DNA from: an uncultured Chloroflexota bacterium
GTDB taxonomy: Bacteria > Chloroflexota > Dehalococcoidia > Lucifugimonadales > UBA826
Direction: 5' to 3'
Length of the DNA: 64,000 nucleotides
Assembly (NCBI GenBank): GCA_913045625.1
Contig: CAJWPE010000002.1
Coordinates: 1,729-65,728 of the forward strand
In this document: positions 1 to 64,000 of the stretch, one piece after another
How the letters are laid out: each line of letters begins with the position of its first letter
Numbering within the stretch: position 1 is the first letter of the stretch
Notes under the pieces: generated by a model
What the model was told of the DNA's origin: nothing
The model's database searches: none
What the model saw: the letters and a program-made list of their open reading frames with translations, nothing else
Translations under genes and position numbers: made by a program

Positions 1-133
1 TCAATGAACCAGATATGTTTACTAGTAGAATACTAATTAAATTAGATTTGAAATATCCTGCTGTAAGTATAGTGATTCCATACCTTGAAACAGCACCCAA
101 TGCACCACCAAATGCTACTAAAATCCAATTCAT
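1..133 (-). CDS. crcB: Fluoride ion channel CrcB/FluC, N-terminal ~44 codons (gene runs off the window start)
   Basis: Not in the ORF track because it is truncated. Reverse-strand ATG at 133-131 reads MNWILVAFGGALGAVSRYGITILTAGYFKSNLISILLVNISGSL. GG-x-GA-x-x-RY and VN-x-x-GS are CrcB signature stretches. The ATG overlaps the trxB stop (ATGA, 133-130). Confidence 0.7.
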   Translation of the reverse strand, partial: MNWILVAFGGALGAVSRYGITILTAGYFKSNLISILLVNISGSL

Positions 134-1056
134 TTCCCCTCCATTTTAGCAATATGTCTATATGCTGAAATCGCAGCGATAGAGCCGTCACTAGCGGATG
201 TTATTAATTGTGAGAATGATTTGTTTCTGATATCTCCTGCAGCAAATATTCCCGGTTGGTTAGTATTTAAATTTTCATCAGTAATTATGTGCCCTGATTT
301 ATCAGTGGCAACAAGATTGTTGAAATGTTGAGTATTAGGATCTAACCCTACAAAAATAAATACTCCATCCATTCTTGTTTTTGTGATTTCATTATTGGAT
401 AAATTGAGAATTGAAATTTGCTCTACCATTCCATCACCATGAATTTCAGAAATCTGTACATCGTATTGCACAGAAATTTTTTCATTTGATGCGATTCGAT
501 CTTTTAAGATTTGTTGTGCATGAAGACTTGATTTGTTGCATAGTATTTGTATGTCTCTTGCAAATTCACTAAGAGATAAAGCTTCCTGTAATGCAGAGTC
601 ACCTCCGCCTACAACGCAAACTTTTTGATCAATAAAAAAAGCTCCATCACAGGTTGCACAGTAAGAAACTCCTCCTCCAATTAATTCGTTTTCTCCAGGA
701 ATATTTAGTTTTGATAAAGTAGAACCTGCGGCAATAATGATTGTTTTAGTTGTGATTTCAAATTCAGAAGATTGTATGAACCATGTGTCTCCGTTTTGTG
801 AAATTTCTGAAATTTCTGACATTACAAAAGTTGAACCATTAGATTGAGCTTGATTTTTAATCAACTCAGTGAGATCTGCCCCTGAGATACCTTGTGGAAA
901 CCCTGGAAAATCTTCTATTTTTTCTACATTAATTACTTGTCCTCCAGGTATTAGGTTCTCTACAACCTGAGTTTTTAATCCTAATCTAGAGGAGTAGATT
1001 GCGGCAGTCATGCCTGCTACACCTGATCCGATTATGACAACATCAAATTTTTCCAT
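130..1056 (-). CDS. trxB: Low-molecular-weight thioredoxin reductase family flavoprotein
   Basis: FAD fold IIGSGVAG, redox-active CATC, second Rossmann GGGDSA and C-terminal FAAGD. Collinear with E. coli TrxB. The HRRxxxR NADPH motif is replaced (see findings). Confidence 0.9.
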   Translation of the reverse strand: MEKFDVVIIGSGVAGMTAAIYSSRLGLKTQVVENLIPGGQVINVEKIEDFPGFPQGISGADLTELIKNQAQSNGSTFVMSEISEISQNGDTWFIQSSEFEITTKTIIIAAGSTLSKLNIPGENELIGGGVSYCATCDGAFFIDQKVCVVGGGDSALQEALSLSEFARDIQILCNKSSLHAQQILKDRIASNEKISVQYDVQISEIHGDGMVEQISILNLSNNEITKTRMDGVFIFVGLDPNTQHFNNLVATDKSGHIITDENLNTNQPGIFAAGDIRNKSFSQLITSASDGSIAAISAYRHIAKMEGK

Positions 1057-1120
1057 GACTTATCTCCTGAAAAATGTATAGAATTGTGTTGAATTATAAA
1101 ATATTTCTAGGAATGATTAA

Positions 1121-2299
1121 ATGAACCAATCTCTCAAAAGTTTTTTTACACATTTAGAATGTACATATTGCGGCCAAAAATTTGATAAAACTATTGTCAA
1201 CAGACTATGTGGAATTTGTGGGAAAGTTTTATTTGCAAAATATGATTTGCTGAGTGCTGCACAATTCATTAATCCAGAAATCATTAAAAATCGTGCTCCA
1301 AATATGTGGAGATATTTTGAAGTTATGCCAGTGATTGATCAGCAATATGTGGTTTCACTTGGAGAGGGATTCACACCTATTTTGAACTGCACTGATTTAG
1401 GTGAAGAAATTGGGATTAAAGATTTACTTATTAAAGATGAAGGATTAAATCCTACAGCTTCATTTAAGGCTAGAGGATTATCTGCTGCTGTATCAAAAGC
1501 TAAAGAATTAGGAATCACATCTATCACTATGCCATCTGCGGGAAATGCTGCTGGAGCCATGAGTTCATATGCAGCGAGAGCTGGTATAAAATCTTATGTT
1601 TTTATGCCTAAAGATGCGCCATTTGCCAATAAAGAAGAAGCGATTATGACAGGTGCCACAGTTGAATTGATTGATGGTTTAATTAGTGATGCGGGGGTCA
1701 TATCTAGAGAAAAAGCCCAACAAAATAACTGGTTTGATGTATCTACTTTACAGGAACCATATAGAGTAGAGGGTAAAAAAACGATGGGTTACGAAATTGC
1801 CGAACAAATGAATTGGGAAATTCCTGATGTCATTATTTATCCGACAGGTGGAGGTACAGGTATAGTAGGTATTTGGAAAGCTTTTGATGAGATGGAACAA
1901 ATGGGTTGGATTGGGCCCGAAAGGCCCAGAATGTATGCTGTTCAAGCAGAAGGTTGTGCTCCTATTGTAAGAGCTTTTTTGAATAATGATGAGTTCGCTG
2001 AGCCATGGGTTAATGCTAATACTTATGCTTCTGGCATACGTGTTCCATCAGCTATTGGCGATTATTTGATTTTAGAGGCGTTAAGGAAAAGTAATGGGGG
2101 AGCACTTTCTGTTTCTGATCAAGAAATGAAAAATATGACTAAAGTGATTTCAGAATTAGAAGGAATATTTGTTTGTCCTGAGGGAGCAGCTACTGCAGTT
2201 GCTTTGGAAAAACTTGTTTCTACTCATCAGATTAAATCTGATGATCAAGTCTTATTGCTTAATACGGGATCAGGATTGAAATATTTAGAATATAAATGA
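1121..2299 (+). CDS. thrC: Threonine synthase-like fold-type II PLP enzyme with N-terminal zinc ribbon
   Basis: PLP-lysine motif SFKARG, glycine loop PTGGGTG, and N-terminal CTYC...CGIC ribbon as in archaeal-type ThrC. Substrate not provable from sequence. Confidence 0.7.
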   Translation: MNQSLKSFFTHLECTYCGQKFDKTIVNRLCGICGKVLFAKYDLLSAAQFINPEIIKNRAPNMWRYFEVMPVIDQQYVVSLGEGFTPILNCTDLGEEIGIKDLLIKDEGLNPTASFKARGLSAAVSKAKELGITSITMPSAGNAAGAMSSYAARAGIKSYVFMPKDAPFANKEEAIMTGATVELIDGLISDAGVISREKAQQNNWFDVSTLQEPYRVEGKKTMGYEIAEQMNWEIPDVIIYPTGGGTGIVGIWKAFDEMEQMGWIGPERPRMYAVQAEGCAPIVRAFLNNDEFAEPWVNANTYASGIRVPSAIGDYLILEALRKSNGGALSVSDQEMKNMTKVISELEGIFVCPEGAATAVALEKLVSTHQIKSDDQVLLLNTGSGLKYLEYK

Positions 2300-2306
2300 G
2301 GTTGAA

Positions 2307-4160
2307 GTGTTTGTAATTGGAACAGCTGGCCATGTAGATCATGGAAAATCTTCCTTAGTAAATATATTGTCAGGAATTGATCCTGATAGATGGCAGGAAG
2401 AAAAAGACAGAGGAATGACTATAGATTTGGGGTTTGCTTGGTTTGAGCTTCCAAGTGGAAATGAAGTGAGCATCATAGATGTGCCTGGACATGAAAAATT
2501 TGTAAACCATATGTTAGCTGGAGTAGGTGGAATCGACCTCGCGTTAATGATAATAGCTGCAGATGAGTCAATTATGCCCCAAACATTAGAGCATTTTCAT
2601 ATTTTAGATTTGTTAGGAGTTTCTAAGGCAATTGTTGTCCTTACTAAAACAGATTTAGTTGATGAAGAATGGTTGAATTTGATAGAGATAGAGTTACAAG
2701 ATTTTTTAAACGAGACTAATTGGAAGGATTCCCCCATAGTTCCATTATCAAATCGTACTAAAGAAGGATTGAATCAATTAATTGATGAAATAGATAAGTG
2801 TTTAAATTTAACTAATCCTCCAAAAAATATTGGGTTGCCAAAAATATATGTTGATCGCTCCTTTTCAGTTAAAGGTTTTGGAACTGTTATTACAGGAACT
2901 TTGATTAATGGATCTATTCAAGTGGGAGATGATTTAGAAATAATGCCTCAAGGAATTAAAACTAAAATTAGAGGTATACAAGCTCATCAATCAAACCATC
3001 AAGAAATTAACCCTGGAACTAGAGTTGCTCTAAATTTATCGGGGATTGATAAAAAAGATATCTCTAGAGGGGATTTATTAGTAAAACCTGAAACTACAGG
3101 TAACACAGAAGTTGTAGATGCATCCTTTGAATTATTGAAAGAATATCCCAATGAACTTCGACATAATATAAATGTAACTTTTCATGTTGGAAGTAGAGAA
3201 TTATTTGCAAAACTAAGATTACTTGAAAAAGATGTTCCAGTACCTGGTAAAGAACATTTTCTTCAGTTTAAATTTGAAAATCCACAACCAATTTCCAAAG
3301 GTGAAAGATATGTGATTCGCTCTAATATGAAAACCATTGGTGGTGGAATTATTTTAGATTTAGATGCTAAACGACATAAACGAGGGGATGATAATTTAAT
3401 TGAAAAATTAGCTTCTCTGAAATCAGGGTCGATTAGCCAAAAAATAGTGAATGTATTATATGAAAAAAATATAATGACATTTAATGCATTTTTGAAAGAT
3501 ATCGATATTGATTTTGATGAATTAATTCAAGTGATTGAAAGATTAAAAAAAGAATCTGAGTTGATTCAAATTGGCAATTCTTATACGGAATCTGAGTTCA
3601 TTCTTTCTCAATATAGATTAGAAAAAATTAAAGAGATTGAAAATAGTCTGATTTTATTTCATAAGGAATTCCCACTAAGAAAAGGGATTACCGCTCAATC
3701 ACTTAAAATTGATTTAGGCCTCAATGAAAGAGTTTTTACGTATCTGATCGAATTCATGAAAAATCATAATATTTCTGAGATTTCAGGCAATATTGCAATG
3801 AAAGATTTTGTGCCTGAATTGAATAGGATTCAATTAGATTTTGTTACAGCTATGATAGAAAATTTGAATATAGACCCATTTAATTTACAACACATTAGAA
3901 AATTTGATCATGAAATTTTGAATTTTCTTTTAGTACAAAATATATTGGTTAAAATTGATGAGAACTTTATAGTGACGCAAGAATTTTTTGAAAATATTAT
4001 TAATTCAATTTCTCAACATATTCAAATAAATAAATCAATTACAGTTGGCGAATTCAGAGATTTATTCAGTACAAGTAGAAAATTTGCCTTATTGATTTTA
4101 GAATATCTGGATTCTAAGCAAATCACAAAACGAGTAGGGGATGCTCGTATATTAAGATGA
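2307..4160 (+). CDS. selB: Selenocysteine-specific translation elongation factor SelB
   Basis: G1 AGHVDHGKS, G3 DVPGHEKF and TKTD. The N-terminal 130 aa align residue-for-residue with E. coli SelB, followed by a long C-terminal winged-helix-type tail. GTG start lies 5 nt after GAGG (2298-2301), which overlaps the thrC stop. Confidence 0.9.
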   Translation: MFVIGTAGHVDHGKSSLVNILSGIDPDRWQEEKDRGMTIDLGFAWFELPSGNEVSIIDVPGHEKFVNHMLAGVGGIDLALMIIAADESIMPQTLEHFHILDLLGVSKAIVVLTKTDLVDEEWLNLIEIELQDFLNETNWKDSPIVPLSNRTKEGLNQLIDEIDKCLNLTNPPKNIGLPKIYVDRSFSVKGFGTVITGTLINGSIQVGDDLEIMPQGIKTKIRGIQAHQSNHQEINPGTRVALNLSGIDKKDISRGDLLVKPETTGNTEVVDASFELLKEYPNELRHNINVTFHVGSRELFAKLRLLEKDVPVPGKEHFLQFKFENPQPISKGERYVIRSNMKTIGGGIILDLDAKRHKRGDDNLIEKLASLKSGSISQKIVNVLYEKNIMTFNAFLKDIDIDFDELIQVIERLKKESELIQIGNSYTESEFILSQYRLEKIKEIENSLILFHKEFPLRKGITAQSLKIDLGLNERVFTYLIEFMKNHNISEISGNIAMKDFVPELNRIQLDFVTAMIENLNIDPFNLQHIRKFDHEILNFLLVQNILVKIDENFIVTQEFFENIINSISQHIQINKSITVGEFRDLFSTSRKFALLILEYLDSKQITKRVGDARILR

Positions 4161-4532
4161 ATTTTTTTTTAATTTTTCAATCACTTCAATTAATTCATTA
4201 AAATCACTAGGGTAAATTTGACTTAATACAGTTTGAGTAATTATCTTTTTTGCCTCTTCTTCACTAGAACAAACATTTTCAATAGATTTTTGGAATAGAA
4301 TTATTTTTTCAGGGATTTGTTTTTCATACCCATAAGAATTTGTGTGAGGAATTTTTTCGTGCAGGCTAAGTAATTCTAGGGGGTTTTCTACGCCCGTTCC
4401 TAAAAGTTCATCAGAAGATGGTGTTGGTTTTAACTCAAATTCAATGTTTTGGCACTTTATCCTGATTGATAAATCTAACGCTTCAATAGATTCATGAATC
4501 AATAAGTTGAAATCAGTTTGAGTAAATTCCAT
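4152..4532 (-). CDS. Small acidic protein resembling the zincin_1 (DUF1025) metallopeptidase family but without HExxH
   Basis: Pattern F..L..E.I..L ... LLSLHEKIP ... IPEKIILFQKSI ... EEEAKKIITQTVLSQI parallels the family layout. The HEIGHH position reads SQIYPS. Family assignment is from memory. Confidence 0.4.
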   Translation of the reverse strand: MEFTQTDFNLLIHESIEALDLSIRIKCQNIEFELKPTPSSDELLGTGVENPLELLSLHEKIPHTNSYGYEKQIPEKIILFQKSIENVCSSEEEAKKIITQTVLSQIYPSDFNELIEVIEKLKKNSS

Positions 4533-4627
4533 AAACCCTCCAAGTTCAATTTATCATGATTTGTTGATGGATTCACTAATTAATATTTAATTAGTTGATT
4601 GTTTGAATCACACAATGTATTCTACCT

Positions 4628-4648
4628 GAGTCTACTAAATGTAGACTC
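4628..4648. promoter_or_regulatory. Perfect 8-bp inverted repeat GAGTCTAC-N5-GTAGACTC, candidate operator upstream of the thiolase-like gene
   Basis: Read directly. It sits about 11 nt upstream of a TTGTTT-N16-TAATAT promoter-like element. Confidence 0.3.
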
Positions 4649-4658
4649 GCGGGTTCAC

Positions 4659-4686
4659 TTGTTTTTGAGTTTCCTGGTCCTAATAT
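4659..4686 (+). promoter_or_regulatory. Candidate sigma70-type promoter (TTGTTT-N16-TAATAT) for the thiolase-like/DUF35 pair
   Basis: Hexamers read in sequence. GGAGG Shine-Dalgarno follows at 4693-4697. Confidence 0.25.
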
Positions 4687-4706
4687 ATACACGGAGGTAT
4701 TAATAA

Positions 4707-5849
4707 ATGACCGATTTAAGAAAAACTGCTGCGATAGTTGGTGTTGATGAATCAGATGAAATAGGTAAAGTTCCTGATAAGTCTAATTTGCAACATCATG
4801 CTGAGGCAGCTCATAACGCTCTAGCAGATGCAGGGCTTTCGTTAAAAGATGTTGATGGACTATTTACAGCTGGTACATCTACTTTGCAATTGGGAGAATA
4901 CTTAGGAGTTAAACCTTCTTTTGTTGACACTACTGCAGTTGGAGGTTCATCTTTTATTATTCACATTGCACATGCAATTGCAGCCATTGATGCTGGATAC
5001 TGTGATGTAGCTCTGGTTACACACGGTGAGGCCGGAAGAAGCATGAGGAGTAGGCCTGGTGGAAACGCATCAGATCCTGATCCACAATATCAAACCCCAT
5101 ATGGTTTTATTGGTCAACCAGTTGCATATTCTATGGCTGCGCGCAGGTATATGCATATGTACGGCGAAGATAAAACTAGGCAAGGTATGGCAGAAATTGC
5201 AGTAGCTACTAGAAAATGGGCATTAAAGCATCCCAAATCTTATATGAAGGATGAAATGAGTTTTGACGATTATCATAATTCACGTTGGATCGCTTGGCCA
5301 TTTCACTTGTTAGATTGTTGTTTAGTAACAGACGCTGGTGGTGCATTTGTAATTACATCTGCAGAGAGAGCAAAAGATACAGCTAAAAAACCTGTATATA
5401 TTTTGGGTGCTGCAGAAGGGCAAACTCATGGAATGATTAGTCAGATGCCTGATTTGACTCGAACTAATGCTGTTAACAGTGGACCTAAAGCTATGCAAAT
5501 GGCAGGTATCACCCATTCAGATGTTGATCTGGCTATGATTTATGATTCATTCACTTACACTGTAATGGCTACATTAGAAAGCTTAGGTTTTTGTGGTCCT
5601 GGTGAAGCTGCAGATTTTGTAGCGAATCAAAGGACTGCTCCAGGTGGCGATTTTGCCATGAATACTAATGGTGGTGGTCTTTCTCATACCCATTCAGGAA
5701 TGTATGGAATGTTTTTGATACTTGAAGCTGTTCGACAACTTCGAGGGGAATGTGGTGATAGACAAATTAAAGATCATAATATCGCTTTAGTTAACGGAAC
5801 TGGTGGATCTCTATCATCTACTGGAACTACAGTTTTAGCGGTAGATTAA
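4707..5849 (+). CDS. Thiolase-fold protein (SCP2/lipid-transfer-type), nucleophile Cys not evident
   Basis: Thiolase-like layout: DCCLVTDAGGAFV, NTNGGGLSHTHSG and C-terminal NGTGGS. The expected active-site C-[AG]-S-G position reads AVGGSSF. Confidence 0.8.
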   Translation: MTDLRKTAAIVGVDESDEIGKVPDKSNLQHHAEAAHNALADAGLSLKDVDGLFTAGTSTLQLGEYLGVKPSFVDTTAVGGSSFIIHIAHAIAAIDAGYCDVALVTHGEAGRSMRSRPGGNASDPDPQYQTPYGFIGQPVAYSMAARRYMHMYGEDKTRQGMAEIAVATRKWALKHPKSYMKDEMSFDDYHNSRWIAWPFHLLDCCLVTDAGGAFVITSAERAKDTAKKPVYILGAAEGQTHGMISQMPDLTRTNAVNSGPKAMQMAGITHSDVDLAMIYDSFTYTVMATLESLGFCGPGEAADFVANQRTAPGGDFAMNTNGGGLSHTHSGMYGMFLILEAVRQLRGECGDRQIKDHNIALVNGTGGSLSSTGTTVLAVD

Positions 5850-5865
5850 TTATAGGAGAAAAATA

Positions 5866-6291
5866 ATGGCTTATAACAAACCAATTCCAGTTCCTCAAGG
5901 GGAATCAGATGTTTATTGGCAAAAAGCGAAACAGGGAGAACTTTGGCTAAGATATTGTAATAGCTGTAAGGAAGCATATTTCTTTCCTACTGATATTTGT
6001 AGAGCAATACCTTGTGCTAATCCAAGAGATACAACCTGGATCCAAGCATCAGGTAAAGCTACTCTGTATACTTTTGCAATTGTTGGATACGAGACAGGTA
6101 AGGCTCCGCATCCAGGATTTGAGGCTCCTTACGTGACTGCAATCGTTGAATTAGAAGAAGGTCCAACTATGCCTACTAATATAGTTATGGATGATCCAAC
6201 TCCAGAAAAATTACAGATAGGTATGCCATTGGAAGTTGTTTTTGAAGATATTACTGACGAAATAGCTCTTCCAAAGTTTAAACCTGTGTAA
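5866..6291 (+). CDS. DUF35 zinc-ribbon/OB-fold protein (thiolase partner)
   Basis: CNSC...CRAIPC ribbon followed by an OB-fold-like beta region. It lies 16 nt downstream of the thiolase-like gene, the classic pairing. Confidence 0.8.
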   Translation: MAYNKPIPVPQGESDVYWQKAKQGELWLRYCNSCKEAYFFPTDICRAIPCANPRDTTWIQASGKATLYTFAIVGYETGKAPHPGFEAPYVTAIVELEEGPTMPTNIVMDDPTPEKLQIGMPLEVVFEDITDEIALPKFKPV

Positions 6292-6299
6292 TGTATGTT

Positions 6300-6340
6300 A
6301 ATAATCATCCTGTGATATATAAATTCACAGGATGATTATT
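6300..6340. terminator. Bidirectional intrinsic terminator between convergent genes
   Basis: Perfect 16-bp stem AATAATCATCCTGTGA / TCACAGGATGATTATT with a 9-nt loop, T/A-rich on both flanks. Confidence 0.75.
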
Positions 6341-6345
6341 TGAAT

Positions 6346-6639
6346 TTACTTGCACAATTCGTACAATACATTGAATGGGAAAATTCCCGTAAAATGTCCA
6401 TCACTCCACAAAAATTGGATTGCATAGTTTCCTATCATCAAATGGTCTTCTACTTCTAAATCATTAGGTATGCTAGCTGGATCAAGAAGTTGCCTACTGC
6501 TCCATTCCTCCACACATTCAGCACATTGGCAACTAATTCTTAATTCTCGGCAGTCGTACGTGCACTCTTTACCATCACTCCATCTGATTAAAATTTTATT
6601 TCTATATAATCCAACTTTATCTATAGATAATTTATTCAA
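6346..6639 (-). CDS. DUF971 family protein (gamma-butyrobetaine hydroxylase N-terminal-like domain)
   Basis: 97 aa with a Cys cluster C-x-C-x2-C (CQCAEC) and WSDGH motif, typical of DUF971. Confidence 0.65.
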   Translation of the reverse strand: MNKLSIDKVGLYRNKILIRWSDGKECTYDCRELRISCQCAECVEEWSSRQLLDPASIPNDLEVEDHLMIGNYAIQFLWSDGHFTGIFPFNVLYELCK

Positions 6640-6755
6640 TATCTGATCCTATATTTTGATATGTTGACCAAAGTATATCCGAATGATAGTCTCGAATAAC
6701 ACCTTTTCACCTACTATCGTTTGTAGTTTTAATACAAAAGTAAATATGTAAATTT

Positions 6756-8504
6756 ATGAAAAATCAAGAATTATTAGATTTAAGATATAGAATGCGACAT
6801 TCTGCAGCTCATGTAATGGCAGATGTTGTGACTAAAATGTTTCCTGAAGTAAAATTGGCTATTGGCCCCCCCACGGATGCTGGATTTTACTACGATTTTC
6901 TTTCAGAAAAACCTTTTTCAGAAGAAGATTTAGAAACTATTGAAACTGAAATGAGAAAAATTATTCAAGAAGATCATCAATTTATATATAGTGAATATGA
7001 TAGAGAACAATTGATTGAATTGAATAGAAATGAGCCCCTAAAACTTGAAGTGATTTCTGGAATTTCTTTAGATGAAACACTTTCAACTTTCAAACATGGA
7101 GATTTTGAAGACTTATGCGCTGGCCCACATGTTGAATCTACTGGCAAAATTCTAGCATTTAAATTATTAAATGTTGCTGGAGCCTATTGGAGAGGAGATG
7201 AAAGTCGTCCTATGTTACAAAGAATTTATGGGACAGCATTTGAATCTGAACAGGCTTTAAATGATCACTTGACTCAATTACAAGAAGCACAAAAAAGAGA
7301 TCATAGATTATTAGGGAAACAATTAGATTTATTCTCTATTAACGATGATATTGGTTCAGGTTTAATTCTTTGGCATCCCAAAGGTTCTAGAGTTAGAAAT
7401 ATTTTTGAAGACTACTGGAGACTAGAACATTACCAACGTGGCTATGATTTGGTCCACACACCTAATATAGGTAAATCAAATTTATGGAATACTAGCGGGC
7501 ATTTAGAATTTTTTCAGGAAAATATGTTTCCAGAAATGGAATCTGATGGAATGGAATATTATTTAAAACCTATGAATTGCCCCTTTCATATTATGTATTA
7601 CAGGTCAAATTTAAGGAGTTACAGAGATTTACCTATGAAGATTGGTGAACTTGGAACTGTTTATCGATATGAGCGAGGAGGAACTCTTCATGGAATGATG
7701 AGAGTAAGAGGTTTTACTCAAGATGATGCACATATTTTTTGTACTGAAGACCAAATTGAATCTGAAATTGACCAAGTTTTAGATTTAACTTTTGAAATGC
7801 TTAATGCATTTGGGTTTTCAGAATTTTCATTAAATTTATCTACAAAACCTGAGAAAGCAGTTGGTAATAACGATCAATGGCAAATTGCAGAAAATTCTTT
7901 GAAAAATACTTTGAATAGAAAAGGTTTAGATTTTTCTATTGAAGAAGGTGGAGGGGCTTTTTATGGGCCTAAAATTGATGTAAATATTAAAGATGCTATT
8001 GGTCGTCATTGGCAGTGTACCACCATACAATTTGATTTTAATTTACCACAAAGATTTGGTTTAACATATATTGGTGAAGATGGAAAAGAACATCAACCTT
8101 TTATGGTTCATAGAGCTATTTTTGGGTCTTTAGAACGTTTTATGGGTATTTTGATTGAACATTTTGGCGGAGCTTTTCCATTATGGTTATCGCCAGTCCA
8201 AGTTCAAATTATACCAATTGCAGATCGTCACATTGATTATGCAGAGAATATTTTGAATCAACTTCAATCCGAATCTATTCGTGTAACGATTGACTCAAGA
8301 AGTGAAAGAATGAACTCAAAAATTAGAGAAGCTCAAATTAATAAAATTCCATATATGCTAATAATGGGAGATAGAGAAATAGAATCAGGTACTGTTGGAG
8401 TTAGATTAAGATCAGGAGAAGATTTGGGACCTGTTTTAATTCCTCAATTGATAGATCGAATCAAAAATGAAGTTCTTACAAAGTTCATAGATATCAAATT
8501 TTGA
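6756..8504 (+). CDS. thrS: Threonyl-tRNA synthetase (no N-terminal TGS domain)
   Basis: Editing motifs RHSAAH and CAGPH, KRDHR linker, class II catalytic core (YRYERGG, FTQDDAHIF) and an anticodon-binding C-terminus. Confidence 0.95.
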   Translation: MKNQELLDLRYRMRHSAAHVMADVVTKMFPEVKLAIGPPTDAGFYYDFLSEKPFSEEDLETIETEMRKIIQEDHQFIYSEYDREQLIELNRNEPLKLEVISGISLDETLSTFKHGDFEDLCAGPHVESTGKILAFKLLNVAGAYWRGDESRPMLQRIYGTAFESEQALNDHLTQLQEAQKRDHRLLGKQLDLFSINDDIGSGLILWHPKGSRVRNIFEDYWRLEHYQRGYDLVHTPNIGKSNLWNTSGHLEFFQENMFPEMESDGMEYYLKPMNCPFHIMYYRSNLRSYRDLPMKIGELGTVYRYERGGTLHGMMRVRGFTQDDAHIFCTEDQIESEIDQVLDLTFEMLNAFGFSEFSLNLSTKPEKAVGNNDQWQIAENSLKNTLNRKGLDFSIEEGGGAFYGPKIDVNIKDAIGRHWQCTTIQFDFNLPQRFGLTYIGEDGKEHQPFMVHRAIFGSLERFMGILIEHFGGAFPLWLSPVQVQIIPIADRHIDYAENILNQLQSESIRVTIDSRSERMNSKIREAQINKIPYMLIMGDREIESGTVGVRLRSGEDLGPVLIPQLIDRIKNEVLTKFIDIKF

Positions 8505-8520
8505 GATAATGATATTTTGA

Positions 8521-8549
8521 TTGATGCATTCCTATTACTGTGCTATATT
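8521..8549 (+). promoter_or_regulatory. Candidate promoter for infC-rpmI-rplT (TTGATG-N17-TATATT with TGc extended -10)
   Basis: Hexamers and the TG dinucleotide (8541-8542) read in sequence. Confidence 0.4.
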
Positions 8550-8583
8550 TTTTATCTTATGAAATAAATACGGGAGAAATAAA

Positions 8584-9150
8584 ATACCTAAAAATTATAG
8601 AGTTAATCAGGAAATTCGAGTCCCCACAGTTTTAGTAGTAGATGAAACGGGAGAACAATTAGGTGAACTTAAAGTGGATGAAGCTATCGAGATGGCTACT
8701 GCTAAAGGTCTAGATTTAGTCGAAGTTGCTCCTGCAGCTAAGCCTCCAGTATGTAGATTTTTAAATTATGGAAAATTTAAATATGAAGCTACAAGAAAAG
8801 AAAAAGAAGCTAGAAAAATTTCTAAAGCAAAATCTAACAATCAACTTCGTGAAGTTAGAATGAAAACTAGAATTGGAGATCATGATAGGCAAGCTAAGAC
8901 TAGGATGGTAAAAAGATTATTGTTAGAAGGTTCTAAAGTAAAGGTATCTATAATTTTTAGAGGACGAGAATCTCAACATCCTCAGATAGGAATGGAATTG
9001 TTAAAAAGTGTCGCGGAAGATTTGCAAGATGACGCTGTATTGGATTCTCCTCCTAAATTTGAAGGCAGATTTTTAGCAATGATTTTATCTCCTGGAGCTA
9101 ATTTGAAGAAAGAAATGAACAATAAGGATTTAGAAAGTGCCAAAGCTTAA
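8584..9150 (+). CDS. infC: Translation initiation factor IF-3, probable AUA start
   Basis: The ORF track starts at GTG 8674. The frame is open from 8563 and encodes the conserved N-domain (..NYRVNQEIRVPTVLVVDETGEQLG). There is no ATG/GTG/TTG upstream. ATA at 8584 lies 6 nt after GGGAGA. Confidence 0.8.
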   Translation: MPKNYRVNQEIRVPTVLVVDETGEQLGELKVDEAIEMATAKGLDLVEVAPAAKPPVCRFLNYGKFKYEATRKEKEARKISKAKSNNQLREVRMKTRIGDHDRQAKTRMVKRLLLEGSKVKVSIIFRGRESQHPQIGMELLKSVAEDLQDDAVLDSPPKFEGRFLAMILSPGANLKKEMNNKDLESAKA

Positions 9151-9331
9151 GACTCACAAAGGGGCAGCAAAAAGATTCAAAGTCACCGGTTCAGGTAAAT
9201 TGGTAAGAATGAAAGGATTGAGAAGTCACCTTAGGCGTAAAAAATCTAATAAAGTAAAAAGACAATTCTCTTCTACTATTCCTGTAAGTAGTGCAGATGT
9301 TCCTAGATTAAAAAAATTATTACCCAAATAA
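9137..9331 (+). CDS. rpmI: 50S ribosomal protein L35
   Basis: MPKLKTHKGAAKRFKVTGSGK is the L35 signature. GTG start overlaps the infC end by 14 nt. Confidence 0.95.
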   Translation: MPKLKTHKGAAKRFKVTGSGKLVRMKGLRSHLRRKKSNKVKRQFSSTIPVSSADVPRLKKLLPK

Positions 9332-9346
9332 CTGGAGAAATTAACT

Positions 9347-9706
9347 GTGACAAGAGTCAAGACTGGCGTAGTTAGGCGTCGAAGACACAAGAAAACTTTA
9401 AATATGACAAAGGGCCATCAAGGTGTTAGGCATTCTCTTTACCGACGGGCACATGAGTCATTGATACATGCTCTACAATATTCATATGACCACCGTAAAA
9501 AGAAAAAGGGTGATATGAGAAAGTTATGGAATGTACGAATCAATGCAGCTTCTAGAGATAACGGCATTTCTTACAGTAAATTGATTCATGGCATGAATTT
9601 GGCTGGAATTGAAATTAATAGAAAAGTATTATCTGAAATGGCTATTACAAACCCTGAAGCATTTTCAAATATTGTTGATTCTGCTAAACAAGCTTTAGGG
9701 GAATAG
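9347..9706 (+). CDS. rplT: 50S ribosomal protein L20
   Basis: MTRVKTGVVRRRRHKK N-terminus, in the canonical infC-rpmI-rplT order. Confidence 0.95.
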   Translation: MTRVKTGVVRRRRHKKTLNMTKGHQGVRHSLYRRAHESLIHALQYSYDHRKKKKGDMRKLWNVRINAASRDNGISYSKLIHGMNLAGIEINRKVLSEMAITNPEAFSNIVDSAKQALGE

Positions 9707-9710
9707 AATT

Positions 9711-10307
9711 TTACTCTTTAGATAAGATTTTCATATCGTTCACCAATTTTTCAGGATCTATTGGTGAGTTATGTACTACTTTTGCAGATCCTTTTTTATT
9801 AAAAATATATACGGGTGACGTATGAATTATTTTGTTTTTTGTAGCTAGGTTTTGGGTTAATTCTTCGATAGGGTTTGTGGGCATCGGGTTGATAAAATAA
9901 TTTTCCCAAATAGGTTCCAAAGAATTTTTGTTTCCTGTTATATAAGACCAGTTAGATTGAAGTTCCCATTTTTCTATAAAATTATCTACAGATATTTCAT
10001 TGTCATTTTCAGGATCTACGCTAATTAGTATTACAGGTGTTTCTGTTTCAGAATTATTTAAAATCAAAGATTGTTTAATTTGAGAAGTTACTATGGGGCA
10101 TACATTTGTACATTCTGTAAAAACAAAAGTCATTAAAAATATGTCCTGGTTCATGTTGGAAGAATCTATAGTTTTGCCTTGATGATCAATTACTTTGAAT
10201 GGAATTGAATTATGGTTATTGAGAATATTTCCTTGAATTTCAATTTTATTAAAACAAGAAACAAAAGACATTATGAAGAAAAATAAAAGCAGTAGTCTAA
10301 ATTTCAA
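9711..10307 (-). CDS. SCO1/SenC copper chaperone (thioredoxin fold), probable lipoprotein
   Basis: CxxxCP motif (ECTNVCP), downstream His (IIHTSP) and an N-terminal signal with an FVSC lipobox-like cysteine. It is the last gene of the cox cluster. Confidence 0.85.
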   Translation of the reverse strand: MKFRLLLLFFFIMSFVSCFNKIEIQGNILNNHNSIPFKVIDHQGKTIDSSNMNQDIFLMTFVFTECTNVCPIVTSQIKQSLILNNSETETPVILISVDPENDNEISVDNFIEKWELQSNWSYITGNKNSLEPIWENYFINPMPTNPIEELTQNLATKNKIIHTSPVYIFNKKGSAKVVHNSPIDPEKLVNDMKILSKE

Positions 10308-10313
10308 AAAGAA

Positions 10314-10517
10314 TTATGAATTTGTACGTTTTTCTAAAAAATATGCGATTACAGGAGTAGCTATTAATAAAACTAACCCTAGAATAATTACTCCCCAAGT
10401 TCCGAAAGATGTGTGATGGTGTAATTGGTAAAAAATGAAACCTAAAGCAACTGCATATACTGCTATTGCTACAAAAGATGTCAGAGGTAGTAAAATAGAT
10501 AAAACGAAATTGTTCAC
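10314..10517 (-). CDS. Small two-TM membrane protein with inter-helix HHH motif
   Basis: Two hydrophobic helices flank QLHHHTSFG. It sits 6 nt from SCO1 and 19 nt from ctaG. No family recognised. Confidence 0.5.
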   Translation of the reverse strand: MNNFVLSILLPLTSFVAIAVYAVALGFIFYQLHHHTSFGTWGVIILGLVLLIATPVIAYFLEKRTNS

Positions 10518-10536
10518 TTGTTAATCCTAATAAAAT

Positions 10537-11331
10537 TCACTTTTTATTTGTCTCCTGATCATACCACTTATAGAATGCTAGCACTATAAGGAATAGGAAC
10601 ATAAAGCCACTACCGACTTTCATGATTATTCCACCAATTTGTTGATCTAATAAAGGGGAAATCCCGAAAATTCTTTCAGCTTCTATGTAGTGCTGATAAA
10701 TTGGTTGACGAGCAAACGTGACTATGCCAAAAACAATAATTTGGGCAAGAGACATTACAAATAAATATATCATTTGTAACGGATATGGCAGCTGAGGAAT
10801 TTGTTTAATCTGGCTACACAACGGCCACCACATCATTATTGCAGCAAGCATGAATAATAAATGTTCAAATACATGAATCCAATGAAATTTTACAGATAAT
10901 TCATATAAAACGGGTAAATGCCAAACAGAAAAAATGAAATTAAAGAAAACGATTGTAATTAAGGGATGAAAAATTATTTTAAATATTTTTAGTGTGATTT
11001 TTCCACTAAAAATTGGAGAAATCAGCCATTTTGGGGTTCCTAAAATTAATAGTGGAGGTGATAGTAATGTGATCACTACATGTTGAAACATATGTACACT
11101 AAATAAAAAATCATCACTCAAAACATGGATTGGGGATGATATAGAAAGAAAAATCATCAGATTACCCAATGTAAATAATAAGCTTCGATACGGTGATTTA
11201 GGGATATCAGGAAAATTACGTTTTCTATAGGGGCCTGTGAAGTATAAATAAGCTAACTGAAGCGCACCGAGCCCCAAAACAACTTCTATGTGTCCGTGCC
11301 AATGTAACCAAATAGAATTAGAATTAATCAA
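10537..11331 (-). CDS. ctaG: Cytochrome c oxidase assembly factor CtaG (caa3/Bacillus type)
   Basis: Polytopic membrane protein with VHMFQHVVITLLSPPLLILGTP and HVFEHLLF His motifs, as recalled for the Caa3_CtaG family, in a cox-cluster context. Confidence 0.65.
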   Translation of the reverse strand: MINSNSIWLHWHGHIEVVLGLGALQLAYLYFTGPYRKRNFPDIPKSPYRSLLFTLGNLMIFLSISSPIHVLSDDFLFSVHMFQHVVITLLSPPLLILGTPKWLISPIFSGKITLKIFKIIFHPLITIVFFNFIFSVWHLPVLYELSVKFHWIHVFEHLLFMLAAIMMWWPLCSQIKQIPQLPYPLQMIYLFVMSLAQIIVFGIVTFARQPIYQHYIEAERIFGISPLLDQQIGGIIMKVGSGFMFLFLIVLAFYKWYDQETNKK

Positions 11332-11357
11332 ATTTTAATCATGAATTAGACTAAGTA

Positions 11358-11657
11358 TTACCATCTTCCAATTCCAAAACTAAAAAGAGCTACTAGTGCA
11401 GAAATTACTACAGTTGCAAGAACCACTCCAGTAACGAATAAGTATGAAAATAATCGGTGCTCATACCTTAGGTGCATGTAGTACATGGCTACTAGAGCAA
11501 ATTTACCCGTAGAAAGTACTACTAAAATTGGTATCATCCAATAGCCTAAGAATTCCAAGTAAAATATTCCAACTTCAATAGCTGTAATAACACTTAAAAC
11601 CATAGCTATTCTAAAATATTGTTTTGCTGTTGGGTGATGTGCTTCTTCTTGACTCAT
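11358..11657 (-). CDS. ctaF: Cytochrome c oxidase subunit IV (prokaryotic COX4 family)
   Basis: 99 aa with three TM helices, positioned directly after subunit III. Confidence 0.65.
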   Translation of the reverse strand: MSQEEAHHPTAKQYFRIAMVLSVITAIEVGIFYLEFLGYWMIPILVVLSTGKFALVAMYYMHLRYEHRLFSYLFVTGVVLATVVISALVALFSFGIGRW

Positions 11658-11666
11658 ATTTTTCCT

Positions 11667-12407
11667 TTAAGAACCTGGGAATGGAAATACTCCGAACAAG
11701 TATATTACTGTAAATATCACAATCCAAACTACGTCAACAAAGTGCCAGTATAAGGCAGCCAAATCCACATCAAGATGACTTTCTGGAGTGACCTTTCCTT
11801 TTTTATAAGATAAAAATAATAAAGATAATATCCAAATTATCCCTAATGTGACGTGAGCACCATGAAATCCTGTCAAAGTATAGAAAGTAGTTCCAAATAA
11901 GTTGGTTTGAGGTTTCAGTCCATCGTGTGTTTCTACATGATCTTCTTTAGCTTTTGCACATAACTCTTCTTCATAGTCATCAAATATGCCGTGTTTTACT
12001 GTTTTTTCATTACAAGATTCTATATCTACATGAAAAGTTGAAAAGCTGCTGAATTCATATACTTGAAACCCGACAAAGGTTGCACCCATGATTGCTGTTG
12101 AAGCCATCCAAATTCTAAAGCCGTTCATTTTATTTTGAGTTAGGGCTGCGTATGCTAACACCATACTCATACTACTCATTAATAATACAAAAGTGCTTAC
12201 TGAAGTTACAGGGATGTCAAAAACATCTATAGGATAAGGGCCTACAAGGCTTTTACCTTGGTATACTAAGTATGTGGCAATTAATGCTCCAAAAAACATA
12301 CAATCCGAACCCAAAAAGGCCCACATCAACATTTTTCGATGATTTAATCCCGTTGTTGTGTACTCATGATCATCATGAGTTGTGTCTTTATTTACTTCTG
12401 TAGCCAA
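11667..12407 (-). CDS. ctaE: Cytochrome c oxidase subunit III (with ~36-aa loop insertion)
   Basis: FYTLTGFHGAHV and LYWHFVDVVW motifs. Confidence 0.9.
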   Translation of the reverse strand: MATEVNKDTTHDDHEYTTTGLNHRKMLMWAFLGSDCMFFGALIATYLVYQGKSLVGPYPIDVFDIPVTSVSTFVLLMSSMSMVLAYAALTQNKMNGFRIWMASTAIMGATFVGFQVYEFSSFSTFHVDIESCNEKTVKHGIFDDYEEELCAKAKEDHVETHDGLKPQTNLFGTTFYTLTGFHGAHVTLGIIWILSLLFLSYKKGKVTPESHLDVDLAALYWHFVDVVWIVIFTVIYLFGVFPFPGS

Positions 12408-12423
12408 TTTATACCCTCAACTA

Positions 12424-14280
12424 TTATTCTGGATCGTTAACTGGTTCTAAAGACCAAGAGTAGACACCAATAAATGTAATTATTAAACCTATTACTGCTA
12501 TTGAGTATGGGAAAATTAATTCGTTAAATACTACACCATATGCACCCACAAATAATCCGAGAGCAACTACAAATGGCCAATATGAAGCTTGTGGCATATG
12601 GATCTCGTGGTTTTCTTCTCCTGAGCCTCCACTAATAGGGACTGCTCGGTTTTGAGAATCTTGTTTAGTAACCCACCAGTCATCTAATGCAGTTACTACT
12701 GGTATTTCATCAAAATTATGTTCCGGAGGAGGTGATGATATAGACCATTCCAATGTTCTTCCATCCCATGGATCTGATGGAGCAGATGGTCCATTTCTCC
12801 AGTGTCTGCCTAGGTTATTGATCATTACAAGAAAACCGGCTATCAGAATAAAAACTCCAGCAGTGGCGACTGCGTTCCATAGATCCCAACCCATACCTTC
12901 AGCATATGTATAAATTCTTCTAGGCATACCGTCTAAACCTACAAAGTGCATTGGGAAAAACGTTACATTTTGGCCAATCATCATTAACCAAAAATGTATT
13001 TTTCCTTCTTTTTCGCTATACATTTTCCCACTGTACTTAGGGAACCAATAATAAATTCCAGATAAAATTGCCATTATTGCTCCTCCAAAAAGAACATAAT
13101 GGATGTGAGCAGGCACAAAGTACGTATCTTGTTGTTGTGCATCGTGAGCTGACACAGCGTGCATTACTCCACTAAGCCCTCCAATTAAGAACATAGCTAT
13201 AAAGCCTAAAGAAAATAGCATTGGAGTATTTAATTTAATTGATCCACCCCATATTGTACCGATCCAGTTAAACATTTTTATTCCAGTCGGAACTGCAATC
13301 AACATTGTAGTTATTGTGAAAACAGTATTTGCTACAGGACCTAATCCGACTGTGAACATGTGATGGCTCCATACCATCCATCCCATGAATGCAATTATTG
13401 CTCCAGCAAGAACAACTGTCGCATATCCAAAAAGAGGCTTTTTAGAAAAAACGGGCAGAACCTCTGAAACTATTCCCATGGCAGGAAGGATCAATATGTA
13501 AACTTCAGGATGACCAAAAACCCAAAAAAGGTGTTGCCACAATACTACTGATCCACCATTAGCAACATTAAAAAAGTTGAAACCGAAATATCTATCAAAA
13601 GTTAATTCAATTAAAGCTACTGTGATAACTGGGAACGCTAATACTAGCAGGATAGCTGTAATGAAAGTCATCCATGTAAACAAAGGAAGTCTCATCCACG
13701 TCATTCCAGGAGCTCGTAGATTAATTATAGTTACTATAAAATTGAATGCTGATGCTAGGGAAGCTATTCCCAAAATTTGTAAACTGATGATCCAGAAATC
13801 TATTCCTTTACCAGGATTTTGATCTATTGATGTCAATGGAGCATATCCAAACCATCCAGCATCCGTAGCTCCACCTATCCAACTTAATTTAAGCATTAAT
13901 GCCCCGCCTAAAAAGGTCCAATAACTGAATGCATTTAATCTCGGAAATGCCACGTCTCTAGCACCAATTTGTAATGGGATTAAATAGTTAAAAAATGCAG
14001 CACTTAACGGCATTATTGCCAAAAATATCATGGTAGTGCCATGCATGGTGAAAAGCTGGTTATATATAGCTGCTGAAACAATTCCTAATTCTGGACCAGC
14101 AAGCTGCAGTCTCATTAATGTAGCTTCTACCCCGCCGGATAAGAATAAAAAAAACGCAGTGATTCCATACAATATTCCTATGCGTTTGTGATCAATTGTA
14201 GTAAACCAGCTCCATATACCAGTAGGGTGAACTGGCCTAGGAATTCTGATACTAGGAATTGGTATTGGTAATGAACTCAA
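12424..14280 (-). CDS. ctaD: Cytochrome c oxidase subunit I (heme-copper oxidase, A-type)
   Basis: WFFGHPEVY-type motif (WVFGHPEVYILILP), HHMF and YVLFGG/HFVGL segments, with 12+ TM helices. Confidence 0.95.
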   Translation of the reverse strand: MSSLPIPIPSIRIPRPVHPTGIWSWFTTIDHKRIGILYGITAFFLFLSGGVEATLMRLQLAGPELGIVSAAIYNQLFTMHGTTMIFLAIMPLSAAFFNYLIPLQIGARDVAFPRLNAFSYWTFLGGALMLKLSWIGGATDAGWFGYAPLTSIDQNPGKGIDFWIISLQILGIASLASAFNFIVTIINLRAPGMTWMRLPLFTWMTFITAILLVLAFPVITVALIELTFDRYFGFNFFNVANGGSVVLWQHLFWVFGHPEVYILILPAMGIVSEVLPVFSKKPLFGYATVVLAGAIIAFMGWMVWSHHMFTVGLGPVANTVFTITTMLIAVPTGIKMFNWIGTIWGGSIKLNTPMLFSLGFIAMFLIGGLSGVMHAVSAHDAQQQDTYFVPAHIHYVLFGGAIMAILSGIYYWFPKYSGKMYSEKEGKIHFWLMMIGQNVTFFPMHFVGLDGMPRRIYTYAEGMGWDLWNAVATAGVFILIAGFLVMINNLGRHWRNGPSAPSDPWDGRTLEWSISSPPPEHNFDEIPVVTALDDWWVTKQDSQNRAVPISGGSGEENHEIHMPQASYWPFVVALGLFVGAYGVVFNELIFPYSIAVIGLIITFIGVYSWSLEPVNDPE

Positions 14281-14298
14281 AATTTCCCTCCAATGTTT

Positions 14299-15405
14299 TT
14301 ACTTTAAGGTAGTCAAATATCCAACAAGTGCGGATATTTCACCTTCAGTAAGTTTTCTGTCAGGGTTAGTGTAAACAACTCCCTGAGCAGCCATAATATT
14401 TCCTGGTTTTATACTATTAGGATCTTTAATCCAATTACGTAAGTTTTCTTGTAAATAAGAATCGTTTACGAGACCACCATCTTCAGAGTTTGTTAGTACC
14501 CCAGCAGCTAAGTGCCTCCTAGATGCTACATGAGCAAGGTTTGGGCCTATTCTTCCTTTGGATCCTTTATTAACTACAGTTTTTAGTGCATGACAACCAC
14601 TGCATCCTGCAGTTTTAAATACGTCTTTACCTGATAAAGCTAAAGGATCTGATGATTCGTTAGCGGGTGTAGATTGATATGTTAACCAGTCATTGAACTC
14701 ATTTTCTGGAACTGCCACAACTCTAAACCGCATATTGGCATGAGAATCTCCACAATATTCTGCACACTGCCCGTAATAAACTCCTGGCTTATCAGCTTCG
14801 AACCACATGGTATTTCCTTCTGAAGGTACCATATCAACTTTACCAGCTAATTTTGGTACCCAAAAACTATGAATCACATCAACCGAATCTAATTGAATGG
14901 ATATTGGGTATCCAACTGGAATATATACTTCATTAGCTGTCACAATTTCTTTGTCTGATTCATTGGGGCTAGGGTAACGAAACTCAAACCACCATTGATG
15001 GCCAATAGCTTGTAATGTGTGTTGTTCTAAGGCGTGTTTTGGGGGTTCGGCTGCATAAAACAATGTATTGATTGTAGGAATGGCAATGATGATTAACATC
15101 AGTGCTGGTAAAGATGTCCAAACAAATTCTAATTTTGCGTTCCCATGAGTTTGTTTAGGGGTTTCGGATTCATCTTTTCTTCTATATTTAATTATTGAGT
15201 ATGCTAAGACAGCTTCAACCAATACGAATACGATAGCTGCTCCAGCTAAAATCCACCAAAACACATTTAGTTGTTTTGCTGCAACAGGACCTCTGGCATC
15301 AAATGTGGACTGATTATGTTCTGGGTAACAAGCCACAAATACCATCGATATTATTAGTGTAAGCAGTAACGGTGTGGCTTGCTTAAATTTATTAAAATTC
15401 AACAT
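14299..15405 (-). CDS. ctaC: Cytochrome c oxidase subunit II with fused cytochrome c domain (caa3-type)
   Basis: CuA site CAEYCGDSHANM, C-terminal heme-c CSGCH, and an N-terminal signal with an FVAC lipobox-like Cys. Confidence 0.95.
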   Translation of the reverse strand: MLNFNKFKQATPLLLTLIISMVFVACYPEHNQSTFDARGPVAAKQLNVFWWILAGAAIVFVLVEAVLAYSIIKYRRKDESETPKQTHGNAKLEFVWTSLPALMLIIIAIPTINTLFYAAEPPKHALEQHTLQAIGHQWWFEFRYPSPNESDKEIVTANEVYIPVGYPISIQLDSVDVIHSFWVPKLAGKVDMVPSEGNTMWFEADKPGVYYGQCAEYCGDSHANMRFRVVAVPENEFNDWLTYQSTPANESSDPLALSGKDVFKTAGCSGCHALKTVVNKGSKGRIGPNLAHVASRRHLAAGVLTNSEDGGLVNDSYLQENLRNWIKDPNSIKPGNIMAAQGVVYTNPDRKLTEGEISALVGYLTTLK

Positions 15406-15456
15406 CTATATAAGGCAACCTATCTTTAGTTAATTTATGATTTCACACAAATGTAA

Positions 15457-15485
15457 ACAGTACAAAATCAAAACCGAATCGTCAA
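15457..15485 (-). promoter_or_regulatory. Candidate promoter for ctaC operon (TTGACG-N17-TACTGT)
   Basis: Read on the reverse strand in the 113-nt gap between ctaB and ctaC. Confidence 0.3.
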
Positions 15486-15518
15486 TAAAATTTTATCATG
15501 AACTCTTAAAGTGAACTA

Positions 15519-16388
15519 CTAAATAATTAAGCTTTCCAAGGAAATTGCTAAGAATATTCCTGCTAAGTAGGCCAAAGAAAATAAATATGTAGGCAGAGCG
15601 AGAGAAATGTTTTTATTTTTTAATAATTTCCATGCAAAGACTATAAATCCTAAATTAAGAAATAATGTTGTGATTCCATATATAGGGCCAAGCTGTTCAA
15701 CAAATATCCAAGAAATAATTCCAAAAACTAAAAGTACCAAAGTGTAAATAAAAATTTGTATTTTTGTGTGATGTACTCCAGATACAACAGGGAGCATTGG
15801 TACACCTGCTTTTTCATAATCATCTTTTAGTAAAAGTGATAATGCCCAAAAATGTGGAGGAGTCCATAAAAAAATTAATGCAAATAAGGCTAGCGGGGCT
15901 AAATGAATAAAATCACCAGTGACAGCACTCCAGCCTATTACTGGAGGAATTGCACCTGCAGCTCCGCCGATTACAATGTTTTGAGAAGTGTAACGTTTTA
16001 ATCCAATTGTATATATGAATACATAAAATAAAGTAGCACTAATTGCTAATATTCCACTAATTAAATTTGCATATCTCCATAAAATTACAAATCCAATTAT
16101 ATTTAATGCAATTCCAAAAATTAAAGCACCAATAGGATTTACTTTTCCTGTTGCAACATGCCTTTTACTTTTTGTTCTGTCCATTTTTTGATCGATATCA
16201 CGATCCCAGAAGTTGTTGATTGAGTTTGCGCCTCCTGCAGTTAACGCTCCACCAATTAGCACTGATAAAGTAATTATTAAATTGGGGAATCCTTGTGACG
16301 CAAGAAATAATCCACCAACAGCTGTAATAAGCAAAAGGATTATGATTTTAGGTTTAGTGACGGCAAAATACAAACTAATAATTTGCAT
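15519..16388 (-). CDS. ctaB: Protoheme IX farnesyltransferase (heme O synthase)
   Basis: UbiA-family motifs (NNFWDRDID, DYEKAGVPMLP). Start moved to the internal ATG (MQIISLYFAVTKPK) because the longer ORF-track version overlaps ctaA by 76 nt. Confidence 0.9.
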   Translation of the reverse strand: MQIISLYFAVTKPKIIILLLITAVGGLFLASQGFPNLIITLSVLIGGALTAGGANSINNFWDRDIDQKMDRTKSKRHVATGKVNPIGALIFGIALNIIGFVILWRYANLISGILAISATLFYVFIYTIGLKRYTSQNIVIGGAAGAIPPVIGWSAVTGDFIHLAPLALFALIFLWTPPHFWALSLLLKDDYEKAGVPMLPVVSGVHHTKIQIFIYTLVLLVFGIISWIFVEQLGPIYGITTLFLNLGFIVFAWKLLKNKNISLALPTYLFSLAYLAGIFLAISLESLII

Positions 16389-16402
16389 TTTTTTCCTTGT
16401 TT

Positions 16403-17347
16403 TTACGAGGTATTCGTTTTGTTGTTTTTTGATACAGAGTAATAGACTACTACAGATAAATATATTGTAGCCACCCATACTACTGTTGCTAGAGAAAGAT
16501 GTGTAGTTTTGACGTGTCCACTAAACCCTGACCAAATCACCCATGCTCCAACTACAACCTGTAATAAAATTGCTCCAAGAGTTGAATGAATCGATCGTTT
16601 TATATCAGGGATATGTTTGCCTTTTTGATAAAAACTTAATCCCAAATAAACGCAAATAATTAAACCAATTAGTGCAATATATCTATGTAGCATGTGTATA
16701 GCGTAAACATGATTCCCTGTAGGAAAAATTTCTCCTCTACATAACGGCCAAGTAGAACAAGCAGAGCTTGCTCCCATTCCAACCATATATGAACCAGAAA
16801 TCATTAATAAGTAAACTAAAGTAATCATTATAATGATTTTAGTTTTCCATTTTGTATCTTCAAAATGTGCTATTTCATTAATGTGAGGCATAGAAAATGA
16901 ATACCAAGTCATCACTGTTAAACAAGCAATTAAAGATTGTGCCAGTGCTAGGTGAATTAATCTAACCCACCATACTAATTCCGTGATAACTGTTATCCCA
17001 CCTAATATTGCAACTATGATTACCAGAATGACATTCGTTATAGAAAAGTTTTTCAATACTCGTATATTTTTATATTGGATGAGTGTAAAAAAACATAGAG
17101 AAAAAACTAACATCATTAATACAGATGCATTTAATCTATGAGACCATTCAACCCAAGTGTGAAAGTTCATTGGAGGTATAATTTGACCATAACACAAAGG
17201 CCAATCTGGGCAACCTAGACCTGATTCTGATGTTCTAACAAAGCCACCTAAAGTGATTTGTGCAAAAGCTGATAATAATGTGGCAACAGATAAATACTTA
17301 TACCAAGATTTTATGTTTGTATTTATAGTAGATTGTGTATTTATCAC
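16403..17347 (-). CDS. ctaA: Heme A synthase (COX15/CtaA)
   Basis: GGFVRTSESGLGCPDWPLC motif, a second Cys pair (CSTWPLC), and paired His in TM helices. Confidence 0.9.
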   Translation of the reverse strand: MINTQSTINTNIKSWYKYLSVATLLSAFAQITLGGFVRTSESGLGCPDWPLCYGQIIPPMNFHTWVEWSHRLNASVLMMLVFSLCFFTLIQYKNIRVLKNFSITNVILVIIVAILGGITVITELVWWVRLIHLALAQSLIACLTVMTWYSFSMPHINEIAHFEDTKWKTKIIIMITLVYLLMISGSYMVGMGASSACSTWPLCRGEIFPTGNHVYAIHMLHRYIALIGLIICVYLGLSFYQKGKHIPDIKRSIHSTLGAILLQVVVGAWVIWSGFSGHVKTTHLSLATVVWVATIYLSVVVYYSVSKNNKTNTS

Positions 17348-17353
17348 GGTACC

Positions 17354-18244
17354 CTACGGGGCAACAGCTAATTCTGAGAGTAACTTTTTAGTGGATACTA
17401 GATGCTTATTTAATCTCATTTTTTCTGGCGCAATTCCTAGAGCTAATCCAACTAATTGTGGCAGATGAATGATTGGAAGGTCTATGTCTCGTTTTGCTAT
17501 AGCGGCAGCATTAGGTTGGTATCCATCTAAATTGAGATGACAAAGAGGGCAGGGCGTAACCATAGCATCTGCTCCACGGTCTTTTGCAGCAATAGTATGA
17601 TTTGCAACCATAGTTTGAGAATTTTTAGGATTAATAGTTAGGATTGGAAATCCGCAGCAAAGAGTACTACCAGGGAAATCTACTACCTCGGCTCCAACAG
17701 CTTCAATTACTTGTTCTAAGGCTTGTTTTCTTTCAGGGTTTTCGTCTAATTTTAAAGCTTTTGAAGGCCTTACAATATAGCAACCATAAAATGGAGCAAA
17801 TCTAAACCCTTCTAGCTTACGAACAATTTTAGATTCTAAAAACTCAATTCCTAGATCCTCAGCAATGATCCATAATAAATGCTTTGGATCAACTGTTCCT
17901 TTATATTCCAACCCCTCGTCAGCTAATGTTTCATTTACTTGGGCTAAGTATTCTGGATCTTCAGTTAATCTTTGGTTAGCTTGAGACATGACACCCTGAC
18001 AGGTGCTGCAAATTGTCATTAACGGCAGTCCTGATTTTTCAGCCAAAGCAAATGTCCTAGCATTTAGTGTGTCTGCGAGTAACAGGTTTTTTTCTTGTAA
18101 AACTCCTGCACCAGTACATGCTGCACCTTCTAATGCTTGTTCATCTAGTTCAATCCCTAAAATTTCACAAACCTCTAGAGTGGCACTGTATAGTTCTGGG
18201 CAGGCTCCTCTTGCGACACATCCGGGGTAAAAAGCATATTTCAT
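17354..18244 (-). CDS. CCG-domain (HdrB-like) subunit of a non-classical succinate dehydrogenase/fumarate reductase
   Basis: Two Cys-rich CCG-type domains (..ACTGAG..CSTCQG; ..LCCGFP..CPLCH). Overlaps the sdhB stop by 4 nt. Confidence 0.75.
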   Translation of the reverse strand: MKYAFYPGCVARGACPELYSATLEVCEILGIELDEQALEGAACTGAGVLQEKNLLLADTLNARTFALAEKSGLPLMTICSTCQGVMSQANQRLTEDPEYLAQVNETLADEGLEYKGTVDPKHLLWIIAEDLGIEFLESKIVRKLEGFRFAPFYGCYIVRPSKALKLDENPERKQALEQVIEAVGAEVVDFPGSTLCCGFPILTINPKNSQTMVANHTIAAKDRGADAMVTPCPLCHLNLDGYQPNAAAIAKRDIDLPIIHLPQLVGLALGIAPEKMRLNKHLVSTKKLLSELAVAP

Positions 18245-19197
18245 TTTTTAGACTCAACTTTTTCAAAGATTTTTTTGATTTCTTTTGCACTGGATAGTTT
18301 GTGATGGAATATAGGTGGTCGTTTTCCTGTAAGCTGTGATTTGATGCCCAATGGAATTAGTCCTATCATAGCCTTAATATTGAAAATACCAAAGCTCATA
18401 ATAGGTAATTTAAGTTCATCTAACCATCCGCTATTTTTGAGAAATTTTGCAAAAGCATTTGCGTGTCTAGCACCACTTGTATTGTTGTGTCCTGCATCCA
18501 TTACCTTCTCTCTAAGTAGCATTATTCGGTCCATAGGATCGACACCTTTCGGGCAGACTTCAACACATTTCATACATCTAGTACAATCCCAAACCCCTCC
18601 AGGTTTGTTTAATTGTGCAAGCCTTTGTGCGTCAGACTCATCTCTAGGGTCTCTAGAGAATCTATATGCTTTGGCTAAGGCTGCGGGTCCTAAAAAGTTA
18701 TCGTCAACCTCTAATACAGTGCAATCTGATACACATGCTCCGCACAAGATACAAGATACAACTCCAGCTAAGTGAACCATGTCTTCTTCAGGAGCAATAT
18801 ATTCACCTTCAGGCTGAATATCACCGGGTTGAAGCCAAGGTTCTACTGCTTTGAATTTTGCCCAGAAAGGTTGGAAATCTACAATAAGATCCTTGATAAC
18901 AGGCAAATTGCCTGCGGGTTCTATAGTAATTGGAGACCCATCTTGAGGCATAACGTCAATTATTTTTGTGTTACATGCAAGACCTGCTTCTCCATTAATT
19001 CTCATAGCACATGAACCACAAATTGCAGCCCTGCAAGAGCACCTTAGGCTTAAGGTACCATCATCCTCTTCTCTAATTTTTATGAGTCCGTCTAAAACGG
19101 TAGACGATTCTGTTAATTCCACTTGATATTCTTGAAAATGAGACACCAAATCCGTAGATTCTGGATCAAATCGTTGAATTTTTAAAATGACTTCCAT
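18241..19197 (-). CDS. sdhB: Succinate dehydrogenase/fumarate reductase iron-sulfur subunit
   Basis: 2Fe-2S CSCRAAICGSC...C, then CILCGACVSDC, with a third cluster motif CTRCMKCVEVCP. Confidence 0.9.
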   Translation of the reverse strand: MEVILKIQRFDPESTDLVSHFQEYQVELTESSTVLDGLIKIREEDDGTLSLRCSCRAAICGSCAMRINGEAGLACNTKIIDVMPQDGSPITIEPAGNLPVIKDLIVDFQPFWAKFKAVEPWLQPGDIQPEGEYIAPEEDMVHLAGVVSCILCGACVSDCTVLEVDDNFLGPAALAKAYRFSRDPRDESDAQRLAQLNKPGGVWDCTRCMKCVEVCPKGVDPMDRIMLLREKVMDAGHNNTSGARHANAFAKFLKNSGWLDELKLPIMSFGIFNIKAMIGLIPLGIKSQLTGKRPPIFHHKLSSAKEIKKIFEKVESKK

Positions 19198-19216
19198 ATA
19201 TTCCTCAAAATTTATT

Positions 19217-20890
19217 TTAATATTGTCTAATTACAGGTTCCCAATCAGTGATAATTACATCTAAGAATGAAATTTCATGGCTTTCTTCAGCTTTAGTGAC
19301 AAGAATATGTTTTAGCCAGTTCTCATCATCTCTATCTGGCATGTCAGTCCTGGTGTGGGCTCCTCTACTTTCCTGTCTTTGTATAGCGCTCGCCGCGATT
19401 GCTTCAGCGCATTCAGTCATAAATCCTAGTTCTATAGAGAACATTAGATTTGTGTTAAATGTTTTAGTTTTGTCAGCCACATAAATACTTTTAGCCCTTT
19501 CTTTTACATCTTTAACTAGCTCAAGGGCTTTTTCCATACTGATTTGATCTCTATAAACACCTAAGTGATTTTTCATTCCTGTTCCCATATCTAATCTTAC
19601 TTGACCAAATGATTCGTTTTTTTCGTTAGATAACAATTGGTTAATATGATTGATGTCGTCTTGTGCTGCAGAATCATCTATTGATAGATGTTTGACACTT
19701 TTTACCATCTCGGCTGCATGAATTCCTGATCTTCTACCAAAAACTAGTGTGTCTAGTAGGGAATTAGCACCTAAACGGTTACCTCCATGAACACTGATAC
19801 AGGCAACTTCTCCAGCCGCGTATAGTCCAGGGACTGCTGTTTTGCCATCAATATCTGCTTTAACTCCTCCCATCGCATAATGCATACCTGGCATCACTGG
19901 TACTGGTTCTTTAACCATGTCTACGTTAGCAAAATCTATGCCTAACTCTCGAATTTGCGACAGTCTTTCATTGATGTATTTTTCTCCAAGGTGTCTGACG
20001 TCGAGTAATACACAACCATCTATCCCTCGTCCTTCATCTATTTCTGTTTGTTCACATCTAGATACTACATCTCTTGAAGCTAGCTCTTTAAATTCGGGAG
20101 CGTATTTCAACATGAATCTTTCATTTTCTGAATTTAATAAGTAGGCACCTTCTCCTCTGGCTGCTTCACTGAGTAATACTCCGCTTCCTTTGAGTGTTGT
20201 TGGGTGGTACTGAACCATTTCCATATCCATTAATTCTGCACCAGCCCTGTATGCAAGGCTCATTCCATCACCCGTACAAATTAGAGCGTTTGTACTAGGT
20301 TCAAAGACTCTACCTAATCCACCAGTAGCTAAAATAACTGCTTTTGCTCGGACAACTTCGATTTTCCCTGTTTTTATGTCCATCATCACAACCCCACCAC
20401 ATTTTCCATCTCTAACTATTAGTGAAAGGACAAACCATTCTTCGTATACAAAAGCTCCTGCTTTTACTATTTGCTCGTAAAGTACATGCAATAAAGCTTG
20501 GCCGGTAAAGTCTGCTACGAAAAATGTTCGAGCTTCTCGTTGGCCTCCAAAATTTCTTGTACCTAAATTACCATTTTCATCTCTGTTGAAAATTGCACCC
20601 ATGTTTTCCATGGAAATTACTTCATCTCCAGCTTCACGACACATTACTTCAATTGCATCTTGATCACCAAGAAAATCACTTCCTTTGATGGTGTCGTAAG
20701 CATGATCTCTCCAATCATCTCCTCTGTCAGTTAAGGCTGCATTGATGCCGCCTTGGGCTGCGTTAGAGTGACTTCGTACTGGATGGACTTTAGTTACAAC
20801 AGCCACATCTACGCCCTGTTCTTTAGCACATAATGCGGCACGCAATCCTGCTAGGCCAGCACCGATAATTAAAACGTCATGATCGATCAT
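19217..20890 (-). CDS. sdhA: Succinate dehydrogenase/fumarate reductase flavoprotein subunit
   Basis: [11 protein letters not shown] fold, covalent-FAD His context ([10 protein letters not shown]), and active-site HPT and RGAH segments. Confidence 0.95.
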
Positions 20891-20980
20891 ATAGCTTAAT
20901 ACCTCTCAATTTATATTTATTATAATACATATTGTTGTGTAGCGAAGTTTAAAAATGAGTCGTAATAGAGATATTTTTGA

Positions 20981-21010
20981 TTGACCAAAATACATCTATA
21001 ATGCTAATAT
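20981..21010 (+). promoter_or_regulatory. Candidate promoter of the ilv-leu leader (TTGACC-N18-TAATAT with TGc extended -10)
   Basis: Hexamers read in sequence, about 25 nt upstream of the first T-box Stem I residues. Confidence 0.45.
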
Positions 21011-21032
21011 TTCACTCTTAAAACTGAATATT

Positions 21033-21280
21033 TGCTTTGATCGGGAGTAGTAACTAAATTAAAATGTTGTAGAGAATAGGAGCAAGGCTGAAACTCCTTA
21101 CATTTTAAATAGTGAACTCGCCCGTGAGCTTCTAGTTTGAACTTTATTTATTAGAACTAGACGTTAGCTTCGTAAAAGCTTAATGAAGTGGTCATTTATG
21201 GCAATTTGGGTGGTACCGCGGGAAACTGTACCAATTATTAATCCCGTCCCATATGTATTTTGGGCGGGATTATTTTTTGG
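21033..21280 (+). promoter_or_regulatory. T-box riboswitch leader, leucine (CUC) specifier
   Basis: - Stem I with AGUA/GA elements, AGAGA bulge (21070-21075) and distal loop GGAG-CAAGGCUGAAA-CUCC.
- Specifier loop AGUGAA-CUC-G (CUC at 21117-21119).
- T-box motif AAUUUGGGUGGUACCGCGGGA (21203-21223).
- Terminator/antiterminator alternative. Confidence 0.9.
21240..21279 (+). terminator. Intrinsic terminator of the T-box leader
   Basis: AATCCCGTCCCA / TGGGCGGGATT stem followed by ATTTTTT. Its 5-prime arm can pair alternatively with GCGGGA of the T-box sequence. Confidence 0.85.
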
Positions 21281-21315
21281 GTTAAAAAATATAAATAATT
21301 ATTAGGGGAAAATCG

Positions 21316-23010
21316 ATGATCAAAAAAGGGTCACAGATAGTCTGCGAAAGTTTGTTAAGAGAGGGATGTGATGTTGTTTTTGGAATCCCGGGTGGAGCAA
21401 TCTTGCCTTTGTATCAAACTTTACCTGAATATCCAGATTTAAGGCATATTTTAGTTAGGCATGAACAAGGAGCTTCTTTAGCTGCTGATGCATATGCGCG
21501 TATTACAGGAAAGCCTGGAGTAGCATTTGCGACATCGGGGCCGGGTGCTACTAATTTAGTTACAGGAATAGCTTCGGCTCAAATGGATTCAGTTCCTTTG
21601 GTAATAGTAACGGGTCAAGTCAACAGTTGGACATTAGGAACTGATGCCTTTCAAGAAACAGATATTACTGGAATCACATTACCTATAACTAAGCACAATT
21701 TTTTAGTGATGGATGCTAGGGATATAGCAGATACTATCAAAGAAGCTTTTTATATTGCTAATTCTGGACGTCCCGGTCCTGTGCTTGTGGATATTCCTAG
21801 GGACGCTTTCAATCAGGAAGTAGATTATTCTGAAGAACCATCTATCGATCTACCAGGATATTCTCCCAGTACAAAAGGAAATAATCGTCAAATAAAAAGA
21901 GCTGCAAAATTAATATCAAAGGCAGAAAAACCAGTGATAATAGCTGGTCATGGGATAATAATTTCTAAAGCATACGATGAATTGAGACACTTGGCTGAAA
22001 AATGCCAAATTCCCGTAATCACTACTCTTCTAGGCATTAGCTGTTTTCCTGAAGATCATGTTCTATGGACAGGGTGGCCAGGGATGCATGGAATGGCATA
22101 TTCTAGCTTAGCCTTGGATGAAGCTGATTTAATCATTGCTTTAGGAATGAGGTTTGACGATAGAATTACAGGTAATCCTCAAAAATTTGCTGTGAATTCT
22201 AGGAAAATTCATGTTGATATTGATCCTTCAGAAATCGGAAAAAACATATCTGTTGATGTTCCTATAGTGGGAGATGTCAAAGAAATATTATTGGAATTAA
22301 ATCCTATTGTTGAAGAAGCTGTTCATCCTGAATGGTTAAAGAGAATTGATCAACTTAAAACAGAACACCCTTCCTTGAAAATTCCTCAAACTGAAAAATT
22401 ATTAGCACGCCAAGTAATAAAAGATATTTCAGAAATTACAGATGGGCAGGCGACCTTAGTAACTGGAGTAGGCCAACATCAAATGTGGGCTGCACAACAT
22501 TATAGATTCAAAAAACTATGTTCTTTTTTGACTTCAGGAGGATCAGGAACTATGGGGTATGAAGTTCCCGCAGCTATGGGGGCTCAAGTTGCAGATCCTG
22601 ATGCGACAGTTTGGTCTATTTGTGGAGATGGTGGCTTTCAAATGACTATGTCTGAATTAGCTACAATTGTTGAAAACAGACTCCCTGTTAAATTTGCTAT
22701 TTTGAATAATGGATTTTTAGGTATGGTTCGTCAATGGCAAGAAATATTTTTTGAGAGTTCTTATGTATCTACAGGGTATTCGGGTAATCCGGATTTTGTG
22801 AAATTAGCAGAAGCTTATGGGATTAAAGGGATTCGAGTGACTGATAAAACTCAAGTAAAACCTGCTATTACTGAAGCTATGGATCACGATGGACCAGTTT
22901 TAATAGATTTTATTGTTGAACAAGAAGACAATGTTTACCCTATGATTCCTTCAGGAATGACAGTTAATGAAATTATTGAAGAAAATCATGATCAAAAGGT
23001 GATCTCATAA
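21316..23010 (+). CDS. ilvB: Acetolactate synthase large subunit
   Basis: ThDP enzyme motifs (GGSGTMGYEVPAAMGA, GDGGFQM..NN). Confidence 0.95.
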   Translation: MIKKGSQIVCESLLREGCDVVFGIPGGAILPLYQTLPEYPDLRHILVRHEQGASLAADAYARITGKPGVAFATSGPGATNLVTGIASAQMDSVPLVIVTGQVNSWTLGTDAFQETDITGITLPITKHNFLVMDARDIADTIKEAFYIANSGRPGPVLVDIPRDAFNQEVDYSEEPSIDLPGYSPSTKGNNRQIKRAAKLISKAEKPVIIAGHGIIISKAYDELRHLAEKCQIPVITTLLGISCFPEDHVLWTGWPGMHGMAYSSLALDEADLIIALGMRFDDRITGNPQKFAVNSRKIHVDIDPSEIGKNISVDVPIVGDVKEILLELNPIVEEAVHPEWLKRIDQLKTEHPSLKIPQTEKLLARQVIKDISEITDGQATLVTGVGQHQMWAAQHYRFKKLCSFLTSGGSGTMGYEVPAAMGAQVADPDATVWSICGDGGFQMTMSELATIVENRLPVKFAILNNGFLGMVRQWQEIFFESSYVSTGYSGNPDFVKLAEAYGIKGIRVTDKTQVKPAITEAMDHDGPVLIDFIVEQEDNVYPMIPSGMTVNEIIEENHDQKVIS

Positions 23011-23531
23011 TGAGTTCTTTTTCTGAAAAACACACAATAACAGCTCTAGTTGAAGATCGTCCTGGAGTATTGAATCGGATTTCAAGCATGTTTCGCAGGA
23101 GAGGTTATAACATTTCTAGTTTAGCTGTGGGGCAAAGTGAAACATCAGGTTTGTCTAGAATGACTTTTGTAGTTCAAGGTGATGCTAAAACTGTTGAAAT
23201 GGTAGCGAAGAATTTAAACAAATTGGTAGAAGTGATTAAAGTATTAGATATTTCAGATGAAAATGCTGTTTCAAGAGAATTAGCATTAATTAGAGTCAAT
23301 TCCGACGTTTCAAATCGTGGTGAAATTATGCAGATAGTAGATATTTTTAGAGCAAAAATTGTTGATGTTTCTAAAGATACCTTAATGGTAGAAGTGACTG
23401 GAGATGAAGACAAAGTAGATTCTTTAGTTGATTTATTAGCTACATTTGGTGTTCATGAAGTAATGAGAACTGGAACTGTTGCTATGAGTCGAGGAGTTTC
23501 TTTTGAGTCACTTAGCGGGTCAGAAAATTAA
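23010..23531 (+). CDS. ilvN: Acetolactate synthase small (regulatory) subunit
   Basis: ACT domain (HTITALVEDRPGVLNRISSMFRRRGYNISSL). Start overlaps the ilvB stop (TAATG). Confidence 0.95.
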   Translation: MSSFSEKHTITALVEDRPGVLNRISSMFRRRGYNISSLAVGQSETSGLSRMTFVVQGDAKTVEMVAKNLNKLVEVIKVLDISDENAVSRELALIRVNSDVSNRGEIMQIVDIFRAKIVDVSKDTLMVEVTGDEDKVDSLVDLLATFGVHEVMRTGTVAMSRGVSFESLSGSEN

Positions 23532-23556
23532 TTGATTAAATTTAAGGAGTAAAATT

Positions 23557-24555
23557 ATGGCAGAAATGTACTACGAAACAGATGCTGATTTAAGTATTTT
23601 AGATAATAAAATAATCGGAATTATTGGATATGGAAGTCAGGGCCATGCACACGCTTTGAATTTGAGAGACTCAGGTTTAAATGTGATGGTTGGCTTGTAT
23701 GATGGAAGTAAAAGTTGGGAAAAGGCTGAAAGCGATGGATTAACAGTAGCTACCGTGTCAGAAGTAGCTGAAAAATCTGATGTGATTATGATGTTACTTC
23801 CTGATCACTTACAAGCAAGTGTTTATAAAGAATCTATCCAACAGCATATGCTGCCTGGAAAAACTCTGATGTTTGCTCACGGCTTTAATATTCACTATGA
23901 AGCAATAGTAGCTCCTAGTGGAGTAGATGTTTCTATGGTAGCTCCTAAGGCTCCTGGACATCGAATGAGAGTAGTTTATACCAAAAATTCAGGAGTTCCT
24001 GGGTTGTTAGCAGTTCACCAAGATGCTTCTGGGGAAGCTCATAAAATTGGGTTAGCTTACGCAAGAGGTGTTGGTTGTACTAGAGCAGGAGTGTTGGATA
24101 CTACATTTAAAGAAGAAACTGAAACTGATTTATTTGGAGAGCAAGTAGTCTTATGTGGTGGAGTTGCTTCGTTAGTAAAAGCAGCATTTGAAACTCTTGT
24201 AGAGGCTGGATACCAACCTGAGTCTGCGTATTTTGAATGTATGCATGAATTGAAATTGATTGTTGATTTGTTCTATGAAGGTGGTATGGAATACATGAGA
24301 TATTCTATTAGTGACACTGCAGAATATGGAGACTACACAAGAGGTCCTCAAGTAGTTGATGAAAATGTAAAAGAAAATATGAAAAATGTTTTGGCTCAGA
24401 TTCAAGATGGAACCTTTGCCAGAGAATGGATTGCTGAAAATGATGAAGGACGTCATACATTTAACAAATTGAGGGCAGAAAATGCAGATCATCCAATTGA
24501 AAAAGTTGGTAAAGAACTTAGAGGAATGATGACTTTTCTTGCTGATACCGACTAA
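23557..24555 (+). CDS. ilvC: Ketol-acid reductoisomerase (class I)
   Basis: [22 protein letters not shown] loop. Length 332 aa. Confidence 0.95.
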
Positions 24556-24567
24556 TAATGGGAGATT

Positions 24568-26106
24568 ATGATGGGTAAAGACAAAGTAATAATTTTTGAT
24601 ACTACTTTAAGAGATGGGGAGCAATCTGCAGGTATTGGTTTGACTACTGCAGAAAAACTAGAAATTGCTAAGCAATTAGAAAAACTAGGGGTTGATGTGA
24701 TTGAGGCTGGATTTGCTGCTAGTTCACCTGGTGACTTAGAGGCTGTAAAAACTATTGCCTCGGAAGTACGTAAACCCGTCATTGCTTCTTTAGCTAGATG
24801 TTATTTGGATGATGTTGATAAAGCATGGGAAGGTGTTAAAGATGCTCAGCATCCCCGAATTCATGTGTTTATATCTAGTTCAGATATACAAATAATGAAT
24901 CAACTTAGAAAAAATCCTGAAGAAGTTTTAGATATTGCTGTAGCATCAGTTGAAAGAGCAAAATCTTATTGTGAAGATGTAGAATTTTCTCCGATGGATG
25001 CCACTAGAACTGATCCTCAATATCTTTATCAGTTATTGGAAGCTGTGATTGACGCTGGAGCCACTACTGTAAATATTGCAGATACAGTCGGATACACAAT
25101 TCCTTCAGAATTTGCTCAAAGAATTGAAGATATTAAATCAAATGTTCCAAACATTTCAAAAGCTGTGTTAAGTGTTCACTGCCATAATGACTTAGGTCTT
25201 TCTGTTGCCAATAGTTTGTCAGCCATAAGAGCTGGCGTACGACAAGTAGAAGGCTGTATAAATGGTTTGGGTGAAAGAGCAGGAAATGCTTCTTTGGAAG
25301 AAATAATAATGGCTATTGATACAAGAGAAGATTTATTTAATGTGTCCACAGGTATCGATACCACCCAGATTTATAGAACTAGTAGATTGGTAAGTGATAT
25401 CACCGGATTCCCAGTTCAACCAAATAAAGCTATTGTTGGTGCGAATGCTTTTCGCCACGCTTCTGGTATTCATCAGGATGGAGTAATTAAAGATAGAAGT
25501 ACTTTTGAATTGATTGACCCTCAAAGAGTTGGATGGCCAAGTAATTCACTAGTTTTAGGAAAATTAAGTGGTCGAGCAGGCTTACGTTCTAGACTAGAAG
25601 AATTAGGGTTTCATTTAGATCAACAAGAGCTTAGTGAAGTTTTTGAAGATTTTAAACTTTTGGCAGATAGAAAAAGAGAAATTACCGATCAAGATTTAGA
25701 AGCTTTGATGTCTAATTCAAGAAGAATTTCGGATGTGCCAAACTTGTATCAATTACAACATGTACAAGTTTCTACAGGTGACCAAGGAATTCCTACTGCA
25801 ACTGTTAAATTAATTGATAGAGATGGAACTGAATTTACTGATGCAGCTACAGGAACTGGCCCAGTAGATGCTGTGTATCAGGCAATTAATAGAGTTATAG
25901 CGGTTGATAACGTTTTAACAGAGTTTAGAGTTGATTCTGTCACTGAAGGTATCGACGCTATTGGAGATGTCACAATTAGAATTGAAAAAGATGGAAATAT
26001 TTTTGTAGGTAGAGGAAGCGATACCGATATTATTGTTGCAAGTGCAAAAGCGTATATGAACGCATTGAACAGAGCTGTAAGCGCAGATGAAAAATTTCAG
26101 AGTTAA
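24568..26106 (+). CDS. leuA: 2-isopropylmalate synthase
   Basis: IFDTTLRDGEQ, HCHNDLGL, and a C-terminal LeuA dimerisation/regulatory domain. Confidence 0.95.
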   Translation: MMGKDKVIIFDTTLRDGEQSAGIGLTTAEKLEIAKQLEKLGVDVIEAGFAASSPGDLEAVKTIASEVRKPVIASLARCYLDDVDKAWEGVKDAQHPRIHVFISSSDIQIMNQLRKNPEEVLDIAVASVERAKSYCEDVEFSPMDATRTDPQYLYQLLEAVIDAGATTVNIADTVGYTIPSEFAQRIEDIKSNVPNISKAVLSVHCHNDLGLSVANSLSAIRAGVRQVEGCINGLGERAGNASLEEIIMAIDTREDLFNVSTGIDTTQIYRTSRLVSDITGFPVQPNKAIVGANAFRHASGIHQDGVIKDRSTFELIDPQRVGWPSNSLVLGKLSGRAGLRSRLEELGFHLDQQELSEVFEDFKLLADRKREITDQDLEALMSNSRRISDVPNLYQLQHVQVSTGDQGIPTATVKLIDRDGTEFTDAATGTGPVDAVYQAINRVIAVDNVLTEFRVDSVTEGIDAIGDVTIRIEKDGNIFVGRGSDTDIIVASAKAYMNALNRAVSADEKFQS

Positions 26107-26121
26107 ATTAGGAGTATTTAA

Positions 26122-27525
26122 TTGATGGCACCTCGAACATTGTTTGATAAAATTTGGGATTCACATGTCATTAAAGAAGAACAAGGTAAGCCATCGCTCT
26201 TGTATGTCGACTTACATTTAGTACATGAAGTTACTTCTCCTCAGGCATTTGACGGCTTAAGGATGTCAGGGCGTAATGTGCGAAGACCCGATTTGACTGT
26301 TGCTGTAGCAGATCACAATACTCCTACTTGGGATTTGTCATTGCCGATTACTGACCCTATTGCGCAACAACAACTAGACACTTTAGGAAATAATTGTGAT
26401 GAATTTGGATTAACTCTTTACGATAGATTTAGTCCCATGCAAGGCATAGTTCACGTGATAGGTCCTGAACAAGGTCATACTCAGCCAGGGAAAATAATTG
26501 TTTGTGGCGATAGTCACACATCTACTCATGGAGCCTTTGGAGCTTTTGCTATGGGTATTGGAACATCAGAAGTAGAGCATGTTTTAGCTACTCAAACATT
26601 GAGGCAATTTAAACCAAAAACGATGGAAATTAGAGTAGAGGGTTCAGTTGCTGATGGAGTGACTGCAAAAGATATTATTTTAGCCATAATTGGCAAAATT
26701 GGTACAGCTGGGGCTACGGGTTTTGCTGTTGAGTATACAGGCGAGGCTATTCGAGCACTTTCTATGGAAGGACGTATGACTGTTTGCAATATGAGTATAG
26801 AAGCTGGTGCCCGTGCAGGCATGGTTGCTCCAGATCAAAAAACTTTTGAATATATGAAAGGAAGAGAATTCGTTCCTAAAAATGCTGACTTTGATATGGC
26901 AGTAGAAAAATGGAGTCAATTAGCGTCTGATAAGGATGCAGAATATGACAAAGTTTTAGTGATGCAAGGAAACGAAATTGAACCTCATGTTACTTGGGGA
27001 ACAAACCCTGGGATGGTTTTACCCATTAATTCAGAAATACCTAATCCTTTAGATTACGATGATCTTGGCGAAAAAGAAGCAGTAGAGAGAGCTTTGGAAT
27101 ATATGGATTTAGAACCGGGTACTAAGTTTGAAGATATTTCTTTAGATAGAGTATTTATAGGTTCGTGTACTAATTCTAGAATTGAAGATTTACGTGCTGT
27201 AGCAAAGATTGCAGAAGGTAAAAAAGTTAGTGAAAATGTCTATGCAATGGTAGTTCCAGGATCTGTTGCTGTAAAAAAACAAGCAGAGAATGAAGGAATT
27301 GATAAAATTTTGTCAGATGCTGGCTTTGATTGGAGAGAACCAGGATGTTCAATGTGTTTAGGAATGAATCCGGACATTTTACAACCAGGAGAAAGATGTG
27401 CATCAACTTCAAATAGAAATTTTGAAGGCCGTCAAGGTAAAGGTGGTAGAACACATTTGGTTAGTCCTGAAATGGCCGCTGCTGCTGCTATTGAAGGTCA
27501 TTTTGTAGATATCAGAAATTGGTAA
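26122..27525 (+). CDS. leuC: 3-isopropylmalate dehydratase large subunit
   Basis: Aconitase-family Cys ligands ([16 protein letters not shown]). TTG at 26122 or ATG at 26125 are both possible starts after AGGAG (26110-26114). Confidence 0.95.
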
Positions 27526-27547
27526 ATCACCATAATGTGAGGAAAAA

Positions 27548-28156
27548 ATGGAACCTATTAGATTAATTGAAGGAAATGTAGCTCCCTTAGATAGAGTTAA
27601 TGTAGATACAGATCAGATCATACCTAAACAATTTCTTAAAAGAGTTGAAAGAACTGGGTTTGGAGAATTCCTTTTTTATGATTGGAGATATTTAGAAGAC
27701 GGCTCTGAAAACCCTGATTTTATTTTGAACCAAAATTCTTATAGAGATGCAAGCATATTGGTTAGCGGTAGAAATTTTGGTTCAGGCTCTTCCAGAGAAC
27801 ATGCGCCATGGGCTTTGCAGGACTTTGGAATCAAATGTATTCTTGCGCCAAGTTTTGCAGACATTTTTTATAATAACTGTTTTCAGAATGGGGTCTTGCC
27901 AATTGTTCTTCCAGAAGATGTTGTTCGAAATATAATTTCTAACTCTGAGTTCGATGAAAATTATAGTCTTTCAGTAGATTTAGAGTCTCAAAAAATATGG
28001 GATTCTAACGAAGAAGTTGTGTTTGATTTTGATATCGAACCTTTTCGAAGACACTGTCTTTTGAATGGATTGGACGACATAGGATTGACTTTGGAACATG
28101 AAGACAGCATTAATGATTTTGAATCTAGTAGATCTCAATTTGGCGGAGTGATATAA
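27548..28156 (+). CDS. leuD: 3-isopropylmalate dehydratase small subunit
   Basis: GRNFGSGSSREHA swivel-domain motif. Confidence 0.95.
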   Translation: MEPIRLIEGNVAPLDRVNVDTDQIIPKQFLKRVERTGFGEFLFYDWRYLEDGSENPDFILNQNSYRDASILVSGRNFGSGSSREHAPWALQDFGIKCILAPSFADIFYNNCFQNGVLPIVLPEDVVRNIISNSEFDENYSLSVDLESQKIWDSNEEVVFDFDIEPFRRHCLLNGLDDIGLTLEHEDSINDFESSRSQFGGVI

Positions 28157-28157
28157 G

Positions 28158-30422
28158 TTAAGAACTTAATAGAACATCTCTAGATTTTGAACCGTCGCTA
28201 GCACTAACTATACCCATATCTTCTAGTTCATCCATCAGTCTTGCAGCTCTGGGGTACCCTATCCTAAGCCTTCTTTGTAAAAGGGAAGTTGATAATTTGT
28301 TATTTTTTTGTGCAACTTCAATTGCTTGATCTATCAATTGGTCAGATTTTGAATTATCTAATTGATTGGATTGCAAGCCTATTGGGTCACCAACAGTATG
28401 AATATCAATTTGAGGTTTGAACCCTGCAGTTGTATTTTTCCAATGGGAAACCAAGTTTTTAATTTCGTTATCACTTATAAATACATTTTGAACTCTTGAA
28501 GGCCTTGTTCCATCAATTGGTTGGTACAACATATCTCCTCTACCTAATAGTTTTTCAGCTCCTGCTGTATCCATAATTGTCCTAGAATCAATTTGTGAGG
28601 TGACTGCAAAACTGATTCTGCTAGGGAAGTTTGCCTTGATTAGACCTGTAATCACATCAACCGAAGGGCGTTGCGTAGCAATAATTAAATGTATTCCAGT
28701 TGCTCTACCTAATTGAGCAAGCCTACAAATTGATTGTTCCACATCAAATGCTGCAGTCATCATTAGATCAGCTAATTCATCTATAGCTACTACGATGTAA
28801 GGAAATTTTGATGGAGCCTTTTGATTGTATGTTTCTATATTTCTTGCTCCAATTTCTTCCATTTGTCTATATCTATCCATCATTTCTCGAATAATGCCTT
28901 TTAATGTATTCACAACTTGGTCTGTTTCAACGATTACAGGCTCTATCAAGTGGGGTATTTGGTTGTATGGAGTCAGTTCTACTCTTTTAGGGTCAACTAA
29001 GACCATTTGGAGTTGAGCAGGAGTTCTTTCCATTATTAAGCAAGAAATTATTGCGTTGATACATACACTTTTACCACTTCCAGTTGCCCCTGCTATCAGT
29101 AGGTGAGGCATTTTTGTTAGGTCAAATACTACTTCGTCTCCATCCGAACCTTTACCTAGAGCTATAGGTAAAGCAGCTTTTGTTTCAAAATCTTTATAAA
29201 TATTGCTTTCCATTACATTTCTTAATGCTACTAAGCTTGGGTTAGGATTTGGTACTTCTATTCCTAACAAAGATTCTCCCATGACAGGGGTTTCAATCCT
29301 AAGGCTAGGTGTTTTTAAAGCTAGTGATAAATCTTTTTCACGTCTCAAAATAGTGTCAACACTTACTCGAGTTTTTTCCTCAACTTTTGAAATAATTTGT
29401 TTACCATTTTCATCTTTTGATTTTTCATTTCTGTTTTTTCTTACCCATCCTGGTTGAATTCCATACATGGTCACAGTAGGGCCCGGTCTAACTTTTTCTA
29501 CATCTATCTCTACCTTATATTCAGCAAATGTGTTTTTGATGATTTGAGAGGTTGAAGAAATTTCGTCAGCGCTTATTCCCCCCTGAGAGGCAGAAGATAA
29601 TATATTTAGGTTAGGTAAAGCCCATTTTTTTTTTGAGGAATTATGGTTGTCAAAATTTTCATTAACTGGACTAGATAGCTGATCATTATCGGTTTCCCAA
29701 AATCGATTTTGTCTTTTAGGATCAGTTGTGTTTTCAACAGGCTTACTAAATCGATCTATATCTGCAGTTGATAGTGAATTGTCATTCACTGGGGTGTCAA
29801 AAGAAACATTCTCATCAGGTTTTTGTTCTTTCTTTTCGTTGAGAACAAAATACCCTAGATTTTTTGCAGTTGATCCCCAAGATGAATTTGATTCAGAGTC
29901 GTATTTTATCTCAGGTTTATGTACTTCAATAATTTGTTCGGACTTTGAACTGATTGGATTTGTTGTGGGAGAGATATTTTGATGTTGGTAATTGGATACA
30001 ATTTTTTTTGATAATAAAGATATCAATTGAAAAATCATTTTAAATGATTGAAAAATTAAATTGACTAATTTGGGATTAATTATTATTAAAGTCAGTAAAA
30101 ACAAACTAGAAATTCTTAAAATTTGAACAGGTACTGAACTTCCTAAAATACTAGAACCTACTGAACCACCTAAATCTGTACTTATTGATTGAGTTGTCCA
30201 TCCTGGAAATCCGTTTGGAGGATTAATTAAGCTCAATAATCCCCAAACTGCTACCGTTAAAACTAATAATCCGAGAATAATTTGAGGACGAAAGAACGAA
30301 AATTCTCTGATAGATTTAAATCTTAATGCACCTAAAAAATAAAAAGACCAAATTGAAATTAGGAATATTCCTAACCCTGTAGTCATGAAAACTTTTTCTA
30401 TATTTTCAATTAGGATTGTCAT
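28158..30422 (-). CDS. ftsK: DNA translocase FtsK/SpoIIIE
   Basis: N-terminal TM helices, low-complexity linker, Walker A GATGSGKS, and C-terminal gamma winged helix (LLQRRLRIGYPRAARLMDELE). Confidence 0.95.
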   Translation of the reverse strand: MTILIENIEKVFMTTGLGIFLISIWSFYFLGALRFKSIREFSFFRPQIILGLLVLTVAVWGLLSLINPPNGFPGWTTQSISTDLGGSVGSSILGSSVPVQILRISSLFLLTLIIINPKLVNLIFQSFKMIFQLISLLSKKIVSNYQHQNISPTTNPISSKSEQIIEVHKPEIKYDSESNSSWGSTAKNLGYFVLNEKKEQKPDENVSFDTPVNDNSLSTADIDRFSKPVENTTDPKRQNRFWETDNDQLSSPVNENFDNHNSSKKKWALPNLNILSSASQGGISADEISSTSQIIKNTFAEYKVEIDVEKVRPGPTVTMYGIQPGWVRKNRNEKSKDENGKQIISKVEEKTRVSVDTILRREKDLSLALKTPSLRIETPVMGESLLGIEVPNPNPSLVALRNVMESNIYKDFETKAALPIALGKGSDGDEVVFDLTKMPHLLIAGATGSGKSVCINAIISCLIMERTPAQLQMVLVDPKRVELTPYNQIPHLIEPVIVETDQVVNTLKGIIREMMDRYRQMEEIGARNIETYNQKAPSKFPYIVVAIDELADLMMTAAFDVEQSICRLAQLGRATGIHLIIATQRPSVDVITGLIKANFPSRISFAVTSQIDSRTIMDTAGAEKLLGRGDMLYQPIDGTRPSRVQNVFISDNEIKNLVSHWKNTTAGFKPQIDIHTVGDPIGLQSNQLDNSKSDQLIDQAIEVAQKNNKLSTSLLQRRLRIGYPRAARLMDELEDMGIVSASDGSKSRDVLLSS

Positions 30423-30431
30423 ATTAATTCC

Positions 30432-32099
30432 CTAATTAGAGTGATGAATCTCAACTATTACTACTGGTTTTTTGCCAGTATATTTTGAAACAAAAGATTT
30501 TACTTCTGTAATCATTTTTCTCTTTATAGTCTCTAAATCTATATCCTTAGAGGAGGAATTGGCTAGCAATGTTTGTACAAAATTTTCAGTATTTTCTAAA
30601 ATCTCATGATCCGTAACTTCATCAAATAACCCATGAGAACTTAATGTGACAGGGTTATTTGATGAATTGAAATTTAAGGAATTAATAGATATGTAAATGA
30701 TTCCGTGACGCGAAAGATTTTTCCTGTCAGAAATCAAATGACTTTTCACATTTCTAATAGATTTACCATCAAAGTATAAGTTTTCAGCAGGCACCTCATC
30801 TGTGATTTCTGCTGAATATGGTGTGATTTCTAGTACGTCACCATTTTTGATTACAAAGGTATTTTGATTAGGTACTCCCATTTCTTGTGCAATTCTTGAA
30901 TGTGCTACTAGATGTCGGTGTTCTCCGTGAACAGGTATAAAATATTGAGGTTTTGCTAAGCTGATCATTAGTTTTAATTCTTCTTGACTGGCATGTCCTC
31001 TAACATGAACTTTTGAAATTTTGTTGTAAATTACATCTGCACCTTGTTTAAAAAGTTTGTCAATATTTTTAACTACTTGAAGCTCGTTACCGGGAATAGG
31101 AGAAGATGAAAAAATGAATTTATCTCCATTTTTAACAATAATTCTTGGATGTATTTCATTAGCGATTTGAGTCATAACTGAGGTTGGCTCGCCTTGTGAT
31201 CCTGTAGTTATCATTACGCATTTTTGGTCAGGTAATTTGAGTAATGAATTGATATCAGTGATACAGCTTTTGGAATCATTTAAGTAGCCTAGTTTTAATG
31301 CCATTTTGATGTTAGTGCTCATCTTTCTTCCTACAACTGCTACTTTTTTATCTGTCCTCTTACACGCATCAATTATTTGTTGGATTCGATATATTTGAGA
31401 AGCAAAGGTAGAGATAATTACTCTTCCCTTAGCACCGCTAATTTCTTCATAAAGTGTATTTGTGACTTGAGACTCAGAGGGAGTAAAACCTTTAAGTTCT
31501 GCATATGTTGAGTCAGAACATAGGGCTAAAACACCTTTAGAAAATAATGATGAAAGGGACTGGAAATCAATCAATCTACCATCTGTAGGGGTGTGATCAA
31601 TTTTGAAATCTCCAGTATGAACTATCATTCCTAAAGGGGTGTCTATGGTAATTCCCATCGCATCTGGGATTGAGTGACACACATTAAAAAATTGTATTGA
31701 AAACTTAGAAATGTGTATTTTTTCAAAAGGTTCAATTATTTTTAAAGTAGTTTTTGCAATAGAACCAAATTCTTTAAGCTTTACACTGATCAATCCATGA
31801 GTAAATTTAGAAGAAAAAATTGGTGCATTTGTGTGTTCCAGTAAAAAAGGAAGACCTCCTATATGATCCTCATGACCATGAGTGATCAAAATCCCCTTAA
31901 TTTGATGAGAAATTTGTTTTATAAAAGACATATCAGGAATTCCCAAATCTACACCTAATAAATCTGCTGGTGGAAAAGAAATTCCACAATCTATAATCAA
32001 ATATTCTTCTTCATATCCGATTAACATCATATTGCGGCCAATTTCACCTAGGCCACCTAAATGGATAATCTTGATTTTGGATTTAGGTTTCATATTCAT
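30432..32099 (-). CDS. rnj: Ribonuclease J (metallo-beta-lactamase/beta-CASP)
   Basis: HGHEDHIGG motif, beta-CASP region and HASQEEL, at the characteristic length of 555 aa. Confidence 0.9.
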   Translation of the reverse strand: MNMKPKSKIKIIHLGGLGEIGRNMMLIGYEEEYLIIDCGISFPPADLLGVDLGIPDMSFIKQISHQIKGILITHGHEDHIGGLPFLLEHTNAPIFSSKFTHGLISVKLKEFGSIAKTTLKIIEPFEKIHISKFSIQFFNVCHSIPDAMGITIDTPLGMIVHTGDFKIDHTPTDGRLIDFQSLSSLFSKGVLALCSDSTYAELKGFTPSESQVTNTLYEEISGAKGRVIISTFASQIYRIQQIIDACKRTDKKVAVVGRKMSTNIKMALKLGYLNDSKSCITDINSLLKLPDQKCVMITTGSQGEPTSVMTQIANEIHPRIIVKNGDKFIFSSSPIPGNELQVVKNIDKLFKQGADVIYNKISKVHVRGHASQEELKLMISLAKPQYFIPVHGEHRHLVAHSRIAQEMGVPNQNTFVIKNGDVLEITPYSAEITDEVPAENLYFDGKSIRNVKSHLISDRKNLSRHGIIYISINSLNFNSSNNPVTLSSHGLFDEVTDHEILENTENFVQTLLANSSSKDIDLETIKRKMITEVKSFVSKYTGKKPVVIVEIHHSN

Positions 32100-32689
32100 A
32101 AAAATTTCATTTGATGATTTTCTTTACATGTATTTAATTTATTAAGAATTTGTTGTATTTGTTCAAAATCCTCTAACATTTTTGTTCTGAGGTTTGGGTT
32201 ATATAATGCTGCCGCAGGATGATACACAGGAAATACTGTTAACTGGTTCCATTGATGAGGTAACCCTCTCGATTCACTCATTGTTTGATCAGGGAAGAAC
32301 TTTTCAAATGCAAATTTTCCTAACGTGATGATCACTTTAGGGTTGATATATTGAATTTGCATATCTATAAATTGACTACATTCAAAAATTTCTTCTTTAA
32401 ATGGATCTCTATTTTTTGGAGGCCTACATTTGATCATATTGGTAATGAAAATATCCTTACGAGATAAGTTAATATGATTCAAAAGCTCATCAAGAACTTT
32501 TCCCGCACGACCAATAAAAGGGATCCCTTCTTTATCTTCATTAGCGCCTGGAGCTTCACCGATTAAAAGGATTTCAGCCTTATAATTTCCTGATCCGGGT
32601 ACAGTGTGATTACGAGTTTTGTGCAAAGAACAATTGGTACAATTTGAGATTTGATCTGATATTAGTTCAATTTTAGGGAATTTTTGCAA
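32096..32689 (-). CDS. Uracil-DNA glycosylase, family 4 (Fe-S type)
   Basis: GEAPGANED motif A, HPAAAL motif B and N-terminal CxxC (CTNCSL). Overlaps the rnj start by 4 nt. Confidence 0.85.
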   Translation of the reverse strand: MQKFPKIELISDQISNCTNCSLHKTRNHTVPGSGNYKAEILLIGEAPGANEDKEGIPFIGRAGKVLDELLNHINLSRKDIFITNMIKCRPPKNRDPFKEEIFECSQFIDMQIQYINPKVIITLGKFAFEKFFPDQTMSESRGLPHQWNQLTVFPVYHPAAALYNPNLRTKMLEDFEQIQQILNKLNTCKENHQMKFL

Positions 32690-32769
32690 TGAAGATTGTG
32701 GATGAATGATAAAATCCTTGAAACTAACTTAAATTGATCGTAACAGTCAAAAAGTTTGAAATCAACTAG

Positions 32770-33633
32770 ATGAGGAATGATTTGTATCAAGTAGGAATTT
32801 TTGGAGAAAAACTTTCACACTCTTTATCTCCCGTTTTTCAAAATGTGGCTTTTGAATATTGTGAAATTCAAGCATTATATGAAATTTGGGAACTGTCTCC
32901 TGACCAATTACTTGAACGAGTGAATTTATTAAGACAATCCAATACTTTAGGTGCTAACGTCACAATTCCATACAAAGAGCTTGCTTATAACATGGTTGAT
33001 GAATTAGATGAAACAGCTCTTCAAATTGGCGCAATAAATACTATCGTGAATAATTCAGGTGTTTTAAAAGGTTACAACACAGACATTACAGGATTTATAC
33101 GTTCTTTAAAGGAAGTTGCATCGTTTTTACCATCCGGGAAAAATGTTTTAATTTTAGGTGCAGGAGGTGCAGCTAGAGCAGCTATTTTCGGATTGCTTAA
33201 TGAAAATGTAAATTCAATTACGGTAGCCAATAGAACTGAGGGTAGGGCGGTGAAAATGTTGGATGATTTTGGGGTAAATAAAGAAATTTTTAAAACCATG
33301 TCAATTTATGATAAAAATTTGACTCAGGTTTCCCTTAATTCTGACTTGATAATTAATGCTACATCTGTGGGAATGCAGCATTCTGAAATGGAAGATGAAA
33401 CCTTATTGTCCGCACATCAGATTCCTAGAAATTGTGTTGTATATGACATAGTTTACAACCCACTTTTAACTCCACTTTTAAAAAATGCTCAAATTGCTGG
33501 AGCTGAAATTATGCAGGGCTTGTGGATGTTGATTTTTCAGGGAGTAGATTCTTTTGAATTATGGACAGGTAAATCAGCACCCGTTCAAAAAATGTATAAA
33601 AAAGCAATGGAAACATTTGATTCTCAACATTGA
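32770..33633 (+). CDS. aroE: Shikimate dehydrogenase
   Basis: SHSLSP, NVTIPYK, YNTD and the GAGGAARA NADP loop. Confidence 0.9.
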   Translation: MRNDLYQVGIFGEKLSHSLSPVFQNVAFEYCEIQALYEIWELSPDQLLERVNLLRQSNTLGANVTIPYKELAYNMVDELDETALQIGAINTIVNNSGVLKGYNTDITGFIRSLKEVASFLPSGKNVLILGAGGAARAAIFGLLNENVNSITVANRTEGRAVKMLDDFGVNKEIFKTMSIYDKNLTQVSLNSDLIINATSVGMQHSEMEDETLLSAHQIPRNCVVYDIVYNPLLTPLLKNAQIAGAEIMQGLWMLIFQGVDSFELWTGKSAPVQKMYKKAMETFDSQH

Positions 33634-33649
33634 TTTTATACAAAATCAC
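33631..33649. terminator. Weak AT-rich hairpin between convergent aroE and mutS
   Basis: TGATTTT-ATACA-AAAATCA (7-bp stem, includes the aroE stop). Stability is low. Confidence 0.25.
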
Positions 33650-33663
33650 ATTTGTTACGGTTG

Positions 33664-36225
33664 TTAAATCTTGGTGAATTTTTCTTGTAAATCGTCTAGT
33701 ATAGTTAATGCTTGCAACGGCGTGATTTCATTGATATTAATTTTAGAAATAAGACGTTTTATTTCATGATTTTCAGAAGGAATTAGAGATAATTGTTTTG
33801 ATGATTCTGAATGATTTTTATTTGGGCCGGTAGATTTCTCAAAGCTTTGTAATAAATCTTTAGCTCTCTCTATAATATCTTTGGGTATTCCAGCTAAATC
33901 TGCTACATGGATTCCATAACTTTTTCCTGCTCCACCTGGAGCAATCTTTCTCAAAAAAATTATATTACCTGAATTTTCTTCCACAGTTACTTGAAGGTTT
34001 TTAGCATTTTCAAGATTTTCAGCGACTTCTATCATTTCATGGTAATGAGTTGCAAAAATAGTCTTACTTTGAAGGGCAGGATGGTTGTGGATAAATTCAA
34101 CTACTGATTGCGCTATAGCTAGTCCGTCATAAGTGCTAGTCCCTCTGCCAATTTCATCTAATAAAATTAAAGATTGTGAAGTCGCATTGTTAAGAATACT
34201 TGCGGTTTCAACCATTTCAACCATAAATGTAGATTGTCCTACACTAAGATCATCTTGAAGGCCTACTCTAGTAAATATTCTGTCTACTAAACCTATTTCT
34301 GCAGATGATGCAGGTACAAAACAGCCTATTTGAGCCATTAAAGTAATTAATCCAACTTGTCTTAAATATGTAGATTTACCGGCCATATTAGGGCCAGTTA
34401 ATACATTAATTTTATTTCCGTTTCCCCCGATTTTAATATCATTAACGATATATTCATTTCTAGGGACAAGTTTTTCTACTACAGGATGACGGCTATCATT
34501 AATTTCTAAATTCAGGTTATTTGATATTGTAGGCTTAACGTAATTGTTGACTGTAGATGCTGTTGTCAGGCTATATAGCACATCTATTATTGAGACACCT
34601 TTTGCAGAATCTAATATTGAATCAATAGACAGTGAAATTTGATTACAAATTTGTTTAAAAATGTCATTTTCAATATTTTCTATTTTTTCTTTCGCATTAA
34701 GAATTTCATCTTCAAAAATTTTTAACTCTTCAGTAATAAATCTTTCTGCTCCTACTAAAGTTTGTTTTCTGATATATCCTTCGGGTACTTGAGAAAGGTT
34801 GCTTTTACTAATTTCAATATAGTATCCAAACACTCTGTTGAATCCTATTTTTAAAGATTTGATCCCACTTTTTCCTTTTTCTTTATTTTCAAGGTTAGCG
34901 ATAGATGTTTGAGAATTTTGAGAAATATTAATTAAATTGTCTAATTCTTTTGAGAATCCTTTTTGTATTGTTTTTCCATTTCCAATTAATGTAGACGCAT
35001 CGTGATTAATTGAAGAGGAAATTAAATTGATAATATCTGAATGAGATTTTAATGCTGCATTTAGCCACTCGAAGTTAGCTATTTGGCTGTCTTTAAGGAT
35101 TAGTTTTATTTTGCTGATTCCTTGAAGGCTACTTGAAATGGCTAATAAATCTCTCGGATTTGCTGATCCTGAATTAACTTTTGAAATCAATCTTTGTAAA
35201 TCAGAGATAGTTTCTAATTGGTCTGAAATATTCTTAAGAATTTTAGGAGAATTTTTGAATTCAGAAATAGTGTCTGAGCGTTGATAAATTTCATTGATGT
35301 CTAATAAAGGTTGGCTAATCCAATTTCTTAAAAGTCTACTGCCCATTGGTGTATGAGTAAAATTTAAGATGTTGTATAAAGAGTAGTTTTTTGATTCTGA
35401 TCTACCTGCCTTGAAAAGTTCAAGATTGTTTATTGTCTGGCTATCTAAAGTCATGAAAGCCTTGGTTGAAAATGTTTTTAAATTTGTGATGTTGGGAATA
35501 GATAAAGGTTGATTCTTTTGGACATATGAAATTATTCCAGCAGATGCTCTTGTAGCGAGATCTAATTGAGAGCATCCAAATGCTTCAAGAGATTTAACTT
35601 TAAAATGATTTTTTAAGATTTGTTCTCCCGATTCTAGATACGGAATTACTGAATGTTCTTCTCTGATTATATGGGAGGATTGATTTTGGAAATTGAATTG
35701 GGATTTATTTGAAACTACTATTTCTTTAGGGTTAATCCTAGCTATCTCAGATTGTAAATATTCTATAGGGACTTCAGTGGTTAAGAATTCACAGGTTGTG
35801 ATATCTATGTAAGCTATTCCTACAGATTGATCATCAGTAACTAAACACATCAGAAAATTATTTAAATTTTTATCAATTAAATTGTCTTCAATTACAGTTC
35901 CTGCTGTTACAACTCGAACTACTGATCTATCAACGATCCCTTTTGAATCTTTTGGATCACTGGTTTGTTCACAAATAGCTACCCTGTAACCATTATTAAT
36001 TAATTGAGGTAAATAATTGTCTATAGCATGAAAAGGAATCCCTGCTAGAGGAATTTTATTGCCTTTCCCCATTTCTCTAGAAGTCAAGGCAATTTGTAAT
36101 TCTTTAGATAAAATTTTGGCATCATTGTCAAAAGTTTCATAAAAGTCTCCCATTCTAAAAAAAAGAATCTCATTAGGGTAATTATCTTTGATTTTTAGAT
36201 ATTGGATTCGAGCAGGAGTCGTCAT
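33664..36225 (-). CDS. mutS: DNA mismatch repair protein MutS
   Basis: N-terminal GDFYETF mismatch motif, Walker A GPNMAGKST and a C-terminal HTH-like region. Confidence 0.95.
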   Translation of the reverse strand: MTTPARIQYLKIKDNYPNEILFFRMGDFYETFDNDAKILSKELQIALTSREMGKGNKIPLAGIPFHAIDNYLPQLINNGYRVAICEQTSDPKDSKGIVDRSVVRVVTAGTVIEDNLIDKNLNNFLMCLVTDDQSVGIAYIDITTCEFLTTEVPIEYLQSEIARINPKEIVVSNKSQFNFQNQSSHIIREEHSVIPYLESGEQILKNHFKVKSLEAFGCSQLDLATRASAGIISYVQKNQPLSIPNITNLKTFSTKAFMTLDSQTINNLELFKAGRSESKNYSLYNILNFTHTPMGSRLLRNWISQPLLDINEIYQRSDTISEFKNSPKILKNISDQLETISDLQRLISKVNSGSANPRDLLAISSSLQGISKIKLILKDSQIANFEWLNAALKSHSDIINLISSSINHDASTLIGNGKTIQKGFSKELDNLINISQNSQTSIANLENKEKGKSGIKSLKIGFNRVFGYYIEISKSNLSQVPEGYIRKQTLVGAERFITEELKIFEDEILNAKEKIENIENDIFKQICNQISLSIDSILDSAKGVSIIDVLYSLTTASTVNNYVKPTISNNLNLEINDSRHPVVEKLVPRNEYIVNDIKIGGNGNKINVLTGPNMAGKSTYLRQVGLITLMAQIGCFVPASSAEIGLVDRIFTRVGLQDDLSVGQSTFMVEMVETASILNNATSQSLILLDEIGRGTSTYDGLAIAQSVVEFIHNHPALQSKTIFATHYHEMIEVAENLENAKNLQVTVEENSGNIIFLRKIAPGGAGKSYGIHVADLAGIPKDIIERAKDLLQSFEKSTGPNKNHSESSKQLSLIPSENHEIKRLISKININEITPLQALTILDDLQEKFTKI

Positions 36226-36230
36226 AGAAG

Positions 36231-37280
36231 TTAATTGATAGTAACAGTTTGATTAGTATTTGAAGATTCGTACACACCCAATGCTATTTTTAAAACGTGA
36301 GTAGAAAAATCTATATCCATGTCAATATGGCAGTCATTGTTGATTGAGTCTATAAATGCGTGTGCTGCCCCCTTAAATCCAGAAATCCAATCAGAATCAA
36401 TTTGATGGTGAGTTGATTTGTCACCATTAAAAACAATTAATGGAGGTAAATCTAGCATTTCTCCAGTACATCTGGTGATCCAAATTGTTCCCTCACTACC
36501 AATTATTTCAAAGAATTCGTCTACTGAGTAATATTTTGATCTTAAATACATTTCAGGAGAAGATGCATAATCAATAGAAACTAGACATTTTTTATTTTTT
36601 ACCTCAAAAATTGTAGAGCTAGGAGTTTCGTCAATAAAATCTTCGTTCTTAGATACAAAAGCTGAAATTTTAGAGATTTCACCGACAAGATTTACAGCTG
36701 TAGCATAATGATGCCACCCCCCATCGTAAAGGCCACCTCCAGGATTTTTGTTTGAGTCTCTGCGCCAAATGTTTGTATCATTTTCTAGCTTATATGAATT
36801 TGAAGATTTGCCCCTAAGATGACGTATTCTAATCATGTTAGGTTCTCCAATAGCACCATCATTGATTAGTTGTTTAGCTTTAATTATGGGAGGGTAATAT
36901 AAATAATTTTCAGTAATTCGAAACTTGGAGGTCGATTTTTTTAATGCTGAATTGATTTTTTCAGCTTCATCTAATGTAGTGGATAAAGGTTTTTGGCAAG
37001 ATACGTGCTTATTTGAATTTAATGCTTTTATGATTTGTTCTGAATGAAGAAAAGTTGGGGTTAATATTTCTATTGCGTCCATGTCAGTATTGGAAATAAA
37101 TTCATCAAAGTCTGTGAAAATTTGAGGTTTAATTCCCCATTGGTCTGATCTAGATTCTGCTCTTTCGTATTGAGTGTCACACAAACTGACGATTTCGCAG
37201 TTAGAATTTTCTAAGTATCCCGGGACATTTAATTGTGAAATAGCTCCACAGCCAACAATTCCGAGTTTGATTTTTGTCAT
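36231..37280 (-). CDS. Gfo/Idh/MocA family NAD(P)-dependent oxidoreductase
   Basis: N-terminal GIVGCGAIS Rossmann fold and a CQKPL (EKP-type) motif. Confidence 0.8.
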   Translation of the reverse strand: MTKIKLGIVGCGAISQLNVPGYLENSNCEIVSLCDTQYERAESRSDQWGIKPQIFTDFDEFISNTDMDAIEILTPTFLHSEQIIKALNSNKHVSCQKPLSTTLDEAEKINSALKKSTSKFRITENYLYYPPIIKAKQLINDGAIGEPNMIRIRHLRGKSSNSYKLENDTNIWRRDSNKNPGGGLYDGGWHHYATAVNLVGEISKISAFVSKNEDFIDETPSSTIFEVKNKKCLVSIDYASSPEMYLRSKYYSVDEFFEIIGSEGTIWITRCTGEMLDLPPLIVFNGDKSTHHQIDSDWISGFKGAAHAFIDSINNDCHIDMDIDFSTHVLKIALGVYESSNTNQTVTIN

Positions 37281-37301
37281 ATCGACTCCATTAGATATAG
37301 T

Positions 37302-38051
37302 TTAGTCGTCTTTCCAAAATCTTTCCTCTAGAAATTCAAAAGATAGATTTGAAACTTTTGTTTTTACGTCTTCTATCATTCCAGGATGGCCGCAAGCATA
37401 TACCATTGTGTTATTTGGAGAAAGATTTAAAGAGTTGATCTGATCAACTATAATATTATTCACTCTACCAGTAGTGCCATTCCAAGAGGAATTTTTTAAA
37501 TCATCCGGTCTACTAATTGTAGGAACGAAATGCACTAATTTAGGGTTTGATTTCATTAAATTAAAGAATTCATTGTCATATACAAATTCATCAAAATAGC
37601 TTGCACCTTCAAGAATGTAAAATTTATGGCCCTTTTTGTTTTGGTGTATGTAGTTTCTAATAATGCTTACATATGGAACTATGCCTGTAACAGTTCCAAC
37701 AAAAAGCTGATTAGGGTGGTTTTCTTTTAATGTGAAGATTCCTTTAGCTCTTGGTCTAATGGTGACTGAATCCCCTGTTTTTAAATTCCATAATTGAGGA
37801 GTTAAAACGCCCCCATCATTCTCTGGAACTAGTTCAATGAACAATTCTAAGAATTCTTCATGAGGTGAAGATGCAATGGAGTATGCTCGTTCGATGTGAT
37901 TTTTACCAATCGTACAATATTGACCGGGTTTGAAATCGAAATTAACAGGCTTTTTTAACCAAATAAGTCTTAAGTCGTCAGTTTTATTCTCATAGTCAAT
38001 TACAGTAGTTGTAGGTAAATCATTATTTTTATTGAGCTTTTGAATAGTCAA
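37302..38051 (-). CDS. fpr: Ferredoxin/flavodoxin-NADP+ reductase (bacterial Fpr-type FNR)
   Basis: RAYSIAS FAD motif, GTVTGIVP NADP loop, YACGHPGM, and a C-terminal aromatic (ERFW). 249 aa, like E. coli Fpr. Confidence 0.75.
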   Translation of the reverse strand: MTIQKLNKNNDLPTTTVIDYENKTDDLRLIWLKKPVNFDFKPGQYCTIGKNHIERAYSIASSPHEEFLELFIELVPENDGGVLTPQLWNLKTGDSVTIRPRAKGIFTLKENHPNQLFVGTVTGIVPYVSIIRNYIHQNKKGHKFYILEGASYFDEFVYDNEFFNLMKSNPKLVHFVPTISRPDDLKNSSWNGTTGRVNNIIVDQINSLNLSPNNTMVYACGHPGMIEDVKTKVSNLSFEFLEERFWKDD

Positions 38052-38068
38052 AACGTCTCCGATAAAAA

Positions 38069-40741
38069 TTACTCAGGTTTTTCAATTCTTACTGGAATTA
38101 AATTTAATTGGTCAAAATACAACATAGGGTCTTCAGTTTTATGTTCTTGAACCTTTTCAATCACTGAACCAAAGAGTTGAGTTGTAGAAACAATTCCTGA
38201 ATTAATTCCGTTGAGATGTGCAATACCAGATAGTTCAAAATTATCTCCAATAATTTTAATGGAGTCTCCCTCAAAAATATTATTGTCTGAAGCATCTTGA
38301 GTGTTCAATTCAATAATTTCATTTCTGGTAATAGAGTTTCTATCATTTATCAATTGGATTTTTGCATCTGATTTTGACTCTTCTAAAATCCGTCCTCTAG
38401 TTAAAATCATGGGGAACTCGTTAGTAGCAATAGAATTATTATCGGTTGAAATATTTAGAGTTTTAAATTGTAGGTTTCTGTTAACAGAATATATTTGACC
38501 GCTTTCAGAAATTTTCTCAAGGTTAATATTATTTGTCGAAAGAATGAATGGGCTTAATTCTGTGAAAACTTCATCAGAATTGGAATAATTGAAATCGTCA
38601 GAGCCCATTCTTGAGGCTAGTTGGCACAGAATTCTCCAATCTTCATCTTCATCAAACTTATTCCCAAGTGCTGGATTAACTTTATGTATTCTTCTCTCAA
38701 GGTTAGTAAATGTACCATCTTTTTCAGCAAATAAATTAGATGGGAATACTACGTCAGCTTTATCTGTAAATTCATTTTCAAAGCTTTCATGAACCACTAA
38801 AAATTCTACTTTATCAAGTGAGTTCTTAAGGTTTTTACTAGATTCTGAAGACATAGAGGCTTGGTTTCCAATAATATGTAAAGCTTTAATATCACCTGTT
38901 TGGCAAGCTTCTTCTAAATTTCCTAATCCTATTCCAGTTTTTGGGATAGGTGAGTATCCAGGCCCAAAATTAGGAATGCAACCCATATCTCTAGCGCCTT
39001 GTTCATTAGGGCCAGAGAATAAGGGATAAATTCCTGAACCAGGTTTTTCAACATTTCCTGTTAATAAAGCTAAGTTAACTATTGATGTTGATGTAGACTC
39101 CTTGATTTTAGAATTAATTGTATCCAGCGAATATAAAAACGATGTGGATGTAGATTCTGCAATTAGTTTTGCTAAATTTTGAATTTCTTCTTGTGAAATT
39201 CCAGTTTCTTTAGATACTCTAGAAAGATCAAAGTCCCAAACACTGCTTCTAAATTCATCAAAGTTCTCGCAAGATTTTGTTGAAAAATCATGGTTTTCTA
39301 ACGATTGATCTATTATAGATCTAATAATTCCCCCAATTAATACATGTTCTGTGTTGAGGTTTGGTTTGACCCAATGGTCTGCGAATCTTGTTAGTTCAGT
39401 TTCTCTAGGGTCGATAATTATTGCTTTTGACCCTTTTGATATAGCTTGTTTTATTGGTACTCCCAATACATTGTGTTGTTCTGTAATGTTTGAAGAAACT
39501 ATCACAAATAATTCTGTTTTCAATAAGTTCCATATAGTATTTGTGGCAGATGGGTGACCAATCATAGGAGCTAAATTGTCAAAGATTTCTGGGTTAGTGT
39601 TTGAAGAGAAATCAATATTATTGGACTGCATGATTTGTCTTGTAAATTTCTGTGCTATGTAATGATCTTCATTAGTTCCTCTGTCAGATGAGATTAGTGA
39701 ATAATGATCACCTTTAAATTGTGAAAGTTTCGAGGCTACTAAATCTAATGCTTCGGGCCATGAGGCTTCAACTAATTCACCATTTTTTTTGATTAAAGGA
39801 GTTTTAATCCTATTTCTGTTGTTGGCATAGTCGAGTCCAAATTTTCCCTTGAAGCACGTCATTCCTTGGTTAGCATCTGCTTCTCGAACAGGAATCGATC
39901 GAATAAGTTTATTTCTTTTGTTAATATCTAATGATGTTTGGCATCCAACAGGACAATGTGGACATGTTGTTGTTGTTTTGACTTCTGCTTTGTCCCATTT
40001 ATAATCGCGCTCAACTATCGCTCCAGTGGGACAAACATCGATGCATGCTCCACAAAACTCACAACCTGATTCTAATAGTGATATTCCTTTAGATGTACCT
40101 ATAATGCTTCTGCCTGATCTCTCTTTCAGTGTGATTGCTTGATCGACTCTTACTTCATCACAAGCCCTTACACATCTAGAGCAGACAATGCATAAATTCA
40201 TATCCATATCCCAAAAAGGGTCTTTAACCTCTAATGGCAGGTGTCGGTTGTTATATGTCAATGGGGTTGTTAATTCCATTTCCATGTATCTGACAGTATC
40301 TTTAAGTTCACACCTTTCATTTTTAGGACAAGTCACGCATCTGTCATTCACGGTCACATGCCTTAGGCATACGTCCGTAGGTCCACAAAGATCAATTCTG
40401 TGACAATTTAAACACCCGTGAGGGTGCTCTGAAATCAATAATTCCATGATCCCTTTGCGTAGCGAAATTAATTCGTCGGTATTTGTTTCAACTTTCATTC
40501 CCTCTGAAATTGGAGTTGTGCAAGAAGCTGGACTTCCAGGTAAAGATCTGTATGATCCATCTGGAGTTGGTGCTTCTGCTTTCACAACGCACATCCTGCA
40601 AGCACCATAAGGTTTCATACCAGGGTAATAACATAAATATGGGATGTACATTCCATTGTCCATTGCAGCCTGAATGATCATGCTTCCTGGTTCTGCCTGA
40701 ATTTCTTTACCGTCAATAGTTAAGTTAATTTTTTCAGTCAT
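38069..40741 (-). CDS. NuoG/FdsA-like Fe-S subunit with molybdopterin-oxidoreductase-fold domain (Mo ligand apparently absent)
   Basis: N-terminal 2Fe-2S, HPHGCLNCH..C cluster, two ferredoxin CxxCxxCxxxC(P) motifs, MopB cluster CPHCPVGC and a C-terminal MopB beta-barrel. The position of the FDH Cys/Sec-His reads DFSSNTNPE. Confidence 0.75.
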   Translation of the reverse strand: MTEKINLTIDGKEIQAEPGSMIIQAAMDNGMYIPYLCYYPGMKPYGACRMCVVKAEAPTPDGSYRSLPGSPASCTTPISEGMKVETNTDELISLRKGIMELLISEHPHGCLNCHRIDLCGPTDVCLRHVTVNDRCVTCPKNERCELKDTVRYMEMELTTPLTYNNRHLPLEVKDPFWDMDMNLCIVCSRCVRACDEVRVDQAITLKERSGRSIIGTSKGISLLESGCEFCGACIDVCPTGAIVERDYKWDKAEVKTTTTCPHCPVGCQTSLDINKRNKLIRSIPVREADANQGMTCFKGKFGLDYANNRNRIKTPLIKKNGELVEASWPEALDLVASKLSQFKGDHYSLISSDRGTNEDHYIAQKFTRQIMQSNNIDFSSNTNPEIFDNLAPMIGHPSATNTIWNLLKTELFVIVSSNITEQHNVLGVPIKQAISKGSKAIIIDPRETELTRFADHWVKPNLNTEHVLIGGIIRSIIDQSLENHDFSTKSCENFDEFRSSVWDFDLSRVSKETGISQEEIQNLAKLIAESTSTSFLYSLDTINSKIKESTSTSIVNLALLTGNVEKPGSGIYPLFSGPNEQGARDMGCIPNFGPGYSPIPKTGIGLGNLEEACQTGDIKALHIIGNQASMSSESSKNLKNSLDKVEFLVVHESFENEFTDKADVVFPSNLFAEKDGTFTNLERRIHKVNPALGNKFDEDEDWRILCQLASRMGSDDFNYSNSDEVFTELSPFILSTNNINLEKISESGQIYSVNRNLQFKTLNISTDNNSIATNEFPMILTRGRILEESKSDAKIQLINDRNSITRNEIIELNTQDASDNNIFEGDSIKIIGDNFELSGIAHLNGINSGIVSTTQLFGSVIEKVQEHKTEDPMLYFDQLNLIPVRIEKPE

Positions 40742-42479
40742 TTTTTACTCCAGCGACAAAGTCTTGAGCATACGGTCGGGTGTTTTTAGGAACAATTTTA
40801 GGGTTGTCACAAGATCCAGTTGGGCAGATTCCGTCTTCAATGTGTGAACGAAAGTCTTTTTCAAAGTGTGTGATTGCAGATCTGATTGGTCCAAAGCCTA
40901 GTTGCCCATGTCCACAAAGTGATCCGGCTTCCATTGTTCCTCCAACACTCTTCATTAAGTCCATATCACCATCTTGACTTTCAAAATTAGAAATTCTTTC
41001 AACAATCTCTAAAAGGTGTTCCATTCCTAATCTACAGGGGAAACATTTTCCACATGATTCAAATTGACAAAATGCAACTAGAATTCTTGTGAGGTCTACT
41101 GCACAGACTTCATTACTACCAACAATAATGCCTCCAGATCCGAATATAGCTCCTGCTGCTCTCATTTCATCAAAATCAATGTGAATGTCTGTACTATCAG
41201 GTCCAAGAACTCCACCTAAAGGGCCGCCGGTTTGTAATAGTTTTAAGGTTTGATCTTTTTTCATACCACCACCTAAATCATCAATTACTTGTTTTAATGT
41301 TAGCCCCATTGGAACTTCGTATAATCCCGGTTTATTTACATCACCACTTAAGCATACTATGGCTGTACCTGTACTTTTATTTACACCTATAGAAGAGAAC
41401 CATTCAGCTCCCTTTGATACAATTTCAGGAGTGTATGACAAAGATTTCACATTATTAATATTGCTTGGCTTTCCCCATACTCCAAATGCAGCAGGGAAGG
41501 GTGGTCGGTACCTAGGCATAGATCTTTTCCCTTCTACTGCTTCCATCAGTGCTGTTTCTTCTCCGGCAACATATGATTCTCCAGTTAATGAGACTTCAAT
41601 GTCGAAGTCAAATCCAGAACCAAATATGTTTTTGCCTAATATACCTAATTCTTTGGCTTGCTTAATGGCTTCTTCAGTTCTGTTAATAGGTCCGTTATGA
41701 CCATGTCTTATGAATACGATTCCGTTGCTTGCTCCAGTAGCATATCCAGCAATCAATAATCCTTCTAAAAGAGTGTGGGGGTCACTTTCCAATATACCTT
41801 TATCGTTAAATGCTCCTGGATCGCCCTCTTCACAATTACAAAGAATGTATTTTGTAGGACTTGAAGACCCCACTAAAAAGCTCCACTTAACTCCTGTAGG
41901 AAATGCGGCACCTCCTCGCCCTCTTAAGCCAGAATTTTTCACCTCATCTATTACATCGGATGGTTTCATTGATGATAAAGCTTTATTTAGCCCTCCATAT
42001 CCCCCGTTAGCAATATATTGAAGAATATCTCCGGGTGCTGTATGCCCTGCGTTTCTAAGAGCAATTCTTTGTTGAAGTGCAATTCCGGGCAAAGAGTTCA
42101 AATCAGGTTCATTAAAATTCGGTCCTTCTGATCCGAGATATCCTAATGTAGTAGCAGTTTCAATTTTATTGTTGATTAAATATTCATCAATTATTGTTTT
42201 TACACTATCAGTAGTGACATTGTTGAAAAACAATCGTGATTGACCCTGTTTTTTTATGTCTATTAATGGCTCAGCATAACAAAGCCCTAAACATCCTACT
42301 TCTTCTATAATGGCATCTATTTTTTTCTCAGATAAAATGGATTTTAGTTTTTCGATTACCCTGAATGCTCCAGAAGCATGGCCGCACATAGCTGTACCAA
42401 CCCTTATAACAGGAATAGTAGAATCGTTTAATTGATTCCATTCTTCATCGGCTTGATTTTTTAATTCTTCAAAATTCAT
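40734..42479 (-). CDS. NuoF/FdsB-like NAD(H)-binding FMN flavoprotein with N-terminal thioredoxin-like extension
   Basis: GLRGRGGAAFPTG FMN/NADH motifs, the N3 cluster SCGKCFPCR...C, and a ~130-aa N-terminal Trx-like ferredoxin-type domain with only 3 Cys. Confidence 0.85.
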   Translation of the reverse strand: MNFEELKNQADEEWNQLNDSTIPVIRVGTAMCGHASGAFRVIEKLKSILSEKKIDAIIEEVGCLGLCYAEPLIDIKKQGQSRLFFNNVTTDSVKTIIDEYLINNKIETATTLGYLGSEGPNFNEPDLNSLPGIALQQRIALRNAGHTAPGDILQYIANGGYGGLNKALSSMKPSDVIDEVKNSGLRGRGGAAFPTGVKWSFLVGSSSPTKYILCNCEEGDPGAFNDKGILESDPHTLLEGLLIAGYATGASNGIVFIRHGHNGPINRTEEAIKQAKELGILGKNIFGSGFDFDIEVSLTGESYVAGEETALMEAVEGKRSMPRYRPPFPAAFGVWGKPSNINNVKSLSYTPEIVSKGAEWFSSIGVNKSTGTAIVCLSGDVNKPGLYEVPMGLTLKQVIDDLGGGMKKDQTLKLLQTGGPLGGVLGPDSTDIHIDFDEMRAAGAIFGSGGIIVGSNEVCAVDLTRILVAFCQFESCGKCFPCRLGMEHLLEIVERISNFESQDGDMDLMKSVGGTMEAGSLCGHGQLGFGPIRSAITHFEKDFRSHIEDGICPTGSCDNPKIVPKNTRPYAQDFVAGVKND

Positions 42480-42985
42480 TATGTATGTTTAGGTTCCGAA
42501 GATTTCATTTGTTTAATTAATTTGATCGACTCATCTGGAGATATTTTCCCAAATAATTCATGATTAAGGCTTATTACTGGAGCTTGAGAGCAAGCACCTA
42601 AGCAAGTATTAAACCTAAAAGAAAATTCGCCGTCTTGTGTATCTCCTTCTTCTTTCAAATCTAGGTAATCTAGAACTGCCTGTAATATTTTAGATGAACC
42701 TTCTAGGTGACATGTAGGACCCCAACAAACTTCTATTGAATGATTGTTAGGAGGAGTAAATCGGAAGTTTGGATAAAACGAAGCTACTCCAAACACTGCA
42801 TTAACAGTAGTGTCTTGTTGTACTGCGACTTCTTCAATAGCTTCGTCTGGTATGTATCCAATAGCATCTTGAATCGCAAGTAAAGAAGACAATACGGTAA
42901 CAGTGGGTCTGTGTTGGGAAGCAATAGCTTCAATAATTTGTTTTCTAAAAGTCTGTTTATCAGCGGGCAAAGATGTTCTCCTCAT
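42479..42985 (-). CDS. NuoE/FdsG-like 2Fe-2S subunit
   Basis: CWGPTCH and CLGACSQAP cluster motifs. The stop overlaps the downstream start (TAATG). Confidence 0.85.
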   Translation of the reverse strand: MRRTSLPADKQTFRKQIIEAIASQHRPTVTVLSSLLAIQDAIGYIPDEAIEEVAVQQDTTVNAVFGVASFYPNFRFTPPNNHSIEVCWGPTCHLEGSSKILQAVLDYLDLKEEGDTQDGEFSFRFNTCLGACSQAPVISLNHELFGKISPDESIKLIKQMKSSEPKHT

Positions 42986-43031
42986 CTTTGTAAACTATCA
43001 CAAGCATATCATAGGGCTTATATAGTCTCAA

Positions 43032-44351
43032 TCAATTGTTTATAGGTTTTTTCATCACTAATTCTGCTAGTTTTTCACCAAGTTCTACGCTGTAATTTGT
43101 ACCCCTATCTTGTGGGTATATTTGAGAAGTATTTCCTAATACTAAATTTTCAATACCTGTTTCGTGTGAAGGCATTTTTCGAGAATATTCAGATTCAATA
43201 ATTGGTTGTGCTCCAGGTATTTTTTGGAAATGAGATTTGATAATCCAATCTTTAGAAAAGTTTGGATTGATTTGATTTAGAAATGGTAAATACTTCTGTA
43301 ATAACTCATTTTCATTAAGTTTGTATAAAGGACTTTGAGTAGTGAGGTAATTAGATAAATAGATTACATGACTATTTCCATAAACTGATTGGTGAACTAA
43401 ATTCGTGTGTTCAATTACGCCTACAAATGGGAATGTTCTATCTGCAATATTTAGCCAATAGTATTTTGATAGTTGGTTTTTTAATTCCAAAATGAGTTGT
43501 ACGGCCGACATATAGCGTGTTTTTTGAAGTTTTTCTTTATATGAATGAGGTAGTCCTATTGTGATTTTGTCAAAGACATTGGAAGGGACCGTTGCTATGA
43601 CTGAGTCGAACTGTAGTGTTTCCCCATCATTCATGTTTAGGGTAAGCGTTCCGGATTCATTTTTTTTGATTTGAGTAATCGGGGAATTTAAGTGTATTTT
43701 TACACCTAAATCCTCACATTTTTTTGACAATGCATTAAAAAATATATCAAAACTACCAGTGGGATATCCAAGTTTTTCCTTTGAAAAAAAACCTTCTCTA
43801 GACTTGAATCTTGTGTTCATTTTCCCCCATAACCATGGCATCCCTACTTCTTTGTAGTGTTCTTCTCCAAATTTACCAATCAACATTGGTTCCCAAAATG
43901 CTTTATAAATTTCACTACTCACATTTTTGTTCAACCACTCTATAGCTGTGAAATTTTCGAGATCATGCCAGTTTTTTATTTTGCTTATTTTTAAACTGGA
44001 TAATCCCAACAATATCCTGTTATTAATAGATAAAGGTTTATATCTCAACAAGTCGAGAGGAGTCATAAAATCGTAAGTTTTAGAATTAAATACAGTTCCG
44101 ACTGAAGATTCATGCCACCCTATTTTATCTTCTAATCCTAATTCACTCATTAAATCTATAATTTTGTTATCGCTAGTGAACCAGTGATGATACCCCTTTT
44201 CTATTGGAGTTCCGTTAATTTGAAATGTTGATGCATGGCCTCCTAAAAAGGTGTCTTTTTCAAAAACAGTTACCTTTGATGATGTTTGCTGAGCAATTCT
44301 TAATGCTGCGGTTAATCCTGTGGCTCCTGCTCCTAGAATAGCAATTTTCAT
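43032..44351 (-). CDS. FAD/NAD(P)-binding oxidoreductase (amine-oxidase / UDP-galactopyranose-mutase-like superfamily)
   Basis: N-terminal ILGAGATGLTAA ... VFEK...GG dinucleotide fold. An internal VGVIEHTN and a C-terminal GNTSQIYPQDRG recall Glf-like proteins; the similarity was judged by eye only. Confidence 0.6.
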   Translation of the reverse strand: MKIAILGAGATGLTAALRIAQQTSSKVTVFEKDTFLGGHASTFQINGTPIEKGYHHWFTSDNKIIDLMSELGLEDKIGWHESSVGTVFNSKTYDFMTPLDLLRYKPLSINNRILLGLSSLKISKIKNWHDLENFTAIEWLNKNVSSEIYKAFWEPMLIGKFGEEHYKEVGMPWLWGKMNTRFKSREGFFSKEKLGYPTGSFDIFFNALSKKCEDLGVKIHLNSPITQIKKNESGTLTLNMNDGETLQFDSVIATVPSNVFDKITIGLPHSYKEKLQKTRYMSAVQLILELKNQLSKYYWLNIADRTFPFVGVIEHTNLVHQSVYGNSHVIYLSNYLTTQSPLYKLNENELLQKYLPFLNQINPNFSKDWIIKSHFQKIPGAQPIIESEYSRKMPSHETGIENLVLGNTSQIYPQDRGTNYSVELGEKLAELVMKKPINN

Positions 44352-45395
44352 TTAATTCTTGGACCCTTGTTCACTTTTTTTGATGTTTTTGATAGACATG
44401 CCATTTTTCCAAAGATATATTTGCCCCAAAATTACAATTGGAATAATTAATAATGCATGAGTCATTCCTGCAAATGCGGCTGCCTCAGATCTAGAAGTGT
44501 TGGAATACGGGATTAGTATCATTGTTTCTCTTGCTATGATTTCAAACAATCCTATTCCTCCAGGAGTAATAGGTATAGCTGCTCCTAAATTTACAATTCC
44601 TGTAATCATGATAGATGATTCAATTAAATAAATGTTTGATTCAAAGTTATGATCAATTCCTATGCTGACACAAACAAAATAAAATAAAAGACCCTCAAGG
44701 ACCCAGATAGGTACGGAAAGAATTAATGTGATAGTTAAAACTTTTCTGTTATTCAAATATTTAAATCCATCAAAAAATTGTCGGAACAATTCTAAATATA
44801 TTTTTGAGATTCTATCAGGTAGAAATTTAGAAGAAAATTCTACAAAATTTATAGTTAACTTAGGTAAAAATGATGCAACTAAAAGTAGGATAAATATCAT
44901 TACAAAGGGAACAGAAAAAATCAAGATTAGAATTAAAGAATTGATTTTTGTCAGTGTTTCAAAATGATTAATTATATTTGAAATAGGTATAAAGAATGAC
45001 ATGGTGATTACTAAAAATATCAATGCCAACGCATCCATAATTCTTTCAACAAAAATGGTTCCGATTCCAGTAGTTAACTTAATCGATGATTTTTGAGATA
45101 GTAAATAACTTCTGATGAACTCCCCAGCTCGTAAGGGTAATATGTTATTTGCCATATACCCAATGACTACAATAGGGAATAAAGTCTTGTTTTTTAGATC
45201 ATGTTTTGTTCCTAGCAAGTATTTCCAACGTATTGTTCTTAACCATAGGCTGAGGAAATAACATACCAATCCAGGGATTAGTATATAAAAATTTGATTCA
45301 GACAAATGTTTTAACATTTCAGAAATGTCAGAAGTCCATATGAAAAACACTAAAAGTAGCACACCTGAAAATATACCTAAAAATGTTTTTGTCAT
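44352..45395 (-). CDS. UPF0104 / lysyl-phosphatidylglycerol-synthase TM-region (MprF flippase-like) membrane protein
   Basis: About 8 TM helices, with an RTIRWKYLL motif after TM2 typical of the family. Abuts the FAD gene with 0 nt spacing. Confidence 0.65.
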   Translation of the reverse strand: MTKTFLGIFSGVLLLVFFIWTSDISEMLKHLSESNFYILIPGLVCYFLSLWLRTIRWKYLLGTKHDLKNKTLFPIVVIGYMANNILPLRAGEFIRSYLLSQKSSIKLTTGIGTIFVERIMDALALIFLVITMSFFIPISNIINHFETLTKINSLILILIFSVPFVMIFILLLVASFLPKLTINFVEFSSKFLPDRISKIYLELFRQFFDGFKYLNNRKVLTITLILSVPIWVLEGLLFYFVCVSIGIDHNFESNIYLIESSIMITGIVNLGAAIPITPGGIGLFEIIARETMILIPYSNTSRSEAAAFAGMTHALLIIPIVILGQIYLWKNGMSIKNIKKSEQGSKN

Positions 45396-45414
45396 AATTT
45401 TAATTCTATAGGAT

Positions 45415-47397
45415 TTATTTTAAGTTTTGAGAAATAATTGTTACATCAGGAAAATCTGATTTGAAATATAAATATGCATCTTCACTTCCGATTTTGTCAG
45501 ATATGCCATTAGCGAAAATCAAGTAGTCAAATAATTTAACAATTTTTTGTGGTTCAAAAATCACATTAGTAATTGTACTGAAATTTAAGTCTCTATAAGT
45601 TGATTCTGGAAACCACCATCTGTGAGGAAAAACAATCGGATCTTCGAATTCTTGGTTTATTTGTGTAGACAATTTTGAAACATTCATGGAATGTATAATT
45701 AAAACATCTAAGTTCGATTGATCTAGACCTTCTGATTTTAAATTTTTGTATGCAACATTATTATTATCTCTTAGATACCAAACCCATGGCCAGACAAATC
45801 CACTAGTAGTATCAATTAAAATGTTTGTTTCTTCATTTGAAGATTTTTTATATGTGTTGATTGCATCACTAATTGATTTTAAATCTGGAGAAGTTTGGGT
45901 ATACACTAGCATTTCTTTAGGTATATCACTGTTAATAAAATTTACCCTATAAGTGATCCATAGATTAAAAATCAAAATTATGCAAATAGCACATATCAAT
46001 ATAGATTTATATACTGTTTTCCTTTTGGAATTTAAGGTAATTAATATGTCACCTAACAATTTCCCTGATAAAAAGATCATTGGTACAGTAATGTTGAATA
46101 ATAACCAAGGCATTTTTTCACTAGCTAAAGTATAAACTGTCCATGATGAGATTACCCAAAAAATTAAAAAAAATGTAAAGTCGGTCGGTTTAATTTTCTT
46201 GATTTTTATATAGTAAATAATGGCCAAAACACTAATAATCATTACTGCTAGTTCGTAAATTGAACTCAGAATAAAATAATAGTAGAAAGGTTGGTTGCCT
46301 CTACCTTCTCCTTGTTGAACTATCCAATACCCTAAAGATTGCCATAATCCTTTATATATACCATCTGTTATGTTAGTAAAGAATGTTGTGTAGATTACTG
46401 TCCAAATTAGCCAAAAAAGGATTGAACATTTAATCCATACTAATTGTCCCCATCTAACTCCAATTAATATTGATATAAAAAACAAGAATCCCGTTATAAA
46501 TATTGCAAGCACTCTATTTTTTTCATCAGGTAACCCTATTCCTGAATTGATTTCATGGGAAACTAAATTAATTTCTAGGGGCAAGAAATTGAAAATTATT
46601 CCAGAAAAAGCTGCCCAAAGAGGGAGAGTAATTGATACTAACAATAAAGTTATAGACACATAATTATTATTAGTCCTATTCATTAAAGAGTTTTTAAATA
46701 CTTTAATAGTTTCTTTAGAGATACCTGAGGTGATTTGTATTATAGTCAGTTCAGAAAAACTAAAATAATTAGAATATGTTTTTATTTTAAAATGAAAGAA
46801 ACCTAGATATCCAATATTTAGTAAATTGAAAGATACCAACATAAAAATTATCAAATACGAAGATTCTTTAGTCCCAAAAATTAGAGCTAAAATTAAAGAT
46901 ATAAAGTATAGGTTTTTTGAATTTCTGTTTGATAAATAATTCCAAATTAGAATGATTAATATTACTGAAAATAAATTCATCAAAACATCGTTTCTAGCGA
47001 ATCTGGTGAAATAAGTAATAGTAGGTGATACTGCTAGAAATAAACTGATTAGTATGCATGGAATTAAGTTGATGTGTTTGATTAAAAAATATGGCATTAC
47101 CACCAAAAGACTTCCACAAGCTACGTAAAGCAATCTACTACTAAAGTCAGAATCTCCAATTACGGAAAAAATTATTGATGTCAATTCCATTTGTAATGGA
47201 CCGTGCATCATAGGGTTATGCGAATATCCCAGTCCTTCGAATAATTTCCAAGAGTAAAATACATGTAAGCTTTCATCGTGATGCATTGCTCTCGAAGATA
47301 TATCAAATAATCGTAAAAATAATGATATTAAAAAAATTGATGAAAATATGACGAATTCTTTTTTGATCAATGAGGAAATATTGAGAAATTTATTCAT
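45415..47397 (-). CDS. GT-C-fold-like polytopic membrane protein (TIGR03663-type, PMT/ArnT-like N-terminus)
   Basis: First-loop acidic motif HHDESLH (DE at 47272-47277), more than 10 TM helices, QPFYYYF motif, and a ~190-aa C-terminal soluble domain. Confidence 0.6.
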   Translation of the reverse strand: MNKFLNISSLIKKEFVIFSSIFLISLFLRLFDISSRAMHHDESLHVFYSWKLFEGLGYSHNPMMHGPLQMELTSIIFSVIGDSDFSSRLLYVACGSLLVVMPYFLIKHINLIPCILISLFLAVSPTITYFTRFARNDVLMNLFSVILIILIWNYLSNRNSKNLYFISLILALIFGTKESSYLIIFMLVSFNLLNIGYLGFFHFKIKTYSNYFSFSELTIIQITSGISKETIKVFKNSLMNRTNNNYVSITLLLVSITLPLWAAFSGIIFNFLPLEINLVSHEINSGIGLPDEKNRVLAIFITGFLFFISILIGVRWGQLVWIKCSILFWLIWTVIYTTFFTNITDGIYKGLWQSLGYWIVQQGEGRGNQPFYYYFILSSIYELAVMIISVLAIIYYIKIKKIKPTDFTFFLIFWVISSWTVYTLASEKMPWLLFNITVPMIFLSGKLLGDILITLNSKRKTVYKSILICAICIILIFNLWITYRVNFINSDIPKEMLVYTQTSPDLKSISDAINTYKKSSNEETNILIDTTSGFVWPWVWYLRDNNNVAYKNLKSEGLDQSNLDVLIIHSMNVSKLSTQINQEFEDPIVFPHRWWFPESTYRDLNFSTITNVIFEPQKIVKLFDYLIFANGISDKIGSEDAYLYFKSDFPDVTIISQNLK

Positions 47398-49687
47398 TAT
47401 TGAGTTTCATGATTTTAATTTCCTGTCCATTATATGTTTCAGAAAATACAGTAGACGCTATTAAATCGAATTTGTCTAAAGATTCCGAATTATATTTGAT
47501 TGATTCATTTTCTCCTATCAATATAAATTTAATGTCATATTGATCCATTAGTTGCTTTGCTTTGTTTGAATCATTTGTTTTATAAATTGTGTCTACATTA
47601 GTTACACGAGATATAATTTCATTAGAACCTTTTCGCCATTGTTTTTCGTGGTCAGGCCAGTTTATGACATTACTGATTCCCGTATTGCTTGAAATTAGAC
47701 CGAATTTATTCCATTCTCCGACAGCCTCTAAAATACCATCTTTTGATGGGATGTTTTCCTTAGCGAATAAAATGGCTTTTGCTTCATGAGGTCTGTTTTG
47801 TTTCAAATCATAAAAGCCATTAATTGAAAAAACATACGAATTTGGTGCAATACTTTGAATAGAGGCAGGTAGATATAAAAATCCCAACAAAAAAGGAATC
47901 ATGATCAATGTAATTGATAATATTCTTTTAAATGTGGTTTTAGTGGTAAGAAATTTTAATAAATCGTAAAGGCATATGCCGCTTGTGACAGATAAAAAAA
48001 TCCAAGCAAGATAATAAAACTTAAATATTGTGTTCATTCTATTATTAAAAATATCTCCTAGGAATAAAAATTCTGGTATTGCTAAAAGGAAAAAAGAGAT
48101 ACCAATTATTGAAAGGGTGATCACTGATTTACGGTTAAAATAATTTTGATTTATAGAAAAAGCATAAAAAATACTAGCGGCCGAAAACAATAAAAATATT
48201 GCTCCTGTTATTGTTTTGTGGTTAACCGACGGGTTTTTTGACTGTAAAAACAATGAAAAAATTATTGGAGATATTACAAAAAATATAGATATGAATAATG
48301 ATTTTTTCCATTTTTTACCTACAGGATATATACCTGCGATCCTTATTAAATAAATCAAATGGATAATTAAAAAAGGAAGCCAAATAATTAATTCTTGTGT
48401 GAAATTACTTTGTATATTTGTTGCATATACTCCATGAATAGATGATTCAAATGAATTTATGAGAGTAAATAATAAAACTATTAAAACCGCACATAGTGAT
48501 CCAATTAATGTCAGTAATTCATTTTTGGAATATTTTTGATAATTGAAAATTTTTAATAAGGATATTCCTACAGTAATAAACAGAACTATTGCGAGGTTCC
48601 ATATATTAATAAATGTAATACCAAATCCTATTAACCCAAATAATGTTATTAGCATCAATGTTTTAAATGAATAAATTTTAGAGTGTTTTACAATGAATAT
48701 TGCAATAATTAAAAATGTGATAACAAATGGAATGCTCATAACATGAGGGTGTAAGTCTCCAAGTATAAAGCTGAAAAATGGGAACTCATTAATTGTGTAA
48801 TCACTACCTGGTAGATTACAGGAGTTCCCGAAATGGTTAATGATTCTTGTACTTTTGAACCACCACCAAAATTCATGAGGGAAAAATGTGGATGTAACTC
48901 TAGTGCCACTACCAGTAAGGCCCTCTATGCACACGAAATCCCATACTCTCTGTGGTAATAAATCTTTTTCTTCAAGCATTTTTAATGGGGTATATAAATT
49001 TCCCAAGAATACTAAGCTAGTTGATGCAAATATAGAAGGTATGAAGACTTGTTTTAATCTGGGGGTTTGTATTGTAACTAGATAAATTACAATTCCTGAA
49101 ACTGTACTGAATGCTAAATATGGAATTGAGATTAGTGATAGGTTGTAAGCAATTTCAGGTGATACGGAAAGAAGGTTTCCAAATCTCCCAAAAATCCAAT
49201 ATCCAAAATAATAATAATTAATAGGTTCACCTTTGAACCATGGGTCTGAGGGTAGATTAGAGTGAGAATTATAGACAGCATTTAAGAATGCAAAATCCAT
49301 TGGTTGTTCAGTATGACTAATGGAAGGATCAAGAGATTTGATCAATAGAAATATTCCAAATATTGTTAATGAGGTTAAAAATATAAAAAATATTATTAGA
49401 TAATTTGATCTTAATGAATTTATATATGAGGTGAAATAATTTCGATTGAAATAGTAACTAAAAATCACAAAAATCGATATTAATATAAGGATTAATGATT
49501 TTGAAATTTCGATTGGTGCGAAAAAGTGCAATATCCAAGTTACTCCTCCAAACCCCAATAGAAATAAGGGTTTAGAGATACAAAATCCTACATAGGAGAA
49601 ATTTTTAAATAATCTGAATATTGATAAATGTGTAACAATTCCTAATATCTCTAAAGTTGCTATCCAAAAAATGATGTTCATTATCAA
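47390..49687 (-). CDS. DUF2298 / Chlor_Arch_YYY (TIGR03662-type) polytopic membrane protein
   Basis: HTEQPMDFAFLNA and INYYYFGYW (YYY at 49208-49216), about 20 TM helices, and a C-terminal soluble domain. Overlaps the downstream gene by 8 nt. Confidence 0.65.
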   Translation of the reverse strand: MIMNIIFWIATLEILGIVTHLSIFRLFKNFSYVGFCISKPLFLLGFGGVTWILHFFAPIEISKSLILILISIFVIFSYYFNRNYFTSYINSLRSNYLIIFFIFLTSLTIFGIFLLIKSLDPSISHTEQPMDFAFLNAVYNSHSNLPSDPWFKGEPINYYYFGYWIFGRFGNLLSVSPEIAYNLSLISIPYLAFSTVSGIVIYLVTIQTPRLKQVFIPSIFASTSLVFLGNLYTPLKMLEEKDLLPQRVWDFVCIEGLTGSGTRVTSTFFPHEFWWWFKSTRIINHFGNSCNLPGSDYTINEFPFFSFILGDLHPHVMSIPFVITFLIIAIFIVKHSKIYSFKTLMLITLFGLIGFGITFINIWNLAIVLFITVGISLLKIFNYQKYSKNELLTLIGSLCAVLIVLLFTLINSFESSIHGVYATNIQSNFTQELIIWLPFLIIHLIYLIRIAGIYPVGKKWKKSLFISIFFVISPIIFSLFLQSKNPSVNHKTITGAIFLLFSAASIFYAFSINQNYFNRKSVITLSIIGISFFLLAIPEFLFLGDIFNNRMNTIFKFYYLAWIFLSVTSGICLYDLLKFLTTKTTFKRILSITLIMIPFLLGFLYLPASIQSIAPNSYVFSINGFYDLKQNRPHEAKAILFAKENIPSKDGILEAVGEWNKFGLISSNTGISNVINWPDHEKQWRKGSNEIISRVTNVDTIYKTNDSNKAKQLMDQYDIKFILIGENESIKYNSESLDKFDLIASTVFSETYNGQEIKIMKLNNE

Positions 49688-49695
49688 ATTTCTTT

Positions 49696-50610
49696 TCAGT
49701 TAAAAACATATTCAGTAAATAAATTTGGGTCGAATAATGCTATGTCAAAAGGTTGCTCGCCCGTTCCTATAAATGAAATTGGTATGTTAGTTTCTTCAAT
49801 GATTGGAATAATGATTCCACCTTTTGATGTCCCGTCTAATTTTGTTAAAAAAATCCCATTGCATTGAATTGATTCATTGAATGATTTTGCTTGTAACAGC
49901 CCGTTTTGTCCCGTGGTCGCATCTAATGTGAGTAGGGTATGTAAGTTGTAATGTCCTTTAGATTGATTCAAGACTTTATAAATTTTTTTAAGCTCATCCA
50001 TTAAATTTGAGTTTTCATGTAATCTTCCTGCTGTATCTATAATTACTAAATCTATATTTCTTTTTTTTGCTGCTGAAATTGTATCGAATGCTACTGCACT
50101 AGGGTCACTTCCTGGTTGATGTGAAATCACATCGAAGTTTAATCTTTCTCCCCATAGTTTGATTTGTTCAATTGCCGCCGCTCTGTACGTGTCTGCTGCA
50201 CCACATAAGACACTTTTACCTTGTTGTTGAAAAAAATGAGATAGTTTTGCTATTGCAGTAGTTTTTCCTACACCATTCACCCCAGCCATAACTAGTATTT
50301 GAGGGAAGTTCTCATTCTTTGAAATCTCATCATGTTTAGAGGATTCTAAAATATGTTGAATTTCGTTTTTAATGAGAATACCTAAATTTGGAGATGTTGA
50401 TTTTTGTACGCTAAAAGAATTTTTTATAGATTCAATTATGTTAGTTGTTGAATACATACCAATATCTGAACTTACTAATATGTCTTCTAGCTCCTCTAAA
50501 TCATTTAATGAAAGTTGTTGAGATTTGAAGATATCTGGAATTTGGCCAAAAAAAGAATTTTTGGTTTTCGCAAATGCATTTTTTAAGCTTTGATGGGTTT
50601 TTTTATTCAT
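49696..50610 (-). CDS. ftsY: Signal recognition particle receptor FtsY (short form)
   Basis: SRP-GTPase NG domain: GVNGVGKTT, DTAGR, TKLD. Confidence 0.95.
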   Translation of the reverse strand: MNKKTHQSLKNAFAKTKNSFFGQIPDIFKSQQLSLNDLEELEDILVSSDIGMYSTTNIIESIKNSFSVQKSTSPNLGILIKNEIQHILESSKHDEISKNENFPQILVMAGVNGVGKTTAIAKLSHFFQQQGKSVLCGAADTYRAAAIEQIKLWGERLNFDVISHQPGSDPSAVAFDTISAAKKRNIDLVIIDTAGRLHENSNLMDELKKIYKVLNQSKGHYNLHTLLTLDATTGQNGLLQAKSFNESIQCNGIFLTKLDGTSKGGIIIPIIEETNIPISFIGTGEQPFDIALFDPNLFTEYVFN

Positions 50611-50708
50611 AATTATTTCTTTGATGATAATTTAACATTACCCAACAAGTATTTACAGGGTTAATGAAAGTAATTACAATTATCTTTGTAGCAAATAATG
50701 AGGACTTT

Positions 50709-51584
50709 ATGGAAATTAGAGATTTAAGAAGCTTTGAATCTGCCGCTAGAAACCGTAGCATTTCTAAAGCTGCTAATGAGTTGGGTTGCGGGCAACCCAC
50801 AGTTACTACTCACATTAAAAAACTTGAACAAGAATTGTCTATGGTGTTGTTTGACAGGGTTACTAGGCCGATTGGTGTTACTTTGTCAGGTCAAATGATT
50901 TATGATTTGATTAAGCCATTGCTTGATGGATTAGATTCTTTAGCTTCTAGAACATCTCAGGCTGAAGAAAAAGGTCCCGTTATTATTGCTGCTACTCCTG
51001 ATATTATTCCACATACACTTTTGAAAGTTGTTAAAGAATTTAATATTCGATTTCCTGATGTTTTTCTTAAAATTATTTCAGGTAATCGTTCAGAAGTGAC
51101 ATCAATGGTAAAAACAGGTGAGGCTGATGCAGGAATTATTCAGCATCCAGATAGAGGATCTGATTTAGATTTTGAACCACTATTTTTATACGAACGTGTT
51201 CTTATAGCTCCTAAAAATCATGTTTTACTTCAACGTGAATCTATTGACTTAGATGATATTGCAAAATTTCCTTTAATAATGATGGCGAAAGGTACCTACA
51301 CTAGACAAGTTGTTGAAGATCAATTCCAAAAGAAAAACATTGCTTATGATGTAGTGATGGAATTAGAGAGTATGGATATGATTAAAAAATTTGTAGCTTT
51401 GGGTATGGGTATTTCTGTAGGGCCTAAATTAGCAATTGATGAGGATGATTTAGAAGAATTAGAGGTTTTATCTCTTGCTAACTATTTGCCTGTTGATCAG
51501 GCTGGTTTACTTACATTACCGGGAAAAAGTTTTTCTACTCCATCTAATCAATTTTTTTCAGTAATGAGAGAAGTACTGGCATAA
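50709..51584 (+). CDS. LysR-family transcriptional regulator
   Basis: HTH ISKAANELGCGQPTVTTHIKKLE. Start moved to the ATG at 50709 (MEIRDLRSF, the canonical LysR N-terminus), preceded by GAGGA. Confidence 0.9.
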   Translation: MEIRDLRSFESAARNRSISKAANELGCGQPTVTTHIKKLEQELSMVLFDRVTRPIGVTLSGQMIYDLIKPLLDGLDSLASRTSQAEEKGPVIIAATPDIIPHTLLKVVKEFNIRFPDVFLKIISGNRSEVTSMVKTGEADAGIIQHPDRGSDLDFEPLFLYERVLIAPKNHVLLQRESIDLDDIAKFPLIMMAKGTYTRQVVEDQFQKKNIAYDVVMELESMDMIKKFVALGMGISVGPKLAIDEDDLEELEVLSLANYLPVDQAGLLTLPGKSFSTPSNQFFSVMREVLA

Positions 51585-52394
51585 TTACTTTTTGATTTCA
51601 CCTACAATTTTTGCTGTAATTATTTGTCTGTAGTCGTAAAAAGGTCTGTTTGAACAAGTAACAAGTTTTATGAATTCTAATCCTGGGTTGAATATTTTTA
51701 AATCATCTTCGTGAATTTCTTCTGAAGAATAAGCTTCATATACTAAATGATAATTATCGCTGATTAGGTGAATAAAAACAGGGTCACCATTTCTTATAGC
51801 ATCGGCTATTTTGGGTAATTCTTGGAATATATTTCCCTCTCCTTTGATTGGGCTTTCCAAATGTCCGAAATACCATCCTGTTGCATCTTTTGATCCCAGA
51901 AATTCATTGGGAATTCTTCCGATGATATTTTTAGGAGAATCGAAGGACTGAACTCCATTAATTGAAATTACTTTGAGATTTTCTACCTTTGAATCCACTT
52001 CAATATAAGGAATCTTTATTTTTGTTGGAGTTCCGTTTAAATTAGATATAGACAAGTTTGACAATATTTCAGAGGAAAATCTTTCATGGATTTGTATATT
52101 AGAAAGTTCATAGTTGATTTCTAACCATCTTGAACTTGTCCAAGATTTAGGATGATATACATTTATTAGAGAGTTGTTTGAGTAATTATTAATGATGTTG
52201 TCAGTAATTAGAAAATTTTGTTGGTCAATTCCCACTTTTTGGATGGGTTTTTGAACAGATAGTACATTTAATACATTGTTGGCCATAAAATATGGCAACA
52301 ATATTAAGCCACCAATTAGTAAAAATATTATTCCTGTAATAAAAGACAGAAATGCTATCTTTTTTTTACTCAAAGTTCCCATTATGAAATCCAC
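51585..52394 (-). CDS. Sortase-family transpeptidase (membrane-anchored)
   Basis: N-terminal TM helix, IKIPYIEVD strand, catalytic His (YFGHL), LVTC Cys motif and a downstream Arg (YRQIITA). Confidence 0.75.
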   Translation of the reverse strand: MDFIMGTLSKKKIAFLSFITGIIFLLIGGLILLPYFMANNVLNVLSVQKPIQKVGIDQQNFLITDNIINNYSNNSLINVYHPKSWTSSRWLEINYELSNIQIHERFSSEILSNLSISNLNGTPTKIKIPYIEVDSKVENLKVISINGVQSFDSPKNIIGRIPNEFLGSKDATGWYFGHLESPIKGEGNIFQELPKIADAIRNGDPVFIHLISDNYHLVYEAYSSEEIHEDDLKIFNPGLEFIKLVTCSNRPFYDYRQIITAKIVGEIKK

Positions 52395-52421
52395 TTTATG
52401 GATAAATGGTTTGCATAAGAA

Positions 52422-52634
52422 TTATCTTGGTCTAGGTGAGTGAGATTCTCCGCTAGCAATTGGTTCGTTAATGTATACGTCACCATTTCTAATTTTGATA
52501 TTGTAACCACAAGTAGAACTTGTACACACCCAAGCCTTATAATGAATTGGAGCACCTTGGCTACCAAAATCTGATAAGGGGAGTAAATTTCCTGAAGTGC
52601 ATTCTTGACAATCAGGCCACGAGCTTTCTGACAT
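52422..52634 (-). CDS. 70-aa zinc-ribbon protein (CxxC...Cx4C)
   Basis: CQEC and CTSSTC pairs. A strong SD (AAGAGG) lies 6 nt upstream of the ATG. Preferred over the overlapping 91-aa ORF, which has neither. Confidence 0.6.
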   Translation of the reverse strand: MSESSWPDCQECTSGNLLPLSDFGSQGAPIHYKAWVCTSSTCGYNIKIRNGDVYINEPIASGESHSPRPR

Positions 52635-52676
52635 TTTATACCTCTTTTTCCCACCACCGGGTTTTAATCTGTTTTG

Positions 52677-52705
52677 AGTATAGCATAGGTTTGTGATTAA
52701 TTTAA
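52677..52705 (-). promoter_or_regulatory. Candidate promoter for the zinc-ribbon gene (TTAAAT-N17-TATACT with TGc extended -10)
   Basis: Read on the reverse strand immediately after the amidohydrolase stop. Confidence 0.35.
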
Positions 52706-52709
52706 CAAC

Positions 52710-53555
52710 CTATACATTTGATTGGCTTAAAATATTTATAGCATTTTTCCAATAAATATTATCTAATTGTTTTTTATCAATAGAAAGTTTTTCTATTTCA
52801 TTACTTATCCTAGAAGGCTCCATTAAAGGAAAATCTGATCCGAACAATATTTTTGTAGAATCTAAAATATTGATAGCGATTTCAAAAATTTTATTATCAT
52901 ATAAAAAAGGTGAGGCCGAACAGTCATAAAACACATTTTTAAGTGATCGTGAAATTTCAGGCATTAACTCATAGAAAAATAGTCCACCACCCCAATGTGA
53001 CAAAACAAAGTTGTTATTTGGAAAATCTTCTATAGTTTTGACTAATTTTTCAGGAGTAGTGAGCCCTTTTCCAGCATATAGATGTCCTACTGGTTCTGAA
53101 GCATGAATTACAATAGGGAATTTGTATTGTTCTAGAATTTCCATATATGGTGCCATTAAATGTTTATCTGTAATATTAAAATTCTGAAAATCACAATGTA
53201 TTTCACCAAATCCCTTACTCCCGGATTCAATGCATCTTAATGCTTCATTAATTCCAGATTTTAAATCAGGTGGATTAATTCCTGTAAAAGGTATGAGTTT
53301 CCCGAGGGAATTTTTAGCAGAATCAAGGATGTAATCATTCACAAAAGAGTTTAATCCAGAATCACTCCATCCCATCCCTAATACAACAGATTGATTAATA
53401 TGTTGTTCATTCATTTTTTCACACAGAAATTCTGCAGTTGAGAATTTACTATTTGGATTCTTAAAAAGAGCCTTAATTGTGGTATCTTTTTGAATATATT
53501 TTTCTAAATTATTTATGATTTCCACTGGAAGTATGTGGGTATGAAAATCTATCAA
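52710..53555 (-). CDS. Amidohydrolase-2 family metal-dependent hydrolase (TIM barrel)
   Basis: N-terminal DFHTH motif, internal His (VIHASEP, SHWGGG) and C-terminal GSDFP Asp. Confidence 0.75.
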   Translation of the reverse strand: MIDFHTHILPVEIINNLEKYIQKDTTIKALFKNPNSKFSTAEFLCEKMNEQHINQSVVLGMGWSDSGLNSFVNDYILDSAKNSLGKLIPFTGINPPDLKSGINEALRCIESGSKGFGEIHCDFQNFNITDKHLMAPYMEILEQYKFPIVIHASEPVGHLYAGKGLTTPEKLVKTIEDFPNNNFVLSHWGGGLFFYELMPEISRSLKNVFYDCSASPFLYDNKIFEIAINILDSTKILFGSDFPLMEPSRISNEIEKLSIDKKQLDNIYWKNAINILSQSNV

Positions 53556-53594
53556 ATTTCACCAATTATAAATATTTCATTCAAAGAAGTAATA

Positions 53595-54608
53595 TCAACT
53601 AGTTGCAAGTGGCCTGACTTCAATTTGGGATCTCACTTCTGGATTGACTAACGACATTGGCCATGTGCCATTCAAAAGTCTGGCTGCTTCTTGTCCCACT
53701 TGAATCTGTGCTGCAACTTTAGCTCTATTAGAAGTGCCTGCAGAGTGTGGAGTTACAATAACGTTATCCATGTAAAATAACGGATTATCTGTTGCTGTAG
53801 GCTCTATTTCAAAAACATCAATTCCAGCACCTGAAATTTTCTGAGAATTTAATGCGTTTATCAAAGCTTTTTCGTCTACTGTTCCCCCTCTGCAAGTGTT
53901 GATAAAATATGCAGTTTCTTTCATAGAGTTGAAAAAACTTTCTCCCACAATTTTCCTTGTTTGATTATTTAATGGGGTATGCATAGATACAAAGTCAGAT
54001 CTACCTGCTAATTCATTTAAACTCGAGACTAACTCTACTCGATATTCACGTGCTAACCATGGAGCCACAAAAGGATCATATGCAACTACTGAAATGCCTA
54101 GTGCTTGGGCTTTTCGGGCTACAGCTCGACCGATATTTCCTAATCCTACTAACCCTAAAATTTGATCAGTCACAGGTACCATGTTATTCATTACTTGGCG
54201 AGTTTCATCTCCCCATTTTCCTGAACGAGTTAGTTTATCTAAAATTACTAGTTTCTTAGCACAAGCCAAAACCATCATGATTGCATGATTTGAAACTTCT
54301 TCAGTACAAAATCCAGCTGTGTTTACAACCATAACTGCGTTATCTGTAGCAGCTTCATGATCAATGTGATCAAAACCATGAGCAAAGCTAACAATTGCTT
54401 TTGCGGTATCTATTTCCTCAATTACACTTTTGGGCATTTTGACACCTTGATTGATGATTAAATCAACGCCTTTAACTGCTTCCATGGCTTCACCTTCACT
54501 GTGACATACGTATACGTCAAAATCGTAATCAATGCCTTGTAGTTGTTTTTTGACTAATTCAGTATCAGGTTCACTGCGTGCTATCATCGCAATTTTTAAG
54601 TCTGCCAT
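53595..54608 (-). CDS. D-isomer-specific 2-hydroxyacid dehydrogenase family protein
   Basis: GLVGLGNIGRAVA NAD loop and the catalytic R/E/H triad context (NTCRGG, DVFEIEP, VTPHSAG). Confidence 0.85.
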   Translation of the reverse strand: MADLKIAMIARSEPDTELVKKQLQGIDYDFDVYVCHSEGEAMEAVKGVDLIINQGVKMPKSVIEEIDTAKAIVSFAHGFDHIDHEAATDNAVMVVNTAGFCTEEVSNHAIMMVLACAKKLVILDKLTRSGKWGDETRQVMNNMVPVTDQILGLVGLGNIGRAVARKAQALGISVVAYDPFVAPWLAREYRVELVSSLNELAGRSDFVSMHTPLNNQTRKIVGESFFNSMKETAYFINTCRGGTVDEKALINALNSQKISGAGIDVFEIEPTATDNPLFYMDNVIVTPHSAGTSNRAKVAAQIQVGQEAARLLNGTWPMSLVNPEVRSQIEVRPLATS

Positions 54609-54622
54609 ATGAATCTCCTGTT

Positions 54623-56089
54623 TTATCTAGCTATATAAGTACTTGCGGATTTTGGAAGTAGAGTGTTCCCCATTAAGTATTGGTCAATTCCTCTTGCGGC
54701 TTCTCTTCCTTCGGAAATAGCCCATACAACTAGAGATTGCCCTCTAGACATATCGCCTGCTGCAAATACTCCGGATACGTTGGTCATTTTATTAGAATTA
54801 GTTTGTACGTTACCTCTTTGATCTAGTTCAACTTGTAATTGGTCTAACATTCCCTCTTTTTCAGGATGTAAGAACCCCATAGCAAGAAATACTAAATCAA
54901 CTTCTAAAATGAATTCACTGTCTGGAATTTCATGCATTGTAGGTCGGCCATTTTCATCGGGTTCTCCCCATTCGACTCTAACAGCGGTAAGGGATGTTAG
55001 TTTTTCATTTTTACCATTAAATGATTTTGTCAAAATATTGTAGTCTCTGTCTCCTCCTTCCTCATGTGAAGATGAAGTTCTGAGTACCATTGGCCAATTG
55101 GGCCAGAAGTCATTCTGTCTACGAGTTCCTGGAGGCTCTGGTAGTAATTCTAATTGATAAACAATTTCAGCGCCTTGTCTTAAAGATGTTCCTAAGCAGT
55201 CAGATCCAGTGTCACCTCCACCCAGGATAACTACTTTTTTACCTTCAGCATTAATAATTGTTTCTTTTGAAATCGATTCGCCAGCGTTGATTTTGTTTTG
55301 TTGAGTTAAAAAATCCATAGCAAAATGAACGCCAGTTAGTTCTCTGCCAGGAATTGGTAGATTTCTAGGAATAGTTGATCCACCAGTAAGTAATATAGAA
55401 TCATAATTTTCTTTTAAGTCTTGGATTGGAACATTTTTACCAACGTATGCCCCTGTAACGAATTTTATTCCTTCTTCAGTCATCTGGTCTATTCGTCTTT
55501 GGACTACAGACTTTTCAAGTTTAAAATCTGGTATTCCTAATCTTAACAAGCCTCCTATATAGTTAGCTCTTTCAAAAACTGTCACGGTATGACCAGCAGA
55601 ATTTAATTGTTGAGCAGCAGCTAATCCTGAGGGCCCTGAACCTACTACTGCGATACTCTTGCCAGTTCTATGTGAAGGTGGGTTAGGTTTGATAATTCCT
55701 TCTTTCCATCCTCTATCCACAATAGTTTTTTCAATAAATTCTATGGATACTGGATCATCATTAATATTTAACACACATGAGGCTTCGCATGGAGCTGGAC
55801 AAATTCTGCCGGTAAATTCAGGGAAGTTATTAGTAGAGTGTAATTCCGCTAAAGCTTCCTTCCAATTTCCTTGATAAATTAAGTGGTTAAAATCAGGGAT
55901 AATATTTCCTAACGGACATCCACTCATACAAAAAGGCACGGCACAGTTCATACATCTAGCACCTTGTGTCGCAGCAGTGTCAGGATCTAAGTCTTCATAA
56001 AATTCATTAAAATTTTTTAATCTTAGATCTACAGGGAATCTATTAGGCGTTAACCTGGTATATTCTTTGAAACCTGTTGGTTTACCCAT
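54623..56089 (-). CDS. gltD: Glutamate synthase (NADPH) small subunit
   Basis: N-terminal Cys clusters (CMNCAVPFCMSGCP), two dinucleotide folds (VVGSGPSGLAAA, ILGGGDTGSD). Confidence 0.95.
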   Translation of the reverse strand: MGKPTGFKEYTRLTPNRFPVDLRLKNFNEFYEDLDPDTAATQGARCMNCAVPFCMSGCPLGNIIPDFNHLIYQGNWKEALAELHSTNNFPEFTGRICPAPCEASCVLNINDDPVSIEFIEKTIVDRGWKEGIIKPNPPSHRTGKSIAVVGSGPSGLAAAQQLNSAGHTVTVFERANYIGGLLRLGIPDFKLEKSVVQRRIDQMTEEGIKFVTGAYVGKNVPIQDLKENYDSILLTGGSTIPRNLPIPGRELTGVHFAMDFLTQQNKINAGESISKETIINAEGKKVVILGGGDTGSDCLGTSLRQGAEIVYQLELLPEPPGTRRQNDFWPNWPMVLRTSSSHEEGGDRDYNILTKSFNGKNEKLTSLTAVRVEWGEPDENGRPTMHEIPDSEFILEVDLVFLAMGFLHPEKEGMLDQLQVELDQRGNVQTNSNKMTNVSGVFAAGDMSRGQSLVVWAISEGREAARGIDQYLMGNTLLPKSASTYIAR

Positions 56090-59000
56090 TAACTGAAACC
56101 TCTTTATTTTTTAATTCTTCCAAGACTCTTTTATAGTCGTTAGGCATAACTTTTATAAATGAACGTAAAGTGTTTTTCCAATCATTTAATATTTTCTCTG
56201 CTGTAGCACTATTAGTGTATTTAAAATGATTTGATACTAGTTTGAATAATTCAGATTCGTCTTCATCTGAAACCTTTTCTAAGCTTACTAACCCCATATT
56301 ACATTTAGGCTCAAATGTTTTATGTGGGTCAAAAATATATGCCTCACCTCCACTCATACCTGCTGCAAAATTTCGGCCAGTGATTCCTAAAATTACTATT
56401 TTGCCTCTAGTCATGTATTCGCATCCGTGATCGCCTACACCTTCTACAACTGCATTGGCACCACTATTTCTAACAGCAAATCGTTCTCCGGCAATTCCAT
56501 TAATGTAAACCTCACCACCAGTAGCACCGTAAAGGGCAACATTACCTATTATGATATTTTCTTCAGCAGTAAAGGATGAACTTGAGGGAGGTTGTACTAT
56601 AACTTTACCTCCTGATAGTCCTTTGCAAAAATAATCGTTTGCGTCACCTTTTAAATCTACAAATATGCCTTTATTTAAAAACGCACCAAAGCTTTGACCA
56701 GCTGAACCATTTAAATTTAATTTAATAGTCTCATCAGGAAGCCCTTTTTCACCATAGTGTTTTGCTATTTCATGACTAAGTGTTGTCCCCACTGTTCTAA
56801 AAGAGTTGTTGATATTTTTGGTGATAGTTGTTTTATTACTATTTATCAAAGAATCTTTAGATTCTTTGATAAGTTGTTGGTCTAGAGATTTTTCAAGACC
56901 ATGGTCTTGTTTTTGAATGCAGAATCTGGCAATTTTATCTGATACACCAGGGTTAAAAAGTATTTGAGAGAAATCTATGTCTTTTGTTTTCCAGTGGGTG
57001 ATGTTTTTTCTTGGTTCAAGTAGATCTACTCTACCTATCATTTCATTAATAGACCTGATTCCCAAATCAGCCATAATTTGTCTTAATTGTTCAGCAATAA
57101 AGAAAAAATAATTGATTACATGCTCTGGTTTCCCTGAAAATTTTTTTCTCAATTCAGGATCTTGTGTTGCTATTCCTACTGAACAGGTATTCATATGGCA
57201 TTTTCTTAGCATTATGCAACCCATAGCTATTAATGGGCCTGTAGCTAAGCCAAATTCTTCAGCTCCTAGTAAGCACGCAACAGCGACATCTCTACCAGTT
57301 TTAAGCTGGCCATCAGCCTGAAGTACAATTCTTCCTCTTAAGTCATTCATTACCAGTACTTGTTGAGCTTCAGCAACTCCTAGTTCCCATGGTAGTCCAG
57401 CGTGTTTAATAGAGGTTTCAGCAGCAGCTCCGGTTCCTCCGCTAGACCCGCTAATTAAAACAACATCAGCATGACCTTTTGATACTCCCGCAGCTATAGT
57501 TCCAACTCCTGCTTCGGCAACTAGCTTTACGTGAATTCTAGATTGAGGGTTAGCATTTTTAAGGTCATGAATTAACTGAGCTAGATCTTCAATAGAATAG
57601 ATGTCGTGATGGGGTGGTGGTGAGATTAATTCAACTCCTGGTGTTGAGTGGCGAACGGATCCTATGTATTCATCAATTTTATGTCCGGGTAATTGTCCCC
57701 CTTCACCTGGTTTAGCTCCCTGTGCCATTTTGATTTGAATATCAGTTGAATTTGTTAAGTAATTAATAGTGACCCCAAATCTCCCTGAGGCTACCTGTTT
57801 GATAGAACTATTTCGAGAATCTCCGTTTTTGTCCAAAGTAAATCTTACAGAATCTTCTCCACCTTCTCCTGTATTGCTTCGGGCATGAATTCTATTCATT
57901 GCTATAGCTAGAGTTTCATGAGCTTCTCTACTAATTGAGCCAAGAGAAATTGCTCCAGTAGCAAATCTTTTGACTATTTCTTTTGCAGGTTCTACTTCGT
58001 CTAAAGAAATTTGATTTCCTGAATTTTTAAAGTCTAATAATCCTCTGATAGTCGATAATCGCACATTTTCTTCGTCAACAAAACTAGCAAATTGCTGGTA
58101 TGTTTCCCAATTATTAGTTTTTACCGCATGTTGTAAAGATGAAATAGTATTAGGGTTCCACATATGGTAAATTCCATCACGCCTCCACTGGTATTCACCT
58201 CCAGGTAAAATATCTAAATTTGAATGGATTTCAGCATCCTTATACCCTCTGGTATGCCTATTAATAGATTCAGTTTGTATTTCTTTAAGCCCAATTCCCC
58301 CAATTCTAGAAATTGTTCTATTAAAATACTTAGATATAAATTCTTGGTTTAAACCTATTGCCTCAAAAATTTGTGCCCCACGATAGCTTTGGATGGTGGA
58401 AATTCCCATTTTGGACATAGTTTTTAAAATTCCCTTATGAGCTGCTGCAAGATAATTTTTTACAGAATTTTCTTCAGAAACTTGTATTGATAATTCATTT
58501 TCTTTTGCAAGTTTTTGAATTATTTCTAGGGCAAAATAAGGATTAATAGCTCCTGCTCCAAATCCTATTAGTAAAGCAAAGTGTGCGACTTCTCTAGCTT
58601 CACCTGTTTCAATTACTAATCCTACTTTTGATCTTAATCCAATAGAAATTAGATGGTGATGCACCGCAGATGTATAAAGTAATGCAGGTATTGGAGCATT
58701 ACTTTCATCGACACCTCTATCTGAAAGAATTAATATGGAAGCTCCTTGGTTTATGGCATTTTCAGAATTTTTTAGAATCTGATCAATGGCAATTTCAATT
58801 CCTTTTTCAGCCGAGGGGTTGAATAAACATGAGATGGTTTCTGATTTGATTCCATTTTGATTACATTCTCTGAGTTTACCTAAATCTTCATTATTAATAA
58901 TAGGATGGGGTAATGTAATTTGTCTTGCATGTAAGGGTGTTTCTTCAAAAAGATTTCTTTCTTCTCCAATAGTTGCTTTTAATGATGTAACTAATTCTTC

Positions 59001-60617
59001 ACGAATTGCATCTAATGGTGGGTTACTGACTTGGGCAAATAATTGTTTAAAATAGTTAAAAAGTAAGGGGTTGTGATCAGATAAAAATGCTAGAGCAGCA
59101 TCATTTCCCATTGATCCAGTGGGTTCGTAAGCAGTAGTGGCCATCGGGTCAATTAGCATTCTTAATTCTTCTAAAGTGTAACCAAAAGCGTTTTGTCTTT
59201 TTACGAAAGTGGATAATGGTTCAGTAGGCAAATCCACAGGAGTATTTAAGTTATTAATAGATATTCTGTTTTCCTCTAACCATTTTTCGTAAGGTTGTTG
59301 TTGTGAAACAGAACTTTTAATTTGAGCATCATTAATTATTTGACCTGATTCAGTGTCTAATAAAAACATTCTTCCCGGATAAATTCGTTCCTTAAATAGG
59401 ATGTTTTCAGGTGGAACTTCAATCACACCAGTTTCAGACCCCATAATTAGTAAGTCATCTTTTGTGACTAAATATCTACAAGGTCTTAAACCATTTCTGT
59501 CTAAGACTGCACACACTTTTTTGCCATCAGTACCTACTACTAATGCAGGTCCATCCCAAGGTTCCATCATGCTTGAGTGATAATCGTAAAATGCACGTTT
59601 TTCAGGTGACATTTCTATGTTGTCTCCCCAAGCTTCAGGAATCATCATCATCATAGAATGTTCTATTGATCTTCCTGTTGCTAGAAGTAATTCAAGAGCA
59701 TTATCTAATGCTGCTGTATCACTTTGGTCATGAGCTGTAATTGGTTTAATTTTTTCTAGATCGTCGCCCAATTCATTAGATTTAAATGCATGTTCTCTAG
59801 ATAACATCCAATTGACGTTACCCTTAACAGTATTAATTTCGCCATTATGCACTACAAACCTGTATGGATGTGCAAGTTTCCAGCTTCCCAAAGTATTAGT
59901 ACTAAATCTTGAATGAACTAAAGCAAATGAACTATGAAATGATTCATCATTTAAATCTATAAAAAATTCTGCAACTTGTTCCGGAACCAATAACCCTTTA
60001 TAAACTATAGTTGATGATGAAAGTGAGCAAATATAAAAATCATCTGATTTTAATTCACATGATGAGATTTGTTGCTCAATATTTCTTCTTAGAATGTATA
60101 GAGATAGATCTATATTTTTATAAGAATTTTGTTGTGTTTTTGATACGAAAAACTGAAAAATATTCGGTTGAACTTCTTTAGCTGATTTTCCTATTTTACT
60201 TGAATCTACAGGAACTACACGCCACCAAATCAATTCAAAATTTTCTTGTTCGATTGAATTTAGAATAGTTTGCTTGTATTGATCAATTGTATTTGAATCG
60301 TCTTGAGGGATGAATACCATTCCCACTCCATAATCACCTACATTAGGTAAGGAAGTGTTTTCTAGTAAAGCTTTTTGAACAAAAAAATCATGGGGAATCT
60401 GGCACATTATGCCGGCTCCATCCCCTGTTTCTGGATCTGCGCCGGAGGCCCCTCTATGCCCCAGATGGCATAAAGCATCTAACCCTCGAGAAATAATCTC
60501 ATGTGATTGGATTCCTTTGATATTGGCTACCATTCCTACACCGCATGCATCATGTTCGAATTCGGGTGAATATAATCCTTGTTCTTGGATATTGGGTATG
60601 TGTTTATCTTTTTGCAT
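56082..60617 (-). CDS. gltB: Glutamate synthase large subunit
   Basis: Ntn-amidotransferase CGVG after a short propeptide, the FMN/3Fe-4S central domains and a C-terminal GXGXG beta-helix. 1511 aa. Confidence 0.95.
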   Translation of the reverse strand: MQKDKHIPNIQEQGLYSPEFEHDACGVGMVANIKGIQSHEIISRGLDALCHLGHRGASGADPETGDGAGIMCQIPHDFFVQKALLENTSLPNVGDYGVGMVFIPQDDSNTIDQYKQTILNSIEQENFELIWWRVVPVDSSKIGKSAKEVQPNIFQFFVSKTQQNSYKNIDLSLYILRRNIEQQISSCELKSDDFYICSLSSSTIVYKGLLVPEQVAEFFIDLNDESFHSSFALVHSRFSTNTLGSWKLAHPYRFVVHNGEINTVKGNVNWMLSREHAFKSNELGDDLEKIKPITAHDQSDTAALDNALELLLATGRSIEHSMMMMIPEAWGDNIEMSPEKRAFYDYHSSMMEPWDGPALVVGTDGKKVCAVLDRNGLRPCRYLVTKDDLLIMGSETGVIEVPPENILFKERIYPGRMFLLDTESGQIINDAQIKSSVSQQQPYEKWLEENRISINNLNTPVDLPTEPLSTFVKRQNAFGYTLEELRMLIDPMATTAYEPTGSMGNDAALAFLSDHNPLLFNYFKQLFAQVSNPPLDAIREELVTSLKATIGEERNLFEETPLHARQITLPHPIINNEDLGKLRECNQNGIKSETISCLFNPSAEKGIEIAIDQILKNSENAINQGASILILSDRGVDESNAPIPALLYTSAVHHHLISIGLRSKVGLVIETGEAREVAHFALLIGFGAGAINPYFALEIIQKLAKENELSIQVSEENSVKNYLAAAHKGILKTMSKMGISTIQSYRGAQIFEAIGLNQEFISKYFNRTISRIGGIGLKEIQTESINRHTRGYKDAEIHSNLDILPGGEYQWRRDGIYHMWNPNTISSLQHAVKTNNWETYQQFASFVDEENVRLSTIRGLLDFKNSGNQISLDEVEPAKEIVKRFATGAISLGSISREAHETLAIAMNRIHARSNTGEGGEDSVRFTLDKNGDSRNSSIKQVASGRFGVTINYLTNSTDIQIKMAQGAKPGEGGQLPGHKIDEYIGSVRHSTPGVELISPPPHHDIYSIEDLAQLIHDLKNANPQSRIHVKLVAEAGVGTIAAGVSKGHADVVLISGSSGGTGAAAETSIKHAGLPWELGVAEAQQVLVMNDLRGRIVLQADGQLKTGRDVAVACLLGAEEFGLATGPLIAMGCIMLRKCHMNTCSVGIATQDPELRKKFSGKPEHVINYFFFIAEQLRQIMADLGIRSINEMIGRVDLLEPRKNITHWKTKDIDFSQILFNPGVSDKIARFCIQKQDHGLEKSLDQQLIKESKDSLINSNKTTITKNINNSFRTVGTTLSHEIAKHYGEKGLPDETIKLNLNGSAGQSFGAFLNKGIFVDLKGDANDYFCKGLSGGKVIVQPPSSSSFTAEENIIIGNVALYGATGGEVYINGIAGERFAVRNSGANAVVEGVGDHGCEYMTRGKIVILGITGRNFAAGMSGGEAYIFDPHKTFEPKCNMGLVSLEKVSDEDESELFKLVSNHFKYTNSATAEKILNDWKNTLRSFIKVMPNDYKRVLEELKNKEVSVNG

Positions 60618-60631
60618 ATTTAAATTTTATA

Positions 60632-61966
60632 CTATAGCGAGGGTAAGTATTTTTGTATTTCAAAATCTGAAATTTGAGCGCTATATGATTCCCATTCAAT
60701 TTTTTTGTTTTCTATAAATATTTTAAATGCTGTTTCTCCTAATGTCTCTCTAACTAAATCGCTAGTTTCAGTAATTTGGATAGCTTCCCATAGATTAGTG
60801 GGTAAAGTTTCTATTCCAGATTCTCTTCTTTGCTCTTTAGTCATAAGATTTACGCTTACTTGAGGTGATTCAGGTAATGTATATTCATTCTTAATTCCTT
60901 CTAATCCAGCGGCTAAAATTACACTAAATGCTAGATAAGGGTTACATGCTGGGTCCGGTGCCCTGTATTCTATTCTTCTTGAATTAGGGCGATCTTCTTT
61001 ATATGATGGAATTCTAATTAAATCAGATCTGTTCACTTCAGCCCAAGAAATGTAAGTAGGGGCTTCGTAGCTAGGAACAAGTCTTTTATATGAGTTGACC
61101 CACTGATTTGTAACTAATGTTATTTCTCGAGCATGTTTTAATAAGCCTGCACAAAAATGTTTTCCAATATCTGAAAGTTGATTAGGGTCTTTAGTGTTTA
61201 GAAACGCATTTTCATCTCCGCTAAATAAAGACATATGAGTGTGCATGCCGTTTCCATTTTCTCCAAAAATTGGTTTTGGCATAAATGAAGCATAAAATCC
61301 ATGAGTTGAGGCAATTTCTTTAACAACTGATTTGTAAGTCATGACTGTGTCAGCCATGGTAAATGCATCTGTATATCTTAAATCTATCTCATGTTGGCTA
61401 GGGGCTGCTTCATGGTGACTTGATTCTACAGGGATTCCTAGAGCTTCTAATGTAAGTATAGTTTCTCTTCTTAATTCAGTTCCTGCTTCAGATGTAAGTT
61501 GGTCAAAATATCCACCTGAATCAATTAATTGTGTTGATTCAGAAGATTTGAAATAAAAATGTTCTAATTCTGGAGCTACATAAAATGTAAACCCCATGTC
61601 AGAAGCTTTTTTAAGATTTGACCTTAGAACATTTCTAGAATCTCCTTCAAAAGGTTTTTCATTTGGAGTAATGATGTCGCAGAACATTCTAGCTACACCG
61701 TTAGGTTTAGGTCTCCATGGCAGAATTGTAAATGTGTTTGGGTCAGGTAATACATACAAATCTCTTTCATCTACACGGGCGTATCCTTCTATTGAAGAAC
61801 CATCAAATCCCATACCCCTGTTCATAGTGTTTTCTAGTTCTTCATAAGTTATAGCAAAACCTTTGAGGTTACCTAAAATATCAGTAAACCAAAGTCTAAT
61901 AAATTTGACTTCATTATCTTTTGCAGTCGCTTTTATGTATTCAATTGCTTCGTCGTTTGTAGACAT
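60632..61966 (-). CDS. glnA: Glutamine synthetase type I-alpha (444 aa, no beta-specific insertion)
   Basis: GS beta-grasp FDGSSIEG, catalytic MPKPIFGENGNGMHTHMSL and NSYKRL. Collinear with Bacillus-type GlnA. Confidence 0.9.
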   Translation of the reverse strand: MSTNDEAIEYIKATAKDNEVKFIRLWFTDILGNLKGFAITYEELENTMNRGMGFDGSSIEGYARVDERDLYVLPDPNTFTILPWRPKPNGVARMFCDIITPNEKPFEGDSRNVLRSNLKKASDMGFTFYVAPELEHFYFKSSESTQLIDSGGYFDQLTSEAGTELRRETILTLEALGIPVESSHHEAAPSQHEIDLRYTDAFTMADTVMTYKSVVKEIASTHGFYASFMPKPIFGENGNGMHTHMSLFSGDENAFLNTKDPNQLSDIGKHFCAGLLKHAREITLVTNQWVNSYKRLVPSYEAPTYISWAEVNRSDLIRIPSYKEDRPNSRRIEYRAPDPACNPYLAFSVILAAGLEGIKNEYTLPESPQVSVNLMTKEQRRESGIETLPTNLWEAIQITETSDLVRETLGETAFKIFIENKKIEWESYSAQISDFEIQKYLPSL

Positions 61967-62027
61967 AAATAGTCCGAATTACTATAAGTATTATTTGAGT
62001 TATTTAAAACTAACAATGGGGATTGAT

Positions 62028-62056
62028 ACAGTATAGATATGTCAAAAAAGTGTCAA
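62028..62056 (-). promoter_or_regulatory. Candidate promoter for the GSI-alpha/gltBD transcription unit (TTGACA-N17-TACTGT)
   Basis: Read on the reverse strand, between the upstream terminator hairpin and the glnA start. Confidence 0.3.
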
Positions 62057-62082
62057 TCAGTATTGAGGTAACAAATAGCAGA

Positions 62083-62116
62083 ATTGAGTCGGTTGAATCT
62101 TATCAACCGACTCAAT
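62083..62116 (-). terminator. Intrinsic terminator after the GSI-beta gene
   Basis: Perfect 14-bp stem ATTGAGTCGGTTGA / TCAACCGACTCAAT with a 6-nt loop, starting 10 nt after the stop. The downstream tract is moderately U-rich. Confidence 0.6.
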
Positions 62117-62125
62117 TTGAATTCT

Positions 62126-63559
62126 TTATGCGTCGAAAGATAAAAAGAACTCGTATGGGTGAGGTCTTAATCTAATAGCATCAACATCATTTTGTCTTTT
62201 GAAATCAATCCATGTTTTAATTACGTCTTCTGTGAAAACTCCACCTTTAAGTAAGAAATCATGATCATCTTCTAAGGCCTGTAATGCTTCTTCAAGACTT
62301 CCAGGTACTTGAGGAAATTTTGATGTTTCTTCAGCAGATAATTCGAATAAATCTTGACTTAGTGGTTCCCCTGGAGAGTATTCATTTTCTATTCCGTCTA
62401 ACCCTGCCATTAACATAGCTGCAAAAGTTAGATATGGGTTGCAGGTAGGATCAGCAGACCTGAATTCTACTCTCTTAGCTTCGGGGTTGTTGAAATACAT
62501 TGGAATTCTACATGCTGCAGACCTGTTTCTAGCTGAAAGTGCCAAAATGGTAGGAGCTTCGAATCCCGGAGTTAGTCTTTTATATGAGTTTGTAGTTGGT
62601 GCTGCTAAGGCCATTAATGCTTTTCCATGTTTAATTAGCCCTCCAATGTAGTGTAAAGCTAATTCAGATAATCCAGCATATTGATCCCCTGCAAAAAGAG
62701 GTACTCCATCTATCCATATAGATTGGTGAGTATGCATCCCAGTTCCATTGTCTTCAAAAAGAGGTTTTGGCATAAATGTTACTGTTTTGCCATTTTTTGC
62801 TGCTACATTTCTAACAGCATATTTGTAAGTCATCACCTTATCTGCAGTTTCTAGCAGTGGACCAAACCTCATATCAATTTCAGCTTGACCACCAGTAGCT
62901 ACTTCGTGATGTTGAGCTTCAATTCTGATGCCAAAATCATTTACAAGAGTTCTCACCATTTCACTACGTAAATCATGTGCTGTGTCAATTGGTGGTGCAG
63001 GGAAGTACCCACCTTTGTGAGGTGGACGACTTCCTTTATTCAAAGTGACTCCGTCTAACATGAACTCGTTTCCTGAATTCCAAATGCCTTCGTCAGTATT
63101 GACTTCATGAAAACTATGATTTGATCCATAGCTGAATCGAACAGAATCAAAAATGAAAAACTCTACTTCGGGACCCCATAAAGATTCAGTTCCGATTCCT
63201 GTAGATTTTAAGTAATTTTCAGCTTTTCTAGCTATGTTTCTTGGATCCCTACTATAATTGTCTCCTGATGTTGGATCTTTTATGTCTGCGATACAAGAAA
63301 CAGTTCCCTTGAAAAAGGGATCTACTACAGCTGTAGTAGGGTCAGGTACTATAAGCATGTCAGATTCCTCTATGGATTGAAATCCTCTGATACTTGAGCC
63401 GTCAAATCCTGCTCCATTGGATATTAAAGAGTCATCCACTTCACTAATGGGAATTGAAAAATGTTGCCATGTACCTGGAAGGTCTGTAAATTTCAGATCT
63501 AGTATGTCACAGTTATTATCTTTCATAAGTTTTAATATTTCAGCAGATTCGTTAGCCAT
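62126..63559 (-). CDS. glnA: Glutamine synthetase type I-beta (with beta insertion; adenylylation Tyr replaced by Phe)
   Basis: FDGSSIRG, MPKPLFEDNGTGMHTHQS and NSYKRL. The C-terminus aligns with E. coli GlnA. Start moved to ATG 63559 (MANESAEIL), 7 nt after GGAGAG. Confidence 0.9.
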   Translation of the reverse strand: MANESAEILKLMKDNNCDILDLKFTDLPGTWQHFSIPISEVDDSLISNGAGFDGSSIRGFQSIEESDMLIVPDPTTAVVDPFFKGTVSCIADIKDPTSGDNYSRDPRNIARKAENYLKSTGIGTESLWGPEVEFFIFDSVRFSYGSNHSFHEVNTDEGIWNSGNEFMLDGVTLNKGSRPPHKGGYFPAPPIDTAHDLRSEMVRTLVNDFGIRIEAQHHEVATGGQAEIDMRFGPLLETADKVMTYKYAVRNVAAKNGKTVTFMPKPLFEDNGTGMHTHQSIWIDGVPLFAGDQYAGLSELALHYIGGLIKHGKALMALAAPTTNSYKRLTPGFEAPTILALSARNRSAACRIPMYFNNPEAKRVEFRSADPTCNPYLTFAAMLMAGLDGIENEYSPGEPLSQDLFELSAEETSKFPQVPGSLEEALQALEDDHDFLLKGGVFTEDVIKTWIDFKRQNDVDAIRLRPHPYEFFLSFDA

Positions 63560-63733
63560 TACTAACTCTCCTTTTTTGTATAACAATATGTGATAAACAA
63601 TTGTTTCAGTTTTTTACTCTCATGAGAAGCACCAAATGTTAATAGATTGTTACATTTTTGTATAGAAAATTAACACTTTTCTTTTTTTAAACCCCAATGT
63701 AGGGTAAAATCCCATGATTTTAGGAGGAGAAAC

Positions 63734-64000
63734 ATGTCAAATATTGAATTAAAAATTTATTTCGATTTTGCTTGTCCATTTGTATACAACGCAGCTATTT
63801 GGTTAGATATGGTTAAGAAAAATAGTGATAAAAAAATTAATATTGAATGGAAGCATTTTTCTTTACAGCAAAATGCTTCTACTGAAGAAGGTTTTCAAGT
63901 TTGGGAAACTGAAGACTTGAAAACTACAAGATCTTTAATGGCTGCTATTGCAGGTGAAGCAGCAAGACGACAAGGTGAAGATTTATTCCAGGCGTTTCTA
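63734..64000 (+). CDS. DsbA-like thioredoxin-fold protein, N-terminal part (runs off window end); single-Cys CPFV motif
   Basis: ATG preceded by AGGAGGA. KIYFDFACPFVY matches the DsbA/HCCA-isomerase-type N-terminus, with the second Cys replaced. Confidence 0.6.
   Translation, partial: MSNIELKIYFDFACPFVYNAAIWLDMVKKNSDKKINIEWKHFSLQQNASTEEGFQVWETEDLKTTRSLMAAIAGEAARRQGEDLFQAFL

Follow-up and report, generated by a model that had tools for sequence, protein, structure and literature searches.

Four adjoining genes of a SAR202 (Chloroflexota) bacterium, encoding a YYY/DUF2298 protein, an Agl23-like protein, a UPF0104 protein and a PRK07233 flavoenzyme, raise the question of whether they act together in the cell envelope or merely stand side by side. 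The families of this module also adjoin in distant phyla, which makes decoration of the envelope by means of sugars carried on membrane lipids its most likely role. We consider it moderately probable that the four genes are one extracytoplasmic glycosylation module, for which the donor would be a polyprenyl-phosphate sugar made by a synthase encoded beyond the window, the 64-kb stretch of DNA analyzed here. A lipid-linked sugar role for Agl23 and a 2015 prediction of UPF0104 as a flippase in archaea had already been reported. We observe the genes, their family membership, their predicted folds and their recurrent neighbourhoods in several phyla; new among these are the GT-C fold matches of the YYY and Agl23-like models, the restriction of the exact gene order to Dehalococcoidia and the link made by the flavoenzyme across phyla.

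Gene order and family membership

The module lies on the minus strand, which the first-pass annotation of this DNA did not give, and the coordinates of all features below refer to that strand. The genes encode, in order, the YYY protein (gene 1, 49687..47390, 765 aa), the Agl23-like protein (gene 2, 47397..45415, 660 aa), the UPF0104 protein (gene 3, 45395..44352, 347 aa) and the flavoenzyme (gene 4, 44351..43032, 439 aa). They are spaced as first reported: genes 1 and 2 overlap by 8 nt (47390-47397), 19 nt (45396-45414) separate genes 2 and 3, and genes 3 and 4 abut with a 0-nt gap. Each product passes the curated cut-off of its family model: TIGR03662 for YYY (360.9 bits, cut-off 300; PF10060, E = 6e-75), TIGR03663 for the Agl23-like protein (241 bits, cut-off 126; PF13231 PMT_2, E = 4e-8), TIGR00374 for UPF0104 (103.6 bits, cut-off 43; PF03706, E = 5e-45) and NF005560 (PRK07233) for the flavoenzyme (458.8 bits, cut-off 252; PF01593, E = 2e-30). 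The four open reading frames are thus genuine genes rather than chance frames; the family assignments of the first-pass annotation stand, and the motifs it quoted were all found in their proteins. Searches with three of the proteins (765, 660 and 439 aa) each retrieved more than 1000 database homologues. As the database version of the YYY protein is 763 aa long, its start is likely the ATG at 49681 and not the TTG at 49687.

The module is embedded in a longer same-strand run from FtsY to MutS (50610..33664), so it is not a self-contained transcription unit. Only 8 nt separate it from FtsY and 46 nt from a NuoE-like gene, and no terminator-like site was found at either border.

Predicted folds of the two large membrane proteins

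The AF2 model of the YYY protein (pLDDT 90.7, pTM 0.93) predicts a GT-C fold of ~16 transmembrane helices; two large loops would face outward, and the C-terminus forms a 149-aa globular domain, predicted to be extracytoplasmic. A Foldseek search of the PDB with this model returned GT-C enzymes for all of the best nine matches (AglB 5gmy/7e9s at E ~2e-7, DPY19, STT3A, AftA, ArnT), and the C-terminal domain matched that of AglB (3vu0, TM 0.51). A positive-inside count favours a topology with both termini outside.

An alignment of 62 YYY sequences (A1) shows invariant columns in these loops and in the C-terminal domain. The first large loop carries HTEQPMDFAFLNA (49277..49315, aa 125-137), whose invariant E127 and D131 are, by analogy with GT-C enzymes, candidate catalytic or metal-binding acidic residues. 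The same loop holds the family-defining YYYxG motif, INYYYFGYW (49196..49222, aa 156-164), with Y158, Y159, Y160, F161, G162 and W164 invariant; loop residues 120-176 include five D/E against two K/R, and the flanking loops are assigned inside. In the second large loop, DYTINEFPFFSF (48767..48802, aa 296-307) has invariant D296, T298, I299 and E301 and resembles, at the sequence level, the TIXE motif in the EL5 loop of PglB/AglB. Within the C-terminal domain, conservation peaks at NWPDHEKQWRKG (47627..47662, aa 676-687), with W677, H680, W684 and R685 invariant and N676, P678, G679 and Q683 at least 90% conserved.

The Agl23-like model (pLDDT 89.5, pTM 0.91) likewise predicts a GT-C fold; its first loop carries a PMT-like DE motif, and an alpha/beta domain makes up the C-terminal part (about aa 490-660). 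All 26 Foldseek matches at E <= 1e-3 are GT-C enzymes, including AglB 3waj, STT3A/B, yeast Stt3, ArnT, PglB, Pmt4, ALG9 and ALG12. HHDESLH (47263..47283, aa 39-45) follows TM1; conservation of H39, H40, D41 and E42 reaches 90% or more (alignment A2), and the DE dipeptide recurs in haloarchaeal Agl23 (YDEGW). N-terminal K3, K12 and K13 would, by the positive-inside rule, place this loop outside. FYYYF (46273..46287, aa 371-375) belongs to a consensus QPWYYYF in which Q369, P370 and Y373 show no variation and Y374 is conserved at 90% or more (A2).

For both models, matches at Foldseek probability 1.0 were to GT-C enzymes only, with modest TM-scores (0.3-0.47). That the two large proteins are GT-C-type with extracytoplasmic C-terminal domains, as the first-pass annotation had proposed, is therefore now a high-confidence prediction, and the conserved acidic motifs fall in loops that the positive-inside rule would place outside. 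Structurally, both proteins match the class A GT-C enzymes AglB, STT3 and PglB best, and these enzymes share with YYY conserved acidic residues in two outward-facing loops. Unlike these enzymes, the YYY and Agl23-like proteins lack a WWDYG motif, and where the enzymes have 13 transmembrane helices YYY has ~16, three of them ahead of the first large loop; no sequence-level similarity of the two large proteins to any solved GT-C was found.

An alternative would be a division of labour in which the Agl23-like protein serves only as a donor flippase or scramblase, YYY is the sole transferase and UPF0104 flips another lipid, for example an MprF-like modified phospholipid. We regard this as somewhat unlikely. 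TIGR03663 is now named the Agl23 family and carries the NCBIfam name 'flippase activity-associated', and Agl23 of Haloarcula hispanica has been described as a putative flippase for hexose-P-dolichol. The purified Haloarcula protein moves Man5GlcNAc2-PP-dolichol across proteoliposome membranes and rescues a yeast rft1 deletion, and UPF0104 domains characterized so far flip aminoacyl- or glucosaminyl-phospholipids. These studies of Dol-P-hexose and of lipid-linked oligosaccharide flipping also speak for the glycosylation reading, and they render outdated the earlier statement that no biochemical function was known for any member of the module. Against a flippase-only role, the Agl23-like protein has a full GT-C fold and keeps PMT-type DE, HGP and Arg residues from SAR202 to haloarchaea, the pattern expected of catalysis. 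In haloarchaea, moreover, Agl23 is followed by GtrA, a proposed Gtr-type flippase, which leaves the transferase role to Agl23; in one locus Agl23 is followed by YYY. Transfer of function from archaeal Agl23 is uncertain either way, because the match to annotated Halogeometricum Agl23 (aa 20-179, 29% identity, E = 4e-20) covers only the N-terminal ~180 aa.

The flavoenzyme and its neighbourhoods

Gene 3 encodes a stand-alone UPF0104/LPG_synthase_TM protein, an MprF flippase-type domain with the motif RTIRWKYLL (45213-45239, aa 53-61). Its gene lies immediately 5′ of the flavoenzyme gene in 25/41 close and 14/80 distant loci. The flavoenzyme belongs to the amine-oxidase/PPO/phytoene-desaturase superfamily and carries the dinucleotide-binding motif GAGATG (44316-44333, aa 7-12). 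None of the next-best models (PRK07208, HpnE, HemY, CrtI) exceeds 88 bits or reaches its own cut-off, so the protein does not cluster with CrtI or HemY, the outcome that the first-pass annotation had named as adverse; identity as CrtI, HemY or HpnE was ruled out. Nor does it belong to the DprE1 or Glf family. The solved structures nearest its profile are PPO (1sez) and PDS (5mog), at E ~3e-17, enzymes with hydrophobic, non-sugar substrates, and it resembles UGM weakly and only in part (E = 8e-9 with the family profile, about 1e-4 with the single sequence). By our rough estimate the reaction may well be oxidation, epimerisation or ring change of a sugar; saturation or desaturation of the polyprenyl carrier is less probable, and another kind of reaction altogether a little less so again.

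Conservation of the four-gene adjacency, expected by the first-pass annotation, holds only within Dehalococcoidia, and the exact order is confined to Dehalococcoidia/SAR202. The flanking FtsY and NuoE/NuoF/FdhA-like genes are as conserved there as the module itself, so the adjacency could be inherited synteny. A reading that we judge unlikely builds on this: YYY and Agl23-like (GT-C) would be one pair and UPF0104 and the flavoenzyme (lipid-modifying) another, with no common substrate, brought side by side in Dehalococcoidia by chance in a region that is syntenic throughout from FtsY to NuoEF. The lack of terminators around the module is in keeping with it. So are about 12 Dehalococcoidia loci that have the flavoenzyme, with or without UPF0104, along with NuoE/F but no YYY or Agl23 gene within 10 kb; these two genes are missing within that distance of the flavoenzyme gene at L091, L093, L095-L104, L112 and L117. 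In Anaerolineae and Chloroflexia, too, a YYY-Agl23 pair and a UPF0104-flavoenzyme pair occupy separate loci.

Some recurring neighbourhoods speak for the glycosylation module. An Agl23-like gene lies within 10 kb of YYY in 51/80 species, and in Chloroflexota other than Dehalococcoidia UPF0104 flanks the flavoenzyme gene in 16/32 loci, usually from the position immediately upstream and in many cases with the two genes overlapping by 4 nt. A UDP-glucose dehydrogenase gene lies downstream of the flavoenzyme in nine loci of the 80-locus set. Against the module, the Dehalococcoidia loci L002 and L003 have Agl23 and the flavoenzyme without UPF0104 between them.

What argues against two unrelated pairs is that the flavoenzyme connects the module families across phyla. 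L167 joins the pairs directly (Agl23-Agl23-UPF0104-UPF0104-flavoenzyme). In Patescibacteria-like loci, where the flavoenzyme is a bona fide PRK07233 (367-384 bits), a YYY or PMT_2-type GT-C gene lies within 8 kb in 29/39 loci, and in 19/23 of those whose downstream sequence extends for 6 kb or more. These flavoenzyme-GT-C-YYY clusters have a gene order unlike that of Dehalococcoidia and also contain genes for an SDR epimerase, a small GT2, LCP and MurJ. One Nanoarchaeota locus has a PMT_2 GT-C gene divergent from the flavoenzyme gene, with sugar-activation genes adjoining. On alpha- and betaproteobacterial plasmids PRK07233 (510-548 bits) stands in the series UbiA-PRTase, DprE1-like, DprE2-like, SDR, PRK07233 and GtrA, a three-component cassette for a polyprenyl-phosphate pentofuranose. 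Independent gene neighbourhoods in further phyla thus support the functional link among the module families that had been proposed at first. Since loci within one phylum are related, the neighbourhood counts given here do not represent independent events.

HpnL of hopanoid clusters belongs to the UPF0104 family. By analogy with HpnE/HpnL, the flavoenzyme and UPF0104 might act on a hopanoid- or carotenoid-like isoprenoid or other lipid that is no glycosyl carrier, unrelated to glycosylation, but this is quite improbable: HpnE is among the top secondary NCBIfam matches and PPO and phytoene desaturase are the nearest solved relatives, yet the HpnE score (85.5 bits) is far below its cut-off (283), no squalene, phytoene or hopanoid genes were found in the 64-kb window, and PRK07233 has sugar and glycan genes as its neighbours in five lineages (UDP-glucose dehydrogenase, SDR epimerases, GT2, GT-C, GtrA, DprE1/E2-like, LCP).

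Proposed mechanism and comparison with known systems

For the glycosylation module that we favour, we infer the class of substrate, the succession of steps, the membrane topology and how the two GT-C proteins divide their labour. A polyprenyl-phosphate sugar would be synthesized on the cytoplasmic face by a synthase absent from the window. At the membrane surface, the flavoenzyme would alter either this donor, in its sugar or its polyprenyl moiety, or the compound directly preceding it. UPF0104, possibly assisted by the Agl23-like protein, would bring the donor to the outer leaflet, where YYY, and probably the Agl23-like protein too, would pass the sugar to a protein or glycan acceptor of the envelope; the GT-C fold and the conserved acidic residues in outward-facing loops of both proteins suggest this transferase role. 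The first-pass annotation had called the pathway complete. It is incomplete in the window, since no polyprenyl-phosphate sugar synthase (GT2) or other sugar gene was found elsewhere in the 64 kb.

In its use of a lipid-carrier-linked sugar the module would share the general logic of the Gtr, Arn, DPA/Emb and archaeal Agl22/Agl23 systems. Agl22/Agl23 of Haloarcula hispanica make and use Dol-P-hexose for both N-linked and O-linked glycosylation (Lu et al. 2020, as reported in PMC11182771). Gene 2 passes the Agl23 model and shares with an annotated haloarchaeal Agl23 an N-terminal block of DE, HGP, SRFxRxD and TKES, and in both systems a lipid-phosphate sugar would be used outside the membrane. 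The SAR202 module differs in its bacterial host, in the limited, N-terminal extent of the alignment and in having no nearby Agl22-like GT2; its YYY, UPF0104 and flavoenzyme partners are absent from the haloarchaeal pair as described in that report.

Three-component periplasmic glycosylation systems (GtrA/GtrB/Gtr*, ArnC/ArnEF/ArnT and Rv3806c-DprE1/E2-Rv3789-Emb/Aft; PMC11127046) rely on a sugar donor borne by polyprenyl phosphate, together with a small membrane protein of flippase type and a transferase of the GT-C class, much as proposed here, and the plasmid relatives of PRK07233 adjoin GtrA inside such a cassette. In contrast to these systems, the module encodes no donor synthase, its flippase candidate is MprF-type (UPF0104) and not GtrA or SMR, it has two GT-Cs from families un- or barely characterized, and it adds an amine-oxidase-fold flavoenzyme that is outside the published scheme.

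In archaea, UPF0104 has been predicted to be a flippase for glycosylation, encoded next to PMT/STT3-like genes; it also forms the C-terminal domain of the Dol-P-sugar synthase AglD, and AglD-type neighbourhoods combine a GT2, UPF0104 (arCOG00899) and the PMT/STT3-like arCOG00563 (Makarova et al. 2015, PMC5898192). The module resembles these in setting a flippase-like UPF0104 beside a PMT/STT3-like membrane protein, with a predicted glycosylation role. Its UPF0104, however, is not fused to a GT2, no AglD-like GT2 adjoins, and the tightest UPF0104 partner is the flavoenzyme.

DprE1/DprE2 (decaprenyl-phospho-ribose 2′-epimerase) and Glf (UDP-galactopyranose mutase), on which the first-pass annotation had modelled the flavoenzyme, offer an analogy: they too are flavoenzymes, and they remodel the sugar on a GT-C donor or on the precursor of one. 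PRK07233 adjoins SDR enzymes in some lineages. PRK07233 has an amine-oxidase/PPO fold, whereas DprE1 has a VAO fold, and on the plasmids PRK07233 occurs alongside DprE1- and DprE2-like genes and so is no substitute for them.

Organization of the four-gene module

The module comprises four minus-strand genes encoding the YYY protein (gene 1, 49687..47390, 765-aa ORF), an Agl23-like protein (gene 2, 47397..45415, 660 aa), a UPF0104 protein (gene 3, 45395..44352, 347 aa) and a flavoenzyme of the PRK07233 family (gene 4, 44351..43032, 439 aa). With moderate confidence, we read it as an extracytoplasmic glycosylation module running on a lipid-linked sugar. The ORF map reproduces exactly the spacing reported in the first-pass annotation (8-nt overlap, 19-nt gap, 0-nt gap), all motifs quoted there are present at the expected positions, and its four family assignments are correct, each lying above the curated cut-off. 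Gene 1 matches TIGR03662 at 360.9 bits (cut-off 300.25; residues 3-743, profile positions 3-709 of 727) and PF10060 (DUF2298) at E = 6e-75. Gene 2 matches TIGR03663 at 241 bits (cut-off 126.25), a subfamily rather than equivalog model whose match does not establish orthology to Haloarcula Agl23; it also matches PMT_2, and its overlap with the YYY gene gives the proximity to a TIGR03662 gene expected of this family. Gene 3 matches PF03706 (154.6 bits, cut-off 33.4, residues 11-324) and TIGR00374 (103.6 bits, cut-off 43.2), and the GlcN-PG flippase equivalog was ruled out (24 bits vs 320). Gene 4 matches the NF005560 equivalog at 458.8 bits (cut-off 252, residues 1-434), carries the FAD dinucleotide-binding motif GAGATG at aa 7-12 and also matches PF01593 and PF13450. 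All four genes belong to families that are already catalogued. The mechanical ORF of gene 1 begins at a TTG (window 49681-49687); the 100%-identity database cluster is 763 aa long, which makes the ATG at 49681, two codons downstream, the likelier start.

The module lies inside a longer minus-strand run from FtsY (50610) to MutS (33664), 8 nt from FtsY and 46 nt from the next downstream gene (NuoE-like), and no terminator-like sites were found at either module border. The module is thus delimited by function and not by transcription signals. The GC content is 0.29-0.30 across genes 1-3 (window 44001-50000) vs 0.33-0.40 in the flanks. Horizontal transfer was rejected as the cause, since close relatives retain the same locus; the dip probably reflects the AT-rich codons of membrane proteins rich in Phe, Ile, Leu, Tyr, Asn and Lys. 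A Tara Oceans scaffold carries identical proteins, and the genomes nearest to the source are SAR202 (Chloroflexota, Dehalococcoidia) MAGs.

No GT2, UbiA-type phosphoribosyltransferase or other sugar gene was found near the module or in the 64 kb window. Its sole UbiA-family gene is the haem O synthase of a cytochrome oxidase cluster, and the rest of the window holds housekeeping genes. A three-component (Gtr-type) arrangement, in which a GT2 or UbiA-type synthase is encoded with the flippase and GT-C protein, is accordingly not present in the window.

Fold and conserved residues of the YYY and Agl23-like proteins

The GT-C-like fold proposed earlier for both large proteins is borne out at the level of fold: their high-probability Foldseek matches are GT-C enzymes only, at modest TM-scores (0.3-0.47). 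Sequence and profile searches of both proteins against all PDB chains returned nothing meaningful, and the GT-C link comes from fold comparison alone. A profile-profile comparison between the two families fell short of significance (probability 3.5%), and we do not claim that they are paralogues.

The YYY protein falls within the strongly hydrophobic, ~700-900-aa class expected of its family (765 aa, ~16 predicted TM helices). Its AlphaFold2 model (pLDDT 90.7, pTM 0.93; alignment of 62 homologues) yielded only GT-C proteins as Foldseek matches 1-9 against the PDB (E 2e-7 to 5e-2), among them AglB (E ~2e-7), DPY19, human STT3A, AftA and ArnT, and its C-terminal globular domain separately matches the AglB C-terminal domain (TM 0.51). 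The INYYYFGYW motif lies at aa 156-164, with Y158-Y160, F161 and G162 invariant among the 62 homologues. Also conserved in the YYY alignment are E127 and D131 (HTEQPMDF), D296/T298/I299/E301 (DYTINEF), H313/H315, R550/K556 and a C-terminal NWPGHExQWRG block. We take DYTINEF to be reminiscent of the OST TIXE motif. By our count of Lys and Arg between the modelled helices, the eight short "inside" loops hold 10 K/R and no D/E, and the five short "outside" ones 3 K/R. This supports a predicted N-out/C-out topology with both large loops and the C-terminal domain facing outward. E127/D131 lie in a loop that the positive-inside rule places outside, and the conserved residues fit a putative GT-C active site.

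For the Agl23-like protein, the AlphaFold2 model (pLDDT 89.5, pTM 0.91; alignment of 65 homologues) gave 26 PDB matches at E <= 1e-3, all of them GT-C enzymes, including AglB, STT3A/B, yeast Stt3, ArnT, PglB, Pmt4 and ALG9/ALG12. The N-terminal invariants of TIGR03663, which we take from the TIGRFAM description to be a DE dipeptide, an HGP tripeptide and two arginines, have counterparts in D41-E42 (at least 90% conserved in the alignment of its homologues) and in H65-G66-P67, R132 and R135 (invariant); D137 and K177-E178 are conserved as well. D41/E42 again lie in a loop assigned to the outside by the positive-inside rule, and here too the conserved residues are compatible with a putative GT-C active site. 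These N-terminal blocks are shared with the annotated haloarchaeal Agl23 of Halogeometricum, with which gene 2 aligns over ~180 N-terminal residues only.

The NCBIfam name of TIGR03663 is now "flippase activity-associated protein Agl23", and the activity behind that name is known for the Haloarcula protein only. Haloarcula Agl23 is reported to suppress a yeast rft1 deletion and, when purified and placed in proteoliposomes, to translocate Man5GlcNAc2-PP-dolichol (PMC11182771). A 2015 study predicted a flippase role in glycosylation for UPF0104, which is found as the C-terminal domain of the Dol-P-sugar synthase AglD in archaea, where UPF0104 genes also adjoin a PMT/STT3-like gene and an AglD-like GT2 (PMC5898192). 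The first-pass statement that no biochemical function is known for any member is therefore outdated. The full GT-C fold, a PMT-type DE motif retained from SAR202 to haloarchaea and a haloarchaeal GtrA neighbour suggest that the Agl23-like protein acts as a transferase, or in any case does more than flip its substrate; the flipping activity in the literature is no less real.

One homologous locus (L167, 2219-5440) encodes a 1073-aa Agl23/PMT_2-type protein with a C-terminal NHL-repeat beta-propeller, which would fit an extracytoplasmic C-terminus that binds the acceptor in this family.

The flavoenzyme and its gene neighbourhoods

Assignment of the flavoenzyme to a CrtI/HemY-type family was checked and not upheld, as the HpnE, HemY, CrtI and PRK07208 models all scored below their cut-offs (<= 88 bits). 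Rejected identities include HpnE (85.5 vs cut-off 283), protoporphyrinogen oxidase HemY (proto_IX_ox, 65.2 vs 97.85) and CrtI/phytoene desaturase (crtI_fam, 39.6 vs 238; phytoene_desat, 40.3 vs 569). Judged by these profile scores, the flavoenzyme is clearly a family of its own. DprE1 was rejected as well, with neither a VAO-type FAD_binding_4 fold nor NF053785 among the matches, as was Glf, with no PF03275 match and a weak, partial similarity to UGM in the PDB (E ~1e-4 over aa 3-101 by single sequence; E = 8e-9 over aa 5-209 by profile). By profile, protoporphyrinogen oxidase and plant phytoene desaturase are the nearest solved structures (E ~3e-17). Relatives of this fold use hydrophobic substrates, isoprenoid or tetrapyrrole, which makes modification of a carrier lipid a possible function.

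Conservation of the four-gene adjacency, raised in the first-pass annotation as a check on the module, holds in Dehalococcoidia but not elsewhere. Within 10 kb of YYY in 80 species loci we find an Agl23-like gene in 51, UPF0104 in 14 and the flavoenzyme in nine, and all four genes together in six, all of them Dehalococcoidia. The flanks of these four-gene loci are equally conserved (FtsY upstream, NuoE/NuoF/FdhA-like genes downstream), UPF0104 is absent from two Dehalococcoidia loci, and about a dozen Dehalococcoidia genomes retain the flavoenzyme beside NuoE/F, in some cases together with UPF0104, but lack YYY and Agl23 there. Judged from the YYY-anchored and Dehalococcoidia loci alone, inherited synteny could account for the four-gene block. 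Such a pattern accords with the main rival to a common pathway, that two independent gene pairs have been united by lineage-specific synteny, which we consider rather unlikely. Bearing on the other side are wider flavoenzyme neighbourhoods, found by a profile search led by a distant homologue, in which the flavoenzyme meets GT-C or flippase-like genes in other lineages.

Patescibacteria-like MAGs encode genuine PRK07233 proteins (367-384 bits). Downstream on the same strand come one or two PMT_2/ALG9-like GT-C genes, in many cases an SDR epimerase/dehydratase, in some (seven loci) a small GT2, and then a genuine TIGR03662 gene (481 bits in L113). YYY or a GT-C gene lies within 8 kb of the flavoenzyme in 29 of the 39 Patescibacteria-like loci, and in 19 of the 23 with enough downstream sequence. 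LCP and MurJ genes also lie near these clusters. Several conserved proteins encoded there have no Pfam or NCBIfam match: a 722-aa protein (L114, 14574-16742), a 549-aa family directly after the flavoenzyme in seven loci (L118, 11247-12896, the same as L145, 9247-10896) and a ~181-aa family just before YYY in 11 loci (L124, 13721-14266).

In Anaerolineae, Ardenticatenales, Caldilineae and Chloroflexus, UPF0104 flanks the flavoenzyme in 16 of 32 loci, mostly directly upstream and often with a 4-nt overlap; the gene order in L167 is Agl23-Agl23-UPF0104-UPF0104-flavoenzyme. UDP-glucose dehydrogenase follows the flavoenzyme in nine loci of the 80-locus set. In a Nanoarchaeota MAG, a PMT_2 GT-C gene is divergent from the flavoenzyme, beside sugar-activation genes. 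Among Haloarchaea, GtrA comes after Agl23 in two loci and YYY before it in one; the weak flavoenzyme HMM matches (~40 bits) near haloarchaeal Agl23 were rejected as other amine-oxidase-family proteins. Also rejected was an apparent UPF0104-flavoenzyme fusion of 753 aa in L174, an over-long ORF in a high-GC genome of which only the C-terminal 424 aa match. An Embleya match (34% identity) comes from a high-GC record that is unannotated and in which many ORFs overlap.

A conserved cassette on Agrobacterium and Burkholderia plasmids and on that of a Rhodobacteraceae strain has PRK07233 (510-548 bits) in fifth place, the order being UbiA-type phosphoribosyltransferase, DprE1-like, DprE2-like SDR, NAD epimerase/dehydratase, PRK07233 and GtrA (L203, 3452-9634; L204, 3446-9685; L219, 4430-10597). 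The DprE1-like FAD oxidase, three genes upstream of PRK07233, scores 372.6 bits, below the equivalog cut-off of 500, and at its flanks the cassette has glycosyltransferases and hypothetical proteins (530-810 aa) that match no Pfam or NCBIfam family. Its genes constitute a polyprenyl-phosphate pentofuranose pathway of the three-component type described in the literature. As PRK07233 co-exists there with DprE1/DprE2-like genes, it does not replace them; no PRK07233 gene was identified in the literature on the P. aeruginosa pilin D-Araf cluster and the rhizobial noe arabinosylation operon. The sole constant across the lineages described above is polyprenyl-phosphate-sugar machinery, a GT-C transferase or a flippase-like protein.

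Proposed role in extracytoplasmic glycosylation

From fold and neighbours only, we infer that the YYY and Agl23-like proteins may transfer from a polyprenyl-(pyro)phosphate-linked sugar donor. In the glycosylation module that we favour, the donor synthase would be encoded elsewhere than in the 64 kb window, and at the inner face the flavoenzyme would act on this donor or on its carrier. Translocation of the donor would then fall to UPF0104, possibly together with the Agl23-like protein, and transfer of the sugar outside to the GT-C proteins. A lipid-linked donor, a flippase and a GT-C enzyme are textbook logic, and this logic is already predicted for archaeal UPF0104 and PMT/STT3-like genes.

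A more specific and speculative reading, which we think quite improbable, is that YYY proteins are unrecognised AglB/STT3-like transferases of surface proteins (S-layer, pilins, sortase substrates) in Chloroflexota, Patescibacteria and some Archaea, with PRK07233 making an unusual lipid-linked donor, together a new bacterial protein-glycosylation pathway. The donor in this improbable scheme might be a keto, epimerised or furanose sugar, or one on a saturated dolichol-like carrier. If true, such a pathway would operate in one of the deep ocean's most abundant bacterial clades as well as in the candidate phyla radiation. The dark ocean has abundant SAR202 and other Dehalococcoidia, and a large part of bacterial diversity is patescibacterial; to our knowledge, almost nothing is known of how either builds and decorates its envelope.

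A full-text literature search found no functional study of DUF2298 or PRK07233. In the literature searched, DUF2298 and the TIGR numbers occur only in passing, in three papers, and PRK07233/NF005560 nowhere; a search for GT-C surveys turned up nothing on DUF2298. Three points appear to be new: the model-based, fold-level placing of DUF2298/YYY among AglB/STT3-like GT-C enzymes, the repeated association of PRK07233 with GT-C and flippase-like genes across five or more lineages, and the tension between the Agl23 name and the GT-C catalytic features of its bearers. Were the favoured glycosylation reading true, DUF2298/YYY and PRK07233, families with little or no characterisation so far, would gain a concrete, testable role in lipid-linked extracytoplasmic glycosylation, and the "flippase-associated" label of Agl23 would come into question, as members keep the full GT-C fold and a PMT-type catalytic motif. 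The presence of PRK07233 inside a DPA-like UbiA/DprE1/DprE2/GtrA cassette of culturable Agrobacterium, Burkholderia and Rhodobacteraceae offers an easy genetic entry to the flavoenzyme chemistry.

Several further observations concern possible acceptors and the surroundings of these loci. Immediately upstream of FtsY are a sortase-family gene (51585-52394, minus) and a divergent LysR regulator (50664-51584, plus), both syntenic in SAR202 relatives; an envelope glycosylation system could have sortase substrates as its acceptors. In the Patescibacteria-like loci L123-L158, genes for PilN/PilO-like type IV pilus assembly and for Big_13/PKD/LPXTG surface proteins are commonly found 2-7 kb upstream of the flavoenzyme on the same strand, and pilins or surface proteins are a possibility as acceptors there.

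Many TPA assemblies titled "uncultured Gammaproteobacteria bacterium" (L113, L115, L127, L128, L135, L140, L143, L150, L155, L157, L159, L162 and L165) carry flavoenzyme genes 41-52% identical to those of Levyibacteriota/Microgenomates loci, and where examined (e.g. L113, L127) their gene context is that of Levyibacteriota/Microgenomates. The Gammaproteobacteria labels of these assemblies look wrong.

The same-strand run around the module (window 33664-50610, minus) holds at least 11 genes: FtsY, the four module genes, NuoE-like, NuoF-like, an 890-aa NuoG/FdhA-like molybdopterin protein, a NAD_binding_1 reductase, a GFO_IDH_MocA oxidoreductase and MutS. The NuoE-like, NuoF-like and NuoG/FdhA-like proteins together resemble a soluble NAD-linked formate dehydrogenase, and the flavoenzyme-NuoE-NuoF-FdhA adjacency occurs in nearly all Dehalococcoidia loci examined and in no other lineage. 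The FdhA-like ORF (38069-40741) is uninterrupted. A SelB-like selenocysteine-specific elongation factor (2307-4160, plus) suggests selenoprotein synthesis in this SAR202 lineage; its WHD_3rd_SelB domain was identified on an NCBI MAG gene that is identical.
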